Part shown: piece by piece, positions 1-62,942 of the stretch
Numbering within the stretch: position 1 is the first letter of the stretch
Layout: every line of letters begins with the position of its first letter
Assembly (NCBI GenBank): GCA_041663025.1
Contig: JBAZRE010000004.1
Location: 1 to 62,942 of the forward strand
DNA: 62,942 nt
Origin: Minisyncoccota bacterium
Lineage (GTDB): Bacteria; Patescibacteriota; Minisyncoccia; Phycocordibacterales; Phycocordibacteraceae
Direction: 5' to 3'
Notes under the pieces: generated by a model
Told to the model about the DNA's origin: nothing
Database searches by the model: none
The model's input: only the letters and a program-made list of their open reading frames with translations
Made by a program: the position numbers and the translations under genes

Positions 1-1
1 T

Positions 2-1672
2 CTCGCACCTGATTATAAGAAGATGTATGTGCCTCTTGTTATCTTAGATCGAGGTACGGCACAAATTGGCGATAAAGTGCTCGCGCGTCTTGTCAGCTGG
101 GATGCAGATAAAGAATACCCACTCGGCACTATTGAAGAAGTTATCGGTAAAGCTGGAGTGCACGAGACCGAGATGCGCGCCCTCGCGCTCGGGCAAGGAT
201 TCTCGAGCGACTTCCCTCCCAGTGTTGTCGCCGATGCAAAATATCTTGAAGAACACGGTCGCGCGATGCTCATCGAAGAAGCTTCTAATCCGAAGCGACG
301 AGATATGCGTGACGCTCCCACCTGCACTATCGATCCATTTGATGCAAAAGACTTTGATGACGCCCTCTCGGTGAGGGCGATTGCGGATGGCAAGATAGAA
401 GTCGGTGTGCATATTGCCGACGTCTCCTTCTTCGTGAAGCCCGGTAGTGCGCTTGATAATGAGGCTGTTGAGCGCGCCACGAGCGTCTATCTGGTTGACC
501 GCACGATCCCCATGCTCCCTGAAATACTTTCGACTGATCTCTGCTCGCTGAAGCCTGATGAAGATCGTCTCGCGGTCTCTGCTATCTTCACGCTCGATGC
601 AGAGGCAAATGTTGAGGATGTCTGGTTCGGCGAGACGATTATCCATTCTGACAAGCGATTCACTTATGAAGAGGCACAAGGAGTGCTCGACACCGGCAAA
701 GGCATCTTGCATACAGAACTTTCGCTGCTCTTTGACCTATCAAAAAAGATTCGCACGCGACGTGTCGCGCGCGGTGCTGTTGAGTTTGATACTGCTGAGG
801 TAAAGGTTGAATTGGATGCTGAAGGACGACCAATCGCTATCCGTTTGAAGCAACAGCAGGCGACAAATCGCCTCATTGAAGACTTCATGCTCCTCGCCAA
901 CGAGGCCGTAGCGAAGCATCTCTCGAAGCTCACCAAGAATGGTGGACCTCACTTTGCTTCACTATATCGTATTCACGATGTGCCCGATGCAGATCGTATC
1001 GAGAATCTCATGAACCTATTGCGCGTCATGGGCTACCATCTAAAAACATCTGGGGACGGCAAAGTAACTGGTGCGGAATTAAACAAACTCATGGACGAGG
1101 TAAAGGGTAAGCCCGAGGAATATCTGGTGAAGATGGCAACACTACGCTCGATGAGCAAAGCAATCTACACTACAAAAAACATCGGCCACTTCGGTCTCGC
1201 CTTCGACTTCTACACTCATTTCACTTCTCCAATCCGCCGCTATCCTGACCTCGTGATTCATCGACTCGTGAAGGCGCACGCGGGTGGCGATCCCATCACT
1301 CCGGCAGAGATGCAAGAGTTTGATACACTCGCGATCCACGCTTCTGAGAGAGAAGTTGCTGCTTCAACTGCCGAACGCGATTCGATCAAGATGAAGCAGG
1401 TGGAGTTCCTCGCGGGCAGAATTGGTGAAGAATTTGACGCGGTTATCTCCGGCGTCACCGAGCGCGGTCTCTACGTCGAAGAAAAGGGGACCCATGCCGA
1501 CGGTATGATTCGCGTCAAAGATGTCGGTAATGACTATTTTGAATACGACGAGAAGCACTATCGCCTCATCGGCAAGCGCACTGGCAAATCGTACCAACTC
1601 GGCGACCCCATACGCGTCAAGCTCGCCGCTGCTCGCCTCGCTGAAAAAGAACTGGATTTTATCCCCGTTTAG
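2..1672 (+). CDS. rnr: Exoribonuclease R / RNase II family (RNB domain + C-terminal S1), 5'-partial
   Basis: ORF 23..1672, with the frame open back to the window edge (LAPDYKK precedes the first ATG). RNB-type motifs DPFDAKDFDDALSV and HFGLAFDFYTHFTSPIRRYPDLVIHR; S1-like C-terminus. Confidence 0.85.
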   Translation, partial: LAPDYKKMYVPLVILDRGTAQIGDKVLARLVSWDADKEYPLGTIEEVIGKAGVHETEMRALALGQGFSSDFPPSVVADAKYLEEHGRAMLIEEASNPKRRDMRDAPTCTIDPFDAKDFDDALSVRAIADGKIEVGVHIADVSFFVKPGSALDNEAVERATSVYLVDRTIPMLPEILSTDLCSLKPDEDRLAVSAIFTLDAEANVEDVWFGETIIHSDKRFTYEEAQGVLDTGKGILHTELSLLFDLSKKIRTRRVARGAVEFDTAEVKVELDAEGRPIAIRLKQQQATNRLIEDFMLLANEAVAKHLSKLTKNGGPHFASLYRIHDVPDADRIENLMNLLRVMGYHLKTSGDGKVTGAELNKLMDEVKGKPEEYLVKMATLRSMSKAIYTTKNIGHFGLAFDFYTHFTSPIRRYPDLVIHRLVKAHAGGDPITPAEMQEFDTLAIHASEREVAASTAERDSIKMKQVEFLAGRIGEEFDAVISGVTERGLYVEEKGTHADGMIRVKDVGNDYFEYDEKHYRLIGKRTGKSYQLGDPIRVKLAAARLAEKELDFIPV

Positions 1673-1680
1673 TTTCCTTT

Positions 1681-1710
1681 GTGAATTATGGACATCGTAA
1701 GTCCATAGAT
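1681..1710. repeat. REP-like hairpin family A, copy 1 (30-nt unit GTGAATTATGGACATCGTAAGTCCATAGAT; stem TATGGAC/GTCCATA at 1687..1707)
   Basis: Identical 30-nt unit recurs at 2398..2427. Perfect 7-bp stem with a 7-nt loop. Lies 8 nt after the rnr stop codon. Confidence 0.85.
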
Positions 1711-1726
1711 GCGCTATGCTGTGGAT

Positions 1727-2401
1727 ATGGAACTTTGGCATGCGCTTAATCGCGGAGTAGACGGACGAGATTTATTCATGGACGATCGTGATCGTCTCCG
1801 CTTCATTCATGATCTTTACGAATTTGACGACACAGAACCTGCCAATCCAAACGTCGGCTATCACTTCAAATCTATGGACATCGTAAGTCCATATATCAAT
1901 AAACGGTCACGGACTCGTCTCGTTGAAATCCACGGTTGGTGTCTGATGAAAAATCATTATCATCTTCTTATGTCTGAGCTTATGGAGGGCGGTCTTTCAC
2001 TTTTTTTGCGAAAATTGAACGTTGGGTATGCAAAATCGTTCAACGAAAAATATGGACGGGTCGGGACTCTGTTCCAAAGCCGTACGAAAAAGATACTTAT
2101 CGAGAATGACGCACACTTTAATTACATTCTCCATTATATTCATCTCAATCCACTCGATTATCTTGCCGGAGCAGAGGCATGGAGAGAACGCAGTCATGCT
2201 GGAATTGCGAATGCCAAAGATGCTTTGAATTATCTTGAGCAATATCGCTGGAGTAGTTATCTGGATTATGCAGGACAAAAGAATTTCCCTTCAATACTCA
2301 CAACGTCGATTTTCAAAGACGCGCTTGGAAATTACTCGCAATCTCTTGAGGAATATCTAGTCGGAGTGACGGAAGATCAAGAATTATTGCGCTTTGAGTG
2401 A
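1727..2401 (+). CDS. RAYT-like HUH/Y1 transposase (COG1943 / IS200-like family), paralog A
   Basis: ORF 1709..2401; the likely start is the MELWHALNRG ATG at 1727, which aligns with paralog C. HUH motif NHYHLL, Tyr motif HYIHLNPL, N-terminal WHxxNRG...LF.DDxDRxRF. The TGA stop lies inside hairpin unit 2398..2427. Confidence 0.8.
   Translation: MELWHALNRGVDGRDLFMDDRDRLRFIHDLYEFDDTEPANPNVGYHFKSMDIVSPYINKRSRTRLVEIHGWCLMKNHYHLLMSELMEGGLSLFLRKLNVGYAKSFNEKYGRVGTLFQSRTKKILIENDAHFNYILHYIHLNPLDYLAGAEAWRERSHAGIANAKDALNYLEQYRWSSYLDYAGQKNFPSILTTSIFKDALGNYSQSLEEYLVGVTEDQELLRFE
1873..1893. repeat. Family A hairpin, internal copy inside the RAYT-A ORF (encodes MDIVSPY)
   Basis: TATGGACATCGTAAGTCCATA is identical to the flanking hairpins and is read in-frame. 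Confidence 0.85.
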
Positions 2402-2427
2402 ATTATGGACATCGTAAGTCCATAGAT
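2398..2427. repeat. REP-like hairpin family A, copy 3 (same 30-nt unit as 1681..1710)
   Basis: 30/30 identity to 1681..1710. Overlaps the RAYT-A stop codon. Confidence 0.85.
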
Positions 2428-2430
2428 ACC

Positions 2431-2463
2431 AAAAAAGAATTGGATTTTGTGCCTACCGTATAG
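2431..2463 (+). other. Relic or second copy of the rnr 3' end (KKELDFVPTV*)
   Basis: aaaaaagaattggattttgtgcctaccgtatag compared with the rnr end gaaaaagaactggattttatccccgtttag (EKELDFIPV*). The two sit on either side of the RAYT-A cassette. Confidence 0.6.
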
Positions 2464-2474
2464 AAACCAATCTT

Positions 2475-2756
2475 CTATCTAATAATCCAAAAAGCAATTA
2501 GTCCAGCTATCACAAGTAGCGAAATAATTATTAAAGCTTCTCTACTTTTTGTCTTATTTTCTATTGAGATTGGTGGTTTGGGATTTGAACGGGCTTCAAC
2601 AATTTCAGAAATACCCGCCGTGATCAAAAAGAAGACTAGTGCTACAAATATCGCCACTGGACCGAAGTTAAACCCAACTGGTCCTCCAGGATTTACGATA
2701 GTGAGAATGATTGAGGCTAGAAGAAGTACAAAGGCGACACTTTTGATTATGAGCAT
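2475..2756 (-). CDS. Small integral membrane protein (hypothetical)
   Basis: 93-aa ORF with three hydrophobic helices. Confidence 0.55.
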   Translation of the reverse strand: MLIIKSVAFVLLLASIILTIVNPGGPVGFNFGPVAIFVALVFFLITAGISEIVEARSNPKPPISIENKTKSREALIIISLLVIAGLIAFWIIR

Positions 2757-2799
2757 GATATCTTGAGTTATCTAGATTCTAGTGAATAAATTCTAACAT

Positions 2800-5010
2800 T
2801 CATTTCGCCACGGCGACGGCTTCGTCAAATTTGACGGAGAGGAGCTTGGAGACGCCGTCGCCACCCATCGTGACGCCATAGAGGATACTGGTGCGACTCA
2901 TGGTCTCACGGTTGTGAGTGATAACGATAAGCTGAGAGCGCTTCGCGAGATTCTCAATCATGTCTCCATAACGGCGGCTGTTTGCCTCGTCGAGCGCGGC
3001 GTCGGTCTCATCGAGAATAAGGAATGGCGGCGGGTTCACTTGGCTCATCGCGAATATGAGCGCGATAGAGGTGAGCGCACGCTCGCCGCCTGAGAGCTGC
3101 ATCAAAGAGCGTACTTTTTTCTTTGGCAGATTGACCGCTATCTCTATACCTGCGCGTTCTTTCTCTTTTGGCTCATCGCCAAAACTTTCTTCCCTCCCCT
3201 CGTCGTCTGACTCATCTAGATCTTCGCTCTCTTCGAGAGTTAGGCGTGCACTCCCGCCATCAAACATAAGCGCGAAGTATTCGCTAAACGAGGCATTCAC
3301 TCTGGAGAGTCCTTCTGAGAAGTGCTTTGCAAGTTCAGTATCCAAATCGTGAATGAGCGCGCCCAATCCTGCCGCCGACTTTGCCAGATCCTCCAACTCA
3401 ACAGAGAGGAACGTCTCACGTTCGGAAACTTCTTTGTGTTCTTGTCGAATATCCTCGCCCATTCCTCCCGCCTCTTCCAAACGAATCTTCATGCGCTCAA
3501 GTGCGCGCTTACGATCTTCTTGGGTCTTCCTTTCTTCTTCTGGCATCTGCGCAAGCGGTTCATAAGAAATCGCACTTGTCCCAGCGAGAGCAAGCACTTC
3601 ACCCTTATCACGCTCGAGCTCCTCGGCAAGCAAAGAGAGTTCATATTCACGCGCAATGCTTCTCGCCATTTCCCCTTCTTCGTGCGCTTTCGCTTGTGCA
3701 GAATCAAGAATATGACGCCTAATCTCGCGACCAGTTTCTTCCAAAGCGAGCATGGCTTCGCGCGCCCTAGATCGCGCGAGCTCTGCTGCCTCCAACTTAG
3801 CCGAAAGTTCTGTGAACTTTTCAGCGAGGGCGGCGCTCTTCTCCTCGAGCGGATAAACTGCGCGTTCCTCTTCATCGAGCAGATTGTCATTCGGCGAGAC
3901 AAAGCGCGAGACGAAGTTCGCTACAGCTATCTTCACCGCTTCGAGTGCAGCTGCTGCCTTTTCGATGGTATGCGCTGAGTCGACTTGTTTTCCAACTTCA
4001 TCAGCGAGTGAGGTGAGATCAGCACGCGGCACCTTCGCGTATGGTTCGCGCGCGATAGTTGTTGCGCGCCGCTTCACTTCTGCAAGTGCTCCCTCGACAC
4101 GGCCAATATCTCGTGACAGCGCAGCACGTTCAGCAGATATTTCTGATACTTCATGTTCCGCCTTCTTCAACGCTTCAGTACGCTTGACTGTTTCTTGATC
4201 TGCAGAGTTCGGATCCGCGATTCGGTCAAGTTCAGCACTTGCGATCGCAAGACGCTCATTCGCATTACGTTTCTCTTCTGCGACCTTTACCTTCTCGTGC
4301 GCCAAGTATGCGTCCTCGATTGCGAAATAGGTTTGCGCTGAGCCAACAAGCTCATTTCGCAATGCATCAGCGCGCTCGAGCTTCTTTACCTGACCTTCAA
4401 GAAAGCGGAGATGCGGCGCGAGTTCTCGCCGGAGCGAATTTATTTGTGCAATATTCTCTTCGGTCTTCTCGAGTTTCTTCTGTGCCTCTTGCTTCTTAAA
4501 TTCGTACACCTTTAGCCCGAGTGCATCCTCAAGCATCGCACGTCGATCACGATTTGACGCGAGCAGTATCCGATCTGCCTCGCCTTGAGAAATAATATGG
4601 TGACCCGTCTCGCCGATATTGGCTCCAGCGAGCAACTCTTCAATATCACGTAAACGCACCCGTGAACCATTGATGGAATATTCACTCGTGCCATCACGAA
4701 AGGCGGCACGCTCAATTGCTACTTCATCAAAGTCGATCTTGAATTGTCGGCGAGCATTATCAAAGACGATAGAGACCGCCGCGCGATTCGCACGCGGCAT
4801 TGAATGTGAACCGTTAAAAATGAGATCCTCCGCGCGCTTGCCGCGCATACTCTTCATTGACTGCTCGCCGAGCGCGAAGCGGAACGCTTCGGCGACATTA
4901 CTCTTACCCGAGCCGTTTGGGCCGACAATTGCCGTCGTCGCATTCGAAAAGTCCAAGACCGTCTTCTTGGCGAACGACTTAAACCCGACTATTTCAAGCC
5001 GCTTCAGCAT
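2800..5010 (-). CDS. smc: SMC-family chromosome segregation ATPase, unusually short (736 aa, no recognisable hinge)
   Basis: N-terminal LEIVGFKSF...GPNGSGKSN Walker A; RRAMLEDALGLKVYEFKKQEA; C-terminal LSGGERALTSIALIFA...LILDETDAALD signature and Walker B. Confidence 0.8.
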   Translation of the reverse strand: MLKRLEIVGFKSFAKKTVLDFSNATTAIVGPNGSGKSNVAEAFRFALGEQSMKSMRGKRAEDLIFNGSHSMPRANRAAVSIVFDNARRQFKIDFDEVAIERAAFRDGTSEYSINGSRVRLRDIEELLAGANIGETGHHIISQGEADRILLASNRDRRAMLEDALGLKVYEFKKQEAQKKLEKTEENIAQINSLRRELAPHLRFLEGQVKKLERADALRNELVGSAQTYFAIEDAYLAHEKVKVAEEKRNANERLAIASAELDRIADPNSADQETVKRTEALKKAEHEVSEISAERAALSRDIGRVEGALAEVKRRATTIAREPYAKVPRADLTSLADEVGKQVDSAHTIEKAAAALEAVKIAVANFVSRFVSPNDNLLDEEERAVYPLEEKSAALAEKFTELSAKLEAAELARSRAREAMLALEETGREIRRHILDSAQAKAHEEGEMARSIAREYELSLLAEELERDKGEVLALAGTSAISYEPLAQMPEEERKTQEDRKRALERMKIRLEEAGGMGEDIRQEHKEVSERETFLSVELEDLAKSAAGLGALIHDLDTELAKHFSEGLSRVNASFSEYFALMFDGGSARLTLEESEDLDESDDEGREESFGDEPKEKERAGIEIAVNLPKKKVRSLMQLSGGERALTSIALIFAMSQVNPPPFLILDETDAALDEANSRRYGDMIENLAKRSQLIVITHNRETMSRTSILYGVTMGGDGVSKLLSVKFDEAVAVAK

Positions 5011-5024
5011 TACCCACTATTGTA

Positions 5025-5726
5025 TCACCAGTTCATCTTATCGAGACCTGATTGCGCAGCTGCTTGTTCTGCCTCCTGCTTACTCTGCCCTTCTCCACGA
5101 GCTATTTCTTCTTTGCCGATGAAGATGCCGACAGTGAAGAGCTTTGCGTGATCGGGGCCTTCTTCAGAGAGTGTCTCGTAGCGCGGCGTTGTACTTTTCT
5201 TTTCTTGTGCGGATTCTTGGAAACGACTCTTGGCGTCTTGGTATGAGCGTTTGGAAATAACACTGTCGATCTTACTATAGAGATTCTTTGCAATAAACGC
5301 CTCAGCGGCGGCATAGCCAGAATCAAGGTAGAGCGCCCCGATAAGAGCCTCAAAGGCATCGGCAAGTATCACGTCGCGCGCGCGACCAGTATCCTTGGCT
5401 TCACCCTTCGAGAGCAATAAATACTCATTGATGCCGATTGATTGTGCACTCTCGGCGAGCGAGACGGTGTTCACCAGAGCTGCGCGATACGCAGTGAGGT
5501 CACCCTCTGGCTTAGCGGGGAATTTTTTGAAGAGAAAGTCGGTCGTCGCGAGCTCGAGTACCGCGTCACCGAGAAATTCTAACCTCTCATTATGCGAACC
5601 AGCATAGTCTCTGTGCTCGTTTAAATAGGAGCGGTGCGTCAACGCCTCGATAAGTAGATCGAGGTTATTAAACGAAACACCGAGCTGTTGTGCAAACGAT
5701 GCGAAATCAGGCATGAATGAAAGCAT
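5025..5726 (-). CDS. rnc: Ribonuclease III
   Basis: ALTHRSY...NERLEFLGDAVLEL signature followed by a C-terminal dsRBD-like region. Confidence 0.9.
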   Translation of the reverse strand: MLSFMPDFASFAQQLGVSFNNLDLLIEALTHRSYLNEHRDYAGSHNERLEFLGDAVLELATTDFLFKKFPAKPEGDLTAYRAALVNTVSLAESAQSIGINEYLLLSKGEAKDTGRARDVILADAFEALIGALYLDSGYAAAEAFIAKNLYSKIDSVISKRSYQDAKSRFQESAQEKKSTTPRYETLSEEGPDHAKLFTVGIFIGKEEIARGEGQSKQEAEQAAAQSGLDKMNW

Positions 5727-5817
5727 AGCATTGTAAAGTGTGTGGTCAATAAATGATTCAGGCCCCGCGTACTGCGAGGCCTGTGGTTCTATTTTTCAGC
5801 AAAAATTATTTTCGTCT

Positions 5818-6264
5818 TCAGATCCCATGGGTCTTCCGGCCGACAGGATAAGAAGTGAGCCACGCAACTCCGTTTGAGAACAAGCAAAATATAAACTTGT
5901 CGATCGGATTCATAAGCGTATAGTAGCGGCGATGTTCGTCTCCATGGAATTTAATCACAGCACGTGGTGCTCCCTCTGCGGGGCAGAGATTGCCAATTCT
6001 TCCGGCCTTTTCCCATAGGCGCTCATCTGATGGTTGGCGAGAGAAAAGGTCACCGACCTCGCAACACAAGAGATTGAGCTTCTTGGGCTCCGGCGAAATT
6101 GATGCGTTGAATTCGTCTGATCGGATTATCTTTTCTGCATTTGGTGTCACTCTGATGTCCATCATGCCGGAAAGTATCTGATCACCTGATCTACTTAACC
6201 CGATTTCAATTGGTATTACCTGTTGTTTAACCGTGTTCACAATCTTCCTCGCTTCTCGTGCCAT
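5818..6264 (-). CDS. Hypothetical protein
   Basis: 148-aa ORF filling the gap between nusB and rnc on the same strand. No motif recognised. Confidence 0.5.
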   Translation of the reverse strand: MAREARKIVNTVKQQVIPIEIGLSRSGDQILSGMMDIRVTPNAEKIIRSDEFNASISPEPKKLNLLCCEVGDLFSRQPSDERLWEKAGRIGNLCPAEGAPRAVIKFHGDEHRRYYTLMNPIDKFIFCLFSNGVAWLTSYPVGRKTHGI

Positions 6265-6386
6265 CTCTTCCCTCCATTTTCTTTTATTTTTCTGCCGCCA
6301 AACGGCGTTTGAAGCTTCGTCAACGTGACGCAGCTACAGTACATCCGAAAAGGATGATACGCCAAGCCTATTTTTTGTCAAATCGA

Positions 6387-7286
6387 CTACGCCCGCGCGC
6401 CTGATTGATCGAGAAGCTTCTGCACAGCCGCAGTCACGATCGGCAACATGTCATCATAGAAATTGAGGTCGATAATGTCCTTCAAGCGAAACCATTTTGC
6501 ATCATCGAGTCCACCACTCTTCTTGAGCGCGAGTGGCTCAAAGTCGCATGAGGCGAGATAGAAGCAAACATGCTTACGCACCTTCCCCTTCTCTGGATGC
6601 GAAGCAATATATTCATTCTCACCAATTCGGTGCTCCACTCTTGCATCAAGACCAAGCTCTTCTTTGATGATGCCTGCGACGCCAATCTCTGGCGTAGCGC
6701 CATCTGCAATGTGACCCTTTGAGAGCGTCCATCGGCCGAATACGTCATGCACGAGTGCGAGATAATATTGCCCGTCATGTTTGGCATACACAATGGCGCC
6801 GCCCATGTTCTCTATCGGTAATTCCTCGCGCCGTGTCTTTTTTTCTCCATGCTCATCTTTGCCTGGCTCGCCGAGTTCTTTATAAACTGCACCAAGAACA
6901 CCGTTCACAAAGCGGCCAGACGAGTCACCGCCGAATGTCTTGGCGAGTTCTATTGCCTCATTGATTGCCACCTTTGCCGGCACCTGGGTGCGATCGGCGA
7001 AGAGGAGCTCATAGAGCCCGAGACGTAGGATATTGCGATCGATCGGAGCAATACGCTCAAGTGACCATTCGGGTGCAGCCTTCTCGATGATCAAATCAAT
7101 ATCATTTTTCTTCGCGAGTGTGCCGAGGAGGAGACGTTCCATAAAAGGATGATCGACGTCGTCACCACCAAATTCGGCAACGTTGCGCGCGAGGATAGTG
7201 ACGGCATCTTTATCCAACGCGTGAGTGGTGTCCCACTCGAAGAGCGTCTGGAGAACGACTGAGCGCGCTAAGTGTCTATTCGCCAT
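6387..7286 (-). CDS. nusB: NusB antitermination factor fused to a C-terminal Nudix-fold domain
   Basis: N-terminal half is NusB-like (LRLGLYELLF...AINEAIELAK.FG...FVNGVLG). C-terminal half is Nudix-like (GGAIVY...WTLSKGH...IIKEELGL). Confidence 0.75.
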   Translation of the reverse strand: MANRHLARSVVLQTLFEWDTTHALDKDAVTILARNVAEFGGDDVDHPFMERLLLGTLAKKNDIDLIIEKAAPEWSLERIAPIDRNILRLGLYELLFADRTQVPAKVAINEAIELAKTFGGDSSGRFVNGVLGAVYKELGEPGKDEHGEKKTRREELPIENMGGAIVYAKHDGQYYLALVHDVFGRWTLSKGHIADGATPEIGVAGIIKEELGLDARVEHRIGENEYIASHPEKGKVRKHVCFYLASCDFEPLALKKSGGLDDAKWFRLKDIIDLNFYDDMLPIVTAAVQKLLDQSGARA

Positions 7287-7358
7287 GGAAAGATCTATAT
7301 CACTAGAGTAGCAAGAGGTTGCAGTTGTGCAACTCGCATATGTGCAAAAGCACGAGAG

Positions 7359-7423
7359 AGTCGCTTGTTGCAGCGACTGGCTGACTCATTCTGATGAGGC
7401 CCGAAGGAGCAAAAGAAGCGACT
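7359..7423 (-). repeat. Conserved 40-nt core (7373..7412) enclosed by a long imperfect stem, copy 1; possible structured RNA or complex terminator 3' of rpmF
   Basis: Core is 40/40 identical to 23050..23089. The flanking arms (extending to about 7345..7438) are mutually complementary but unrelated to the arms of copy 2. Confidence 0.6.
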
Positions 7424-7432
7424 TCCTCGTGC

Positions 7433-7786
7433 TTATACCCCGCCTCCGAATCCGCTACGCGCCTTGGGACGAGTTGCCGTTGCGACTTTACCAGAAATGC
7501 CTTTTGAACTTTTTGCGTCAGCATTCGCATGCTCTTCATGTGCGTGCTCATGCGCATTCTTCGCGGCCGGCTCAGTGTCTGGGCCCTTAACCTTTGGCCC
7601 CTTCGCAACCTTCACCTTCGGAGTGAAGATTTGCTTACCACGATACATGCCCGTCGCCTCATCGAGATGGTGCGGGAGGCGGAGATTGCCGCTTTCGGCA
7701 TCCTTAACAATATTGGTGTTTTTGAGCGCGTGGTGAGACCGACGATTGCGGGTGTGACCACTCGTATGGCGCATGCGAATTGACAT
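7433..7786 (-). CDS. rpmF: 50S ribosomal protein L32 with a long K/A/H-rich C-terminal extension
   Basis: [16 protein letters not shown]...[22 protein letters not shown] resembles bL32. 117 aa, against about 57 aa for a typical L32. Confidence 0.75.
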
Positions 7787-7807
7787 GCAGCTACCCTACC
7801 ACATGAT

Positions 7808-7844
7808 GTAAAAAAACAAAAGCGCCCTTAACAAAAGGCGCTTT
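7808..7844 (-). terminator. Rho-independent terminator (minus strand)
   Basis: Hairpin AAAGCGCC-loop-GGCGCTTT at 7818..7844, followed on the minus strand by TTTTGTTTTTTT. Confidence 0.6.
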
Positions 7845-7863
7845 CTGTCCAAAAACTTAAGGG

Positions 7864-8064
7864 TCAAGACTTGATGTCTAGGGTTCTAGTGTCAACTTTA
7901 AAACGATATTCACCGCAAGGGCAGGCTCTTTGTTCCAATGTGCGCAAACACAATGGATCGCACGAGTGACACGGCGGAAACAACTTACTTCTCTTCGTTA
8001 ATATTGCAGTTGCCATCATTCCAATTTTTTCCGAACTCAGATCGTGTGACGCTGCCTCAAGCAT
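7864..8064 (-). CDS. Small Cys-rich protein (hypothetical, possible zinc-binding)
   Basis: 66-aa ORF preceded by AAGGGGAGG 7 nt upstream of the ATG. Contains CHSCDPLC...CPCGEY. Followed by the terminator at 7808..7844. Confidence 0.45.
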   Translation of the reverse strand: MLEAASHDLSSEKIGMMATAILTKRSKLFPPCHSCDPLCLRTLEQRACPCGEYRFKVDTRTLDIKS

Positions 8065-8137
8065 ACTAAGACCTCCCCTTAAGAAAGAACCGGTTTTTGT
8101 CCAAACCCCCTGTTCGGACCCAGAGTGTTATATAACT

Positions 8138-8740
8138 CTAATTCGCCGGCAAGTCAATATGTATGAAAGATTTCCTGTGGATAGCACACAGACCATATTT
8201 CTTTAGCGCCTCATAATGTGCCTTCGTACCGTATCCTTTGTGCTTCTCAAAGCTATATTCTGGATATGTTTTAGCGAGCTCGAGCATGAGTCGATCTCGT
8301 GAGACTTTTGCGGCAATAGAAGCAAGCGAGATAATCGGGATAAGCTCATCGCCATTGATGACAGTTTCTTGAGAATATTCAGGTGGTGCATATAAAGACC
8401 CGTCAAGCAGAATGTGGAAGTTTGTGGAAGTCGGACTTCCACAGGTTATGCCGTTTATTCCGCGTGCGACTGCTCGGCGAATGACGACTGCAATACCTTC
8501 TCTATCAATACTTTCAGCACTTTCAAACTCAACAACAAAACGCACCTCACCTCCTTCGGCACGCTTCTCGAGCATCTCAAATATTGCTTCGCGTTTCTTC
8601 TCTGAAAGCTTCTTAGAATCTGCGACGTCAGGGAACTCTTTCGCCACGTCAAGTCCCTCTGACACGGCCACTACACCTACTGATACCGGCCCCGCCAAGG
8701 GCCCCCGCCCTGCTTCGTCTACCCCAATCACGAATCTCAT
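8138..8740 (-). CDS. rnhB: Ribonuclease HII
   Basis: VIGVDEAGRGPLAGPV motif; 200 aa. Confidence 0.9.
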   Translation of the reverse strand: MRFVIGVDEAGRGPLAGPVSVGVVAVSEGLDVAKEFPDVADSKKLSEKKREAIFEMLEKRAEGGEVRFVVEFESAESIDREGIAVVIRRAVARGINGITCGSPTSTNFHILLDGSLYAPPEYSQETVINGDELIPIISLASIAAKVSRDRLMLELAKTYPEYSFEKHKGYGTKAHYEALKKYGLCAIHRKSFIHIDLPAN

Positions 8741-8746
8741 GCAGAG

Positions 8747-8756
8747 AGTATATACT
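8747..8756. promoter_or_regulatory. Palindromic AGTATATACT forming overlapping divergent -10 boxes for rnhB and dnaE
   Basis: TATACT lies 7 nt upstream of the dnaE ATG (8764). Its reverse complement TATACT lies 6 nt upstream of the rnhB ATG (8740). Confidence 0.45.
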
Positions 8757-8763
8757 GAGGTCT

Positions 8764-11700
8764 ATGGCAAGCCGATTTATCCACCTCCACACCCACTCTC
8801 ACTATAGCTTCTTGCAGGCACTACCGAAGGTTGAGGACTTGGTGGAGAAGGCAAAGAAAGAAGGCATGGACGCGATTGCGCTCACCGACACCGGCAACAT
8901 GCACGGCGCGATCGAATTTTATAAAGCCGCCACGGCTGCAGGCGTGAAGCCGATTCTCGGCGTTGATGCCTATCTCGCACCACACTCTCGCCACGGGCGT
9001 GACAAAAATGTTGACGCAAAGCGATCACACATTGTCTTGCTGGCAGAAAATAACGTAGGCTACAAAAATCTCCTCGCACTCGTGACGAAGTCATGGGTTG
9101 AAGGGTTCTATGAGCGGCCACGCATGGACAAAGAATTATTGCGTGAGCATCACGAAGGGATCATCGCGCTCATCCCATCATTTGCCGGTGATGTCGCACA
9201 ACTCCTGCGTGCTGGAGACAGAGATGGAGCCGCGGCGGCGCTTGAAGAATTCAAACAGATATTCGGTGCAGAAAATGTCTTTCTTGAGATCACTCACCAT
9301 CCCAAAGTCGCCGGACACGAAGCTTTGCAGCAACATATAATCACCCTTGCTCATGCAAGCGATACGCCGCTTGTAGCGCAGCACGACGTGTATTACTTAG
9401 AGCCAGACGATCGTGCACCGACCGAGATTATGCGACGCATCCAATTGGGCAACGCGCAACACGCCAATGAAGACGAGGATTTTTCTTTCATCAGTGAGGA
9501 GACTGCAGAAAAGCTTTTTGCCGACACGTCAGAAGCGGTGATGAATTCACGCCATATTGCCGATCGCTGCAACCTTTCCTTTGAACTCGGGAAGTGGACA
9601 TTCCCTTTCGTCCCAGTATCACAGGGATTCAAAAGCCATGATGATGAACTCCGCGCAAAAGCGTATGCCGGCATTCCTTCGCGAGGTCTCGAAGAAACAA
9701 AAGAAGTTATCACGCGCATTGAGTATGAACTAAACATTATCATCGGCAAAGGATTCGCGGTCTATTATCTCATCGTCGCCGACCTACTGCGTTTCGCCAA
9801 GAACACCGGCATCCTCACCACGACCCGTGGCTCAGCGGCAGGATCTCTTGTTGCCTATCTTGTCGGTATTACCAACGTAAATCCGCTTTTCTATAAACTT
9901 CCCTTCGAGCGATTCTTGAATCCTGAGCGACCCAAAGCACCAGATATCGACATGGATATGGCTGACAATCGCCGCGACGATATGATCGCGTATGCCAAGC
10001 AGAAATATGGTGAAGACCGTGTTGCTCAGATCGGCACTTTCGGCACCATGATGGCGAGAGCGGCGGTGCGCGACGTTGCACGCGCGCTTGGCCACTCCTA
10101 CACCACCGGCGATCGCATCGCGAAGCTTATCCCGATCGGCTCGCAAGGATTCCCAATGACGATTGATCATGCGCTTGAGCTTGAACCAGATTTGAAGGCG
10201 CTCTATGACGAGGATGACGAGTCACGCGAAGTAATCGATCTGGCAAAACGCATTGAGGGCTGCGTGCGGCACGTCGGTGTCCACGCGGCGGGCATTGTCG
10301 TCGCACCAACGCCGCTTATCGAATGGACACCGATACAGCCCGACCCCAAGGGCACCGGCAAGCTCATCACGCAATATGATATGTACTCTATTACTGATGA
10401 GTATGGCGGCGTGGGGCTCCTCAAGTTTGACTTCCTTGGTATCAAAAATCTCGCGATTCTTGCAGACGCTGTTACTCGTGTGAAAGAAACGAGAGAAATT
10501 ATTGTTGATATTGAGAATGTCCCCATTGATGATGCGAAAACATATGAGATGCTGGCGCGTGGCGAGACCGAGGGCGTCTTCCAATTAAACGGCTCCGGTA
10601 TGACTCGCTGGCTCAAAGAATTGCGGCCAACTTCTATCCATGATATCAACGCCATGGTCGCACTCTATCGCCCAGGGCCGATGGAAACTATTCCAAATTA
10701 TATTGAGCGTAAGCATAATCCAAAACTCATTCATTATCTGGATCCACGGATGAAAGAATATTTGGATTTCTCGTATGGCATTCTGGTGTATCAAGACGAC
10801 GTGCTCTTGACTTCTATCAAGCTCGCCGGCTATTCGTGGCTCGAGGCAGACTCTCTGCGTAAGGCGATGGGTAAAAAGATTCCTGCAGTCATGCAGAAGG
10901 AAAAAGAAAAATTGTTGAAGGGTTTTATGGAATACGGCAAACTCTCCAAGCAGTTGTCCGAGAAATTGTGGGAGCTGATTGAGCCCTTTGCTGCTTACGG
11001 ATTCAACAAGGCGCACGCCGCAAGCTATGGCAAAGTCGCCTATCAGACTGCCTATATGAAGGCGAACTATCCGGTTGAATACCTCGCGGCGCTCCTCACC
11101 GCCGACTCAGGCGACACCGAGCAAATCGCGATCTTTGTCGCCGAAGCTCTGCGCATGGGCATCAAGGTATTGCCGCCGGATGTGAATGAAAGCGGCACAG
11201 CGTTTACCGTAGTACACGCAGAATTAGCTCGCGCAGATGGATTCATCGAGGGGGCTCCGCAGCGTGACGACGCGAGGACTGAGCAATTTCTTAGTAAAGA
11301 AATTGCGTACCCCGAGAGGAATTCGTCAAGTGAGCTTAACGCCATTCGTTTCGGGTTGTCATCAATCAAAAACTTCGGAGACGGGATTTCAGAAGCGATT
11401 ATTTCTGAGAGAAAAGCGAACGGCTCCTTCAAGACACTCTCTGAATTCTTATCAAGAGTCGGATCAAAGAATCTCAATCGCAAATCACTTGAATCACTCA
11501 TCAAATGCGGTGCGCTCGATTCACTTAACCCCTCGCGCGGGACACTACTTGAGAACATCGAGACGCTTCTCTCCTATCACCGAGAAGCAACGGCCGTTGC
11601 GCCACAAGATTCTCTCTTCGGCGCAGTTATGACCCTACCGGAGCTCGTCTTACCAGCAGGCAAATCAATTTCACTTCTCGACAAACTCGTGTGGGAAAAA

Positions 11701-12051
11701 GAGCTGCTTGGCATCTACATCTCTGGACATCCGCTCGACGCGCACAATGGCATGGTGGAGAAGGCGAAACTCTCTATCACAGAGATCAAAGCAGATCCTC
11801 AACAAGGCAGACTTCTTATTCTGCCGGTACTCGTAGTCTCCGTGCGCGCCTTCCTCACCAAGAGCGGCGAAAAGATGGCGTTCATTAAACTGGAGGACAA
11901 GACAGATTCTATTGAAGCAGTTGTCTTCCCAAAACTTTTTAAAGAACACTCGGCCATCCTCACCCCGGGCGCCTGCCTACTCGTGAAGGGCAAAGTTTCT
12001 ATTAGGAATGGCGAAACCACTCTCGCGATTGAAGAACTCAAACTACTTTAA
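8764..12051 (+). CDS. dnaE: DNA polymerase III alpha subunit
   Basis: PHP domain HLHTHSHYSFL; 1095 aa with typical DnaE layout; OB fold at the C-terminus. Confidence 0.92.
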   Translation: MASRFIHLHTHSHYSFLQALPKVEDLVEKAKKEGMDAIALTDTGNMHGAIEFYKAATAAGVKPILGVDAYLAPHSRHGRDKNVDAKRSHIVLLAENNVGYKNLLALVTKSWVEGFYERPRMDKELLREHHEGIIALIPSFAGDVAQLLRAGDRDGAAAALEEFKQIFGAENVFLEITHHPKVAGHEALQQHIITLAHASDTPLVAQHDVYYLEPDDRAPTEIMRRIQLGNAQHANEDEDFSFISEETAEKLFADTSEAVMNSRHIADRCNLSFELGKWTFPFVPVSQGFKSHDDELRAKAYAGIPSRGLEETKEVITRIEYELNIIIGKGFAVYYLIVADLLRFAKNTGILTTTRGSAAGSLVAYLVGITNVNPLFYKLPFERFLNPERPKAPDIDMDMADNRRDDMIAYAKQKYGEDRVAQIGTFGTMMARAAVRDVARALGHSYTTGDRIAKLIPIGSQGFPMTIDHALELEPDLKALYDEDDESREVIDLAKRIEGCVRHVGVHAAGIVVAPTPLIEWTPIQPDPKGTGKLITQYDMYSITDEYGGVGLLKFDFLGIKNLAILADAVTRVKETREIIVDIENVPIDDAKTYEMLARGETEGVFQLNGSGMTRWLKELRPTSIHDINAMVALYRPGPMETIPNYIERKHNPKLIHYLDPRMKEYLDFSYGILVYQDDVLLTSIKLAGYSWLEADSLRKAMGKKIPAVMQKEKEKLLKGFMEYGKLSKQLSEKLWELIEPFAAYGFNKAHAASYGKVAYQTAYMKANYPVEYLAALLTADSGDTEQIAIFVAEALRMGIKVLPPDVNESGTAFTVVHAELARADGFIEGAPQRDDARTEQFLSKEIAYPERNSSSELNAIRFGLSSIKNFGDGISEAIISERKANGSFKTLSEFLSRVGSKNLNRKSLESLIKCGALDSLNPSRGTLLENIETLLSYHREATAVAPQDSLFGAVMTLPELVLPAGKSISLLDKLVWEKELLGIYISGHPLDAHNGMVEKAKLSITEIKADPQQGRLLILPVLVVSVRAFLTKSGEKMAFIKLEDKTDSIEAVVFPKLFKEHSAILTPGACLLVKGKVSIRNGETTLAIEELKLL

Positions 12052-12053
12052 AT

Positions 12054-13316
12054 ATGCTATATTCTGGGGATATGGATACACCAGAAGGTAAAGATAATGA
12101 CCACAAGAAGCTCGGCAAGGAGCTTGATTTATTTGCTTTTTCAGACGCCGTCGGTAAAGGACTCCCACTTTTCACCCCAAAAGGCGCAACAATCCGCCGA
12201 GAGTTAGAGCGTTTTATTATTGATGAAGAATTGAAACGCGGTTATCTGCACGTCTACACACCTGATATCGCCAAGCTTGATTTGTATATAAAAAGTGGCC
12301 ACTATCCGCACTACAAAGACTCAATGTACGCACCGATTGAAATAGACAACGAGCAATTCATGCTCCGCCCGATGACCTGCCCACACCATTTTGAATTGTA
12401 TTTGCGCAAGCCAGTGAGCTATCGCGAACTCCCCATGCGCATCGCCGAGCTCGCAAAATTGTATCGGTATGAACAGTCAGGTGAGCTGATGGGCTTGCAA
12501 CGCGTCCGCACCTTCTGCCTTGCCGATTCGCACATCATCTGCGCTTCTGAGGAGCAAACGGTGAGTGAAATCGGTGGTGCGCTCGACCTCATTGAATACG
12601 TCACTTCAGTCTTCGGTCTTACTCTTGATATTGATTATCGCTATCGCCTCTCGCTGGGAGACAGGTCAAACAAAACAGACAAATATCATAAAGATGACGC
12701 TGGGTGGGAAAAGGCCGAAGGACTGTTGCGCGAACTCATGCAAAACCGCGGATCAAAGTTTGAAGAAGCCAAGGATGAGGCGGCATTCTATGGACCGAAG
12801 ATAGATGTCCAGATGAAGAACGTAAACGGAAAGGAAGACACGGCATTTACTGTCCAGTACGATCTCTGCATGCCGGAACGTTTTGATCTTGTGTACATCG
12901 GCGAAGACGGCGAGAAACATCGCACGTTTGTTGTCCATCGCTCTTCTATCGGAGCTATTGAGCGCATTATGGCGTTCTTGATTGAGAAATATGCTGGCGC
13001 ATTCCCGCTCTGGCTCGCACCGGTACAGGCCAAGGTGTTGAGTGTGTCAGAAAAGCATGCAGATTATGCGGCAGAAGTTGTAGCGATGCTCAAAGCCGCG
13101 AATATCCGCGTTGAAGTTGATAACTCAAACGAGTCGCTCGGCAAGAAGATCCGTGCCGCGAAGATGGAAAAAATTCCCTACCTCCTCGTCGTCGGCGATG
13201 CCGAAGTCGCTGCCTCAACAGTCACCGCCGAAAGCCGCGATGCGGGCAAACTCGATGCTATGCCTCTCGTCGACTTCATCGCTCGCGCAACTGAAGAAAT
13301 CGAAAATCGAAAATAA
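12054..13316 (+). CDS. thrS: Threonyl-tRNA synthetase, short form lacking the N-terminal TGS and editing domains
   Basis: RPMTCPHH and HRSSIGAIERIMAFLIE...FPLWLAP motifs plus a C-terminal anticodon-binding domain. Only 420 aa. Confidence 0.85.
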   Translation: MLYSGDMDTPEGKDNDHKKLGKELDLFAFSDAVGKGLPLFTPKGATIRRELERFIIDEELKRGYLHVYTPDIAKLDLYIKSGHYPHYKDSMYAPIEIDNEQFMLRPMTCPHHFELYLRKPVSYRELPMRIAELAKLYRYEQSGELMGLQRVRTFCLADSHIICASEEQTVSEIGGALDLIEYVTSVFGLTLDIDYRYRLSLGDRSNKTDKYHKDDAGWEKAEGLLRELMQNRGSKFEEAKDEAAFYGPKIDVQMKNVNGKEDTAFTVQYDLCMPERFDLVYIGEDGEKHRTFVVHRSSIGAIERIMAFLIEKYAGAFPLWLAPVQAKVLSVSEKHADYAAEVVAMLKAANIRVEVDNSNESLGKKIRAAKMEKIPYLLVVGDAEVAASTVTAESRDAGKLDAMPLVDFIARATEEIENRK

Positions 13317-13320
13317 CAAA

Positions 13321-14367
13321 CTAAAAATTGATTTCCTTTGTAGAACCATCTTCGAAGATGCTGATCTCTTGAAGTTTTTTATCTGATGTTAATGTACTGC
13401 TGGCGATAATCCCGCTGTATATCACTTCGATTTTTTGTAATGTACTGGTGGCTGAAATATAAATGTGTCCTTGATCAAACACCAGCGTAGTACTGTCTTT
13501 TATGTTTTTAATTGTTTCTAACGAAGAAACATCATTCGGGCAGGCACTATACGTGGTGATCAAATTTTTGTGAAGTTCATAAACTGTCGTTAATCTTTCT
13601 CCTCGAGCATTAAACAAGTATTTGTTTTCCTGCAAATCGTTCCCGTAACAAAAACGACTATTCGCCGTAGGCAACACAGTTTTGTCATCAGAACAATGTA
13701 CACTGAAATTTTGTGTCGGAGTTGTGCTACTTATAGCGTTACTAGGAAATAATTTGTTGTAAAGTTTTTTTGTTACCAGAGAATCTGCTATCCCTAGGAA
13801 ACGAGCGTTGGAAATGTTTTCATCCGCAAAAGAATATTTGCTATCGTACCAACCGTTCTGATCGTTAGCGGTTTCAGGATGAAATATGTACGTTGAATTC
13901 TTGATGCTATCCGACAATTCAATTTTGCATGTAACTTCTAAATTTCTACAAGAAGCTGGCGTGTCATATTGACAAGAGGGTCCCGCATTATTACCACCAG
14001 GCGTTATTTGGTCTTCGTATGCTTGTGTAGTGGTCGCTACAGTCGGTGTCGTTGTGGTAGTGAGTGACGGCAATGTAATGAGACCATATGAATACGCCGC
14101 ATAGGCGCCTCCGGCGCCGAGGAGAAGCAGGATGAGGATAATCACCGTCGCCCACATGCCTTTATGGCTGCGAGAAGCAGCAGGTGGAGTGGCTGCTTGT
14201 GCGGTATGTTCACTTTCAATCGCAAAAAACGCGTCGTCTAAATCCTGCACGTTCCATCCTTTGGCAGAAAGGTTCTGTTTAATAACATCCTTAGCAATCC
14301 CCGCCCCTAATTGTTGGCGTATATAGGTCTGAAGTTCAGGTGTGATCATACCCATATTAAAACACAC
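13321..14367 (-). CDS. Membrane-anchored extracytoplasmic protein (hypothetical)
   Basis: 348-aa ORF: short N-terminal cytoplasmic segment, one TM helix (WATVIILILLLLGAGGAYAAY), Thr-rich linker, Cys-containing ectodomain. Confidence 0.65.
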   Translation of the reverse strand: MCFNMGMITPELQTYIRQQLGAGIAKDVIKQNLSAKGWNVQDLDDAFFAIESEHTAQAATPPAASRSHKGMWATVIILILLLLGAGGAYAAYSYGLITLPSLTTTTTPTVATTTQAYEDQITPGGNNAGPSCQYDTPASCRNLEVTCKIELSDSIKNSTYIFHPETANDQNGWYDSKYSFADENISNARFLGIADSLVTKKLYNKLFPSNAISSTTPTQNFSVHCSDDKTVLPTANSRFCYGNDLQENKYLFNARGERLTTVYELHKNLITTYSACPNDVSSLETIKNIKDSTTLVFDQGHIYISATSTLQKIEVIYSGIIASSTLTSDKKLQEISIFEDGSTKEINF

Positions 14368-14408
14368 CTTTGCCTATCAATTTCTAAAAATCCACCATCG
14401 CGAGCCTT

Positions 14409-14429
14409 TATCAAGGTGAGACCTTGATA
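14409..14429. repeat. REP-like hairpin family B, copy 1 (TATCAAGG-TGAGA-CCTTGATA)
   Basis: Perfect 8-bp stem with a 5-nt loop. Identical copies at 14458..14478 and 15173..15193. Confidence 0.85.
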
Positions 14430-14457
14430 TTCACCACTACAGTAATTACCGAGGCAT

Positions 14458-14478
14458 TATCAAGGTGAGACCTTGATA
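14458..14478. repeat. REP-like hairpin family B, copy 2
   Basis: Identical 21-mer, 10 nt upstream of the RAYT-B start. Confidence 0.85.
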
Positions 14479-14488
14479 TAATTACACT

Positions 14489-15172
14489 ATGCCAAACCGA
14501 GATCCTTTTGGAGTTGATGAATGGTATCACTGTTATAATCGCGGCGTTGATAAGAGGACAATTTTTGAAGATGCGGGAGACTATAACCGATTTATGTTGT
14601 TATTGTTCCTAGGGAACAGTCCTGAGCCTATTCACATAGCAAACCTGAAAGATCCAAATTTGCATATAGTGCTCAAGGATCCGTCGATAGAATACGGGGA
14701 GCCATTGGTAGAAATAGGTGCGTATGTTCTTATTCAAAACCACTTTCATCTCCTCTTAAAAGAGGTTAAAGAGGGCGGTATTGCGACATTCACACAGCGA
14801 ATTTTTACCGCATATACCATGTATTTCAACAAGAAAAATGAAAGAACTGGAGCACTCTTCGGTGGAGCCTTTAACTCTCGACATCTTGATGATGATCTCT
14901 ATCTCAAACAAGTTGTCTCCTACATTCACCTGAACACTGCAGAACTTTTTGATCCAAAATGGAAAAATGGTCTGGGAGATCTCAAAAAGATTGAAGAGGG
15001 AGTGTCTAAGTATCCTTATTCGAGTCTCCCTGACTTTTTAGGTCAGAAGCGTCCTGAACGAAAGATACTTGGCGACTCTATTTTTGAGTTGTTTGAAACA
15101 ATCCCGACATTACAAGAAATGATTAGGGACGCCAATGCATATTACGCAGAGCACCCAAAGAGTGACATGTAA
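14489..15172 (+). CDS. RAYT-like HUH/Y1 transposase (COG1943 / IS200-like), paralog B
   Basis: WYHCYNRGVDKRTIFEDAGDYNRF, HUH motif NHFHLLL, Tyr motif SYIHLNTA; 227 aa. Confidence 0.8.
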   Translation: MPNRDPFGVDEWYHCYNRGVDKRTIFEDAGDYNRFMLLLFLGNSPEPIHIANLKDPNLHIVLKDPSIEYGEPLVEIGAYVLIQNHFHLLLKEVKEGGIATFTQRIFTAYTMYFNKKNERTGALFGGAFNSRHLDDDLYLKQVVSYIHLNTAELFDPKWKNGLGDLKKIEEGVSKYPYSSLPDFLGQKRPERKILGDSIFELFETIPTLQEMIRDANAYYAEHPKSDM

Positions 15173-15193
15173 TATCAAGGTGAGACCTTGATA
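15173..15193. repeat. REP-like hairpin family B, copy 3
   Basis: Identical 21-mer that abuts the RAYT-B TAA stop. Confidence 0.85.
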
Positions 15194-15197
15194 TTTT

Positions 15198-15227
15198 TTA
15201 AAGGTCGACTGTCGCAAGTTTGGCGTT
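15198..15227 (-). other. Second, synonymously recoded copy of the last nine gyrB codons plus stop (NAKLATVDL*)
   Basis: Minus-sense aacgccaaacttgcgacagtcgacctttaa compared with the gyrB end aatgcaaagcttgctacggttgatctttag. Same peptide; 7 of 9 sense codons differ only at the third position. Confidence 0.7.
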
Positions 15228-15229
15228 TG

Positions 15230-15245
15230 TCCGCCAGCTGGCGGA
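15230..15245. repeat. Perfect 16-nt palindrome TCCGCCAGCTGGCGGA between the gyrB stop and the recoded copy
   Basis: Read directly from the sequence; it occupies most of the 28-nt spacer. Confidence 0.8.
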
Positions 15246-15255
15246 GGATGAAGGA

Positions 15256-17322
15256 CTAAAGATCAACCGTAGCAAGCTTTGCATTACTTTGAATGAAACT
15301 TTTACGTGCGGCGACGTCGGTACCCATGAGGATATCGAAGATACGATCGGCTGCCTCAGCATCTTCAACGTTGACGCGCTTTAGGACGCGGCGTTCTGGG
15401 TTCATCGTGGTCTCCCAGAGCTCGCTCGGATTCATTTCGCCGAGACCTTTGTAGCGCTGAATATTTACTTTTGTTGCTTTTTTTGCAGCTACTACTTCCT
15501 CTGCCGCTTCGTCTGAAGATTCGGCCTCATCACCCTCGCTAATCAACACCACCTCATTTGCTGCGGCACCAAACTCCTTCAAAACTGCTTCTTTTTCTTT
15601 ATCAGAATAGGCATACGCGCTCGCCTTCCCCTTCGTTATTTTATAGAGCGGCGGTTGGGCGATATATACAAACCCACCATCTATAATTGGCTTAAAATGT
15701 CTATACAAAAGAGTTAGGAGAAGCGTGCGGATGTGCGCGCCATCGACGTCAGCATCAGTCGCGATGATGATCTTGTGATAGCGCAGCTTCGAGAGGTCAA
15801 AGACGTCGCCGATGGCGGTACCCATGGCGACAATGAGCGCACGGATCTCGACCGACGCGAGCATGCGATCAAGGCGAGCGCGCTCGACGTTGAGGATCTT
15901 ACCGCGCAAAGGCAAGATTGCTTGTGTGCGGCGATCTCTGCCCTGCTTGCTCGATCCGCCGGCCGAGTCTCCCTCCACAATGAAGAGTTCACCCTCTTCG
16001 GCGCTCTTGGTCTGGCAGTCTGCTAGCTTACCTGGCAAAGTCATGCCCTCAAGTGCGCCCTTACGCAGCACAGAGTCCTTTGCTGCCTTTGCTGCCTTGC
16101 GCGCCTTCAATGCGAGCGAAACTTTATTGATAATAGCGCGTGCATCATCTGGATTCTCCTCAAGAAATGCCGCGAGCGCCTCACCGAAGACGGTTGCAAC
16201 CGCGCCCTGTGCTTCAACAGAACCAAGCTTCGCTTTGGTCTGTCCTTCAAACTGAATCTCAGCAAGTTTTACCGACACGACAGCAGTGATGCCCTCAAGC
16301 ACATCATCACCAGTGAAGTTTTCGTCCTTTTCTTTCAAAATATTCGAATTCCTGCCATAGGTGTTGAGCGATCGTGTGAGCGCTGTCTTGAAGCCAGTGA
16401 TATGCGTACCGCCCTCAGCGTTGTAAGTATTGTTTGCGAAGGCAGTGATGCGTGAGACGATATCGTCGACATATTGGAAGGCGACTTCGACTGAAACCTT
16501 ATCGATCTCGCGATCGATATAGAAAATGTTTTTGTGCACCGGCGTCTGATGCTTGTTGTGGAATGCGACGAGCGACTTGAGGCCGCCTTCAAAATAAAAG
16601 GTTGTCGATGGGACGCCGAGATTTTGTTCACGCAAGAAAACGGTCTCGGTCTCAAAGGCGTCTTTGTTATTATGCGCATCAACTATCGAGATGCGCACAC
16701 CCTTCACCAAGTACGCCTGCTGGCGCAGATGCGCGACTATCTTTTCCAAATTCCATTCAATACCCTCCTTAAAAATAGTCGCGTCTGGTTTGAAGAGAAC
16801 AATCGTGCCATGTTCTTTGCTGGTGCCAATTTTCTTTACCTTGTGAATTGGTTTACCAATTTTATATTCCTGCACGTGCATGCCGCCGTCTTGATGCACC
16901 ACAACCTTGGTGTGCTCCGAGAGTGCGTTCACCACAGATGCGCCAACGCCGTGCAAGCCTCCAGAGACCTTATATGCCTCATTATCAAACTTACCGCCTG
17001 CATGAAGCGTCGTCATGATCGTTTCCAACGCAGAAACTTTTGTTTTGGGATGAATACCAACCGGAATACCATTGCCATTATCGGCAACGCGCACATAGCC
17101 ATCAGGCAGGAGCGCTACCTCAATGTCGTCACAGCGTCCGACCATCGCCTCGTCGCGTGCGTTGTCGAAGATCTCCCAGACCAAGTGATGCAGGCCATCG
17201 GGCCCAGTCGTGCCGATGTACATCCCCGGGCGCTTGCGCACCGGCTCGAGCCCCTCGAGGACGGTAATAGACGAGGCATCGTACGCCTTCTTTTTAGGTT
17301 CTTTTTCAGGGGTTTTAGGCAT
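15256..17322 (-). CDS. gyrB: DNA gyrase subunit B
   Basis: SSITVLEGLEPVRKRPGMYIG and Toprim EGDSAGG motifs; 688 aa. Confidence 0.93.
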   Translation of the reverse strand: MPKTPEKEPKKKAYDASSITVLEGLEPVRKRPGMYIGTTGPDGLHHLVWEIFDNARDEAMVGRCDDIEVALLPDGYVRVADNGNGIPVGIHPKTKVSALETIMTTLHAGGKFDNEAYKVSGGLHGVGASVVNALSEHTKVVVHQDGGMHVQEYKIGKPIHKVKKIGTSKEHGTIVLFKPDATIFKEGIEWNLEKIVAHLRQQAYLVKGVRISIVDAHNNKDAFETETVFLREQNLGVPSTTFYFEGGLKSLVAFHNKHQTPVHKNIFYIDREIDKVSVEVAFQYVDDIVSRITAFANNTYNAEGGTHITGFKTALTRSLNTYGRNSNILKEKDENFTGDDVLEGITAVVSVKLAEIQFEGQTKAKLGSVEAQGAVATVFGEALAAFLEENPDDARAIINKVSLALKARKAAKAAKDSVLRKGALEGMTLPGKLADCQTKSAEEGELFIVEGDSAGGSSKQGRDRRTQAILPLRGKILNVERARLDRMLASVEIRALIVAMGTAIGDVFDLSKLRYHKIIIATDADVDGAHIRTLLLTLLYRHFKPIIDGGFVYIAQPPLYKITKGKASAYAYSDKEKEAVLKEFGAAANEVVLISEGDEAESSDEAAEEVVAAKKATKVNIQRYKGLGEMNPSELWETTMNPERRVLKRVNVEDAEAADRIFDILMGTDVAARKSFIQSNAKLATVDL

Positions 17323-17349
17323 AAAAATAGCCGCTTTTCGGTTACCTCT

Positions 17350-17358
17350 AGTATAGCA
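17350..17358 (-). promoter_or_regulatory. Extended -10 promoter element TGcTATACT upstream of gyrB
   Basis: Minus-strand TGCTATACT about 27 nt upstream of the gyrB ATG. Confidence 0.4.
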
Positions 17359-17386
17359 TATTTTGAGGTGTTTTGCCCCTTAAAAA

Positions 17387-19183
17387 CTACCGAACTTCAT
17401 AACCTTTTTCTGCCAGCGCAGCAGTGACTTTTTGCATAATTTCGTTCACTTCTTCATCGGTCAGCGTGCGGTCGAATGATTGGAACACGAGCCGGAAGGC
17501 GAGTGATAACTTCCCTTCTTTTTCAAAGCGATCAAACTGGTCGAGACGTACCAAAATCGCTCCCGCATTATCTTGAATGATGAATTTCGTAAACCCATCA
17601 TCAGTGCCGACCGACGACCAGAAGGCGATGTCGCGCGTGATAAATGGATAGATTGAAAATGGCTGATACATGCCGAGCTGATACTTCTGCGGCTCGTAGT
17701 TCGCGTCATCTTGTATCGCGGGCAGATCTGACACCGGTTCTGAAGTTTTGATTTCGAGTTTCTCTTCATCTTTTGTAAACACAGTTCCTATTTCAAAAAG
17801 CTTCGGTTTCTCTCCCGGCGCGAGCACCAGCGGCGCGACATACTTCGCGCGCTCCATCGCCTCTTTCATATTTTCATCCAAGCTGGTGCGCAGTGCTGGT
17901 TTTGCTTTATCGAGCGGATTCGCCAATATGATGTCGCCCTTCGCGGCAAATGACTGGGTGGAGATCTCGGTGAAGCCGCGATCAATAAGAAAGTCTTTCA
18001 CTTTTTCTATTCCCTTATATCGAGCTTGATCCGGCATGTAGGACGTCGTACGTCCTACATTAGAAATCGGAAGTTCTGCTGCAGGGAGGCGATCATAGCC
18101 GAGGATGCGCCCAACCTCTTCGACGATGTCCTCGGGTATCGTGAGGTCGGTGCGTTCGAATGGTGGAGTGATCTCGAATGTTTCGTTTTTTTCTGAGTAG
18201 GGAAGTCCGAGGCGGCTAAAAACTCCCTCCATCTCTGCTTTTGTAAAATCTGAACCGAGGATGTTGTTTATCTTCTTGAGAGAGACACTCACCTTCTGCT
18301 CCTGCACAGAGCGAGCTGGATACTCATCAACAATCCCTATGACTTCCCCACCGGCGATTTCAGAAATAAGTGCGAGGACATCGCGCATGCCGTAGGCCGC
18401 GAGCTCGGGCGATGGCCGGTTTTGAAACCGAAGTGACGCATCAGTCACCAGTTTGAGCGACTGCGCTGCGCGACGAATAGTAGTGCCATCAAAATTTGCC
18501 GATTCAATAATAATGTCAGTGGTAGTCTCGTTAATTTCTGCCGCCTTACCTCCCTTCACACCCGCAATGCCGATTGCACTGTCTGCATTGGCATCAGTGA
18601 TGAGCAACACATTCTTCGGCAACACATATTCTTCACCCGATAGAATCGTCATGGTCTCACCATCTCTCGCATCGCGAACCTTGATTGCATACGCATCATT
18701 TTCTTTTTTCAGTTTTGCCGCATCAAAAGCGTGCAGCGGCTGGCCAATGTTGAGCATCACATAGTTTGTCGCATCGACGACATTGTTTATCGAACGCTGC
18801 CCCACTGCCTCGAGCGCTTCGCGCAGCCAATCAGGCGATGGTCCAACCTTTACATCCTTCATGAGTGCTCCCATATACCGTAAGCACTTTTTTTCATCTT
18901 CAATCTCTACCTTCAAATAAGGGTTTACGAGACCCTTATTTTCAACTGGCGTGCGGAGGGGATCGCTCTTCATTGGTATATTCAAAATCGCAGAGAGTTC
19001 TTTAGCGATGCCGCGATGACAGAGACAATCTGCTGCGCGATTTGGCAATACGTTCAGATCAAGCAAATCCCCTTTTCTTTCTTCTATTTCAAATGCATGA
19101 AAAGTGAATGCATCGTCTGTCTGCTCTGCCGGAGGCAATGGTTGATCAAAATATGTCTGAAGCCATTTTAGTGAGACTTTCAT
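17387..19183 (-). CDS. pheT: Phenylalanyl-tRNA synthetase beta subunit (short form, 598 aa)
   Basis: MKVSLKWLQTYF start, B3/4 and B5 regions, C-terminal FDX-ACB-like domain. 4-nt overlap with pheS. Confidence 0.85.
   Translation of the reverse strand: MKVSLKWLQTYFDQPLPPAEQTDDAFTFHAFEIEERKGDLLDLNVLPNRAADCLCHRGIAKELSAILNIPMKSDPLRTPVENKGLVNPYLKVEIEDEKKCLRYMGALMKDVKVGPSPDWLREALEAVGQRSINNVVDATNYVMLNIGQPLHAFDAAKLKKENDAYAIKVRDARDGETMTILSGEEYVLPKNVLLITDANADSAIGIAGVKGGKAAEINETTTDIIIESANFDGTTIRRAAQSLKLVTDASLRFQNRPSPELAAYGMRDVLALISEIAGGEVIGIVDEYPARSVQEQKVSVSLKKINNILGSDFTKAEMEGVFSRLGLPYSEKNETFEITPPFERTDLTIPEDIVEEVGRILGYDRLPAAELPISNVGRTTSYMPDQARYKGIEKVKDFLIDRGFTEISTQSFAAKGDIILANPLDKAKPALRTSLDENMKEAMERAKYVAPLVLAPGEKPKLFEIGTVFTKDEEKLEIKTSEPVSDLPAIQDDANYEPQKYQLGMYQPFSIYPFITRDIAFWSSVGTDDGFTKFIIQDNAGAILVRLDQFDRFEKEGKLSLAFRLVFQSFDRTLTDEEVNEIMQKVTAALAEKGYEVR
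18036..18060. repeat. Family C palindrome inside pheT (ATGTAGGACG-TCGTA-CGTCCTACAT), read in-frame as VGRTTSYM
   Basis: 10-bp arms identical to those of the copies around RAYT-C. Confidence 0.85.
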
Positions 19184-19917
19184 AACGGCTTCTCATTAAA
19201 TGCATGATTAAAACGAATATCGCCCGAATAAAATGGCCGTATATCAGGGACGCCATATTTGACCATGATGAAACGTTCCAAGCCAGGACCAAAAGCAAAT
19301 CCTTGAATCTTTTCTGGATCAAGTCCTGCGTTGCGTAACACGTTTGGATGCAACATTCCCGCGCCGCCTGTCTCGAGCCATTTCCCTTCTTTCCCAGGAG
19401 GTTGGAACCAAACATCAATCTCGATACCTGGTTCAACAAAGGGGAAGAAGCTTGGACGAAAACGGGCTTGAGTATTTGGTCCGAGAAATTCCTTATAGAA
19501 ACGCGTCAAAGTCCCCTTGAGATGGGCGAGCGTCACCACGCCGGTTGGACCAACTGCAAACCCGTCAAATTGATAAAACTGCGCCTCGTGCGTCGCATCA
19601 GTCGCTTCATTACGAAAGACTTTTCCGGGACTTAACATTCGTTTCGTGGTCTCGCCATTCTTCGCCATCTTCTCGAGTTCGCGAATAGTGACGGAAGTAT
19701 CGTGCGTCCTAAGAACCTTACCTGGATGATCCTTGATCCAAAAAGTATCTTGCATATCGCGCGCTGGATGGTCGGCAGGGACATTGAGCGCACTGAAGTT
19801 GTACCATTCTGTCTCGAGTTCTGGGCCAGAAGCGATATCAAATCCCATCTGGCCAAAGATGTCAGCAATGTCGCGAATGGCAATCGTGATCGGGTGAAGT
19901 CTACCTTGTTGGCTCAT
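19180..19917 (-). CDS. pheS: Phenylalanyl-tRNA synthetase alpha subunit (short form, 245 aa)
   Basis: Class II core motifs FRPSFFPFVEPGIEIDV and GAGMLHPNVL. The usual N-terminal coiled coil is absent. Confidence 0.88.
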   Translation of the reverse strand: MSQQGRLHPITIAIRDIADIFGQMGFDIASGPELETEWYNFSALNVPADHPARDMQDTFWIKDHPGKVLRTHDTSVTIRELEKMAKNGETTKRMLSPGKVFRNEATDATHEAQFYQFDGFAVGPTGVVTLAHLKGTLTRFYKEFLGPNTQARFRPSFFPFVEPGIEIDVWFQPPGKEGKWLETGGAGMLHPNVLRNAGLDPEKIQGFAFGPGLERFIMVKYGVPDIRPFYSGDIRFNHAFNEKPL

Positions 19918-19945
19918 TCTTAAAATATAGCAGCAAAAAGGTAAA

Positions 19946-21202
19946 ATGTGCTATAGTTGTGCCAATATGAGCCCTGAGATGTTGGCATACCCTTTCCTCC
20001 TTATCGCGATATTCTTCGAATCGTTTATTCTCGTGACGCTGATCTCGAAGCCTGCTATGACAGCGAGAAAGCGTGTTCCAGGTGATAAGACCCTCTCGGT
20101 TGCTGTCATTGTGCCTTGCTATAACGAGGCAACCACAGTTGCGAAAACATGCGAATCGCTCTTGGCGCTTGAATATCCAAAAGAACTCCTCGAAATTATT
20201 CTCGTTGATGATGGTTCCACTGACGCGACGCCAACTGCCATGACACACTTCGCCTCGCATCCGCAGGTGCGCATTATTCGCAAAGAAAACGGTGGAAAAC
20301 ATACCGCGCTTAACGCTGGCATTGCTGCTACTCATGCCGAAATTGTCGGATGTCTCGATGCTGATTCGTTTGTTGAGTCGGATGCCCTTCGCGAAATTAT
20401 CCCTTGCTTTGCAGACGCGCAAATTGCTGCGGTGACTGCGGCGATGTCGGTGCATCATCCAAAAACTTTCATCCAGCATATGCAGAATGCCGAATACATC
20501 TTCGGTATTACACTCCGACACGCTCTTGCTTCGATCAATGGACTCTACGTTACGCCTGGACCTTTTTCCTTCTATCGACACAGCATTATTGATGAGCTTG
20601 GCGGATTCAGACATGGTCATCAGACCGAAGATATGGAAATGGCACTCCGCATTCAACAAGCGGGATATGGGATTGAGAACGCACCGCGCGCTCGCGTCTA
20701 CACCAAGGCACCAAGCACGCTCGGAAAGTTATTGAAACAGCGTACCAGATGGACTACCGGTTTTCTCCGCAATATTTTGGGTGAATATCGCGGACTTGTA
20801 GGCAACCGTTGGAATGACGCACTTGGTGTACTCGTCCTACCGACTGCACTCATTGCCGTAGGGAGTAGCATTCTCCTATTCTCAACTACAGTCTTTACCT
20901 TTACACGCAACGCTATAACTGCGTTAGAGATTCGAGCTGGAATCCCAATCTCGTATGTATTCTCGGCGCACCGGTCGTTTGATTGGTTTTATTTCCCTAC
21001 AAGTGTCTATCTGCTTCTTGGGGCCGCAACGCTGATGATCTCGCTTTTCCTCATCACAATCGGTAAGCACATCTCAAAAACCCCCGGGAACCTTACGCTC
21101 GGTTTTATTTCGTATACATTGCTCTATGGCCTTGTCGTACCTCTCTGGCTCCTGCGCGCCACGGTCGACGTTACTATTGGCAAACATCGTCAATGGCGTT
21201 GA
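19946..21202 (+). CDS. Membrane-embedded family 2 glycosyltransferase (processive synthase type)
   Basis: VIVPCYNE, VDDGSTD, LDADS and QRTRW motifs, flanked by TM helices. Confidence 0.8.
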   Translation: MCYSCANMSPEMLAYPFLLIAIFFESFILVTLISKPAMTARKRVPGDKTLSVAVIVPCYNEATTVAKTCESLLALEYPKELLEIILVDDGSTDATPTAMTHFASHPQVRIIRKENGGKHTALNAGIAATHAEIVGCLDADSFVESDALREIIPCFADAQIAAVTAAMSVHHPKTFIQHMQNAEYIFGITLRHALASINGLYVTPGPFSFYRHSIIDELGGFRHGHQTEDMEMALRIQQAGYGIENAPRARVYTKAPSTLGKLLKQRTRWTTGFLRNILGEYRGLVGNRWNDALGVLVLPTALIAVGSSILLFSTTVFTFTRNAITALEIRAGIPISYVFSAHRSFDWFYFPTSVYLLLGAATLMISLFLITIGKHISKTPGNLTLGFISYTLLYGLVVPLWLLRATVDVTIGKHRQWR

Positions 21203-21212
21203 AATATTTTGT

Positions 21213-21878
21213 ATGCCACTCGTCACTAGAAATGCACTGATAGCCCTCGGCATTACGCTTGCGCTCGCTGGCACAGTTGCGTACGCCATTAATTATTTGA
21301 ATGATGCGCGTATTGCCGAGCTTGGGGCAATAGAAGATCAGCTCTCCATCGATACCCTCTCCCTTGATACGCAATTTTCCCTTCTTGAGGCGGCTCCCTG
21401 TGAGAGTGCTACATCCTCGACCGTGTTAACCAGTGAACTATCGGATCTTGGTGATCGCCTTTCCTATACTGAAAACCTGCTCGGCAAGGACAACGCGCAA
21501 GTAATACGCCTCAAGAAACAATACTCATTGCTTGAAATCCGTGATTACCTAATTACCAAAGAGCTCGCTGCCGCATGCGGCACGAAGCCAGTGACTGTTC
21601 TCTATTTCTACAGCAATGCTGGCGACTGTGCAGATTGCGCCAAAGCTGGTTATGCACTTTCCTATTTACACACCACCTATCCGGCATTGCGCGTCTATTC
21701 GTTCGACTATACGCTCGACCTCGGCGCCCTGAAGACCCTCATCGCCGTCACCAAGGTGAGCGGACCATTGCCCGCCTTCGTCATTAATGGGAAGCACTCA
21801 TACGGCTTCACCTCCCTCGCTGACCTTGAGAAGCAATTCCCGAAGGGCGCACTTTCTACGACTACCCCAAGCAGATAA
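21213..21878 (+). CDS. Membrane-anchored protein with a possible thioredoxin-like CxxC motif (hypothetical)
   Basis: ORF 21126..21878. The ATG at 21213 avoids overlap with the GT2 gene and opens a TM helix. CADC motif in ...VLYFYSNAGDCADCAKAG. Confidence 0.55.
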   Translation: MPLVTRNALIALGITLALAGTVAYAINYLNDARIAELGAIEDQLSIDTLSLDTQFSLLEAAPCESATSSTVLTSELSDLGDRLSYTENLLGKDNAQVIRLKKQYSLLEIRDYLITKELAAACGTKPVTVLYFYSNAGDCADCAKAGYALSYLHTTYPALRVYSFDYTLDLGALKTLIAVTKVSGPLPAFVINGKHSYGFTSLADLEKQFPKGALSTTTPSR

Positions 21879-21926
21879 TCACGACATTTAAACGTTTCAA
21901 TATTTAACTATTTAAATTTCAATCAG

Positions 21927-21999
21927 AGCCGCCTCCCCGATTCGGACGGGGGACCTTCGCTTTACAAAAGCGTTGCTCTACCAACTGAGCTAAGGCGGC
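21927..21999 (-). tRNA. tRNA-Thr (anticodon UGU), no encoded CCA
   Basis: Hand-folded cloverleaf GCCGCCT/TA/GCTC-AGTTGGTA-GAGC/A/ACGCT-TTTGTAA-AGCGA/AGGTC/CCCCG-TCCGAAT-CGGGG/AGGCGGC/T. One A:A mismatch in the anticodon stem; T-loop reads TCC rather than TTC. Confidence 0.8.
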
Positions 22000-22004
22000 A
22001 ATCT

Positions 22005-22412
22005 TTAATATATATCAGGTACTTCGGGCGGTGTCGCTTTGAGCTGCTCCTTAAAATCAGACAGGGTCTGCACAAACTCTCGCGAGCTCTCGCGTGGCGG
22101 AGCGCTCACCGAGTGCTCCGCGCGCAGGTGTCGGACAGCACGCGTTAAGAGGCGTTCTACAGCGCGCACTGCCAGAAGCGAGATATGCACACTATCATGC
22201 GCAACACGCTCCGCGAAGTGGCGAGTGAGTTCAGACAAGAACGCGACGAAGTCAACGTGCGTTATGACGAATTCAACACGCTCGACACCCTCATCTAGAC
22301 GCACCCGCTGCGTAGCAAAGAGGCGCATTCCGCGTCGTGCCTCATAACCGGTAAGTGCGAAGAATCCGACGAGAAGTGCGAGTGGAATGAAGATTAGTAT
22401 GAGATATGTCAT
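22005..22412 (-). CDS. Membrane-anchored hypothetical protein
   Basis: 135-aa ORF with an N-terminal TM helix, immediately downstream of tsf. Confidence 0.55.
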   Translation of the reverse strand: MTYLILIFIPLALLVGFFALTGYEARRGMRLFATQRVRLDEGVERVEFVITHVDFVAFLSELTRHFAERVAHDSVHISLLAVRAVERLLTRAVRHLRAEHSVSAPPRESSREFVQTLSDFKEQLKATPPEVPDIY

Positions 22413-22417
22413 TGTGA

Positions 22418-22999
22418 TTAGCGAGCAGAGATGCGGACAAACGAGGTCATCTCGATACGCTCTCCGAACTTCTGCGTAGCTTCGTTCAAAAGATCGTGCA
22501 CGGTCTTTGTTTCATCCTTGATGAAAAATTGGTCAAGAAGTACCTGGTCGCGGAAGTAGCTCGCAATCTTCCCCTCCATAATCTTCGCCTGCATATCGGC
22601 TGGCTTGCCCTCTACTTCTTTCTGAAATACCGCTGTCGCTGCATCTCTCGCTTCGCTCGGGATCTCCGCATCCGTCCCATATTTGGGATCGGTCGCAGCG
22701 ACTTGCATCGCGAGCTCGCGCGCAAGCGCGACGAATTCTGGATTCTTCGCAACGAAGTCGGATTCGCATGAGAGGAGCACCATCGCGCCAATGCTCCCTT
22801 CATGCACATAGTTCCCTATGATGCCAGCCTTGAGTGTGCGCTCTGCTTTCTTCTCAGCAGCTTCGGCTGAACGCTTTTTGAGAATAACCTCGGCCTGGGC
22901 TAGATCTCCGCCGGCCTCTTCAAGCGCCTTTTTGCACTGCATGACAGACACACCTGTCGCCTCGCGTAATTGTTTAATGCTTTCAGTCGTGATTTCCAT
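22418..22999 (-). CDS. tsf: Elongation factor Ts (short form)
   Basis: MEITTESIKQLREATGVSVMQCKKALEEAGGDL (UBA-like N-terminus). Start taken at the internal ATG 22999 of ORF 22418..23023. Confidence 0.88.
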   Translation of the reverse strand: MEITTESIKQLREATGVSVMQCKKALEEAGGDLAQAEVILKKRSAEAAEKKAERTLKAGIIGNYVHEGSIGAMVLLSCESDFVAKNPEFVALARELAMQVAATDPKYGTDAEIPSEARDAATAVFQKEVEGKPADMQAKIMEGKIASYFRDQVLLDQFFIKDETKTVHDLLNEATQKFGERIEMTSFVRISAR

Positions 23000-23032
23000 A
23001 GTGGTGTAAAAATAATAGCACACAAAACGACG

Positions 23033-23103
23033 GGAATTCAGTTTTCTCTGCGACTGGCTGACTCATTCTGATGAGGCCCGAAGGAGCAAGAAAATTGAAT
23101 TCC
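23033..23103 (-). repeat. Conserved 40-nt core (23050..23089) enclosed by a 15-bp stem, copy 2; 3' of rpsB and 5' of tsf
   Basis: Core is identical to 7373..7412. Arms GGAATTCAGTTTTCT and AGAAAATTGAATTCC pair with one mismatch. Confidence 0.6.
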
Positions 23104-23109
23104 AGCCGT

Positions 23110-23808
23110 TTACGCAACCTGCCCTTTCTTAAATGCCCCAGTGAGCTCCGCGAGAATAAGCCGCACCGTCTCGCGAGATGCATCATTTGCAACAATCGGA
23201 TACGCCGCATCGGTCAGATCACAATCTGAGCTCATGATAGCGATAATTGGGATACCAGCGTCATTTGCCTCCTTGACCGCATGCTTCTCATGCTTCGTAT
23301 CAACGACAACGAGTGCATCCGGGCGCTTTGTGAGTGTGGTGAGGCCGTCGAGTCGTATCGTGAGCTTATCCTTCTCTCGCTCAAGCTTCACTACTTCTAG
23401 CTTCGTGTGCTGCTTCGCAAGCGTTCCTGCGGCCGACTTCTCAGTGAGCTCGGCAAGTCGATCAACGCGCTTCTTGATCTCGCTCCAGTTAGAGATGGTG
23501 CCACCGAGCCAGCGCGCTGCGACAAATGGTGCAGAAATCTCCTCTGCCGCCTTCTTCACCAACGCGGCAATCTCGACTTTCCCACCGACGAAAAGAATCG
23601 TCTTACCATCTTTCGCGAGTGTCTCAAGGGCAGCCTTTGCTGCCTCGAGCTGTCCGGTTGTCTGCACCAAATCAATAATCTCCTGTCGCCCTTTTGTCCC
23701 CACGAGAAAAGGCTTCATCGACGGGTGCCGGCGACTTTTCACCTGCGCGAAATGCGCCCCTGTGTCAAAGAGGCGCCTCAACTCTGCCGTGTCATTCACT
23801 GCTGCCAT
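23110..23808 (-). CDS. rpsB: 30S ribosomal protein S2
   Basis: LFDTGAHFAQ...RRHPSMKPF; 232 aa; canonical rpsB-tsf order. Confidence 0.9.
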   Translation of the reverse strand: MAAVNDTAELRRLFDTGAHFAQVKSRRHPSMKPFLVGTKGRQEIIDLVQTTGQLEAAKAALETLAKDGKTILFVGGKVEIAALVKKAAEEISAPFVAARWLGGTISNWSEIKKRVDRLAELTEKSAAGTLAKQHTKLEVVKLEREKDKLTIRLDGLTTLTKRPDALVVVDTKHEKHAVKEANDAGIPIIAIMSSDCDLTDAAYPIVANDASRETVRLILAELTGAFKKGQVA

Positions 23809-23951
23809 TATTTGGCTACTCTACCCTAAACTCCGCTTGGATGCAAGCGTCGTAAATCCGAAATCTCAAGCACGAAATACGAAATGAATTTAAATTTTTA
23901 AACTTTTGAATTTTGGTGCTTGTTTGTTATTTCGTGCTTCGAGCTTAGTGC

Positions 23952-24707
23952 TTATGCCGAGGCGTTGCGAAGAGCCTCAATGAGGTCATCGATACCGCCC
24001 AGCATTATCTTGGGTAGGTTGTGCCACGATTCTTGTAGGCGATGGTCGGTGACGCGATCTTGCAGATAGTTATAGGTGCGGATTTTTTCCGAACGATCAC
24101 CGGTGCCTATCTGCGCCTTGCGCTCGGCCGCATGCTCCTTCGCTTCCTTCTCTTCGTGCAATTGTTCAAGCTTCGCGGAGAGAATCTGCATCGCCTTCTC
24201 GCGGTTCGCCAGCTGACTGCGCTCGCTTGAAGAGCGCACGTCAATGCCCGTTGGCTTGTGGACAAGCCGCACCGCCGTCTCAACCTTGTTCACATTCTGC
24301 CCACCAGCGCCACCAGAGCGGGTGAATTGCATCTCAATATCTGCAGGATTTATTTCTATCTTTGATTTATCGCGAATCGGCAAAACTGCAATCGATGCGG
24401 TGGAGGTGTGGATGCGGCCCGTTTTCTCGGTCAAGGGCACACGTTGTACCCGATGCACACCGGTCTCATATTGGAGCGCATCATACGCATCAGAACCCGC
24501 GATCTCGAGTGTGAGTTCATCGATGGTGCGTGTCTTCCATCCACGGTGCTCAGCATACTTTTGATACATCTCCTTCAGGTCATGAGCGAAGATATTTGCT
24601 TCATCACCGCCCGCGCCAGCACGCAGCTCCATCACCACAGCGATCGGTGATGCGCTCGTGTTTTCTTTTTTTTCTTTTTGGCTTTTTAAATACTCTGCGT
24701 AGTCCAT
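23952..24707 (-). CDS. prfA: Peptide chain release factor 1, short form lacking most of domain 1
   Basis: [17 protein letters not shown] (PxT-type tripeptide) and [17 protein letters not shown] (GGQ). 251 aa. Confidence 0.8.
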
Positions 24708-24719
24708 AAGCCAATGTTA

Positions 24720-24759
24720 GGACATCTGATGTCCAAATGCACGGGGACATCGGATGTCC
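24720..24759. repeat. Tandem pair of 15-nt palindromes GGACATCNGATGTCC, each followed by AAAT
   Basis: Copies at 24720..24734 and 24745..24759, between the rpmE stop and the prfA start. Confidence 0.8.
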
Positions 24760-24767
24760 AAATCCAG

Positions 24768-25016
24768 TTATTTCTTCTTTGCCGCGCGCTGCTTAAAGCG
24801 CTCAACCCGACCAGTCTTATCAAGCATGCGATCCTCGCCGGTGTAGAAAGGGTGCGACTTGCTGGAAATTTCTACCGTCATCTTCGGATATTCCTTACCC
24901 TCAAACTTCGTTGTTTCGGTCGTCCGGATGGTTGAGCCAATAAGAAACTGCGCGCCAGAGGCGAGATCTTCAAATACGACAGGGCGATACCCTTCCGGAT
25001 GGATGTCCTTTTTCAT
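24768..25016 (-). CDS. rpmE: 50S ribosomal protein L31 (type B, no CxxC)
   Basis: [15 protein letters not shown]...SKSHPFYTG. Confidence 0.88.
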
Positions 25017-25070
25017 GTCCGAAGAATACCATGCGCCCTGTAGATACGCCAGTATGAGCTTCGCCTGAGC

Positions 25071-26402
25071 TCAAATACTTATTCTAGACAGACCCGAGAG
25101 ATTGCCCGCCTCAATGCTGTTGAGGAACGAATTAAATTCGCCTGACGACCCGAGCGGAACGAAATATTCTCTTACGGTTGTATTGTTGATACACTCGGAA
25201 CCGAATCTAGTAATTGAGTATTTGCCAGAGCCGACCTTCGGCTGTACAGGATTATCAGGTGTCGGCACTTCGTTACGTAGCGTACTGCCACTACAAGGAC
25301 AGCTCGCGTCTGATGGCGTGATAGCGTTGCAAATACCGCCCACGATTGTGCCAGTACTCGTCTGCCCGCATACATTAGCGTCTGAAGTGCATGGAACTGG
25401 AACATCCACCGTGACAGTCACCGACTGCATGGCCGAAGTACCGCCGGCGCCGGTGCATTGGAATTCGAATGTGGTATCAGAGGTAAGATGGTCAGTTAAG
25501 CCGCTCCCATTTAAACTGTCGCCTGTTGGAGATGTGAGATTAGACCACGGACCGTATGCTGTGCAGCTCGTAGCATTCGTGGAGCTCCAGGTGAGGGTGG
25601 AACGGCCGTTATATGCGACTGGATTAGGAGAGACAGTGATCGAGGCGGTTGGGACAGGCGGTGGAGAAGAAGTGCCGGCGATGCAACGAACTGAAAAACC
25701 GGAATTAAAATTATAGCTATTACTCGTGAGCGAAGCACTGCTGGAGATATAATACACAAAGGCAATTATTGTACCAACGGTAGGCGGGCCAAATATTGTG
25801 CTTGACCAGTATAAACCGATACTGTATGCGGGATTGGCTATCTGTGCACCCCCTTGATTCCTGCCACCAGCTGATGGCAATTTTAAAACTGAACTATAAG
25901 CTTTATCTGCACTATTAATGCCCTCACCTATTCTAACCGCCGCCCACTCATCTTGTGTTGGTACGCGGAAACCGTTTGGACATGGGTTATTTATATTAGT
26001 TGCTGGTTGCCATAGATCAAAATACATAGGGTTAAGCCACGTTCCAATTCCAGAAATTATAAATTTATTGTGTCCTGGAACATAACTTGAACTCACTGTG
26101 TTGATTGTGGAACTCGTGACAACCTGGTGGCCATCTGTTAACCTTCCCCATTGATATCTATAACCATAAGATAGAGGATCATTCTTATTATTAGCAACTT
26201 GCGATGCTCCAAGATTACGGTCAAGCCAACATTTACCATCACCGGCCATGACTAAACCGTAGGTATTTGTATCCGGAGCTTTGCCCTGCACCGTGCCCGA
26301 ACAGGCAGCCAAGGCGTCTGGCGCCACAGAGAAAAAAGCTATGACTGAAAATAAAATCAACCAGTGGCTTTTAGTTTTGGTTTTGTTTGTTTCGGTGAAC
26401 AT
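25071..26402 (-). CDS. Secreted protein: FISUMP-like (Fibrobacter succinogenes major paralogous) domain + Ig-like module + shared C-terminal module
   Basis: Signal-peptide-like N-terminus; CWLDRNLGA...YGYRYQWGR; TLTWSSTNATSC; C-terminal CSGSTLRNEVPT...GKYSITRFG module shared with 30094..31677. Confidence 0.7.
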   Translation of the reverse strand: MFTETNKTKTKSHWLILFSVIAFFSVAPDALAACSGTVQGKAPDTNTYGLVMAGDGKCWLDRNLGASQVANNKNDPLSYGYRYQWGRLTDGHQVVTSSTINTVSSSYVPGHNKFIISGIGTWLNPMYFDLWQPATNINNPCPNGFRVPTQDEWAAVRIGEGINSADKAYSSVLKLPSAGGRNQGGAQIANPAYSIGLYWSSTIFGPPTVGTIIAFVYYISSSASLTSNSYNFNSGFSVRCIAGTSSPPPVPTASITVSPNPVAYNGRSTLTWSSTNATSCTAYGPWSNLTSPTGDSLNGSGLTDHLTSDTTFEFQCTGAGGTSAMQSVTVTVDVPVPCTSDANVCGQTSTGTIVGGICNAITPSDASCPCSGSTLRNEVPTPDNPVQPKVGSGKYSITRFGSECINNTTVREYFVPLGSSGEFNSFLNSIEAGNLSGLSRISI

Positions 26403-26416
26403 TTTACCATATGAGG

Positions 26417-27610
26417 TTAAAACTCCTGGAAGCTTGAAGGGAGATTCACCGTAACTGATTTGCTAACCGGAGAGCCATTGGTCTGACACGTGATGGTGAA
26501 CACAGTCCGTCCAGTGATTGGGTCAGATACAATATCCGTGCCGCTGAGACCATTTTTCCATGCAGTGCCATTTTGCGTCACTGCACAACTCAGTACCTCA
26601 AGCGATGTCCACGTTATTTTTGAGGTTGAGCCGGATGGTACTCGCATCGGGTTTGCGCTGATAGAAACATTCGGCTGCGTCACAGTTACGGTCACATTAG
26701 AAGGAGATGATGGCGTGTCGTCAGAACTATAACAAGTGATCGAATAGGCCGATGTGGCAGATGGACTTACCGATACACCCGTACTGTTAGCGGCCGCAAC
26801 ATGTGTCATTGGATCGTTTGCAAATATGCAGTACGTCGCATTCGTAGAACTCCACGTCAATGTTGCCGATTGACCGTTGTCGATGGTCGCCGCGCCCGCG
26901 CCATTGACGAGGAGTGAGGCGGTTGGAAGGAACACGTCGCATGCTGGTGGGTTGGTTGCGCCATTGCTACACGCTCCACTCGTACATCCCTCGAAACAGG
27001 TGACGCAACTACTCTCATTCCAGAATAATGGATCGGCACAGGTGTTGCAGGTTGGATAATTGTTTGCACCGTTTACACACGCCATCGCTTCTGCCACGAC
27101 GCCATATCCCGACCCACTCCAAGAAATCCATCCAACTACGTCAGAGCCCCAAGAATATCCTGCGGCGGCATTTGCGGTGAAAGTGACGCTTGGTGACCAA
27201 GGACCGGATAATTTTATCCACCCGTCCCAGCCGCTTCCGTTCGCAGAAAGTGCCTTTGCCCAGCCGGTTACCGCTCCGGTGCTGGTGTTGAGATTCGGCT
27301 GTGTCGTGCACCCAGATTCCGGACATCCTGAAGTCTCGTTAAAAGAGATCCAGCCGATATTATCGCTCCACGCGTAGCCAGAAAAATTACCTGTGCTCGC
27401 GTTGATGTTCACGCCATAATCCACCGCACTGCCGTCAGAAATATTGTTAAAAGAGATCCAGCCGACAGTATCGCTCCACGCATAGCCGGAAACATTTTGA
27501 CCTGCACCCGCATGAGCAGTAGGGATTTGCAACCACTCTTCTTGACGAATACCCACTACAAAAACGAGTGTGGCGAGCAGCACAAGAGTAAGGGCGAGAC
27601 GTTTATTCAT
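26417..27610 (-). CDS. Secreted repeat protein (GYAWSDxxGWISF repeats + Ig-like modules)
   Basis: Signal-peptide-like N-terminus; three SGYAWSD..GWISFN-type repeats; ATLTWSSTNATYC module. Confidence 0.65.
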   Translation of the reverse strand: MNKRLALTLVLLATLVFVVGIRQEEWLQIPTAHAGAGQNVSGYAWSDTVGWISFNNISDGSAVDYGVNINASTGNFSGYAWSDNIGWISFNETSGCPESGCTTQPNLNTSTGAVTGWAKALSANGSGWDGWIKLSGPWSPSVTFTANAAAGYSWGSDVVGWISWSGSGYGVVAEAMACVNGANNYPTCNTCADPLFWNESSCVTCFEGCTSGACSNGATNPPACDVFLPTASLLVNGAGAATIDNGQSATLTWSSTNATYCIFANDPMTHVAAANSTGVSVSPSATSAYSITCYSSDDTPSSPSNVTVTVTQPNVSISANPMRVPSGSTSKITWTSLEVLSCAVTQNGTAWKNGLSGTDIVSDPITGRTVFTITCQTNGSPVSKSVTVNLPSSFQEF

Positions 27611-27981
27611 GGCGCTTTTTGTTGCATGGCATCAAGCAGTTTCTGCTTTTCGTCTGGAGAGACGACTGGGGCGGGGGCGGCAGCTGCCGCGCCCTTCTTC
27701 ACCGCCGCGGTGGTAGAAGCCGGTTGAGACATCTGATCAAATAACTTCTTTTTTTCTGCATCAGACGTAACAGTCGTTGTGGCTTGCCTCGACATTTCGT
27801 CAAAGAGTTGTTGCCGCATCTCCGCGGGAGTCTTGGCCGCACTTCCCTGATACCACTTCCAAGCGAAAACAGCGGCGGCAATCGCGAGAACGATCAAGAG
27901 AATCACCGCAAAGAGTTTCAATAGATGCTTGCTACGCATCCCCACTTCCGGCTGTTGCATGTATCCGTCAGGAACATTCAT
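27607..27981 (-). CDS. Membrane-anchored hypothetical protein
   Basis: 124-aa ORF with one TM helix. 4-nt overlap with the downstream gene. Confidence 0.55.
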   Translation of the reverse strand: MNVPDGYMQQPEVGMRSKHLLKLFAVILLIVLAIAAAVFAWKWYQGSAAKTPAEMRQQLFDEMSRQATTTVTSDAEKKKLFDQMSQPASTTAAVKKGAAAAAPAPVVSPDEKQKLLDAMQQKAP

Positions 27982-27984
27982 TGT

Positions 27985-30051
27985 TTATTTTTGCTCGAGC
28001 GCCTTTATTCTCGCTTTTAGATCTTCAATTTCCTTCTGCTGCGCCTTCACCGCCTCAATCAATGGACCGACGAGATTCCCGTATTGCACGGACTTGAGCC
28101 CAGTTGATGGATTAGTACTCACCAGGTCTGGATATACTTGCTCTACTTCTTGGGCGATAACGCCGACACTTGGTGTGCCGTCCTTCAACCAGTTAAACTC
28201 TACACCGCGAAGTTTGAGCACATTATCCAACGCATTTGGGAGTGTTTGAATATTCGTCTTGAGCGATGCGTCAGATGGATAAAGGAAGGATGTGGCCTGT
28301 ATATCGCCGTTTACTTGAAGCTTATATGCCGGATTATTCGTCCCGATGCCAACGAAGCCGCCGGATGCAATTCTCATCACTTCTGTATTATTGGGACTAA
28401 ACGTCATATCAACTCCAGCAACGCTGGAAAGTTCCAAGGTATTTTGTCTCCCGCCTGCGAATGCTGTTCCTATATAACTTACATAGCCTCTGCTGGCACC
28501 GCCTTCCGCGAAGATGATTTGGTTGTAAGATGATGTCGTTGGATGGTCTAATTTTATTGCTTTAGCATTGCCATAAACGTCAAGCGATTCGCTCGGACTC
28601 GCCGTCCCGATGCCAACGTTACCAGTTAGGAGTGAATTGCCTGTGACGAAGAAATTGCCATTGGCAGTTGAGCTGCTGCCATCGCTCGTGATAGTAGAAT
28701 TCCCAAGAGTAGTTCCGTTCGGCGTGTAGCGGGGGACGTAACCAACCGTGCCAGAACCTCCTATAGTCCCTCCGCCCGATGTAATGCAAGTGCCGTTCAC
28801 CTTGAAGCAGCCAGTCACATTGACATCGCCAGCGACATCAAGCTTATATGCCGGACTCGCTATCCCGATGCCGACTTTGCCGTCTGCCACCCTCATCACT
28901 TCACCATTATTCACGAAAAATGTTAATACGTTGGCGTTTCTTGTCCATATTCTATCAGTTCCATCGCCCATCGGCCCAATAACAAGATTCCCACCGTCAG
29001 CGTTAAACGACTGCGCATTGACTCCCCCATTCACGTTTAGTTCGCCACCGAGGGACACGCTTTTATCGGTGTTGAAGATGGCGCTGTAGGTGGCACAGTT
29101 GACAGACGCACAAATCTTCACTGGCCCTGAGACGCGGTAATTTATTTCAAGAGGATCGCCTGTTACGCCTGTATTTAGTGTGTCTATGTATAGATCAACG
29201 TTTTTTACTCCGTACGTTGTGTCTCCTCCGAAACCAATAACCGAGCTGGCATTCATCGTCCCGCCGGCGAGAGAGAGTGTGGAGCCCGATGCGGCAATAC
29301 AGGTGCCATTCACCTTGAAACAGCCCGTCACATTGACATCGCCTGCGACATCAAGCTTATACGCCGGGCTCATCGTCCCGATGCCGACTTTGCCGTCTGT
29401 TATCGTCATCACTTCAGCATTATTCACCAAAAACGATAGAGGAGTTGTATCTCTTGTCCAAACTCTATAGGTTCCGCTGACTGGGCCAACAACAAAATTC
29501 CCGTTTGCGATGCTGAATGATGCCGCGTTAACGGTACCGTTCACATCCAGTTTGTTTGTCGGGCTCGCTATCCCGATGCCGACGTTGCCGCTTGCCTTTA
29601 ATACGGTCAGGACATCTGAATTTGTTCCAAAACTATATAAGTTAAAGTTACTGTTCCCTATACCTCTCGTGCCAGCCAACCAATCCATCGTTGATCCAGT
29701 AGTGTATTTGATGGTAGCGCCTTCAGAAGCCGTAGGTCTGATCAACGATATCTGTGGGTCGACTCCACTCAAAGAACTTATAGTGAGCATGCTTCCCGGA
29801 ACCGCCGTACCGATGCCGACGTTGCCGAATGGCACCGAGAATCCAGTCGCAAACGTTCCGGCGGCATTCACCATCAGGTTGCCGTCTTTGCTCTGGAAGG
29901 TGTTGCTCACGTTGATTGGCGCATCGACATTCCCACTCGGCGGAGCAGAGGTTGGGCCAGTCCACGCATAGATCGTGCCGGCGAAGGCGAAGAGTCCGAT
30001 GGCGACGACGGTTATCTGGGCGACTTTGATGTATGAGTTTGTGTGGTTCAT
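27985..30051 (-). CDS. Tail-fibre-like surface protein with a C-terminal S74 / endosialidase intramolecular-chaperone-like domain
   Basis: N-terminal anchor then AWTGPTSAPPSGNV; repeated GNVGIGT modules; C-terminal DASLKTNI...LRGVEFNWL...GVIAQEVEQVYPDLV...LVGPLIEAVKAQQKEIEDLKARI. Confidence 0.75.
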   Translation of the reverse strand: MNHTNSYIKVAQITVVAIGLFAFAGTIYAWTGPTSAPPSGNVDAPINVSNTFQSKDGNLMVNAAGTFATGFSVPFGNVGIGTAVPGSMLTISSLSGVDPQISLIRPTASEGATIKYTTGSTMDWLAGTRGIGNSNFNLYSFGTNSDVLTVLKASGNVGIGIASPTNKLDVNGTVNAASFSIANGNFVVGPVSGTYRVWTRDTTPLSFLVNNAEVMTITDGKVGIGTMSPAYKLDVAGDVNVTGCFKVNGTCIAASGSTLSLAGGTMNASSVIGFGGDTTYGVKNVDLYIDTLNTGVTGDPLEINYRVSGPVKICASVNCATYSAIFNTDKSVSLGGELNVNGGVNAQSFNADGGNLVIGPMGDGTDRIWTRNANVLTFFVNNGEVMRVADGKVGIGIASPAYKLDVAGDVNVTGCFKVNGTCITSGGGTIGGSGTVGYVPRYTPNGTTLGNSTITSDGSSSTANGNFFVTGNSLLTGNVGIGTASPSESLDVYGNAKAIKLDHPTTSSYNQIIFAEGGASRGYVSYIGTAFAGGRQNTLELSSVAGVDMTFSPNNTEVMRIASGGFVGIGTNNPAYKLQVNGDIQATSFLYPSDASLKTNIQTLPNALDNVLKLRGVEFNWLKDGTPSVGVIAQEVEQVYPDLVSTNPSTGLKSVQYGNLVGPLIEAVKAQQKEIEDLKARIKALEQK

Positions 30052-30093
30052 AAGTGATATTTATTTTTTAAGTATAGTATAAAAGAAACTGTT

Positions 30094-31677
30094 TTAATTA
30101 CTTATTAGATTCAGCGCCGGAAACCTATTACCAGTTCCGAAGTTGTTTTTGAATAAATCAAATTCATCTGGCGACCCGAGCGGGGCAAAATATTCCAGAT
30201 CACCTGAATTGTCGAAGCAATAAGAAGTGCCAAATCTAGTAACCGAATATTTACCTCTTGGGCTCACCTTTGGCTGCACATCACTCGGACTTGTTGGCAC
30301 TTCGTTACGTAGTGTGCTGCCGCTACATGGTTGTGTGGGTTGCCCGGCAAGAAGAGCGTAACAATCATCCTTTGCACCTGGTGCGGGAGTAACGTCTACA
30401 CAGTCATATGTATGATAAGCCCCACAGGAGTCGCCGTGGTCACTACCAATGCAGGTGCTCTCTCCTTCTTGTATCTGCCCATTGCAGGTATAGGGAGCTC
30501 CGCACGCAAATACAGTTCCAGCAGTATTGTTATACGATGGACATTGATATGACCTCACTGTTGGAGCATTCCCAACACAAGACCAATTCCATGGGCCAGA
30601 ACCAGTGACAGTGGTAGGCGTGCCTTTGTCGGGTTCGCAAAGACCCATAGTCGGTGCAGAAGTCAAAGATGCTCCATTTATTGCCGAGCCGCAAACACCG
30701 TCAACTCTACAATAAGGCGTGGCGGTCTTAAGCGGTCCAACGATAGCATTACCAATAGTATGATAATCAATGGAAGGGAAAATTACATCTACTGCGTTGT
30801 CTTTATTTAAAAATTTATTTGCGCCCGGGACACTACAACTAGGGCAATCAGGCCCAAGGTAAGACCCTCCTCCTTCTGAGGTGTCGTATAGAATTGAACA
30901 ACCTGCAATTCCATCTAATGCAGGAGTGGAGCCAGTGTAGTAATCCCCTAAGATTTTTGCCACATAGGCGACATACGAATTACCAGGGATTGTCTGGTCG
31001 ACGAATGTGCAGGTATTGCCTATGCAGAATGTTGAGGCTTTGGCGGTAATTATTATTTTACTCGTGTTATCTGGACCGTAGTGATAAATACTTCCCATAT
31101 AAGTTCTCTCCGAATTAAGAGTATCGTACAGTGTGAAACCATTACCGGCTTCATTTTTGATTTGGTTTATAAACCAGTCATTGAGAGTCGCTTGATCGCT
31201 GCTTGCTGGGATGGTAAAACGATAAATCGCGATGCTTCGGTCAGCCTCGTTAAAACTGGTGTCTGGAATGCAGCTGTTGTTAACATTCAGTTGTGGAATA
31301 TAAAAATGAATCGACTGACCATATCTGCAACTATTCGTTGCAGAAGACACAATTGCCACTGATACACCTCCGGATGAACCGACTCCGCAAATAAACCCTG
31401 CATAACAGGCAACGGCAGATAAGAGAGGATCCCCACCGGTGAATGTTGACGCCACAATTATAGTGCCGAGATTGCCGGTAAGATTGCTGAATGAGCCACC
31501 GATTATAAGCACTGGCGATATGATTGCTAGGGTGACTGACACCAGACCCACGGTAAAAACGTCTGCAATAAACCCAAGCACTCCGCCAGCATGAGCCGTA
31601 GGTGGTGCCCACACTGAAGAAACAGTTATCGCTACAAGCAGAAATAAAACAAAAAACTTTTTTTTAAATAAATCCAT
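30094..31677 (-). CDS. Secreted Cys-rich protein with the shared C-terminal module
   Basis: Signal-peptide-like N-terminus. C-terminal CSGSTLRNEVPT...GKYSVTRFG...EYFAPLGSPDEF module is homologous to the end of 25071..26402. Confidence 0.65.
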   Translation of the reverse strand: MDLFKKKFFVLFLLVAITVSSVWAPPTAHAGGVLGFIADVFTVGLVSVTLAIISPVLIIGGSFSNLTGNLGTIIVASTFTGGDPLLSAVACYAGFICGVGSSGGVSVAIVSSATNSCRYGQSIHFYIPQLNVNNSCIPDTSFNEADRSIAIYRFTIPASSDQATLNDWFINQIKNEAGNGFTLYDTLNSERTYMGSIYHYGPDNTSKIIITAKASTFCIGNTCTFVDQTIPGNSYVAYVAKILGDYYTGSTPALDGIAGCSILYDTSEGGGSYLGPDCPSCSVPGANKFLNKDNAVDVIFPSIDYHTIGNAIVGPLKTATPYCRVDGVCGSAINGASLTSAPTMGLCEPDKGTPTTVTGSGPWNWSCVGNAPTVRSYQCPSYNNTAGTVFACGAPYTCNGQIQEGESTCIGSDHGDSCGAYHTYDCVDVTPAPGAKDDCYALLAGQPTQPCSGSTLRNEVPTSPSDVQPKVSPRGKYSVTRFGTSYCFDNSGDLEYFAPLGSPDEFDLFKNNFGTGNRFPALNLISN

Positions 31678-31711
31678 AGAATCTATCTAGCTGCTCTATA
31701 TATTGTAGATA

Positions 31712-31966
31712 TCATGTAATTATGTAGTGAGGTAAAATTCCTTTACCTTGGAGCCATGGACCTATCCACAGAGTGGCTGCAATAAACCAGGCAACTGCAA
31801 AAATAGCGATAAGAATGCCCTCTTTCCTACGATCCTTCTCTAACGCTAAAGCAATACCATAAATTAAACCGACCGCCACATTAGAAATCGCTGCCACAAT
31901 CCCAATCCAGAACCACTTGCGCCACAGACCGAATTGACTATTTGTTGAAAAGTTTGGATCATCCAT
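31712..31966 (-). CDS. Small membrane protein (hypothetical)
   Basis: 84-aa ORF with two or three TM helices; first gene of the minus-strand surface operon. Confidence 0.55.
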   Translation of the reverse strand: MDDPNFSTNSQFGLWRKWFWIGIVAAISNVAVGLIYGIALALEKDRRKEGILIAIFAVAWFIAATLWIGPWLQGKGILPHYIIT

Positions 31967-32027
31967 ACTGACAGTATATCACTCACCTACTCAATCGCTT
32001 TGGGCGAGTTATCAACAGTGCACAAAC

Positions 32028-32070
32028 CTATAAAACAAGAAGCCCCCCTTCAATCGCTTGAAGAGGGGCT
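32028..32070 (-). terminator. Rho-independent terminator after the metalloprotease gene
   Basis: Hairpin AGCCCC(C)CTTCAA-TCGC-TTGAAG(A)GGGGCT followed on the minus strand by TTCTTGTTTT. Confidence 0.65.
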
Positions 32071-32104
32071 AAAGAGCTGGTGATTCCATCGTAACCTCTG
32101 TTTC

Positions 32105-33349
32105 CTATTGTAATTTGAGTTCGAGAACGTACGTATATTTATTTGCCTCATCGTTCTGGAAGTAAGCCATTTCCAGATCGACAGAAGTATATACGGCCCC
32201 TGCTAACTTCTCGCCCCGATATGCCTTCACTCCTTTGGCATCCCATGGGTCATTGTTTATTATTTTTGCCATTCCGTTTACGTCGGTGGAGAGCGTTTGC
32301 AACACGGTCTCCATGTTCTTGGCAATGACGACGTCAGAATAACCGGTGTTGTCGTACCATATTCCGCCATAGACTATGACCGTAGCGTTTGGGACCGGCG
32401 CGCCAGAAGTGTCAACAACCTTGACCCAAGGTTGTACCAAGTTATGTGCGGCAAACATAACCCCGACAACACTCAATTGGTGATTAGCATTATGGCTAAT
32501 AAACCAACTGTTGAACGGCGAGAACTTGTACTCCTGGATGTTGTACTTCCACACGTCTGAACTGCTCATGGGGTCTTGAGAGAACTGCGCCTTGAAGTTC
32601 AGATCTAATGTTGGCAGTGTACCGCTCTTGTCAGAGCATACCAAGCCGTACCATTCTGGCGCTCCCAACCCAAGTGTGTGACCAAGTTCATGCAACAACG
32701 TAGAGAGCTTTACGTAGTAGGAGCTCAATCCGTTGACTGCTTTTGGTAGGTTATCAATGCCGAGCAGAATGGTGTTTGTCGTTACTTCAGCGATGAGAAT
32801 AAACCCGTATGTCTTCCCATTGATGTAGTTCGTGCCGGCGAGGCCAGTGGATCCCTGGAAAAATTTCGGTAGATTCCCTCCATCTGGTTGAGTCCAATAC
32901 ACCACTGTTGTTCCGCCAACATATGGATTCCCGATGAACTTATTGTCGTAGAAGTAGTCGGGCGTGGTTCTGATGGTGTCGAGTGCCGCCGCGTTTGCAT
33001 AGGTAATAACCTTGCCTAACGCATAACGCTTCTTGCACTCCGGATCCTTCGCCAACACGGCATTAATGTCCGCGACTATCTGTCGAACATTGGTCTCCAA
33101 TTCTGGATGAATATCGGCAAAATCCTTGTTCACCAAGAAGTTGATAGTCTCGGTCAGATCGCTGGCCGGGACTGGGGAAAGAAAAATGTTTGTTTTCGTT
33201 CCAGGAACTGTTGTAGATACCGTTGGAGTAGTAATCGGAGTAACCGTTAGTGTGGATTTACCTCCATCACTTCCGCCGCCCCCGCAACCAGACAACAAAA
33301 ACAACATAATCACAACACACACAATTCTTTTCATCGCACGTACTTTCAT
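32105..33349 (-). CDS. Lipoprotein with a zinc-metalloprotease HExxH motif
   Basis: Lipobox LLSGC; HELGHTLGL motif; 414 aa. Confidence 0.65.
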   Translation of the reverse strand: MKVRAMKRIVCVVIMLFLLSGCGGGGSDGGKSTLTVTPITTPTVSTTVPGTKTNIFLSPVPASDLTETINFLVNKDFADIHPELETNVRQIVADINAVLAKDPECKKRYALGKVITYANAAALDTIRTTPDYFYDNKFIGNPYVGGTTVVYWTQPDGGNLPKFFQGSTGLAGTNYINGKTYGFILIAEVTTNTILLGIDNLPKAVNGLSSYYVKLSTLLHELGHTLGLGAPEWYGLVCSDKSGTLPTLDLNFKAQFSQDPMSSSDVWKYNIQEYKFSPFNSWFISHNANHQLSVVGVMFAAHNLVQPWVKVVDTSGAPVPNATVIVYGGIWYDNTGYSDVVIAKNMETVLQTLSTDVNGMAKIINNDPWDAKGVKAYRGEKLAGAVYTSVDLEMAYFQNDEANKYTYVLELKLQ

Positions 33350-33481
33350 TGCACTTCCCTCCTTCCTTTCAATGTTTTAGGGTTATATCTCTATTTTTTG
33401 TCTCTGTCAGCGAACGACAATCTATTGATTAGTATACGTTATAAGTAGAAACATAGCAAGACCCAGAGGTGCACTGCTACA

Positions 33482-34960
33482 ATGAGGAATATGTGGCTGC
33501 CGGTCGTGTCTGCCCTCGCGGGCATTGTCGTCTTCTTGCCGATGAATTTTTATCCGGCGGCTTTCGTCTTTCTCATTCCACTTTTTATCTTCTTCTTGCG
33601 AGAAGAGAAGCTGTGGCGACTGGTTGTTGGGGCTCTTTTATTCCGCTTGATCTTCTCCATGGGTACAGTTTATTTTACTCTTGAGCCAATCCTCTGGATT
33701 TCTTCTCTTCTCATTTTTTGCGGCCTGCCTCTCTCAATCTTCTTCTTCAAAAGACTCATCTTCAAATTTGCGGACACGGAGTGTCCGCAAATTCCTACCT
33801 CCTGCTCCTGCCTCCTGCTCGTTTCCTTGCCTTTCTTATGGACCTTCTTTGACCTCGCGCAAGCGCAGTATTCTCTTGCACCGATTTATATCGCCAGCGC
33901 CGGCAACGCACTCGGCTCTTCGCCATTTCTTGGGCTGGCAGCTCTCGGCGGGTTCGTCGTGCTCACTTTCTTCGTCGTGCTCATCAACTCACTTCTCGCA
34001 ATTCTTGTTCTGATCTGGCGGCGAAACCCCCAAGTTGCTTGGGGGTTTCGCCGCCAAGTGATTTATGTTCTGATTGCAATTATTGTTCTCCTTTTTGCTG
34101 GCTGGCAAATTGCAAGCTTCGAGCTGCGCCAGAATGCCATTGCTTATGCCGCCCTGCCGAACTCAATCAACATTGCCGCCATTTCTACCAATGGAACACT
34201 TGCTGTCGACCAGCTTGCACAACTCACACAAGAATTGGCCGGCCAGCAACTTGATCTCATCATCTTCCCCGAAGATATCCTCAACCAGCATGTAGGACGT
34301 CCGACGTCCTACATGCTGGGAAACAGCTCGACTGCTGTGTTTCAAGATCTTGCGAAAGAACTTAGCACAAATGTCCTCGCGAGCTACGACACGCTTCAAG
34401 GTACTACCAGCACATTAAAATATGGCTCGACAATCTTGTTTGACCAACAAGGAAGCATTGCCGGCATCCACAACAAAAACCGCCTCACATTCGCAGGCGA
34501 ATACTGGCCTTTCGGCAATTGGCACCCGTCTTTTTACGACTGGCTGAAGACACGGAATCCGAGCATTGGAACCTATGCAATCTTTGACCAGAAGAATGCA
34601 GACACTCCGGGCGAGCAGAATCTGCTCTCATTGGCGCTCGGAGAAAACACCGTGTCTTTTGCCGCACCCATCTGCTTGGAGATTCACTATCCGACTGATT
34701 TGGCAGCATACCGAACGCAAGGCGCGCGCTTCATAATCAACCCTTCAAGTAATCGCTGGATCGGCGGTGGTCTCTCGCATTTCTTATATCTCACAACCAA
34801 TGTAAAAAAAATAGAAAGTGTTGCTCTCCAACTGCCGATTATTTCAAGTGGCGTTGATGACTTCGCCGGCATTATTCTTCCGAATGGACAATCACAGATG
34901 CTTCCCTACCAAACAACTGGCAAAACCTACAACGTATTTTTCGGCACTGTCAGATATTAG
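33482..34960 (+). CDS. lnt: Apolipoprotein N-acyltransferase-like protein (polytopic N-terminus + CN-hydrolase domain)
   Basis: Multiple TM helices followed by IIFPEDIL (Glu), HNKNRLTFAGEYWPFG (Lys) and APICLEIHY (Cys), which resemble the Lnt E-K-C triad contexts. Confidence 0.65.
   Translation: MRNMWLPVVSALAGIVVFLPMNFYPAAFVFLIPLFIFFLREEKLWRLVVGALLFRLIFSMGTVYFTLEPILWISSLLIFCGLPLSIFFFKRLIFKFADTECPQIPTSCSCLLLVSLPFLWTFFDLAQAQYSLAPIYIASAGNALGSSPFLGLAALGGFVVLTFFVVLINSLLAILVLIWRRNPQVAWGFRRQVIYVLIAIIVLLFAGWQIASFELRQNAIAYAALPNSINIAAISTNGTLAVDQLAQLTQELAGQQLDLIIFPEDILNQHVGRPTSYMLGNSSTAVFQDLAKELSTNVLASYDTLQGTTSTLKYGSTILFDQQGSIAGIHNKNRLTFAGEYWPFGNWHPSFYDWLKTRNPSIGTYAIFDQKNADTPGEQNLLSLALGENTVSFAAPICLEIHYPTDLAAYRTQGARFIINPSSNRWIGGGLSHFLYLTTNVKKIESVALQLPIISSGVDDFAGIILPNGQSQMLPYQTTGKTYNVFFGTVRY
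34286..34318. repeat. Family C palindrome, 33-nt perfect copy inside the lnt-like gene (encodes HVGRPTSYM)
   Basis: CAGCATGTAGGACGTC-C-GACGTCCTACATGCTG, read in-frame. Confidence 0.88.
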
Positions 34961-36306
34961 AATCCACTTAGGATGTCGATCTCCTGCTGGAAGTCCTTGG
35001 CGAATCGCATCACATTGTCACCATACGGAGCAAAAGCAGGAGTCTTATAATAACTACCGGCAAAATATTTTAGAGCTGCTGTGCGTTCTGCAGTAGGCGT
35101 TTGTGTGGCAGCACCGAGGTCCGTCATATAAAGCGCGATGGCGGTAAACGCGTCTAGATTGTTCCATGGGTTCGCTGGAGAACCCACATGTCCGGCGAGC
35201 TTCGCGATGCGATATTGGTAAGACGTCCAGGTGGAGGGGATAAATTGCGCCGGACCCATCGCACCGCCGTAGCCAGTGGATTGCGGACACGAAACAGGCA
35301 TGGAGAATGGATCAAGTCCTAGTGCTGCGGTGATCGCCATGAATGGATCCACGTCGCGAGTTGGCTTCATTACGCCTCTGAAAATGGTGCCTGTATTCTT
35401 GCCCTTGCCGTCTCCCTTGTTGGGAGAATTCGTGAGGAGGCATTGACCAACGTTTGCACCAAGATTGGTCTCCTGCTTGAGGATGCCAAGAATGAATGCT
35501 GGACGAATACCAGTGGCAGCTCCCGCCTGCTTCGCGAGCGTGACAGCCGTCGGGAACGGTATCTGCCCACCACCGCCAGCGAGGGCGAAAAGCTCGGTGC
35601 GAATCTGTGCGGCAGTCTTCTGGCTGGTGGCGATAAGCTTCTGGTAGTTCGCCTCAAGACCCTTGGTCTGTGTGAGGAGATGTTGTTTCTGTGCCTCCTG
35701 AGTTTGTACCGCCTGTTTGGCGACTTGTGCAACCTGACGCAATTGTTGCTGCTCTGCCACGCGCGCCTGCAATGCCTCCTTCTCCGCCTCGGTCGAAACA
35801 CTCGTTTGTTGGATCTGATTGAAAGAATCTGCAAGTGAACTCTTTATAGATACAAAGGCATCGAGATCGCTGAAGAAACCCGAGACATCCTGTGAGCCAA
35901 GCGCAACACTAACAACCGAATAATCATCAAGCATCTGCGTTTGACGAAGTATCTGCGCGAGCGACTCTTTCTCTGCGGCAAGCTGTTTCGAGAGCGAGGA
36001 GAGCGTATTATTCCGCACCCCAATATCGCCGTTTAGCTTCGTGATGGTCAGTGTGATTGCTTGGATCTGAAGTTGTGTTTTCTTGATCTCGGCATTGAAG
36101 GCATTGATCTGTGTCTGAAGTGTTTGGTGTTGGTTTTGTGCAACATCAAGGAGCTTTTGCTGGTCTGCAATTTGACTCTCGAGCTGATTGAGCTGGTTCT
36201 GAAGGTCTTGTTGACGTTGTGAGACCGCTTGCGCAGCATCCTGAGCGTGCGCCCAGACGGGAACGCAAATGAGAACGCAGAAAGTAAGAAGAATAAACCG
36301 ACGCAT
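34957..36306 (-). CDS. Secreted coiled-coil protein with a C-terminal lytic-transglycosylase-like domain
   Basis: Signal-peptide-like N-terminus, about 220 aa of Q-rich coiled coil, then ILKQETNLG...GAMGPAQFIPSTW (MltB/SLT-like). Confidence 0.6.
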   Translation of the reverse strand: MRRFILLTFCVLICVPVWAHAQDAAQAVSQRQQDLQNQLNQLESQIADQQKLLDVAQNQHQTLQTQINAFNAEIKKTQLQIQAITLTITKLNGDIGVRNNTLSSLSKQLAAEKESLAQILRQTQMLDDYSVVSVALGSQDVSGFFSDLDAFVSIKSSLADSFNQIQQTSVSTEAEKEALQARVAEQQQLRQVAQVAKQAVQTQEAQKQHLLTQTKGLEANYQKLIATSQKTAAQIRTELFALAGGGGQIPFPTAVTLAKQAGAATGIRPAFILGILKQETNLGANVGQCLLTNSPNKGDGKGKNTGTIFRGVMKPTRDVDPFMAITAALGLDPFSMPVSCPQSTGYGGAMGPAQFIPSTWTSYQYRIAKLAGHVGSPANPWNNLDAFTAIALYMTDLGAATQTPTAERTAALKYFAGSYYKTPAFAPYGDNVMRFAKDFQQEIDILSGF

Positions 36307-36321
36307 TGCCGGTTTATTTTA

Positions 36322-36960
36322 TCATGCCGCTGGTGTTTCTTCGGCTTCCTCCTTACCCTTCTTCTCAACCTCAATCGAGGCGATATCCGCTGGTGCAACA
36401 ACTTCTTCCTTCTCTTCAACAACCTCTTGCACGAGCGCGACAACTTCTTCTGGCTCAGTGACGAGCGCGACACCTGAAGGGAGCACCAAATCTCTAGCGT
36501 GGATCTGGTCGTCGACTGCCACAAGTACTGAAATATCAACCTCGATATTGTGTGGGAGCGACATCGGATCTGCCTCCACCTCAATTTCATGGAGTACCTT
36601 CACGAGGTTTGCTCCAGCCTCAACTGCTGGTGACTCACCAACGAATACGAGTGGAATAGCGACTTCAACCTTCTCGCCCTTCGTAATTGCATAGAAATCG
36701 ACGTGGCGCGGGTGGTTCGTCAGCGGATCATAATCAACATCGTGAATGAGCGTAGGGAGCGCTGCGCCAATACCAGCGAGTGAGATAACCGTCGCTTCGC
36801 CAGCTTCCTTCAGAACCTTTTCAAAAGCAATTGCTGGTATCGTAATCGGCGTCGCCTTGTGGTGTGCACCATAAACAACTCCAGGGATAGAGCCCGCGCG
36901 GCGGATTACCGCCGCGCTCGCGCCGTCTTCGGTTCGCTTCTCAACTTGCAGAGTCAACAT
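36322..36960 (-). CDS. rplY: 50S ribosomal protein L25 / general stress protein Ctc form
   Basis: LTLQVEKRTE...RRAGSIPGVVYG followed by an acidic C-terminal tail. ATG at 36960 preferred over the TTG at 36969. Confidence 0.8.
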   Translation of the reverse strand: MLTLQVEKRTEDGASAAVIRRAGSIPGVVYGAHHKATPITIPAIAFEKVLKEAGEATVISLAGIGAALPTLIHDVDYDPLTNHPRHVDFYAITKGEKVEVAIPLVFVGESPAVEAGANLVKVLHEIEVEADPMSLPHNIEVDISVLVAVDDQIHARDLVLPSGVALVTEPEEVVALVQEVVEEKEEVVAPADIASIEVEKKGKEEAEETPAA

Positions 36961-37015
36961 GTCGCCCAAGTATGCCGCATCTCACCATTTTCCGCAACCT
37001 GCCGTAACTTTCCCA

Positions 37016-37040
37016 ATGTAGGACGTCCGACGTCCTACAT
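37016..37040. repeat. REP-like palindrome family C, copy upstream of RAYT-C (ATGTAGGACGTC-C-GACGTCCTACAT)
   Basis: Perfect 25-nt palindrome, 18 nt upstream of the RAYT-C start. Confidence 0.88.
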
Positions 37041-37058
37041 GAATGGTATGATTGAAGT

Positions 37059-37736
37059 GTGGAACTTTACCATGTGATAAACAGAGGGGTTGAGGGGCGT
37101 AATATTTTTCTTGATACGCAAGATTATTCGCGTTTCGTTCATGATCTTTATGAGTTCAATGACACTGCTCCAGCACTTGAATTCAATCATGCAATCTCTC
37201 GCGGTTCAAATGTAGGACGTCCGACGTCCTACATTCGTAAACGACTCGTAGACATTCATGGTTGGGAATTGATGAAAAACCATTTCCACCTTTTGCTTTC
37301 GGAGTGTATCGAAAATGGAATAACACTCTTCTTAAGTAAGATGAGTGGTTATGCGAGATACTTCAACGAACGACACGAGCGACATGGACATCTCTATCAA
37401 GGAAAAACAAAGAAAATACTTATCGCGCAGCAAGAGCATTTTCTTTATGCGCTTCATTATCTTCATTTAAATTCTCTTGATTATCTTCCTGGCGCAAAGA
37501 AGTGGCGTGAACGTGATAAAGGCATGATATCGGATATACCGAAAGCACTGGACTACCTCCAAAATTATCGTTGGAGCAGTTATCCAGACTATTGCGGCAA
37601 AAAGAATTTTCCATCAATCCTCACTACATCGCTTTTTGCTAATGCCTTTGGCACTGATTATGCATCTGCTCTGAAAGAATATCTGACGGATCGAATTACC
37701 AATGAAGATTTAGAATACATAGAATTTGAGCCGTAG
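37059..37736 (+). CDS. RAYT-like HUH/Y1 transposase (COG1943 / IS200-like), paralog C (GTG start)
   Basis: (M)ELYHVINRGVEGRNIFLDTQDYSRF, HUH motif NHFHLLL, Tyr motif HYLHLNSL. Closest to paralog A. Confidence 0.8.
   Translation: MELYHVINRGVEGRNIFLDTQDYSRFVHDLYEFNDTAPALEFNHAISRGSNVGRPTSYIRKRLVDIHGWELMKNHFHLLLSECIENGITLFLSKMSGYARYFNERHERHGHLYQGKTKKILIAQQEHFLYALHYLHLNSLDYLPGAKKWRERDKGMISDIPKALDYLQNYRWSSYPDYCGKKNFPSILTTSLFANAFGTDYASALKEYLTDRITNEDLEYIEFEP
37209..37233. repeat. Family C palindrome inside the RAYT-C ORF (encodes NVGRPTSY)
   Basis: Identical 25-mer, in-frame, at the position homologous to the family A hairpin inside RAYT-A. Confidence 0.88.
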
Positions 37737-37740
37737 AATC

Positions 37741-37765
37741 ATGTAGGACGTCGGACGTCCTACAT
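37741..37765. repeat. Family C palindrome downstream of RAYT-C, overlapping the fba stop codon
   Basis: ATGTAGGACGTC-G-GACGTCCTACAT. The last fba codon (ATG) and TAG stop (37760..37765) lie inside it. Confidence 0.88.
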
Positions 37766-38752
37766 TAGAACTGAGGAGAGTTTGGAGAGACGAGAGAGGA
37801 AAGCGGCGCGAGCAGCAGGAATGTTTTCTTCTTTCCCTCTCCAGAGTGCAAGTGCCTCTTCTTGAATGGCACGTGAGTAAGAAAAGGTCATTGGCCACGG
37901 GGCGTTAACTTCTTTCGCTCGACGGATTATCGCAGACAAGTTGTCTGTTGCCTGATCAGGCGTCTGCCCTCCAGAGAGAAAGACGATACCAGCCACTTGT
38001 GACGGGATACTCGCGACGAGTGCCGCAACAGTATCTTCGGCAACTTCTTCTGGTGTATCTTTCTTCTTGTTTTCATTGCCCGAAAGCGCCATAGAGGTCT
38101 TCACGATCACGCTGGCGCGGTCAACTGAATGTTCGGCAAGTACTGAAAAGAGTGTCTGCATCGTCTTTTCAATGGCTGCACGTGCACGCATGCGACTATG
38201 CTTCCCTTCAAGCAGTACTTCTGGCTCGAGAATAGGCACGAGACCACCCGCCTGTGCCTCCTTTGCATAATTCGCGAGCCGTTTCGCGTTCTCGTGGATC
38301 GCCATATCACTGGGCAGATGATCGCCGTCAATGCGAATAATCGCGCGCCACTTGGTAAAGATCGCACCTTGTTTCTTATATAGTGCGAGTCGTTCAGGAA
38401 GATCAAGAAGACCTTGGGTGATGAGCTCTTGCGGACTATCTTGGAGCGGCTCGGTGCCGAGATCAACCTTCACCCCCGGCAAGATGCCACGAGTCGCAAG
38501 CGATTTTGAAAATAATTTCTTATCATTTCCCTTCTGAAGAAGCGTTTCCGAAAAAAGTATGACCCCTGAGAGATATTTTTCGATTCCCTCGGTGCCAATG
38601 AAGAGATCGCGATCTTGCCGACGCATCTCTGCACTCGCGGGAATGCCATATGAAGCGAGGCGCGTTGTCGCGGAGTGCACACTCTCATCTGCAGCAAGAA
38701 TCCCTTTGCCGGATTGGAATAGTGAACGCGCCGTTGCGACAAGATCAGTCAT
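37760..38752 (-). CDS. fba: Fructose-bisphosphate aldolase, class I
   Basis: GKGILAADES motif; 330 aa. Confidence 0.75.
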   Translation of the reverse strand: MTDLVATARSLFQSGKGILAADESVHSATTRLASYGIPASAEMRRQDRDLFIGTEGIEKYLSGVILFSETLLQKGNDKKLFSKSLATRGILPGVKVDLGTEPLQDSPQELITQGLLDLPERLALYKKQGAIFTKWRAIIRIDGDHLPSDMAIHENAKRLANYAKEAQAGGLVPILEPEVLLEGKHSRMRARAAIEKTMQTLFSVLAEHSVDRASVIVKTSMALSGNENKKKDTPEEVAEDTVAALVASIPSQVAGIVFLSGGQTPDQATDNLSAIIRRAKEVNAPWPMTFSYSRAIQEEALALWRGKEENIPAARAAFLSRLSKLSSVLM

Positions 38753-38806
38753 GTATCAAAGTATAACCCTTTATACTTCATACTTTATACTTTATACTCT
38801 ATTCAT
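38753..38806. promoter_or_regulatory. Divergent fba / PfkB-kinase control region with a tandem TATAC(T) array
   Basis: CCCTTTATACTTCATACTTTATACTTTATACT at 38768..38798. TATACT lies 8 nt before the kinase ATG and, on the reverse strand, 7 nt before the fba ATG. Confidence 0.5.
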
Positions 38807-39796
38807 ATGGACTTCATCGCAATAGGAGATACGGTTGTTGACGAATTTATCAGACTTAAAGAAAAGGAGGCAGAGGTGCAGTGCGATACCAATAACGAGA
38901 ATTGCACCATCTCAATGAAGTGGGGCGATAAGATCCCCTACGACTTTACCGTCATGGTGCCGGCCGTCGGGAATGCAGCAAACGCGGCGGTCGCCGCCGC
39001 GCGCCTCGGTCTCTCTGCTGGATTCATTTCAAATGTGGGCAAGGATCATTATGGCGAAGAAATTCTCGCGACATTCTCACACGAAGGTGTTGACACGCGC
39101 TACATTGCCGTCAACGACGGCATCCCGACAAATCACCATTACGTGCTTTGGTACGGCGCCGAACGCACAATCCTCATCCGCCACGAAGCATATCCTCACG
39201 TCATCCCAGAAGGGTTTGTGGCGCCAAAGTGGCTGTATCTCTCCTCGCTTGGCGAACATTCTGAAGCATTTCATACCGAACTCGCGCAGTGGTTACACGA
39301 GCATCCAGAGACCAAGCTCGCTCTACAACCTGGCACGTTTCAGATAAAAATGGGTAGGGAGAAACTCTCTGAACTCTATGCCGCGACTGAGGTAATCGCA
39401 TGCAATAAAGAAGAGGCTGAACGCATTCTTGAGTGTGGCGAAACAGATGTGAAAGAACTTCTAGAAAAAATGCATGCCCTCGGCCCTAAGATAGCCATCA
39501 TTACCGACGGCCCAAATGGCGCGTACGTTTCAGATGGCAACGAAATGCTCAAAGTGCCGATGTATCCTGACTCGAAGCCGCCCGTGGATCGCACAGGTGC
39601 TGGCGACGCAATGACATCAACGTTTGTCATCGCACTCGCGCTCGGCAAGTCGCTCCGCGAGGCGCTCCTCTGGGGACCGGTAAACTCAATGTCGGTTGTG
39701 CAGGAGATTGGTGCACAAAAGGGGCTTCTAACGCGCCAAGCACTTGAAGCATTTCTCGCTGAAGCCCCTTCGACATACACTGTTACCGCACTATAG
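38807..39796 (+). CDS. PfkB-family carbohydrate kinase
   Basis: DRTGAGDAMTSTF (GAGD) motif; ribokinase-like length. Confidence 0.78.
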   Translation: MDFIAIGDTVVDEFIRLKEKEAEVQCDTNNENCTISMKWGDKIPYDFTVMVPAVGNAANAAVAAARLGLSAGFISNVGKDHYGEEILATFSHEGVDTRYIAVNDGIPTNHHYVLWYGAERTILIRHEAYPHVIPEGFVAPKWLYLSSLGEHSEAFHTELAQWLHEHPETKLALQPGTFQIKMGREKLSELYAATEVIACNKEEAERILECGETDVKELLEKMHALGPKIAIITDGPNGAYVSDGNEMLKVPMYPDSKPPVDRTGAGDAMTSTFVIALALGKSLREALLWGPVNSMSVVQEIGAQKGLLTRQALEAFLAEAPSTYTVTAL

Positions 39797-39911
39797 CGAA
39801 GTTGATTATAAAAGTATTTGAGTACGCAACGTTGACGATAATCATGCTCGCTACCGCCCCAATGATAGTGATAAGCAGTACGGCAAAATACGAGTTTATT
39901 TGGTGGTTCAT
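39783..39911 (-). CDS. Possible 42-aa hydrophobic peptide, translationally coupled to tkt (ATGA overlap)
   Basis: Hand-translated MNHQINSYFAVLLITIIGAVASMIIVNVAYSNTFIINFAIVR. Its ATG overlaps the TGA of 39908..40897. Below the ORF-track size cutoff. Confidence 0.3.
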   Translation of the reverse strand: MNHQINSYFAVLLITIIGAVASMIIVNVAYSNTFIINFAIVR

Positions 39912-40897
39912 GCGCGGGTAATAAATGCACGTATCGCATCGACAATAGAAGACTCATCGAGCCCATAATGTTCCAAAAGCTCCTGTGGAGAACCCGACTG
40001 GCCAAACTGATCGTCAATGCCGAGCCGCTTCAGCGGCACCGGATGATGCTCTGCAAGAAATTCTGCAACTGCACTCCCGAAGCCGCCTGCGATCTGATGT
40101 TCCTCAATGGTAATGACGCGGCTCGCGCGCTTCGCCGCCGCGAGGAGCGCTTCAGTATCGAGCGGTTTGATAGTAGGCATATGCATCACGATGGATTCGA
40201 CACCGCCCTCGGCGAGCGCGCGAGCCGCGAGGAGCGCCGTATGGCTCAGTAAGCCGGTTGATAGAATCGCAACCTGTGGCGCGTCCGAATCCCAGAGCGT
40301 GAGCGCCTTCCCTATTTCAAATGGCGTTTCTGATGTGGTGAAAGTCGGCGTCGCCGCGCGACCGAAGCGGATGTAGACAGGACCATCGGTCTTCGCCGCA
40401 GCAACAACCGCCTTACGCGCCTCCTCTGCATCCCCGGGAGCGAGCACGATCATATTCGGCAGCATGCGCATCATGCCGATATCCTCGAGCATCTGATGTG
40501 TTGCGCCATCGGGACCAACCGACACTCCTGCGTGCATGCCGCACACCTTAACCGGCACCTTGTTAAGCGCGATGGTCGTACGAATATGTTCATAATTGCG
40601 ACCCGGGTTGAACGCGGCATAACTCGCGATAAAAGGAATTTTCCCGACTGCCGCCATGCCACTCGCAACTGCTGCCATGTTTTGTTCTGCAACGCCCATT
40701 TCAATAAAACGTTCTGGAAATTCTTTCTGGAACCAGTCGGCGCGAGTACTCTCTGCGAGATCGGCACAGAGCACTACTACGCGCGCATCAGCTCTCCCGG
40801 CTTCAACTGTTCCCGTCCCAAACCCATCGCGCGTCGGCGCTTGCTCGATATCATCCGCGAATACTTTTGCGGAGAGTTTTGCATCTTGGTTAAGCAT
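39908..40897 (-). CDS. tkt: Transketolase, C-terminal (pyrimidine-binding) subunit
   Basis: Split-tkt organisation; FIEMGVAEQNM motif. Confidence 0.88.
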   Translation of the reverse strand: MLNQDAKLSAKVFADDIEQAPTRDGFGTGTVEAGRADARVVVLCADLAESTRADWFQKEFPERFIEMGVAEQNMAAVASGMAAVGKIPFIASYAAFNPGRNYEHIRTTIALNKVPVKVCGMHAGVSVGPDGATHQMLEDIGMMRMLPNMIVLAPGDAEEARKAVVAAAKTDGPVYIRFGRAATPTFTTSETPFEIGKALTLWDSDAPQVAILSTGLLSHTALLAARALAEGGVESIVMHMPTIKPLDTEALLAAAKRASRVITIEEHQIAGGFGSAVAEFLAEHHPVPLKRLGIDDQFGQSGSPQELLEHYGLDESSIVDAIRAFITRA

Positions 40898-41735
40898 GGC
40901 GGATTTCTTTTAGAAAACGCTCTCCTTCTTCAGCTGTCGGCGGCTTGCCGTGCCAATGATAATCACCTTCTATTTCTGGCACTCCCTTGCCGGAGATGGT
41001 GTGCGCGATAATCAATGTCGGCTTCTCGCTAATCGCCTTCGCCTCGTCGATTGCTGCAATAAAAGCCGCGATGTTGTGCCCATCAACTTCAAGCACGTGC
41101 CAATTGAATGCACGGTACTTATCCGCAAGCGGCTCAAGCGGCATGACGTCTTCTGTTGTCCCATCAATCTGGATATTGTTGCGATCCATGATCGCCGTCA
41201 GATTTGAGAGTTTATTTTTCCCGATGAACATCGCTGCCTCCCACACACTTCCTTCTTCTTGTTCGCCATCGCTCATGAGGCAATAGATGCGAGGTTGAAA
41301 ATTGGGGATTGAAAATTGAAAATTCTTAAAAGCATACGCCATGCCAGCTGCTTGCGAGAGACCTTCGCCAAGAGGCCCTGAAGTCGTCTCGATCCCTGGT
41401 AGTAGGAGACGGTCTGGGTGCCCTTGCAAGCGGCTGCCGAACTTCCGCAGGGTGATACATTCGGAAACGGAGAAATAGCCCGCGTGCGCCATCGCGGCAT
41501 AGAGCACAGGGCAAATGTGGCCGTTAGAGAGTATGAGTCGATCACGTTCTTCCCACTCTGGATTCTTAGGATCGTGATTGAGAATATGAAAATAAAATGC
41601 CGCAAAAATATCCGCCATGCCGAGAGGGCCAGCAGTGTGCCCACTACCTGCCGCGACAAGCATTTTGATTATCGTCTCACGGATGGATGTTGCGTGTTTT
41701 TCGAGCGTGCGTGTTTGTTCATCGGTCAGAGCCAT
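40890..41735 (-). CDS. tkt: Transketolase, N-terminal (TPP-binding) subunit
   Basis: GSGHTAGPLGMADI...SNGH...GDGEQEEG motifs. 8-nt overlap with the C-terminal subunit gene. Confidence 0.88.
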   Translation of the reverse strand: MALTDEQTRTLEKHATSIRETIIKMLVAAGSGHTAGPLGMADIFAAFYFHILNHDPKNPEWEERDRLILSNGHICPVLYAAMAHAGYFSVSECITLRKFGSRLQGHPDRLLLPGIETTSGPLGEGLSQAAGMAYAFKNFQFSIPNFQPRIYCLMSDGEQEEGSVWEAAMFIGKNKLSNLTAIMDRNNIQIDGTTEDVMPLEPLADKYRAFNWHVLEVDGHNIAAFIAAIDEAKAISEKPTLIIAHTISGKGVPEIEGDYHWHGKPPTAEEGERFLKEIRHA

Positions 41736-41737
41736 TT

Positions 41738-41771
41738 CCCCATTATACCTTATACTTTTCCCCTTTATACT
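41738..41771. repeat. TATAC-type repeat block (CCCCATTATACCTTATACTTTTCCCCTTTATACT)
   Basis: Homologous to 43855..43886. Contains the reverse-strand TATAAT 6 nt before the tkt-N ATG. Confidence 0.7.
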
Positions 41772-41773
41772 TT

Positions 41774-42490
41774 TTAAACGCCGTACGGGCTTTGTAACTC
41801 CTCAAACGCCTCGACAATGGCCACAGGATCTTTTGCACGCGCCAGAGCGGAGCCGATGATGAGATTCGTCACGCCAAGCGCGATGAGTTCTCTCGCATTT
41901 TCAAGCGAGATACCACCATCGACTTGCAAAGGAATCTCCGGATGACGACTGTGGAATACACGCACCTTTTCCAAAACACGCCGATCGAAGGGCTGTCCTT
42001 GCCGACCTATTTGCGCGATGCCCATAAACTGCACATATGAAATTTGTTCGAGACACGGCTCGATGATGGCGAGGTCACTCGTAATGTTAAGTGCGAGACC
42101 GAATGAGACGACAGACCCATACTGCCTCTCTGCGTACGAGAAAAGCCGTGGTAAATCGGTTGTACTCTCGGCATGGAAGGTGAGTCGTGTCGCACCAAGT
42201 GCGAGCCACGCGGCGGCGGCATGCTCTGCATCGAGACACATGAGGTCAATCTCATACGCCAGGTCGTGGAGTCGCGGAAGCATCTCCCCTTTTTGCGCCA
42301 TTACGTCAAGCTCTGAGGACTTGCCCTTCGTAGCCTCGGCGAAGAAGGGCCACGATGCTGGTGTTGCGAAGCGACCGTCAACTACATCGATCTGTACTCG
42401 GTTGATTGAAGGAATCCGGGAAAACAATGAGAGTTTCTCCTCGAGATCTTTCTGAGAAGAAGGGAGCACTGCCGGAACGACGAGGCTCAT
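41774..42490 (-). CDS. rpe: Ribulose-phosphate 3-epimerase family protein
   Basis: IDVVDGRFA...VDGGISLENA...IIGSAL barrel motifs. ATG at 42490 chosen to avoid overlap with the pilin gene. Confidence 0.6.
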   Translation of the reverse strand: MSLVVPAVLPSSQKDLEEKLSLFSRIPSINRVQIDVVDGRFATPASWPFFAEATKGKSSELDVMAQKGEMLPRLHDLAYEIDLMCLDAEHAAAAWLALGATRLTFHAESTTDLPRLFSYAERQYGSVVSFGLALNITSDLAIIEPCLEQISYVQFMGIAQIGRQGQPFDRRVLEKVRVFHSRHPEIPLQVDGGISLENARELIALGVTNLIIGSALARAKDPVAIVEAFEELQSPYGV

Positions 42491-42521
42491 GCCGGTAGTA
42501 TAGAACAGAAAAAAGGTTACG

Positions 42522-43013
42522 TTACCAACCTGATGCGCCGGGCGTATAGACTGCACATGAATTAGCGCGAAAGGGATCAGGGATCTTCGTCGTCCCAATC
42601 GGGCCTGTGCAATCGACTGAGCCAGCAGTACAGCTGTAAAACATAAACTTGTAGTTTATGGCAGTTCCTGCATAGGTGTAGCAACAGGTGCTGTTACTGA
42701 AATTCATTTGCGAGTCGGTGGGCAAAACAGCAATGTAGGTCGGGGCGAGACCGGGGATATATTCCCCAGCGGTCCAGAAGTTACTGCATTTATTTCTGAA
42801 AGTACCAGAACCCCCCGTTACAGGATAACTTCCATTCGTCGAATAATACATCTCGAGCGCTTGTTGTACACTGATTAAATTAGAGAGTCGTTGTGCGTCA
42901 TATGCCTTGGTGCGTGCGGAATTAAGCGAGGCCAACACAATAGAAGAAAGAAGCCCTATGATGGCAATGACCACCAAGAGTTCTATGAGCGTAAATCCCC
43001 TTCTTGGATTCAT
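42522..43013 (-). CDS. Type IV pilin / pseudopilin-like protein
   Basis: Prepilin cleavage/methylation motif RRGFTLIELLVVIAIIGLL. Confidence 0.85.
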   Translation of the reverse strand: MNPRRGFTLIELLVVIAIIGLLSSIVLASLNSARTKAYDAQRLSNLISVQQALEMYYSTNGSYPVTGGSGTFRNKCSNFWTAGEYIPGLAPTYIAVLPTDSQMNFSNSTCCYTYAGTAINYKFMFYSCTAGSVDCTGPIGTTKIPDPFRANSCAVYTPGASGW

Positions 43014-43204
43014 TTTATGAAGACGGGCGCGACAAACGCGAGGATTGTCGCGAGTACCGCTATTCCCAACAAAACATACTGCGCTCCCTTATCGGTTGAA
43101 GCAAGACCGGTGGCGAACACAAGTCGTGTGAGAAACGACTTTTGCTCTGTTTGGTAGACGGGCTGCGGTTGGGATTCTTCGTTAAATTCAATATTTCCTG
43201 CCAT
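43010..43204 (-). CDS. Small membrane protein (hypothetical)
   Basis: 64-aa ORF with one TM helix. 4-nt overlap with the pilin gene. TATAAT 8 nt upstream of the ATG. Confidence 0.5.
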   Translation of the reverse strand: MAGNIEFNEESQPQPVYQTEQKSFLTRLVFATGLASTDKGAQYVLLGIAVLATILAFVAPVFIK

Positions 43205-43264
43205 GGTAGTTAATTATACAATGTTCAATTTACAGTTTACAATCAATTCACAATGTTTCAAAAA

Positions 43265-43320
43265 CTGAAAATTATGTACTTGAAAATTCATTGTAAATTG
43301 AAAATTGATGTTTGAAAATT
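43265..43320. repeat. Array of four (C/T)TGAAAATT 9-mers spaced 14-18 nt
   Basis: Copies at 43265, 43280, 43298 and 43312. The last copy overlaps the rpiB stop codon. Confidence 0.75.
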
Positions 43321-43801
43321 AGAATTTAGCTAGGCGGCGCGCATGGCGTGGCGAGTCTGAAAAAGGTGTCTCGAGGAATATGCGAACGGCTTCGTCGGCA
43401 TCCTCTCCTGATACGAAGCGCGCGCCGATGGTGAGCACATTCGCATTATTGTGTCGTCGCGGGAGACGCACCGCGTCAAGACCGTCTTCGGAGCGGCCGC
43501 CTTCGATATCGAGCGCCGCTGTTACCTGGCGTGGACCATAGAAGACCGCGGCGCGGACGCCGCGAACTCGATTCGCCGCCATCGCCTCACCTTGCCCGCT
43601 ACCGCCGATGATGACGCCGCGCACGTCTGGCTCGGCAGCTACGCGCTCTGCGAGTGGTGTCACATAATCTGGATAATCATCGTCAGGATCTTGTGCGAAC
43701 GATCCCAAATCCTCCACGTCATATCCGAGGGTGCTGATATGTTCAACAAGCGCGTTCTTGAGCGCGAATCCGGCGTGATCAGCTGCGAAGAATACCTTCA
43801 T
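43319..43801 (-). CDS. rpiB: Ribose-5-phosphate isomerase B
   Basis: MKVFFAADHAGFALKN...; RpiB/LacAB length. Confidence 0.88.
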   Translation of the reverse strand: MKVFFAADHAGFALKNALVEHISTLGYDVEDLGSFAQDPDDDYPDYVTPLAERVAAEPDVRGVIIGGSGQGEAMAANRVRGVRAAVFYGPRQVTAALDIEGGRSEDGLDAVRLPRRHNNANVLTIGARFVSGEDADEAVRIFLETPFSDSPRHARRLAKF

Positions 43802-43808
43802 TGCTGGA

Positions 43809-43886
43809 AGTATAAGGTATAAAGTATGAAGTATAAAGGGCTGAATTCTGGATTCCCCTTATACCTTATACTATTCCCTTTATACT
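43809..43886. repeat. Inverted pair of TATAC-type repeat blocks between gap and rpiB
   Basis: Reverse strand of 43809..43840 reads CCCTTTATACTTCATACTTTATACCTTATACT, almost identical to 38768..38798. 43855..43886 matches 41738..41771. Confidence 0.75.
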
Positions 43887-44941
43887 ATCGCCGCAGTGGC
43901 GATGACGTGACGCACGAGCGATTCTGCATATCCCATCTCATTATCATACCAGGCGAGCACCTTCACGAGATTTCCATCGACCACGCGCGTCATGCCGAGA
44001 TCGGCGATAGAGGCATAAGGCTCGCCGACGATATCGCTCGATACGAGATCATCATCGGTCGTTTTGAAGATGCCCGCCCAGCGCGGGTCGGCCTCGGCAC
44101 GACGAAGCGCGTCATTGACCTCTTCGCGCGTAGTCGGCCGCTTCGCGATAAAGGTGATATCCGCGATAGACCCTGCCGCCACCGGCACGCGTAATGAGAT
44201 CCCGTCAAACTTCCCCGCGAGCGATTCATATGCCTGCGTCACTGCGGTCGCAGCACCGGTCGATGTCGGCACGATATTCATCGCTGCCGCTCTGCCCTCC
44301 TTCATATCCTTCTTTGCTGGACCATCGACGATAGACTGGCTCGCGGTGTAGGCATGTGTGGTGGAGAGTATCGCCTTCTCGATCCCGATGGCTTCATCAA
44401 GAATCGCGATGACTGGGCTCGCGGCGTTGGTGGTGCAGGAGGCGTTGCTGGTTATCTGACACGTCGCGAGTTTTTCCTCATTCACCCCCATTAATACAGT
44501 TTCTCCCCCGTCACCATGCGCGGGTGCAGAAATAACCACGCGCTTAGCGCCCGCATCAATATGCGCATGCGCCTTCTCATAGTCAGTAAAAAATCCTGTG
44601 GACTCCACCACGACATCAATCGCGAGATCCTTCCACGGCAGGTTCGCGGGCTCTTTCTCCGAAAAGAACTTCACCTCCTTCCCATCAATCAGCAAGGTGA
44701 CTCCTCGCATCGAGGTGTCTCCTTGCGCATTTTGTGGATGTCTGACATCCACAGAGAAGGGTGCCCGCCCATACACCGTGTCATATTTGAGCAAATACGC
44801 GAGATTCTCGAGCGAGCCGAGATCGTTCACCGCGACAATCTCAATATCGCTTGCCTCGCCGACAGGCGGGCGCCCATGCGCAAGCCGCGCAAACGCTCTG
44901 CCTATCCTCCCGAACCCGTTAATAGCAACGCGAATAGCCAT
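43880..44941 (-). CDS. gap: Glyceraldehyde-3-phosphate dehydrogenase
   Basis: INGFGRIGR and SNASCTTN motifs. Confidence 0.92.
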   Translation of the reverse strand: MAIRVAINGFGRIGRAFARLAHGRPPVGEASDIEIVAVNDLGSLENLAYLLKYDTVYGRAPFSVDVRHPQNAQGDTSMRGVTLLIDGKEVKFFSEKEPANLPWKDLAIDVVVESTGFFTDYEKAHAHIDAGAKRVVISAPAHGDGGETVLMGVNEEKLATCQITSNASCTTNAASPVIAILDEAIGIEKAILSTTHAYTASQSIVDGPAKKDMKEGRAAAMNIVPTSTGAATAVTQAYESLAGKFDGISLRVPVAAGSIADITFIAKRPTTREEVNDALRRAEADPRWAGIFKTTDDDLVSSDIVGEPYASIADLGMTRVVDGNLVKVLAWYDNEMGYAESLVRHVIATAAIV

Positions 44942-44997
44942 AGAAGCAGAATTTAGAATAGAGAATAAAGAATATAGGTCACGCCCTCTAGTATACC

Positions 44998-45366
44998 CTA
45001 AGAGAAACGTCTACTGCTAGAAATCAAGGCACTCAGTATCTTATTCACTTGGAGCAACATATCCTCGATCTCTGAATAGTCGCCGGACGCTATGTAGTGT
45101 AGATCTCGTGCAATGAGACACTGACTCTCTAATTCGGTTAGCGAACCCCTCGCGATTGAGTAAAACTGCACCTTCTCCTTATAAGAATTTCGGCTGAAGC
45201 CCTCAGCAATATTTGACGGGATAGAGACAGCTGCTCGGCGCATTTGATTCACTATCCCGAACAATTCTTCTTTAGGAAAATTCTTTGTCAAAAGATATGT
45301 TTTGATTACCAGCTCATGAGATTTCTTCCATGCGTTTAAATCCTTAAATGTTCGTATTTTCTCCAT
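44998..45366 (-). CDS. Four-helix-bundle protein (23S rRNA IVS protein / Avd-like family, PF05635-type)
   Basis: FKDLNAWKKSHELV...RAAVSIPSNIAEGF.R....KVQFYSIARGSLTELESQ. Confidence 0.8.
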   Translation of the reverse strand: MEKIRTFKDLNAWKKSHELVIKTYLLTKNFPKEELFGIVNQMRRAAVSIPSNIAEGFSRNSYKEKVQFYSIARGSLTELESQCLIARDLHYIASGDYSEIEDMLLQVNKILSALISSSRRFS

Positions 45367-45436
45367 GTTTGGTTCAGAATTTAGAAGTTAGAATTTTGAA
45401 TTTAGCTTCATTCTATATTCTTTATTCTGCGTTGCA

Positions 45437-47857
45437 TTAGCGGGATTTGGTGGAGCCAAGCTTGTAGAGCTGGGTGATCTCTGTTGCGGAGAGAGCGCGG
45501 TTATAAACACGGACATCGTCGATTTTGCCTACTGGCAGATTACCACTAAAAAGTGGCGATATATAAAACGGATTGTCATCAGCAACCATGTTGGCAGTTT
45601 CTGCTGGTGCCGTAAGTGTTCGGTCTACACCATTTACATAAACACGGATGGTGTCATTATTGCTGTCAAAAACACCGACTACGTGATACCAGGCATTTGG
45701 CGGGAAACTTGCTACTGAATAGTGATTCTTCCATCCCCCGGAACTAATCACAGCTACGAAAGCGCTGCTCTGATACCAGAGGCCGTAGTTAGCTGCGCTG
45801 GTGCCTTTGCCTGCGATTATTCTCCAGCTACTATTATTCACTGTCGGATAAAACCAGAGTGAAAGTGTTTCAGCTCCTACCCCATCTAAAGAATTATTCG
45901 TGTCGTTAATAGTTATTTGATCATCCACGCCATCAAGCTTGAGGGCTTGGCCGATTTTGCCGACGGTGGGAGAAGTGGTGGTGGACATTGAGATAAGCTG
46001 TCCGTTATTCCCCCCTATAACATCATTTGTCTTCCCAGTAGCCCAATTAGTATTCGGCCCGTCAAAGGTCCAGTTTGCGACGAGGCCAGAGGTGAGAGAT
46101 TTGGTCGGCGAAACAGCGACCTTCGCGGCACCGAGCTTGTAGAGCTGGGTGATCTCGCTTGCCGATAGCGCGCGATTGTAGATGCGGACTTCGTCGATGA
46201 GGCCGTTAAAACGATAATTATTGGCTGTGCTGGGGATTAGGCGACCAATCCAAAGTAAATTATTTCCTGCTGCGCTGCCACCAGAAGTTTCTGTGCCAAG
46301 AGAAACCGAAATTCCATCAATATACAATTGGGCCGTACTTCCGTCATAAGTACCGATTACATGATGCCATTTATTGTCGTCTAAATCGCTTCCCGATGAA
46401 GTCTTATATTTTTGACTTCCATAAACAACTATCGGTTTTCCAGTAGCATTAAGCCCTATCTCTCTTCTATTACCAGAACTGTCTGTATATGCCACTATTC
46501 CTGCCCAAGTTGATACTGTGCCTGATACCTTGATCCATGCGCTCATAGTATATGTGCTATTTTCATATCCTGTCCCCGTAATATAATCATTCACTCCATC
46601 GAACTTTAATCCCTGACCAATTTTGCCAACGACAGGAGAGGTAGAGGTGGACATTGAGATAAGCTGCCCGGTGTTTGTTCCTGCTGAATCAGTAGTCTTG
46701 CCAGTCGCCCAATTAGTATTTTTGCCATCGAAGGTCCAGTAGCCGACGAGGCCTAAGGTGAGAGATTTGGTGGGCGAGACGGCGATCTTGGTGCTGACGC
46801 TACTCACGACCGGTGCAGGTTCTTCGCTCCCCCACGTGCTATTGGCCGGCTCGGTGGCAACAATTTTACGAATCAGCGCGAAATCCCATTCATTAGAAAC
46901 TGCTTCGAGATAACCACCGGTATTTAAAGCCATATAGCCAGCACGCCCACCGCGCGTCCACGAATACCAAGTACCATCGTCAAAGCGACCAACTACATCA
47001 GTACCGTTATAGTAAATTTCTTCTGTATACCAAGTGTTAGCTAGAAATGTTCCGCCATTGTCTGTGCCCCAAGCCAGTGCGTCGTCCAAAAATTGATGTT
47101 TATTCTTACTTGCAAAATCATGCAGAAGATAATTTAAACCTTGTCCGTCTGCGACGGTAGTTTTTATGCTTAAGCCAATTCGCTGATCAGCTCCGCTGCC
47201 TCCGGTTATCCGATAACGTGCTCGCATGGCGACATTGTCTCCGGTCTGGCCCGTGCCGTTAACATCGGCAATAATTTTATTAGGATCTTTGTTTGTCGTG
47301 GCGGCTGTTAAAATTCCACCGGATTGAGAGGTGCTATCAACGTTATACGTTGTCCACTTATCAAGATCTAGGCTGGCGCCAGAAAAATCATCAAAAAACA
47401 AAAAAGTGTTGGCGCCGTTTGAGCCGCTGGTGGATTGGCCGGCATTGCCGTAATAAATATAAATATTTTGGTTAACAGTACTTAAATCAGCCGCGACTTC
47501 AACCCAAAAGACCGCATTGTCGCTGTCGGTTTTTGATTCTATCCAATAGTCTAGGGGGGTTGTCTCATCACTCGCCGTAAACATGACATCCGCAAAATCC
47601 GTCCGGCTGTGACTATCAAGATACACATCCCCAACGCTATCCGAGCCAGAACCATAATGCGCAGTTATCTTCATCTGATAATTGGTACCTGCCCCTGTGG
47701 CTGCATTGATAGTGTGCGATTTGCGATACGCCCACGAAGAGTTGTACCAGGCAGCCTCGGCCTGCGCTGGCAGAATGAAAAAGAGTAGTATGGGTATTAA
47801 AAAATATGCGATCCGCTTCTTAGAGCGATATACATGGTTATTTGCAGATTTTTTCAT
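45437..47857 (-). CDS. Secreted DUF2341 + LamG (concanavalin-like) repeat protein
   Basis: AWYNSSWAYRKSHTI (DUF2341-type start). Two LamG-type modules ending in IDEVRIYNRALSASEITQLY and IDDVRVYNRALSATEITQLY. Confidence 0.75.
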   Translation of the reverse strand: MKKSANNHVYRSKKRIAYFLIPILLFFILPAQAEAAWYNSSWAYRKSHTINAATGAGTNYQMKITAHYGSGSDSVGDVYLDSHSRTDFADVMFTASDETTPLDYWIESKTDSDNAVFWVEVAADLSTVNQNIYIYYGNAGQSTSGSNGANTFLFFDDFSGASLDLDKWTTYNVDSTSQSGGILTAATTNKDPNKIIADVNGTGQTGDNVAMRARYRITGGSGADQRIGLSIKTTVADGQGLNYLLHDFASKNKHQFLDDALAWGTDNGGTFLANTWYTEEIYYNGTDVVGRFDDGTWYSWTRGGRAGYMALNTGGYLEAVSNEWDFALIRKIVATEPANSTWGSEEPAPVVSSVSTKIAVSPTKSLTLGLVGYWTFDGKNTNWATGKTTDSAGTNTGQLISMSTSTSPVVGKIGQGLKFDGVNDYITGTGYENSTYTMSAWIKVSGTVSTWAGIVAYTDSSGNRREIGLNATGKPIVVYGSQKYKTSSGSDLDDNKWHHVIGTYDGSTAQLYIDGISVSLGTETSGGSAAGNNLLWIGRLIPSTANNYRFNGLIDEVRIYNRALSASEITQLYKLGAAKVAVSPTKSLTSGLVANWTFDGPNTNWATGKTNDVIGGNNGQLISMSTTTSPTVGKIGQALKLDGVDDQITINDTNNSLDGVGAETLSLWFYPTVNNSSWRIIAGKGTSAANYGLWYQSSAFVAVISSGGWKNHYSVASFPPNAWYHVVGVFDSNNDTIRVYVNGVDRTLTAPAETANMVADDNPFYISPLFSGNLPVGKIDDVRVYNRALSATEITQLYKLGSTKSR

Positions 47858-47868
47858 GGTGCTGCAGA

Positions 47869-48600
47869 TTACTTATTCTTATCCACAGATGCCTTCGAGG
47901 TACTTGACTCCTCAATCGCCTTTGCTACAATTAACCCTGTTAACGTCGCCCCGGCCGAAAGGTCGGGGTTTGTCGTTACTCCATATTCTACCCACTCTCT
48001 AATTAATTCGAAAAAGATGTGGTTTTTAAGACGAAGCTCCCACGCCATATTTTTTTTGTAACCCATAAATATGATGTGTTTCCCACGCGCGGCCACATAT
48101 TTTTCAAGTGCGAGATAATCGCTGTCACCACTCACAATAATCGTAGCATCTACAGCCTCAATATTCTCCACAACGTCCACCGCAAGATCGACATCAATAT
48201 CTCCTTTTTTTATTTCTCTTTTCTCCTCATCACTCCAGATATATTTCATCGGTTTTTGACACACGGTAAATGCCATGGAAGCTTTTTGTATGTGTGTCAG
48301 TGTTTTTGCATAATTCGAGTCATCCTCACGTGGGACAACAATGTGGTAATTGATGAATGAGAGATTACAAGCGTGGGACAGCAAATTTTTCAATTTGCCG
48401 AAATCAATGCGCCACCCAATTCGCGCGGATGTATGGTATAGATTCCCTGCGTCAATAAACACGCCGATACACGGTTTTGTGTTTTTAGGCACAGAGACCT
48501 TGCTTTTGATGAGTTTGTTGATCATACTGTATGTAGAGATCGCCCGATGGGGGTGAGGGAGAGCACTTCCCAAGATTCTCGTTGCTGTGACGAAGTGCAT
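47869..48600 (-). CDS. NYN-domain (LabA-like) protein
   Basis: IGVFIDAGNLYH...GDIDVDLAVD...IVSGDSDY motifs. The true start may be the internal ATG at 48525. Confidence 0.7.
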   Translation of the reverse strand: MHFVTATRILGSALPHPHRAISTYSMINKLIKSKVSVPKNTKPCIGVFIDAGNLYHTSARIGWRIDFGKLKNLLSHACNLSFINYHIVVPREDDSNYAKTLTHIQKASMAFTVCQKPMKYIWSDEEKREIKKGDIDVDLAVDVVENIEAVDATIIVSGDSDYLALEKYVAARGKHIIFMGYKKNMAWELRLKNHIFFELIREWVEYGVTTNPDLSAGATLTGLIVAKAIEESSTSKASVDKNK

Positions 48601-48670
48601 ACATCAGCATAAAACGAGCATCCCCACCGGTTGACCTCACTATTCCATCGATCAAAATCTTTTTCCATAC

Positions 48671-50764
48671 TTACTTGAAAATCACGTTGCGTTTGAAGAT
48701 GAGGTTCTTGAGGAAGATAATGGGTGAGACATTGGGTAGGACCGGAGCCACCGGACACGCCCCACTCACCCATCCATTCCCAACAAAGTTGTAATCATTT
48801 GTTGAGTTTGTGACATACCACGTGGTATCAGGAGTCGCCTTGACTCTTGAAATATCAAGATAATCACCGCAAATTGTCCCTCCCCCCGCCTTAGCTAGAG
48901 TAGAAGTTGCCGCAGTTATTGTCCCAATAGTGATATGACTTCCACTCGTCCCTAGTAGCGTAGCTGTTGTTGTTGTGGAAATGGTATTAGCCGTGAACAG
49001 TATCGTCCTCCCTGCATCCACCTTAAAGTCATTAAAAGTATTTGAGCCTGAAAATAGGACAGCATAAGCTCCTGTCGTATTGTTCCAAAAGTTATTATAC
49101 GTTTTACTTCCGCCAGTAAAAGGTCTAGCGGCAGTGAGAGTGCTAATTAATTTGATAGTGGATTGCTCTGCATAAAAATTTAGATTTGTAACTGTAGCTA
49201 GATACCATAAATTGTCAGCACTTCCAGCAATAGTCCACGTTCCGCTTCCCATATATATACTGCGAGGATAGGTGCCACTTCCATCAAAATACCCAATAGT
49301 AACATTCTGGTCATTTGCATCAAAAATTCCAGAACCTATGGTAAGTTTTCTATTATTACCTAAGCTAAGAGCATCCATTAGCGTATATCCACCGTCTGAG
49401 GCATAAATTCTCAAACTCATTCCACTAGGAAAAGTTTTTCCATTACTTGTGAACTGGTGTTGCCCTCTTCCTTTCATATCAAGAGTGAAACCACTGCTAC
49501 CCGTTAAAGCTGTAGAGCTTGAAAAAGTGAAATTGCCAAATGCAGTTGTGGAAAGTGAACCCATAGCCCAAGTTTGACCTATTACCTCACTCCAATCAAT
49601 GTTTGCTCCAAGGCGTTGAACTGTACTTGTAATTGTCTTTCCTGACCCAGTGAAAGAAGCATTATCAAAAACTACATTGTCGTGACATAAAGGCACTCGT
49701 CCCAGCCCTCCTGCTCCACCAGAACCTAGATACCAGTGACCAGAATCACCCCAATTACCCGTATCAGCATACCAATAGAGCGTCGTGGAGGCGGTAAAGG
49801 CGGCATCTCCTAATGATTTAAAAGAGTTTCCACCGCAATTACCCGAACCACCAGTAGCTGCTGATAAATCCCAGCTCGCGGCTCCCGCTCCGGTGATGTC
49901 CATAAAATCAGCATTGGTAGCCGAAACGTTTGCGGCAGTAATAGTGGCTGGTGAGCCGCCACCAGCAGAGATATTTGAATAAACGAACGCTCTTGTAGTA
50001 GAAGAAAACCCATTTATGACGAAATTATTGTCAACCGTTAAACCAGAGATTGAAAACTGTCCCAGTATACCTTGATTGTTTCCAGCGGTTGAACCAGTAA
50101 CGGTTAAATCATAAAAAGCATTAGACCCTGTAAATGAAGTGCTGCCAGATATAGTAGTTCCCAATCCCGCCAACTCTACTTCTTGATTATTAGCATCAAA
50201 GCTTCCGACAGATCTTGCGAGAGTTAAAGCAGTTGTAGAAACAAGGTTCTTAAAAGTAAGTTTATCTGCTAGTTGGAGAGTCCCTGCTCCGTTAATAGTA
50301 AAGTTCCTAACGGTTAGCTCTACTCCATTAGACGTGAGTGTTTTAGTTGTTCCTGTTGGAGGACGAAAGGTAAGAGTTGAAGAGGCAGTCCATATGGCGC
50401 CTGAAGCTAAAGACATTGATCCATACACATCTACCGCTGTGGAGACGGTAACTCCCGTTGAAGCCAAAGTAACCACCCCAGAAGCTGGATTCCCTAATGT
50501 AAAGTCTGAAGAGGTAGCAACGGTATTTAGCGTTACTGTATAAGAGTTTGCACTGGAGTTGGTATCAAAAATAACATTTGTTGTGGTGGTAGGCATTGGT
50601 GCTGCAGCGGCTGGTGAGTTGCCAGAATTGTATGACCAGTGATTTGTCGCATCAGACCAGTTCCCTGAACCTCCATACCAATAGTTCGTAGCGTGCGCTG
50701 GTGAGGCGAAGAAGAAGATAAACACTATGAGAAGTAATTTATTGAATTTGTTCATTGATTCCAT
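48671..50764 (-). CDS. Secreted T/S/G-rich repeat protein, probably beta-helical (hypothetical surface protein)
   Basis: Signal-peptide-like N-terminus; 697 aa of low-complexity T/S/G/N repeats. Confidence 0.6.
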   Translation of the reverse strand: MESMNKFNKLLLIVFIFFFASPAHATNYWYGGSGNWSDATNHWSYNSGNSPAAAAPMPTTTTNVIFDTNSSANSYTVTLNTVATSSDFTLGNPASGVVTLASTGVTVSTAVDVYGSMSLASGAIWTASSTLTFRPPTGTTKTLTSNGVELTVRNFTINGAGTLQLADKLTFKNLVSTTALTLARSVGSFDANNQEVELAGLGTTISGSTSFTGSNAFYDLTVTGSTAGNNQGILGQFSISGLTVDNNFVINGFSSTTRAFVYSNISAGGGSPATITAANVSATNADFMDITGAGAASWDLSAATGGSGNCGGNSFKSLGDAAFTASTTLYWYADTGNWGDSGHWYLGSGGAGGLGRVPLCHDNVVFDNASFTGSGKTITSTVQRLGANIDWSEVIGQTWAMGSLSTTAFGNFTFSSSTALTGSSGFTLDMKGRGQHQFTSNGKTFPSGMSLRIYASDGGYTLMDALSLGNNRKLTIGSGIFDANDQNVTIGYFDGSGTYPRSIYMGSGTWTIAGSADNLWYLATVTNLNFYAEQSTIKLISTLTAARPFTGGSKTYNNFWNNTTGAYAVLFSGSNTFNDFKVDAGRTILFTANTISTTTTATLLGTSGSHITIGTITAATSTLAKAGGGTICGDYLDISRVKATPDTTWYVTNSTNDYNFVGNGWVSGACPVAPVLPNVSPIIFLKNLIFKRNVIFK

Positions 50765-51140
50765 CTAATTGCGCCTGCAATTCATCAGCTTGTCTTTGCA
50801 ACTCTTCTTTCGTCGGAACATAGGGCGGAGCTGCTTTTGCTGCCTTAATAGTCTTGAGCCAGTTATCAACTCTCGCTTTCTTATCAGCTGCAATGTCAGC
50901 AGGAGTCTTTGCCGCCCACTGCTCGGGTGTGTAGTAGATAGAGTCATTAAATTGTCCCTCTGGTGTATTTTCACTAATCTTGACTTGAATAGAAGCCTGA
51001 TTATCAGGGCCTTTGTTAAAATTCTCTTGTAGAAAGGCGGAAGTTTTTTGCTCCTCCACCTTCAGTTTTGAATTAAATTGAATCACCTCGCCTATGATGA
51101 TGGCAATTAATACTCCGACGATGATTGCGAATCCTTTCAT
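50739..51140 (-). CDS. Membrane-anchored hypothetical protein
   Basis: 133-aa ORF with an N-terminal TM helix. Confidence 0.5.
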   Translation of the reverse strand: MKGFAIIVGVLIAIIIGEVIQFNSKLKVEEQKTSAFLQENFNKGPDNQASIQVKISENTPEGQFNDSIYYTPEQWAAKTPADIAADKKARVDNWLKTIKAAKAAPPYVPTKEELQRQADELQAQLDGINEQIQ

Positions 51141-51213
51141 GGCGTTGTAGTTATAGTAGACATAATATCAGAAGCGGTTATCCACACTGTGAAATATGAG
51201 TCGAAATCTTTTT

Positions 51214-52284
51214 TCATAGTGTTGTTTTTTTACCCTTCCTCTTCTCGGCTATCTTCTTCACTTCTCGGTCAAAATCAGAAATGTAGTTTTTATCTTGTTT
51301 AATGCGATATTTTTCATATTCGCCCTCTGCCAAAGCAACTGCTACTTCGTGCGAGATATTTCCATTGTCCCTCAAGATGTCCCATTCATTGAACTGCAAG
51401 AAGGCATCTAGCTTCTCCACCCAATCCTTCATCTGCATCGCAATACCTTTTTGCGCTTGCATCTCGGCATAATCCAAATACATCGTTACGATTCTGTTGA
51501 GCCCATTTAATTCTTTTTCATCCAGATAATTTTTAGCAATCGCCACATCAGTTATCCTGATCGCTCCTTGGGGAGAATTTTTCCACGTGGTAAGTCCCAT
51601 GTTCGGTTTCGCACTTCCGACTCTTTTATAAACAATCTCTGCCGCAGTTTGACCGGATATAGCGAAGTGCATTTTATTCTGCACCGTGGCGAAGAATTGC
51701 TTTGTGATTTCTTCATTCGGATCATAATCAATGCTGCACTCTGCATAAATGTCAGTAACTTTTTGGTAAAATCTCCGTTCGCTGGAACGGATATTTCTAA
51801 CCCGTGCCAGTTGTTCTTCAAAATAATCCTTGCCAAAGATATTGTGCGGGTCTTTCAGTTTTTCGTCATTCATCGTAAAACCCTTGATGATATATTCTCT
51901 CAATCTCTCGGTCGCCCAGATGCGGAATTGTGTGGCTTTCTTGCTGTTCACTCGATAGCCGACAGAAAGAATCGCGTCGAGATTGTAGAATTCTATGTCC
52001 CTTTCAACCTGTCTTTGACCTTCTTTTTGAACTTGTGCAATTTTTGCACTAGTTGATTTCTTATCCAATTCTCTCTCTTCAAAGATATTTTGCAGATGCT
52101 TCGTTACGACGCTTCTCTCAATTCCAAAAAGTTCGGCGATTTTGGCCTGCGTTAGCCAGATATTTTCGTTATGGAGAAATATCTCAACCTTAACCTTTCC
52201 GTTCGGTGTGGTATAGAGCAAAAATTCTGTAAAACTATTTTGTTTTACTAATTCCCTTTTTGTCATTTTTTTGTTTTTAATCAT
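51214..52284 (-). CDS. RhuM-family protein (virulence-associated or DNA-binding; often on mobile elements)
   Basis: IWLTQ..IAELFG...V.KHL.NIF...EL...ST.AK...VQ.EG.R.V.R.I..YNLD.ILSVGYRVNS..ATQFR.WAT is typical of RhuM. Confidence 0.75.
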   Translation of the reverse strand: MIKNKKMTKRELVKQNSFTEFLLYTTPNGKVKVEIFLHNENIWLTQAKIAELFGIERSVVTKHLQNIFEERELDKKSTSAKIAQVQKEGQRQVERDIEFYNLDAILSVGYRVNSKKATQFRIWATERLREYIIKGFTMNDEKLKDPHNIFGKDYFEEQLARVRNIRSSERRFYQKVTDIYAECSIDYDPNEEITKQFFATVQNKMHFAISGQTAAEIVYKRVGSAKPNMGLTTWKNSPQGAIRITDVAIAKNYLDEKELNGLNRIVTMYLDYAEMQAQKGIAMQMKDWVEKLDAFLQFNEWDILRDNGNISHEVAVALAEGEYEKYRIKQDKNYISDFDREVKKIAEKRKGKKTTL

Positions 52285-52308
52285 GAAATTTTAAGTTATT
52301 CGGCTTTT

Positions 52309-55300
52309 TCATGTTGTAGCTGACGTGTCAGCAGGCACGACATCAGCTCCGACGCTTTCGGTCGGAGTCCCGACTTCTGACGTCGGGACAGGAGGCGGAG
52401 CCGCGGGAGCAGTGGGTTCGACAGTCTCACCGTGAATGACGGTGATGAGGCGCGAGGCGGTGCCGATATTCCCTGCCGCATCGGTCGCGGTGTAGGTGAG
52501 GGTGTAGAGTCCGGCGGTTGAAGTATCGACTGTGCCCGTCACGATCGGCATTATTGATCCATCTGTGTCATCAGCTGCAGTCGCGCCAGGATCGGTGAAG
52601 ACATCGCCAACGGTAATCTGCATCGCTGCATCTCCATTGAGCGTTACCACGGGCGATACCGTATCCGGATTTAAGGTTTGATCCAGCTGTAGCGGGATCG
52701 AACCTTGGTTATCGGAATCAGTCTGACTTCCACCCGCGCCCGAATCCGAAGCGCCAACAATGACCGAGCGCATCGCAGTCGAGCTATTCCCTGCCGCATC
52801 CTTCGCTTCATAGGTGATGAGATAGGTCGTCGGGCTAGCAGTGTCTATCGTCGCTGTAGAAACCTCTTGTTGCACACCATTTATATAGGTAGTGACCGAA
52901 GGATTATTGTCGATATCATCGACAACTGTCACACCTGGATCGGTGAACGTATCACCGACCGAGAGGCGCACCGGATTGTCACCGAGCAGAGTAATCACTG
53001 GCGGCGTCGTATCTCTTTCATTGGAAATTGAAAATTGTGAATTGGAAATTTCTGGCGGCGTGCTCGTCGCCACCTGACCCTCGGTCTGGACGAGGAAGTA
53101 GTCGAAGGAGACGTCGCTCTCTTGTGGCGCAGAGAGCACGAGCTTGAAAGATCCCTCCTTCTTGTCGCTGATGAACCACGAGCCCGTGGTTGAGGCGGTC
53201 AACGTCACGAATATCTTGGTTGTCGGCTTCACGTAGGCGTTCTCAACCTGCGCGACGGTGTTGCCGGCGAGAATGTTGACTGTACCAGCAGAGCTGCTGC
53301 CCTCAGAATTGGTCGCGGCGACGAATCGGTCGGCAATCAGCGTGCCAAACTGCGCGATGCCATTGCTTATGAACACTCCGAATGCGTTAAACGCGCTTGC
53401 GAGTGTTGAAGTGGAGAAGGTAACTGGTGAGTCGCTCGCTGTTGAGACTTCACCATTCTCGAGCGCGGAGACGCGCGCCTCAAGCGAGGTGAGGCGCATC
53501 TCGTGTGCATCAACCTTCGCCGCGAGATCATACACACCAGAGAGCGTGTAGGTCGCGAGCTTGTAGATATCAACGCCATTGCCGTCGGCCGTCAGAACAT
53601 CTGGAGATGTAGTGGAAGCAAAACCTCCAAGTAGACTTGAGATGTCACCTCTGACTGGCACAATAAATTCGTTTGCACTAACCGCACCGCTCACGTTGAA
53701 AGCATCCAGACTTAATTTATCAATCGATTGTTTGACCATCGCCTGCACTTGATCTTCAATCTTCATATTGGCGACGCGGTCTGCGACCATGCTCTCAACC
53801 TGTTCAACCACCAAGCTCTTGTTGCGACGAGAAATCAACACATTAATTTTGCCTTCGCCCTCTGCCAATGGCTCGAGCGCGACGCCCACAGTCGGATCGC
53901 CCGGATCAGCGCGCATCACGTATCCCGGCGTTGAAGATGCCGCGGTGAGCGAGTCGCCGGATATGATTGGCCCATTCTCCGCGCTCACGAACGCCGGAAT
54001 CTGACCGAGCATAGCGATGAGCTTGTAGTTCGGATTATTTTTATATTCCTCCTTCGCGTTCCCGATGAAGCCCGGCTTTGTGGAGACGATGCCCATCAGA
54101 TTATTATCCGCAGCACGATCGCAACGCTTCACCGCATTCTTCTGGCTCGTGTCAACACAGACTGCCTCGCCAGATTTCAAATCGATGTCGTCAGTGTAGA
54201 AATATTCGGCGTAGTCAGCGCTGCCGGACTGCAAGGCGACCGGGCTGTAGATACTGCCGTCAGCGCGCACATCGCCGTAGCCGGTAACACGGAAGATGGC
54301 GCCGGACGTCGTGGTGGAAATAACGAATGCATCAGAATTATCGGTTACGCTACTCACCACCGACAATCTGGCATATGGGCTGGTGGTGCCGATGCCCACA
54401 TTACCCAAAGAATCAATGACCATCGCCTGATCGCCGCCGCCGATAGTGGTGGTGGCGTTCGTTACCGATGGCGCGATGGTCAACCCGCCCAAGCTGTTAA
54501 CGGTAAAGTTCGCATAATTGGTGGTGTCATATGCCAACGTCAGCTGGGCGCCGACGCTTGAGGCGATAGAGAGTCGCGACATCGGCGAGCTCGTGCCGAC
54601 GCCGACATAGCCGCTGCTTAAAATCGTAATGTCTTCGCCCGATGTTCCATTCCCCATGCTAAATCTGCCGCTATGTTCCCATATTCTAAAGTCCGCATCT
54701 TCACCGCTTGCATCGTTAAAGTCTATAAGTCCGCCAGAACTGCCATAGAGCTGCATGCCCGCATAACTTGAGATTATCCCCAAGAAAGCTCCTTGAGCAG
54801 TCGGCATATTGCCAGTCCCAAGATCTCCAACTACATGGAGAGGTGAGAGTGGATCTGCCGTCCCGATGCCGACGTTCCCGCTTGTTTGTTGAACCACAAA
54901 TTTATTCGTTCCGATGGTCAAACCATTAGCAAAGGTTGATGTCGCCGTACCAGAACTCAAGCCGAGAGATCCGTCGGTAGAAGAGATTCCTGTGCCCGTG
55001 AGATACAGCGAGCCAGTACCGACCTTCAAAGTACCCATGACGTGCAGATTGTTCTCAATGGTTGAGGTCCCTGTCCCGCCCACATAGAGTCTGCCCGATG
55101 TGGAGAGAGATTCGGCAGGCGAGGTGGTGCCAATTCCGACGTTTCCATTCGCCAACACGGTCATAAAGGTTGAAGTGGCCGTACCGTTGGTGGTTGAGGC
55201 AATCGTGAAGAGCGGCGTGTTGGCGGCGGTGGTTCTGGAGTTTGAAATGGAGAGAAGAGAACCAGGGGTCGTAGAGCCCAAACCAATTCGGCCGGTGGCG

Positions 55301-58300
55301 AAGTCACCGTAGATGAGTGGAGTGGTGGAGGAGTTGGCAAGATAGAACTTGTTAGAGCCGGTCTCGAAGTAGCCAGCCTCATTGCCAATGAAGACGTTGC
55401 CAGAACCAAGAGCGCTAAAACCGGCCGACATGCCCAAGGCAACATTATAGCTACCGGTCTGGTTATTAAATAAACTACCCGCGCCAAAAGCGGTATTTAC
55501 TTGACCGGTAGTGTTATTCGGCAAAGCGAGAAATCCAAAAGCAGAATTATTTTCCCCGGTGGTATTTAAGTTAAGTGCATTACCGCCGAAAGCGCTGTTG
55601 TAGGAGCCGATTGTATTGGACAGAAGGGCATCACTTCCAAACGCATTGTTATAACTACCTGTTGTGTTTGATCCGAGAGCACCAGCTGTATCACCTGTAC
55701 CAAAAGCGTTGTTATAGCTACCCGTGCTATTAGAGCCTAGACTGGAGCCACCAAAAGCGCTGTTGTAGGAGCCGACGGTATTAACTCCCAAAGACATCAT
55801 ACCAAAGGCGCTATTGGCATTACCATTGGAATATTCCAAAGCCATTCCGCCGAAAGCACTATTTGAAGAGCCAGTTGTATTCGATTCAAATGCGCCTGCA
55901 CCAACCGCGGTATTGAACAGACCAGCAACTGTACCTCCATCCGGCATATTGCTCATGCCGGCGTTAGCACCGATAAATATATTGGTGTTCCAACCCAACG
56001 TGTCAGCGCCCGAGCTCCTCATTTCAAAACCAGTAGTGCCATCAGAATTTAAGAGAGTGAAGACAGGACTGGTTTGGGTAAGTTTCTTAACTGAAATAGC
56101 GTCAATGTATCCGTCGAAGTCTGTACTTGGGGTAAATATAAGATTGTCGGTGGTTTGGGCGGTAACAACCTCATACACATATCCTCCATCGACAATAGAA
56201 TAAGAATTCTGGCAATCAGTTCCGCCAAGAGAGCAGGTAACTGTACCCGTGCCGTTGAGTGTCTCTATGTAGAATGTAATCACATACGTCTCTCCGGCGA
56301 CTGCAGAAACATCCTGTTCTAGAGTCGCGATATTGCCCGGCGTATGCACCTCCCAATCATTGACTCCATCATATGACCAGCCGGCGCCAACGGTCCAGCC
56401 GGTATCGTTGGTGTTAAAACTGCCGTTAGTAACTTTTTCTGTGCCAAGTGTGGCTTCGGTGTTGGTGCCTTGGATAGATAGCTTAGCGGCTGGTGCAGAT
56501 GTGCCAATCCCTATATTCCCATTCGCCAAGACGGTCATGAAGGTTGAGGTTGCCGTTCCGTCGGTTGTAGAAGCAATGGTAAAGAGCGGCGTGTTGGCGG
56601 CAGTGGTTCGTGAGTTAGAAATGGAGAGAAGTGAGTACGGAGACGTTGTGCCAATTCCGACGAGACCGAGATTCACCATGTTGAGACCACCAGCATCGTT
56701 GCCCGCGCCGAGAGTTGAGGCGAGAGTATCGATGACATTTCCGCCAGCGCCTCCACCAACGCACGTTCCATTGATTGAGAAGCAACCACCATTCATGAGA
56801 TCAATACCCTTCGCATAGGAGGTGGTGGTGGCGTTGTCGAAGAAGTTCCAGCCGGTGCCGGTGCCGCCGATAGAGAGAAGTGAGCCTGGAGAGGTGGTGC
56901 CGATACCTACATTCCCGCCGTTCGTAACGATGAAGTTCGTTGCAGTTGATGACCCGACCACAAATTGCGGCGTGCCAGCGCCAAGGGCGTTCCCATTGAT
57001 TGAGAGCAAACCCCAAGGCGAGGTGGTGCCGAATCCGGCAAGGCCGTTATCTTGAAGCTTGAACAATGTCGTTGACGCGCTGTTCGCGAATTCAACCGTG
57101 GTGCTACTTGTCGAGCTCCGACCGAAGACGTTGAACATTGCGGTTGGCGGCGTTGAAGATCCGATGGTGACACCGTTTGAATAGGTGGAGCTCGCTCCGT
57201 CAGACAATCCATAGACCATTATCATGGGGTTGCCGCCGAGGTATGCGGTGTAGGATTGCGGGACACCCGCCACGACTGTATCGATAGGTACATCAGTCCA
57301 CTGAACCATACCTGCATTCGTGTCAAATGATTGCGTGCCGGAGATCAGGCTGCTGATTGATGTCTCGCCAGTCGAGAAGTCGCTGACGAATGCACCGCCG
57401 TTCACACTCAAGCCGCCTGCGAAAGTCGAGGTAGCGGTGGCGTTATCAGCATTGAAGTTCGCTCCGGCGATGAGGCCGCTGACTGAGAGGAGCGCATACG
57501 GCGAGGTGGTGCTGACACCGAGATAGCCGTTTGGATCAATCGTGAGCGCCGACATTGAGGAGGTGGCGAAAGTTAGCGGGCTGGAAGTAGCTATATAAAG
57601 GTATCCTCCGGCATTGCGGAATGTCCATTTGTTTGACGAGAGCGATGAATCGCCGAGCGCGAATTGCGGAGCCGTTGAGGTTGAAAGTTGGAATAGCCAT
57701 TGTGGAGTGGTTGTGCCGATGCCAAGATACGTGCCCGTGTCGTAGATCAGAGAATTATTGAAGGTACTGCCTCCCCATTTTGGCAGATAATTGGTAGTGA
57801 GAGATGAAACCGTGGTGGAGCCGAGAAGACCGAGAGATGAAGTGGCGGTGAGTGTGTATCCGCTGGAAGCGTTGCCGAGGAGGAGTTGACCGTAGGATGG
57901 CAGAGATGTTAATCCAGTGCCGCCATACATCACGCCGATGGAGGTGGTGGCTTGCCAAGTTCCGTTGGCAACGCTGATTGGGCCGTTCAAAGCAGATGAG
58001 TTAAGACCCGTGCCTCCATAGACATTGCTGATGGCAGTGCCATTCCAGATTCCCTCTTTCACCGTGCCAGTTGTGTCAATGCGGAATGCGTTGCCGGCAG
58101 TGCCGACTGAGAAGAGTGAGAATGGTGATGTGGTGCCGACACCGAGATTACCATTGATAGCCAAGCCGCCCTGATACAGATTGTTTGGCGGAGTGATATT
58201 CGAATCTGCTTTGCCAGAGGTCATTACCGCTGAAGCGGTATTAGCGACGGCGACAAATGTGCCATTGCCGTAGGCGACTCCCTGCCATGTATCGGCAGGA

Positions 58301-61300
58301 GAGGTTCGGAGTTTCCAAGTTGCGCCATCGGGAGAAGTCATGACGAAGTTATCAGAACTGACCGCGACATATAAACCGTTACCGTAGGTAACTGAATTCC
58401 AGACATTGCTCGTAGCACCTGCGTGACCCGTCCACGCTGTGCCATTGGGCGAGGTCATGACAACATTTGCCCCGCCGTCAGTCGAGACTGCGACGAAGAG
58501 GCCGTTGCCGTAGGTGACAGACTTCCACCAACCAGACGCGCCGAGACCAGCTTGTGGTGTCCATGTCACTCCGTCAGGTGAAGTCATAACTCTGTTATCA
58601 CCAGAGAGAGCGACGGCGACGAAGAGGCCGTTGCCGTAGGTGATGCCCTGCCAGCTGTTGTCCTCGGCACTTGCTTGGAGTGCCCATGTGATGCCGTCGG
58701 GAGAAGTCATCACATGATTGGCTCCGCCGTCACTCGAGACCGCGACGAATGTTCCGTTGCCATATGTGACAGACTTCCAATTGTTCGCGGCGGCTGCAGT
58801 TCTGCTGGTCCAGGTGGCGCCGTTTGGCGAAGTCATGACGAAGCCGTCAGTAGAGACTGCGACGAAGAGACCGTTACCGTAGGTGACTGAGCCCCATATC
58901 TTATCTGCGGCGCTTGTTCTCGTGGTCCAATTGATGCCGTCGGGCGAAGTCATGACTCCTGTGCTAACGCCAGACGTAGATGAGGCAACAGCGACGAAGA
59001 GGCCGTTGCCGTATGTGATGCCCAACCACTTGTTGCTCACCGAAGCAGTTCGCGCCGTCCACGATGTTCCCTTTGAAATGATGTTGCCAACGACCTCTAA
59101 CTTCTCTCCCGGGGTCGCCGTGCCGATGCCGACCGTGCCATCATTTTTCACGATGAATTGCGTTGTCGTTGCAAATGATGCAACGCTCGAGAGCTGGAAG
59201 AGCGGCGCACTGCCATCATTCACACCAGCGACATCGAGAATCGCCAGAGGAGAAGTTGTGCCGATGCCGAGATTCGTGCCGACGTTGTTGTAGAGATTTG
59301 AGCCAGAAGAAGTCCAATAGTTCGTACCTTCAATCCCGGTGAGTGTCGAGCCATCAAATGACAATCCAGTACCGACGACGAGTGACTTGATGAACGATGA
59401 GCCGTTACCGACGAGGATGCCGCCGAGTGGTGTGCTTGATGCAGTACCACCCGAGCTGATGCCAAGCGCAGAAGCTAATGTGACAGCACCGTTGGAGCTA
59501 ATGGCGAGTGCTGGGATGGTGCTGGTGGCATAGGCATCAGAGCTCGTACCTATATATAGGTTCCCGCCCATCGAGGAGAAGAGCCAGTGCTTGAGGTTGG
59601 CTCCTGCACCCGAGTCGGACAAAGCAATTTGAGCCTTACCTCTTGAGGCGACTTGGAGATTCCATGCTGGGGTGGTGGTGCCTATACCGACATTACCGCC
59701 TCTTTGGAGATACATGACATTACCACCGTTAGCTGACAACCCAAGATTACTGCCCGTGCCATCATCATATCTATATAGACCAGTATTGTTTCCACTATGA
59801 AATGATATCCCAGGTGCTGACGCAGTTCCGTCTCCAAAATATGCGACTCCACCATTTACATCCAACTTCGCCCCGGGATTCGCCGTCCCAATCCCCACAT
59901 ACCCATTCGCGAGGACGGTCATGAAGGTTGAGGTCGCAGTGCCATCGGTTGTTGAAGCGATAGTGAAGAGCGGCGTGTTGGCGGCGGTTGTTCTGGAGTT
60001 GGAGATGGAGAGGAGTGAGTATGGTGAAGTAGTGCCGATGCCGACGTTGCTCGCGCTTGAGATAAAGAGCGTTGAAGTGCCGATGGCGGTGTTCGCGCTG
60101 CTGAAATATGCAATCTGGCCAAGGGAGCCAGAGAGAGTGGCGGATCCGCCTCCGCCAAAAGTTGAAGTTGCCACATAGTCATAACCAGTGCCGGCGGCGT
60201 TGCCTACCAGCACTTGCCCGTACGCCGGCAGAGCGGAAACGCCGGTACCACCTGAGCTGATGCCAAGCGCAGAAGCCAGAGTGAGTGCACCATTGCTGTT
60301 GATGGAAAGTGCCGGGATGGTTGAAGTGGCATATGAATCAGAAGATGTGCTGATGTAGAAGTTGCCGCCCATGGATGAGAAGAGCCAGTGCTTGAGGTTT
60401 GCTCCGGCGGACATATCCGAGAGGGCGAACTGCGTTTTGGTACTTGAGGCGATTTGGAGATTCCATTGCGGCGTCGTGGTGCCGATGCCTATGACGCCGG
60501 AGGGATTGGAAACAAGCGCGGTTGAAGTCGCCGGAAGCGTACCGAAGATGATACCGCCAATGTTTAACTGGTTGTTACCAGTGGCGTTTGGGAAGAAAGT
60601 GTTGTAGCCAATTCCAATATTATTGCCTCCACTGGTGAGGTTGCTTACAGTGTCTACATTTGCTCCCAAGAGAATGTTGCCAAATCCTGTACTTACCTCA
60701 CGACCTGCTTGGTAACCTATTAACGTATTGTAGTCAGAGCTGTTTCCGGACTTTAGACCTGCGCCGAGACCGATATATACACCTCCTTGAGTCGTAATGG
60801 GACCGCTCCACGCTCCTCCAGCAGTATTCCCGATTGCCACCCCGTTAGTCATATTGTTGTAGTTGGCAGCTGTAGCACCGATCGCTACACTGTTTGAACC
60901 TGTAGTATTTGTTAACAATGCAGAAGAACCAATCGCCGTATTTGAAGTGCCAGAAGTATTCGCTGTAAGGGCATTCGCTCCAATTGCTGTATTACCGATA
61001 CCAGTATTCGCTGTAAGCGCCTTATACCCAATAGCGGTTAAAGACAAATTCGGACCTGGGCTTGTAGTAGCGGTATTCCCGGCAGAAAAACCAAAAATGG
61101 TGGAGGAATTTGTTGTCGACGCATAGCCAAGCAAAAGGCCGTCTTGGCGGTAACCAGAGTATTGATTAACGTTGATGAACCCTGCTACGTCGAGTTTATA
61201 ATCGGGCGCCGACGTCCCAATCCCGAGATTTCCAGTTGATGAGATGAAGATTGTTGAGGTTGCTTGCGCGACACCAGCATCATTGCCGACCAAGAAGTTC

Positions 61301-62942
61301 CCTTTTGCGAGTTGGTTGGTTTGAGGCGTATAGCCGAAGAGTGAAGATGATGCGATTGCATAGGTTGTGCCATTGTTGGCGGCAACGAGACCGGTGAAGG
61401 AGGCGAGGACTGGAGCGGTGGTGAAGGTCTGTGTTTGTGACCAGGTGTTTGGTGTTGTGGTGCCGAAGGCGAGGGAGACCGCGTGAGATGCGCCAGCTGA
61501 TACTATGACCGGATATGTGCCACTAATGGTGACAATACCAGTGTTAGTGACTGTGAAATTCGGATATGTGCCGGTCACGTTGATGCCGGCGCCATTTGCA
61601 AGAGCGACAGTTTGATCAGGCGCGGTGTTGGTGATGGTGAGACCAGAACCAACCACAGCACCGGTGCCACTGATAGAAATGCCGGTGCCATTTGAGACGG
61701 TTGACGTGCCAACATTGGCAAACGTATTCGCACCAGAGAAGTATGGGATGTTGCCGATGACTGCATCGGTTGATGTGGAGAGGCCGTTGAATCCAACAGT
61801 TGCACCTGAGAGTGTGATGGGCCAAGCGGTTGAAATGGTGGCTTGTTTTGCATTCCACGTTGCTGCTGATGCGATGCGATCATCTGCGAGTGTTCCGATC
61901 CAGTATGGTGTGAAGAGATGTTCGGTGCCATTTGAGACGATGGTCATGCCGAGGTTGGTGTCGGCAGTTGATGTTGCGAGTGTTTGAGTGGAGCCGGTGA
62001 GGCCGGTGTGGAAGTTGTCTCCGAGGGTTTGGATGGCGGCGGAGAGTGGTGTATAGCCGAAGAGTGAAGATGATGCGATTGCATAGGTTGTGCCATTGTT
62101 GGCAGCAACGAGACCGGTGAAGGAGGCGAGGACTGGTGCGGTGGTGAAGGTCTGTGTTTGTGACCAGGTGTTTGGTGTGGTGGTGCCGAATGCGAGGGAG
62201 AAGGTTGTCGCAGGACCGATGAGAGAACCGGCACCGGAGATCTGAAGAGGATAAGTGCTGATGGGAGCAGAGGTTGCAACATTGGCGAAGGTATTAGCAC
62301 CAGAGAAGTATGGGATGTTGCCGATGACGGCATCTGTTGATGTTGAGAGACCGCCGAATGATAAAGATGATCCGGAAATGGAAAGGGGGAATGATGTGGT
62401 GAGGTTTTGGATCGAAGAAGAAGCGACCCATGCTGGCACCCCATCACTCATAGCGAGAATGTATCCATTCGTTCCTGCATTGATGGAACCGAGTGTGTTA
62501 GTGCCGCTGAAATATGGGAGTGCGTTTGCTGCACCTGTATACAGAGAAGAAGTGGCGATTGAGAGTGTAGGAGATGAACCGAGTGTGGACCAGATGCCGC
62601 CCGTTGAAAGGCCAAGACCAAAGGTTGGCGTGGAGGTCGCGACGCCATAGACACCTGAGGTGCCATTTGATACGAGAAGATTGCTTGAAGAAGGTTGGCT
62701 AGTGGTGGCAAGACCGGTCCATGTGAGAGAACCGCCGGTGCCGATATAGGTGAAGGAACCGGAGAACGGTGCTGATAATGAGAGTGAAGATGTGGCAACA
62801 TTGGCGAAGGTATTAGCACCAGAGAAGTATGGGATGTTGCCGATGACTGCATCGGTTGATGTGGAGAGGCCGTTGAATCCAACAGTTGCACCTGAGAGTG
62901 TGATGGGCCAAGCGGTTGAAATGGTGGCTTGTTTTGCATTCC
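52309..62942 (-). CDS. Giant modular surface protein (>3,540 aa), 5'-partial
   Basis: ORF 52309..62451; by hand translation the same frame has no stop from 62452 to the window end. Modules: GN(V/I)GIGT tail-fibre-like repeats; YadA-head-like NSAFG repeats (about 55400..55930 and 60600..61060); WxxVTYGNGxFVAV repeats (about 58200..59060); CBM-like module (about 56080..56450); ADYAEYF segment (about 54200); two Ig-like C-terminal domains (about 52440..53010). Confidence 0.85.
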   Translation of the reverse strand, partial: NAKQATISTAWPITLSGATVGFNGLSTSTDAVIGNIPYFSGANTFANVATSSLSLSAPFSGSFTYIGTGGSLTWTGLATTSQPSSSNLLVSNGTSGVYGVATSTPTFGLGLSTGGIWSTLGSSPTLSIATSSLYTGAANALPYFSGTNTLGSINAGTNGYILAMSDGVPAWVASSSIQNLTTSFPLSISGSSLSFGGLSTSTDAVIGNIPYFSGANTFANVATSAPISTYPLQISGAGSLIGPATTFSLAFGTTTPNTWSQTQTFTTAPVLASFTGLVAANNGTTYAIASSSLFGYTPLSAAIQTLGDNFHTGLTGSTQTLATSTADTNLGMTIVSNGTEHLFTPYWIGTLADDRIASAATWNAKQATISTAWPITLSGATVGFNGLSTSTDAVIGNIPYFSGANTFANVGTSTVSNGTGISISGTGAVVGSGLTITNTAPDQTVALANGAGINVTGTYPNFTVTNTGIVTISGTYPVIVSAGASHAVSLAFGTTTPNTWSQTQTFTTAPVLASFTGLVAANNGTTYAIASSSLFGYTPQTNQLAKGNFLVGNDAGVAQATSTIFISSTGNLGIGTSAPDYKLDVAGFINVNQYSGYRQDGLLLGYASTTNSSTIFGFSAGNTATTSPGPNLSLTAIGYKALTANTGIGNTAIGANALTANTSGTSNTAIGSSALLTNTTGSNSVAIGATAANYNNMTNGVAIGNTAGGAWSGPITTQGGVYIGLGAGLKSGNSSDYNTLIGYQAGREVSTGFGNILLGANVDTVSNLTSGGNNIGIGYNTFFPNATGNNQLNIGGIIFGTLPATSTALVSNPSGVIGIGTTTPQWNLQIASSTKTQFALSDMSAGANLKHWLFSSMGGNFYISTSSDSYATSTIPALSINSNGALTLASALGISSGGTGVSALPAYGQVLVGNAAGTGYDYVATSTFGGGGSATLSGSLGQIAYFSSANTAIGTSTLFISSASNVGIGTTSPYSLLSISNSRTTAANTPLFTIASTTDGTATSTFMTVLANGYVGIGTANPGAKLDVNGGVAYFGDGTASAPGISFHSGNNTGLYRYDDGTGSNLGLSANGGNVMYLQRGGNVGIGTTTPAWNLQVASRGKAQIALSDSGAGANLKHWLFSSMGGNLYIGTSSDAYATSTIPALAISSNGAVTLASALGISSGGTASSTPLGGILVGNGSSFIKSLVVGTGLSFDGSTLTGIEGTNYWTSSGSNLYNNVGTNLGIGTTSPLAILDVAGVNDGSAPLFQLSSVASFATTTQFIVKNDGTVGIGTATPGEKLEVVGNIISKGTSWTARTASVSNKWLGITYGNGLFVAVASSTSGVSTGVMTSPDGINWTTRTSAADKIWGSVTYGNGLFVAVSTDGFVMTSPNGATWTSRTAAAANNWKSVTYGNGTFVAVSSDGGANHVMTSPDGITWALQASAEDNSWQGITYGNGLFVAVALSGDNRVMTSPDGVTWTPQAGLGASGWWKSVTYGNGLFVAVSTDGGANVVMTSPNGTAWTGHAGATSNVWNSVTYGNGLYVAVSSDNFVMTSPDGATWKLRTSPADTWQGVAYGNGTFVAVANTASAVMTSGKADSNITPPNNLYQGGLAINGNLGVGTTSPFSLFSVGTAGNAFRIDTTGTVKEGIWNGTAISNVYGGTGLNSSALNGPISVANGTWQATTSIGVMYGGTGLTSLPSYGQLLLGNASSGYTLTATSSLGLLGSTTVSSLTTNYLPKWGGSTFNNSLIYDTGTYLGIGTTTPQWLFQLSTSTAPQFALGDSSLSSNKWTFRNAGGYLYIATSSPLTFATSSMSALTIDPNGYLGVSTTSPYALLSVSGLIAGANFNADNATATSTFAGGLSVNGGAFVSDFSTGETSISSLISGTQSFDTNAGMVQWTDVPIDTVVAGVPQSYTAYLGGNPMIMVYGLSDGASSTYSNGVTIGSSTPPTAMFNVFGRSSTSSTTVEFANSASTTLFKLQDNGLAGFGTTSPWGLLSINGNALGAGTPQFVVGSSTATNFIVTNGGNVGIGTTSPGSLLSIGGTGTGWNFFDNATTTSYAKGIDLMNGGCFSINGTCVGGGAGGNVIDTLASTLGAGNDAGGLNMVNLGLVGIGTTSPYSLLSISNSRTTAANTPLFTIASTTDGTATSTFMTVLANGNIGIGTSAPAAKLSIQGTNTEATLGTEKVTNGSFNTNDTGWTVGAGWSYDGVNDWEVHTPGNIATLEQDVSAVAGETYVITFYIETLNGTGTVTCSLGGTDCQNSYSIVDGGYVYEVVTAQTTDNLIFTPSTDFDGYIDAISVKKLTQTSPVFTLLNSDGTTGFEMRSSGADTLGWNTNIFIGANAGMSNMPDGGTVAGLFNTAVGAGAFESNTTGSSNSAFGGMALEYSNGNANSAFGMMSLGVNTVGSYNSAFGGSSLGSNSTGSYNNAFGTGDTAGALGSNTTGSYNNAFGSDALLSNTIGSYNSAFGGNALNLNTTGENNSAFGFLALPNNTTGQVNTAFGAGSLFNNQTGSYNVALGMSAGFSALGSGNVFIGNEAGYFETGSNKFYLANSSTTPLIYGDFATGRIGLGSTTPGSLLSISNSRTTAANTPLFTIASTTNGTATSTFMTVLANGNVGIGTTSPAESLSTSGRLYVGGTGTSTIENNLHVMGTLKVGTGSLYLTGTGISSTDGSLGLSSGTATSTFANGLTIGTNKFVVQQTSGNVGIGTADPLSPLHVVGDLGTGNMPTAQGAFLGIISSYAGMQLYGSSGGLIDFNDASGEDADFRIWEHSGRFSMGNGTSGEDITILSSGYVGVGTSSPMSRLSIASSVGAQLTLAYDTTNYANFTVNSLGGLTIAPSVTNATTTIGGGDQAMVIDSLGNVGIGTTSPYARLSVVSSVTDNSDAFVISTTTSGAIFRVTGYGDVRADGSIYSPVALQSGSADYAEYFYTDDIDLKSGEAVCVDTSQKNAVKRCDRAADNNLMGIVSTKPGFIGNAKEEYKNNPNYKLIAMLGQIPAFVSAENGPIISGDSLTAASSTPGYVMRADPGDPTVGVALEPLAEGEGKINVLISRRNKSLVVEQVESMVADRVANMKIEDQVQAMVKQSIDKLSLDAFNVSGAVSANEFIVPVRGDISSLLGGFASTTSPDVLTADGNGVDIYKLATYTLSGVYDLAAKVDAHEMRLTSLEARVSALENGEVSTASDSPVTFSTSTLASAFNAFGVFISNGIAQFGTLIADRFVAATNSEGSSSAGTVNILAGNTVAQVENAYVKPTTKIFVTLTASTTGSWFISDKKEGSFKLVLSAPQESDVSFDYFLVQTEGQVATSTPPEISNSQFSISNERDTTPPVITLLGDNPVRLSVGDTFTDPGVTVVDDIDNNPSVTTYINGVQQEVSTATIDTASPTTYLITYEAKDAAGNSSTAMRSVIVGASDSGAGGSQTDSDNQGSIPLQLDQTLNPDTVSPVVTLNGDAAMQITVGDVFTDPGATAADDTDGSIMPIVTGTVDTSTAGLYTLTYTATDAAGNIGTASRLITVIHGETVEPTAPAAPPPVPTSEVGTPTESVGADVVPADTSATT
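55144..55275. repeat. Intragenic near-identical repeat (LLSISNSRTTAANTPLFTIASTT.GTATSTFMTVLANGN), copy 3 (approximate bounds)
   Basis: Same peptide and very similar DNA at about 56516..56650 and 59903..60035. Confidence 0.7.
56516..56650. repeat. Intragenic near-identical repeat, copy 2 (approximate bounds)
   Basis: See 55144..55275. Confidence 0.7.
59903..60035. repeat. Intragenic near-identical repeat, copy 1 (approximate bounds)
   Basis: See 55144..55275. Confidence 0.7.
61328..61478. repeat. Approx. 150-nt intragenic repeat (AFGTTTPNTWSQTQTFTTAPVLASFTGLVAANNGTTYAIASSSLFGYTP), paired with 62050..62200
   Basis: Only a handful of mismatches by eye. Confidence 0.75.
62797..62942. repeat. 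Approx. 145-nt intragenic repeat, paired with 61711..61856 (a related shorter copy at about 62270..62350)
   Basis: The last approx. 125 nt are identical by eye. Explains the duplicated off-frame ORFs 61575..61931 and 62448..62939. Confidence 0.75.

Follow-up and report, generated by a model that had tools for sequence, protein, structure and literature searches.

A giant, 5'-truncated gene of a Patescibacteria bacterium predicts a phage-tail-fibre-like surface protein with a putative phi29 gp12-type autochaperone domain

One end of the stretch of DNA analysed here (the window, which is an entire contig of 62,942 bp) is occupied by a minus-strand reading frame that stays intact across 10.6 kb, and the question is what such a protein might be doing in an organism that, judging from the names of relatives, is a Patescibacteria (CPR) bacterium. 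A preliminary description of the sequence had proposed a giant modular surface protein of more than 3,540 codons whose frame continues off the window edge. With a probability of roughly 0.55, we consider the product to be the C-terminal part, at least 3,543 residues long, of a chromosomal, extracellular, N-anchored, probably trimeric and phage-tail-fibre-like adhesive fibre of Patescibacteria.

Translation of the whole frame from 62940 down to 52312 gave 3,543 sense codons without a single internal stop, followed by the stop codon at 52309-52311; the partial coding sequence thus covers 52309..62940 on the minus strand, to which all protein features given below also belong, and is open at the window edge. 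Residues are numbered from the codon at 62940. A run of 3,543 codons free of stops at a GC content of about 50% cannot have arisen by chance. Between 62200 and 62940 the minus strand holds one unbroken frame (...NAKQATISTAWPITLSGATVGFNGL...YILAMSDGVPAW...), with stops in both other frames. The ATG at 62451, where the ORF track begins the protein, is an internal Met in the context ...GYILAMSDG..., and inspection of the sequence revealed no in-frame ATG, GTG or TTG between it and the window edge, which is why the track begins there. The gene is therefore 5'-truncated, and 62451 is not its true start, as had been proposed. An ORF listed at 62448..62939 lies in a different frame from the giant gene and was set aside as a shadow ORF. 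Residues 1-560 (61261..62940) consist of Patescibacteria-specific repeats (...GLSTSTDAVIGNIPYFSGANTFANVATS...) that match no Pfam family and include a duplication with an offset of 362 aa (1,086 nt). The edge stretch does continue this architecture, since residues 2-48 recur at 364-410 and the DNA at 62779-62942 is 95% identical to that at 61693-61856. The relatives of these repeats are CPR proteins that are secreted and carry a signal or anchor peptide at the N-terminus.

The most informative part of the protein is a segment with the sequence ADYAEYF, in which the first reading of the DNA had recognised an auto-processing intramolecular chaperone. By sequence, cleavage-site alignment and predicted fold, this segment belongs to a predicted Peptidase_G2 (G2), or phi29 gp12-type, autochaperone domain at aa 2908-3042 (53815..54219), and not to the S74 type: PF13884 (Peptidase_S74) gave no match at E<=1 on the whole protein or its segments, and the SDxxxK motif is missing. 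The Pfam G2 family PF11962 was matched with 23.6 bits (E 3.9e-5, profile positions 33-99 of 228), slightly below the gathering score of 25 bits; close relatives scored from 24.7 to 29.5 bits, with three of four exceeding the cut-off. The AF2 model over aa 2908-3036 has a pLDDT above 90, and its best PDB matches in Foldseek were 3gqh_A and 3suc, the C-terminal fragment of gp12 and premature gp12 (E 3.7e-5, prob 1.0), while the best BFVD matches were annotated 'Preneck appendage protein' (E 7e-13). A phmmer search of the PDB with the same segment returned nothing significant. In BLASTP, GSA|DYAEYF was aligned to WS691|D692FAEYF of phi29 gp12, whose mature form, gp12*, has residue 691 as its last (PMC6542822). 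A2908|D2909 (codons 54219-54217 | 54216-54214) is the predicted scissile bond.

The domain of the giant protein and that of gp12 (3GQH, 3SUC) share a homologous fold and, apart from the P1 residue (Ser in S691|DFAEYF, Ala in A2908|DYAEYF), the motif at the gp12 cleavage site, and in both proteins the domain comes after beta-helical fibre or spike modules. However, gp12 is a phage protein of 854 aa that carries the domain C-terminally, whereas the giant protein is cellular and chromosomal, and its domain is followed by about 500 further residues. Folding, unlike that of gp12, would occur outside the cell. Release of the gp12 chaperone reportedly requires ATP, and ATP is not available extracellularly.

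The residues after the G2 domain form a tail of several parts. Two long helices in the AF2 model (~3045-3075 and 3125-3161) are consistent with a coiled coil at aa 3043-3165 (53446..53814), which agrees with the earlier assignment. From about aa 3108 onwards, the tail is 62% identical to that of a Kaiserbacteria protein bearing an S74 domain in place of G2. A beta-sandwich at aa 3210-3290 (53071..53313) was modelled with confidence and falls in no assigned family, the sole hint being a very faint resemblance to the Siglec-like domain of GspA/SrpA. The two Ig-like domains that had been predicted near the C-terminus were confirmed as Bact_surface_Ig-like (DUF5011) domains at aa 3313-3396 (52753..53004) and aa 3429-3502 (52435..52656), PF16403 matching in two stretches above its cut-off with 115 bits and an E-value of 1.4e-33. 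A Pro/Thr-rich tail (aa 3503-3543, 52312..52434), with no LPXTG motif, transmembrane helix or YadA anchor, ends the protein.

From what is known of phi29 gp12 and S74-type fibres, G2 together with the coiled coil would nucleate trimerisation and register the three chains, after which G2 may cleave the chain at the predicted bond. A tail of 635 residues, comprising G2, the coiled coil, the beta-sandwich and the two DUF5011 domains, would then be separated or remain attached non-covalently. In the leading alternative, which we regard as less likely, the fibre is the same and the G2-like domain does not cleave, G2 and the coiled coil being a permanent trimerisation node and the beta-sandwich and the two DUF5011 domains a distal adhesive tip. 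The length of the tail speaks for such a node, as do a coiled coil that 66 of the 77 surveyed loci have kept, the variable adhesin-type domains that the tail bears (Ig and beta-sandwich modules follow G2 in 7-8 of the 77), the occurrence of the same tail downstream of S74 in other CPR proteins and the Ala instead of Ser at P1. Moreover, and in contrast to gp12 and S74 proteins, G2 is followed by ~500 residues made up of domains both conserved and variable, which argues against a part that is simply discarded after folding. On the other hand, an alignment of 12 G2 domains shows no variation at the four motif positions (D, Y, A, E), and in 198 of 202 sequences of the family Ala stands before the motif, counted with a pattern in which D, Y and E were fixed and A or S was allowed at the third motif position. 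The Asp and Glu of a DYAE-type motif are taken to be catalytic, as reported for the MEROPS family G2 (Xiang et al. 2009). This strict conservation of the exact cleavage-site motif suggests that catalysis has been retained, and S74 domains of cellular fibres, such as Bd3182 of Bdellovibrio, do self-cleave (PMC10769870).

Searches with the G2 domain placed the protein in a large family. With phmmer, 11,813 cluster representatives passed E<=1e-3; the longest has 6,890 aa, and where named they are nearly all from Patescibacteria. GTDB species genomes contained 223 loci, of which the 80 listed showed 50-75% identity and were, again, nearly all Patescibacteria. A search for homologous proteins gave only proteins of less than 1,000 aa, the giant relatives being found through the genome loci and the representatives. 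G2 usually lies 350-650 aa ahead of the C-terminus. Complete members, some of them as large as the giant protein or larger, begin either with a short signal-anchor or with an HTH_17-like cytoplasmic domain and then a transmembrane helix. Going by these relatives, the missing N-terminus would carry a membrane anchor of one of the two kinds, and the chain would be exported and project from the cell. Export and anchoring are points that we infer solely from the relatives, because the N-terminus of the giant protein lies beyond the contig end.

The fibre modules of the family are shuffled; what stays constant is G2 with the coiled coil that follows. Across the 77 loci, G2 was present in all, while the propeller described below was found in 2, the CBM-like module in 1, the NSAFG block in 6 and the beta-sandwich in 8. 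The shuffled modules might set specificity, as they do in phage receptor-binding proteins and in the MAT fibres of Bdellovibrio, and binding to a host cell or another surface would be the most likely role. Like trimerisation and cleavage, adhesion is inferred. A structural fibre of the envelope or matrix, such as an S-layer-like coat or one that serves cell-cell stacking, would dispense with host recognition, and the thick fibrous coats of CPR cells have been attributed to giant membrane proteins (PMC8080830); the great size of the family and its spread across many CPR classes would also fit. We nevertheless find this unlikely, the extreme shuffling of modules and the inserts of ligand-binding type being more typical of specificity determinants.

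The body of the protein is a mosaic of beta-helix or beta-prism-type modules, which comprise both units of the GNVGIGTxxPxxxL kind and blocks of N(S/T)A(F/I)G repeats, and of candidate ligand-binding inserts. With the propeller, G2 and the coiled coil, these modules support a mosaic extracellular fibre and, with it, the modular surface protein first proposed. In the whole sequence, T, G, S, A and N are abundant and charged residues scarce. The first block of N(T/S)A(I/F)G repeats, at aa 634-800 (60541..61041), is beta-helix-like and matched PHROGs named 'virion structural protein' and 'tail spike'. It is followed at aa 805-1290 (59071..60528) by fibre modules with GNVGIGTxxPxxxL motifs and LKHWLFSS units, the latter being 85 aa repeated with 81% identity. 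Further GIGT modules, in which the LLSISNSRTTAANTPLFTIASTT unit recurs, occupy aa 1591-2155 (56476..58170), and the last ones, upstream of the autochaperone domain, aa 2552-2907 (54220..55287). In total, 17 G[IVL]G[TS] motifs were counted, typically in the form VGIGTxxPxxxL. The resemblance of the GNVGIGT repeats to phage tail fibres, noticed at the outset, was borne out by PHROG tail-fibre families with E-values down to 1.6e-13.

A second N(S/T)AFG block at aa 2318-2551 (55288..55989; period ~17 aa) matched phrog_6002 with an E-value of 4.5e-28 and terminates in GNVFIGNEAGY..GSNKFYLANS..PLIYGDF, a type known from S74 'tail fiber domain-containing proteins', to which most of its relatives belong. 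Such GNVFIG...PLIYGDF-ended blocks are common to thousands of S74 proteins. Known S74 intramolecular chaperone fibres include the phage K1F endosialidase, T5 pb1, MyRF and the tail fiber domain-containing proteins of Bacteroidota. The giant protein shares the block with S74 proteins and its tail with the Kaiserbacteria S74 protein, but it lacks both the S74 domain and SDxxxK, a G2-type domain replacing the catalytic part. The earlier view of these repeats as YadA-head-like was not supported: neither YadA-head nor Hep_Hag was matched in Pfam at E<=1, a phmmer search of the PDB with the segment found nothing significant, and a profile built from it and 29 relatives matched only S74 regions there (6f45, 7dc3) and no autotransporter head. 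Just 2 of its 120 best relatives contain a YadA_anchor domain, and PF03895 is not matched in the giant protein, whose C-terminus is formed by the Ig-like domains and the Pro/Thr-rich tail. What remains in common with the trimeric autotransporter adhesins of the YadA family is the presence of repetitive, Asn/Gly/Ala-rich beta-structure blocks within a fibrous adhesin, whereas the repeat period and the N-terminal anchoring expected here set the two apart. No outer membrane is expected in CPR bacteria.

Two inserts are candidates for ligand binding as judged by their sequences: a propeller and possibly a CBM-like domain. The former, at aa 1294-1579 (58204..59061), was matched above their cut-offs by the Pfam families EPTP (54.1 bits, cut-off 21, E 1.6e-14) and DUF6242 (40 bits, cut-off 29, E 5.1e-10). 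A beta-propeller-like domain is thus supported, but its ~42-aa repeats (W..VTYGNG.FVAV...MTSPDG..W) number seven, not eight or so as reported before, and its seven [VI][TA]YGNG motifs are spaced by 38-44 aa. The PDB contained nothing significant for this segment in phmmer. Reading MTSPDG..W as an Asp-box (BNR) was rejected, as its spacing misfits the SxDxGxTW consensus. The CBM or jelly-roll-like module, also proposed earlier, received weaker backing: at aa 2166-2287 (56080..56445), AlcCBM31 was matched below threshold (21 bits versus a cut-off of 25, E 3.9e-4), and the AF2 model of aa 2140-2570, which covers this module and the NSAFG block, is of low confidence, with a pLDDT of 30-50 over the CBM-like stretch and no Foldseek match at E<=0.001. 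Instead of being purely adhesive, the fibre might bear an enzyme and act as a surface depolymerase of host envelope polymers, like phi29 gp12 and many tailspikes. The matches of the beta-helix-like N(S/T)AFG blocks to tail-spike families, and tailspikes and capsule lyases low in the Foldseek list, point that way; yet searches of Pfam, NCBIfam (which gave nothing useful) and PHROGs brought up neither a catalytic family nor a catalytic motif, and with the NSAFG block modelled so poorly and without a significant fold match we think a depolymerase quite unlikely.

Since three assemblies end inside the gene, at window positions 59394, 62128 and 62942, its truncation is explained as an assembly break in repetitive sequence. 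The end at 62942 coincides with the repeat copy at 62779..62942, and the two further assemblies of the locus stop at 59394 and 62128 beside internal DNA repeats of 95-97% identity, the latter position lying within a second repeat pair (62048-62201 and 61325-61478, 97% identical). These repeats are the likely cause of the breaks. An extension of the contig towards the true start and a signal peptide, suggested previously, was carried out through neighbouring proteins and led only to contigs that also terminate inside the giant gene, so that the true 5' end was not recovered; an exact 60-mer of 62700-62760 had no match in genome or metagenome contigs, nor had a codon-degenerate pattern for GTNGYILAMSDGVPAWVA in metagenome contigs. 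The N-terminal repeat region may itself be mis-assembled or collapsed. That the single giant ORF is in part an artefact, its 5' region having been joined chimerically or its repeats there collapsed, is in keeping with the three breaks and with the repeats of 154-164 nt found at them, but we consider it improbable: an overlapping ENA contig agrees with 100% identity across 35437-57857, the assembly P0368 matches both the G2 domain and residues 272-560 with 100% identity and maps as far as 62128, the frame is unbroken, and complete relatives reach comparable or larger sizes.

The genes flanking the giant gene are core chromosomal ones (DnaE, GyrB, PheRS, S2, EF-Ts, RF, GAPDH and pentose-phosphate genes), and a RhuM-family gene lies directly downstream. 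A gene for a virion component, encoding the tail fibre or tailspike of a phage or prophage and lying on the contig by chance, would account for the PHROG matches to tail fibres, tail spikes and virion proteins, for the gp12-type fold and for the RhuM-family neighbour, but is very improbable given that the core chromosomal genes of the 62.9 kb are joined by no further phage gene for structure, packaging or lysis, that the G2 segment found no match by tblastn in 50,697 phage genomes, that IMG/VR contained only 19 distant relatives at 24-40% identity against the 50-75% of the 80 GTDB loci listed, and that complete relatives have N-terminal membrane anchors. A bAvd-like gene nearby raised the question of a diversity-generating retroelement, which was discarded in view of the lack of a reverse transcriptase among the scanned ORFs. 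The window contains no intein.

For the adhesive fibre that we favour, the MAT (mosaic adhesive trimer) superfamily of Bdellovibrio bacteriovorus (PMC10769870) can be regarded as the closest characterised analogue. MAT fibres, too, resemble phage tail fibres, are encoded by a cell that lives on other bacteria and display variable binding domains on a repetitive stalk as mosaics, and a subset of them uses an autoproteolytic chaperone domain. The capping-loop motif of MAT and S74 fibres, V-G-G/N-pi-x-x-P-x-x-x-L at the edges of beta-helices (PMC10769870), is similar to VGIGTxxPxxxL of the giant protein, which is one residue longer. The two differ in several respects: MAT proteins have about 1,000 aa, not more than 3,500, and S74 or no chaperone instead of G2; their tips lie immediately before S74, whereas large domains follow the chaperone here; a domain of ~130 aa, beta-rich and conserved, comes after the MAT signal peptide, while the N-terminus of the giant protein is beyond the contig end; and the organism that bears them is a diderm predator, not a CPR bacterium. 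In Vampirococcus lugosii, ten giant membrane proteins of 1,392-4,163 aa have been described and CPR proteins of this kind proposed to serve host recognition and to form the fibrous coat (PMC8080830). As here, these are predicted surface proteins of very large size encoded by a reduced CPR genome, and hence the size of the gene, which had been called notable for such a genome, is not new in itself. However, WD40, PKD, integrin, fibronectin and DUF11 domains were reported for them and no phage-fibre or autochaperone architecture (PMC8080830).

The literature searched contained no paper that combines endosialidase-type chaperones with Patescibacteria, and the widespread G2 fibre family appears to be undescribed. 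Much remains to be learnt about host recognition and attachment by ultrasmall CPR epibionts, for which that literature names type IV pili as the sole tested factor. Because the G2 family shows the hallmarks of phage receptor-binding proteins, namely a fibrous stalk, binding modules that are shuffled and a folding domain that processes itself, it offers a concrete, testable candidate for the determination of host range, and the gp12-type autochaperone would extend from small phage spikes to giant extracellular proteins of cells. A much bolder proposal, which we put forward as speculation with the odds against it, is that a very large repertoire of rapidly shuffled, phage-derived, self-assembling receptor-binding fibres of up to ~6,900 aa, with a gp12-type or S74-type autochaperone and a shared tail cassette, sets host choice of epibionts across the CPR, and that in some lineages a separately encoded tip-plus-chaperone is joined to the stalk by split-intein trans-splicing. 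If so, tips would be exchangeable without rewriting a gene of 10-20 kb. Among the split-intein relatives is a locus with one gene that ends in IntN and another that starts with IntC. Within the window, a 688-aa paralog combines an N-terminal transmembrane anchor and GIGT modules with a C-terminal S74 domain.

The minus-strand frame entered at 62940, which translates as ...NAKQATISTAWPITLSGATVGFNGLSTSTDAVIGNIPYFSGANTFANV..., runs to 52312 through 3,543 sense codons without a stop and ends at a terminator codon at 52309-52311; the remaining two minus-strand frames at the window edge are interrupted by stops. The ATG at 62451 is an internal methionine (...GYILAMSDG...). The ORF list starts the gene there only because the frame has no earlier ATG, GTG or TTG inside the window; the ORF that it gives at 62448..62939 belongs to a different frame. 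The preliminary description was thus correct in stating that the giant frame is open at the window edge. The window is the entire contig of 62,942 bp, and sequence upstream of the contig end was sought among genome and metagenome contigs and not found. The same locus in ENA assembly ERZ27249449 (k141_994128, 61,610 bp, 100% identity across the overlap) ends at window position 59394, and the giant gene there runs off the end after 2,361 residues. The same proteins are also present on a 64,344-bp contig, whose end, applying the +2,216 offset of the ENA contig, falls exactly at 62128; among the representatives searched, a 3,272-aa version with 100% identity begins at residue 272, which corresponds to a contig end at 62128. 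Both assembly ends, 62128 and 62942, fall in or at DNA repeats (D7, 62048-62201 vs. 61325-61478, 97% identity, 723 nt apart; D3, 62779-62942 vs. 61693-61856, 95% identity, 1,086 nt apart). Therefore, the truncation is an assembly break in repeats, and the repeat copy number in the 5' region of the gene is uncertain. In the relative P0394 (2,935 aa, with an HTH and a transmembrane helix), the N-terminal repeat of the giant protein lies at residues 968-1022, which suggests that several hundred residues or more of the N-terminus may be missing here.

When the segment with the ADYAEYF motif (aa 2908-3042) was scanned separately, it matched PF11962 (Peptidase_G2, the IMC autoproteolytic cleavage domain) with an E of 3.9e-5 and 23.6 bits, slightly below the cut-off of 25 bits; close relatives scored 24.7-29.5 bits. 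BLASTP against phi29 gp12, translated from NC_011048, aligned A2908-D2909-YAEYF with S691-D692-FAEYF. Since the last residue of the mature form gp12* is 691 (PMC6542822), the aligned position A2908/D2909 is that of the gp12 cleavage site. This motif is conserved: A, D, Y, A, E and F did not vary in a 12-sequence alignment, and 198 of the 202 family sequences have Ala before DYAE, as counted with a regular expression in which D, Y and E were fixed. In gp12, D692 and E695 are said to form the catalytic pair, and release of the chaperone is reportedly ATP-dependent. In an AF2 model based on an alignment of 36 sequences, pLDDT was above 90 over the whole domain, and the top PDB matches of the model were the gp12 C-terminal fragment (3GQH, E 3.7e-5) and premature gp12 (3SUC, E 5.5e-5), both with a probability of 1.0, followed by structurally related capsid decoration proteins; the top BFVD matches were annotated 'Preneck appendage protein' (E 7e-13). 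The earlier hint at an auto-processing chaperone was right, and alignment and modelled fold now give the domain a precise name, a phi29 gp12-type autochaperone.

The protein as a whole contains much T, G, S, A and N and few charged residues. Upstream of the autochaperone domain, it carries phage-fibre-type modules. The part on the contig opens with CPR-specific repeats without a Pfam family (aa 1-560), whose relatives of 350-980 aa carried a signal or anchor peptide at the N-terminus in six of the eight inspected. The 17 G[IVL]G[TS] motifs, typically GNVGIGTxxPxxxL, lie between modules matching PHROG tail-fibre families, in agreement with the phage-tail-fibre likeness proposed for them. The comparison of the NSAFG repeats with YadA heads fails. 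At aa 634-800 and 2318-2551, the two N(T/S)A(I/F)G blocks match PHROG 'virion structural protein' and 'tail spike' (best E 4.5e-28), and their thousands of relatives are chiefly S74 'tail fiber domain-containing proteins' from Bacteroidota and others. Seven repeats of about 42 aa at aa 1294-1579, together with matches to EPTP (54 bits) and DUF6242 (40 bits), identify a 7-blade propeller-like domain, so that the propeller stands with seven blades rather than about eight. The likeness of the module at aa 2166-2287 to a CBM or jelly roll is weak. Overall, the initial interpretation is partly supported.

Beyond the chaperone domain, the model predicts long helices (aa ~3045-3075 and ~3125-3161) and, with confidence, a beta-sandwich (aa ~3214-3285). 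The two Ig-like domains expected at the C-terminus were found by Pfam (PF16403, aa 3313-3396 and 3429-3502), and the protein ends in a Pro/Thr-rich tail without an anchor. Residues ~3108-3503 share 62% identity (E 3e-153) with a Kaiserbacteria protein of 519 aa, whose matching tail is preceded by a Peptidase_S74 domain; the similarity begins where the S74 Pfam match ends. Among the relatives retrieved, many combine S74 and others G2 with this tail, so that G2-type and S74-type catalytic parts are interchangeable before one conserved cassette of coiled coil, beta-sandwich and Ig-like domains. The giant chain would be exported and held by an anchor in the missing N-terminal part; as in gp12 and S74 fibres, its G2 domain and coiled coil near the C-terminus would nucleate the trimer, and the chain might be cut at A2908|D2909. 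The stretch of about 500 residues beyond the chaperone domain fits poorly with a simple phage-like model, since the conserved coiled coil and the variable adhesin-type domains in it are unexpected on a disposable chaperone. The main alternative is that the G2 domain no longer cleaves, or that the cut tail remains attached or has a role of its own. In the anchored trimeric fibre that we propose, the propeller, the CBM-like module and the tail domains would bind ligands on host cells.

A phmmer search with the ADYAEYF domain against 1.84 billion representatives gave 11,813 matches at E<=1e-3, 2,707 at E<=1e-10 and 316 at E<=1e-30, and the longest among the best 150 had 6,890, 5,709, 5,122, 4,978 and 4,769 aa. 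GTDB species genomes encoded a relative at 223 loci. Complete ORFs with the domain had 489-3,181 aa, and at least 11 ORFs exceeded 3,700 aa before the 10-kb flank cut them. The distance from the domain to the C-terminus was usually 350-650 residues and sometimes ~1,390-1,580. Module content was mosaic: of 77 loci, all had G2 and 66 had the coiled coil, the rarer modules being the beta-sandwich (8), Ig (7), NSAFG (6), propeller (2), N-terminal repeat (2) and CBM-like module (1). N-terminal anchors occur family-wide, complete members beginning either with a short hydrophobic signal-anchor or with a sub-threshold HTH_17-like motif (E 1.4e-5), after which a hydrophobic helix comes at residue 100-230. 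The latter start was seen in many complete giants (P0389, P0373, P0409 and P0394; loci L006, L018, L020, L038, L046 and L064), ~100-230 residues ahead of the transmembrane helix and in two copies in P0373, an odd cytoplasmic DNA-binding-type domain for a surface fibre.

Named relatives are almost all Patescibacteria/CPR (Kaiserbacteria, Parcubacteria/Paceibacterota, Falkowbacteria, Moranbacteria, Saccharibacteria, WWE3 and others). Since IMG/VR viral contigs held just 19 distant relatives (24-40% identity) and tblastn of the domain against 50,697 phage genomes retrieved none, the CPR clade is cellular and distinct. In the body of literature searched, endosialidase and Patescibacteria did not occur together in any paper, and the giant protein is apparently one member of a large, so far undescribed CPR family. 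Giant CPR surface proteins of up to 4,163 aa have been noted in Vampirococcus, but were reported without this architecture (PMC8080830). The closest characterised functional analogue is the Bdellovibrio MAT superfamily, phage-like trimeric fibres on the predator's surface, with or without S74, for which S74 self-cleavage and glycan binding are proven and whose capping-loop motif resembles the VGIGTxxPxxxL motif of the giant protein (PMC10769870). The protein belongs with the phage-like adhesive fibres of bacteria living on other bacteria; a role of the CPR family in host range, if shown, would raise its importance.

The genes outside the giant one have core functions: RNase II/R, SMC, RNase III, NusB, DnaE, a HisRS-type synthetase, GyrB, PheRS, ribosomal proteins S2, L31, L32 and L25, EF-Ts, a release factor, and GAPDH, RpiB, RPE, transketolase, a PfkB-family sugar kinase and an aldolase. 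No phage structural genes were seen elsewhere in the window. A 688-aa paralog (27985-30051, minus strand) is a small fibre that has a transmembrane anchor at the N-terminus, GNVGIGT modules, and Peptidase_S74 plus a coiled coil at the C-terminus; its neighbours (30094-31677, 26417-27610 and 25071-26402) form an unannotated cluster, one with a weak Fib_succ_major match. Another large lectin-like protein, of 806 aa (45437-47857, minus strand), has DUF2341 and two LamG/concanavalin-like (Laminin_G_3) domains and is encoded some 4.5 kb downstream of the giant gene. A 122-aa gene (44998-45366, minus strand) matches 23S_rRNA_IVP and, weakly, bAvd, the accessory protein known from diversity-generating retroelements; the ORFs scanned in the window included no reverse transcriptase, and hence no such element can be assigned. 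A 230-aa ORF at 1709-2401 (plus strand) has a marginal match to an IS200-like Y1 transposase (E 6.5e-5).

Locus L088 of a relative (JGI 3300011997, Ga0120162_1000094; 1-1831 and 4796-6682) has a chromosomal position that corresponds by synteny to the window; GAPDH, RpiB, a pilin-like gene, RPE, transketolase, PfkB and aldolase come after its fibre locus. From the fibre genes to GAPDH it has other gene content (Bro-N, Y1 transposase) than the window, where RhuM-family, 133-aa, 697-aa (both without a family) and NYN-domain genes separate the giant gene from the LamG gene (47869-52284, minus strand); therefore, this stretch looks like a variable island adjoining the fibre locus. No intein was found in the window. 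The L088 fibre gene ends in an S74 domain and an intein N-half (PDVNAQ|CVVGDTRL...TTANHPYL...stop), and ~3 kb and four genes further on (one Bro-N), a 628-aa gene opens with an intein C-half (...VYDIEVEGTHNFVGNDIFAHN|T), followed by a fibre module, S74 and the tail cassette of the giant protein. Several complete small relatives open with a similar C-half, and WWE3 G2-domain loci with a similar motif (WKKVSEIKVGDKIAV); proteins P0154, P0134 and P0158 and loci L053 and L061 are involved. It looks as if fibre stalk and tip cassettes are joined by a naturally split, or invaded, intein.
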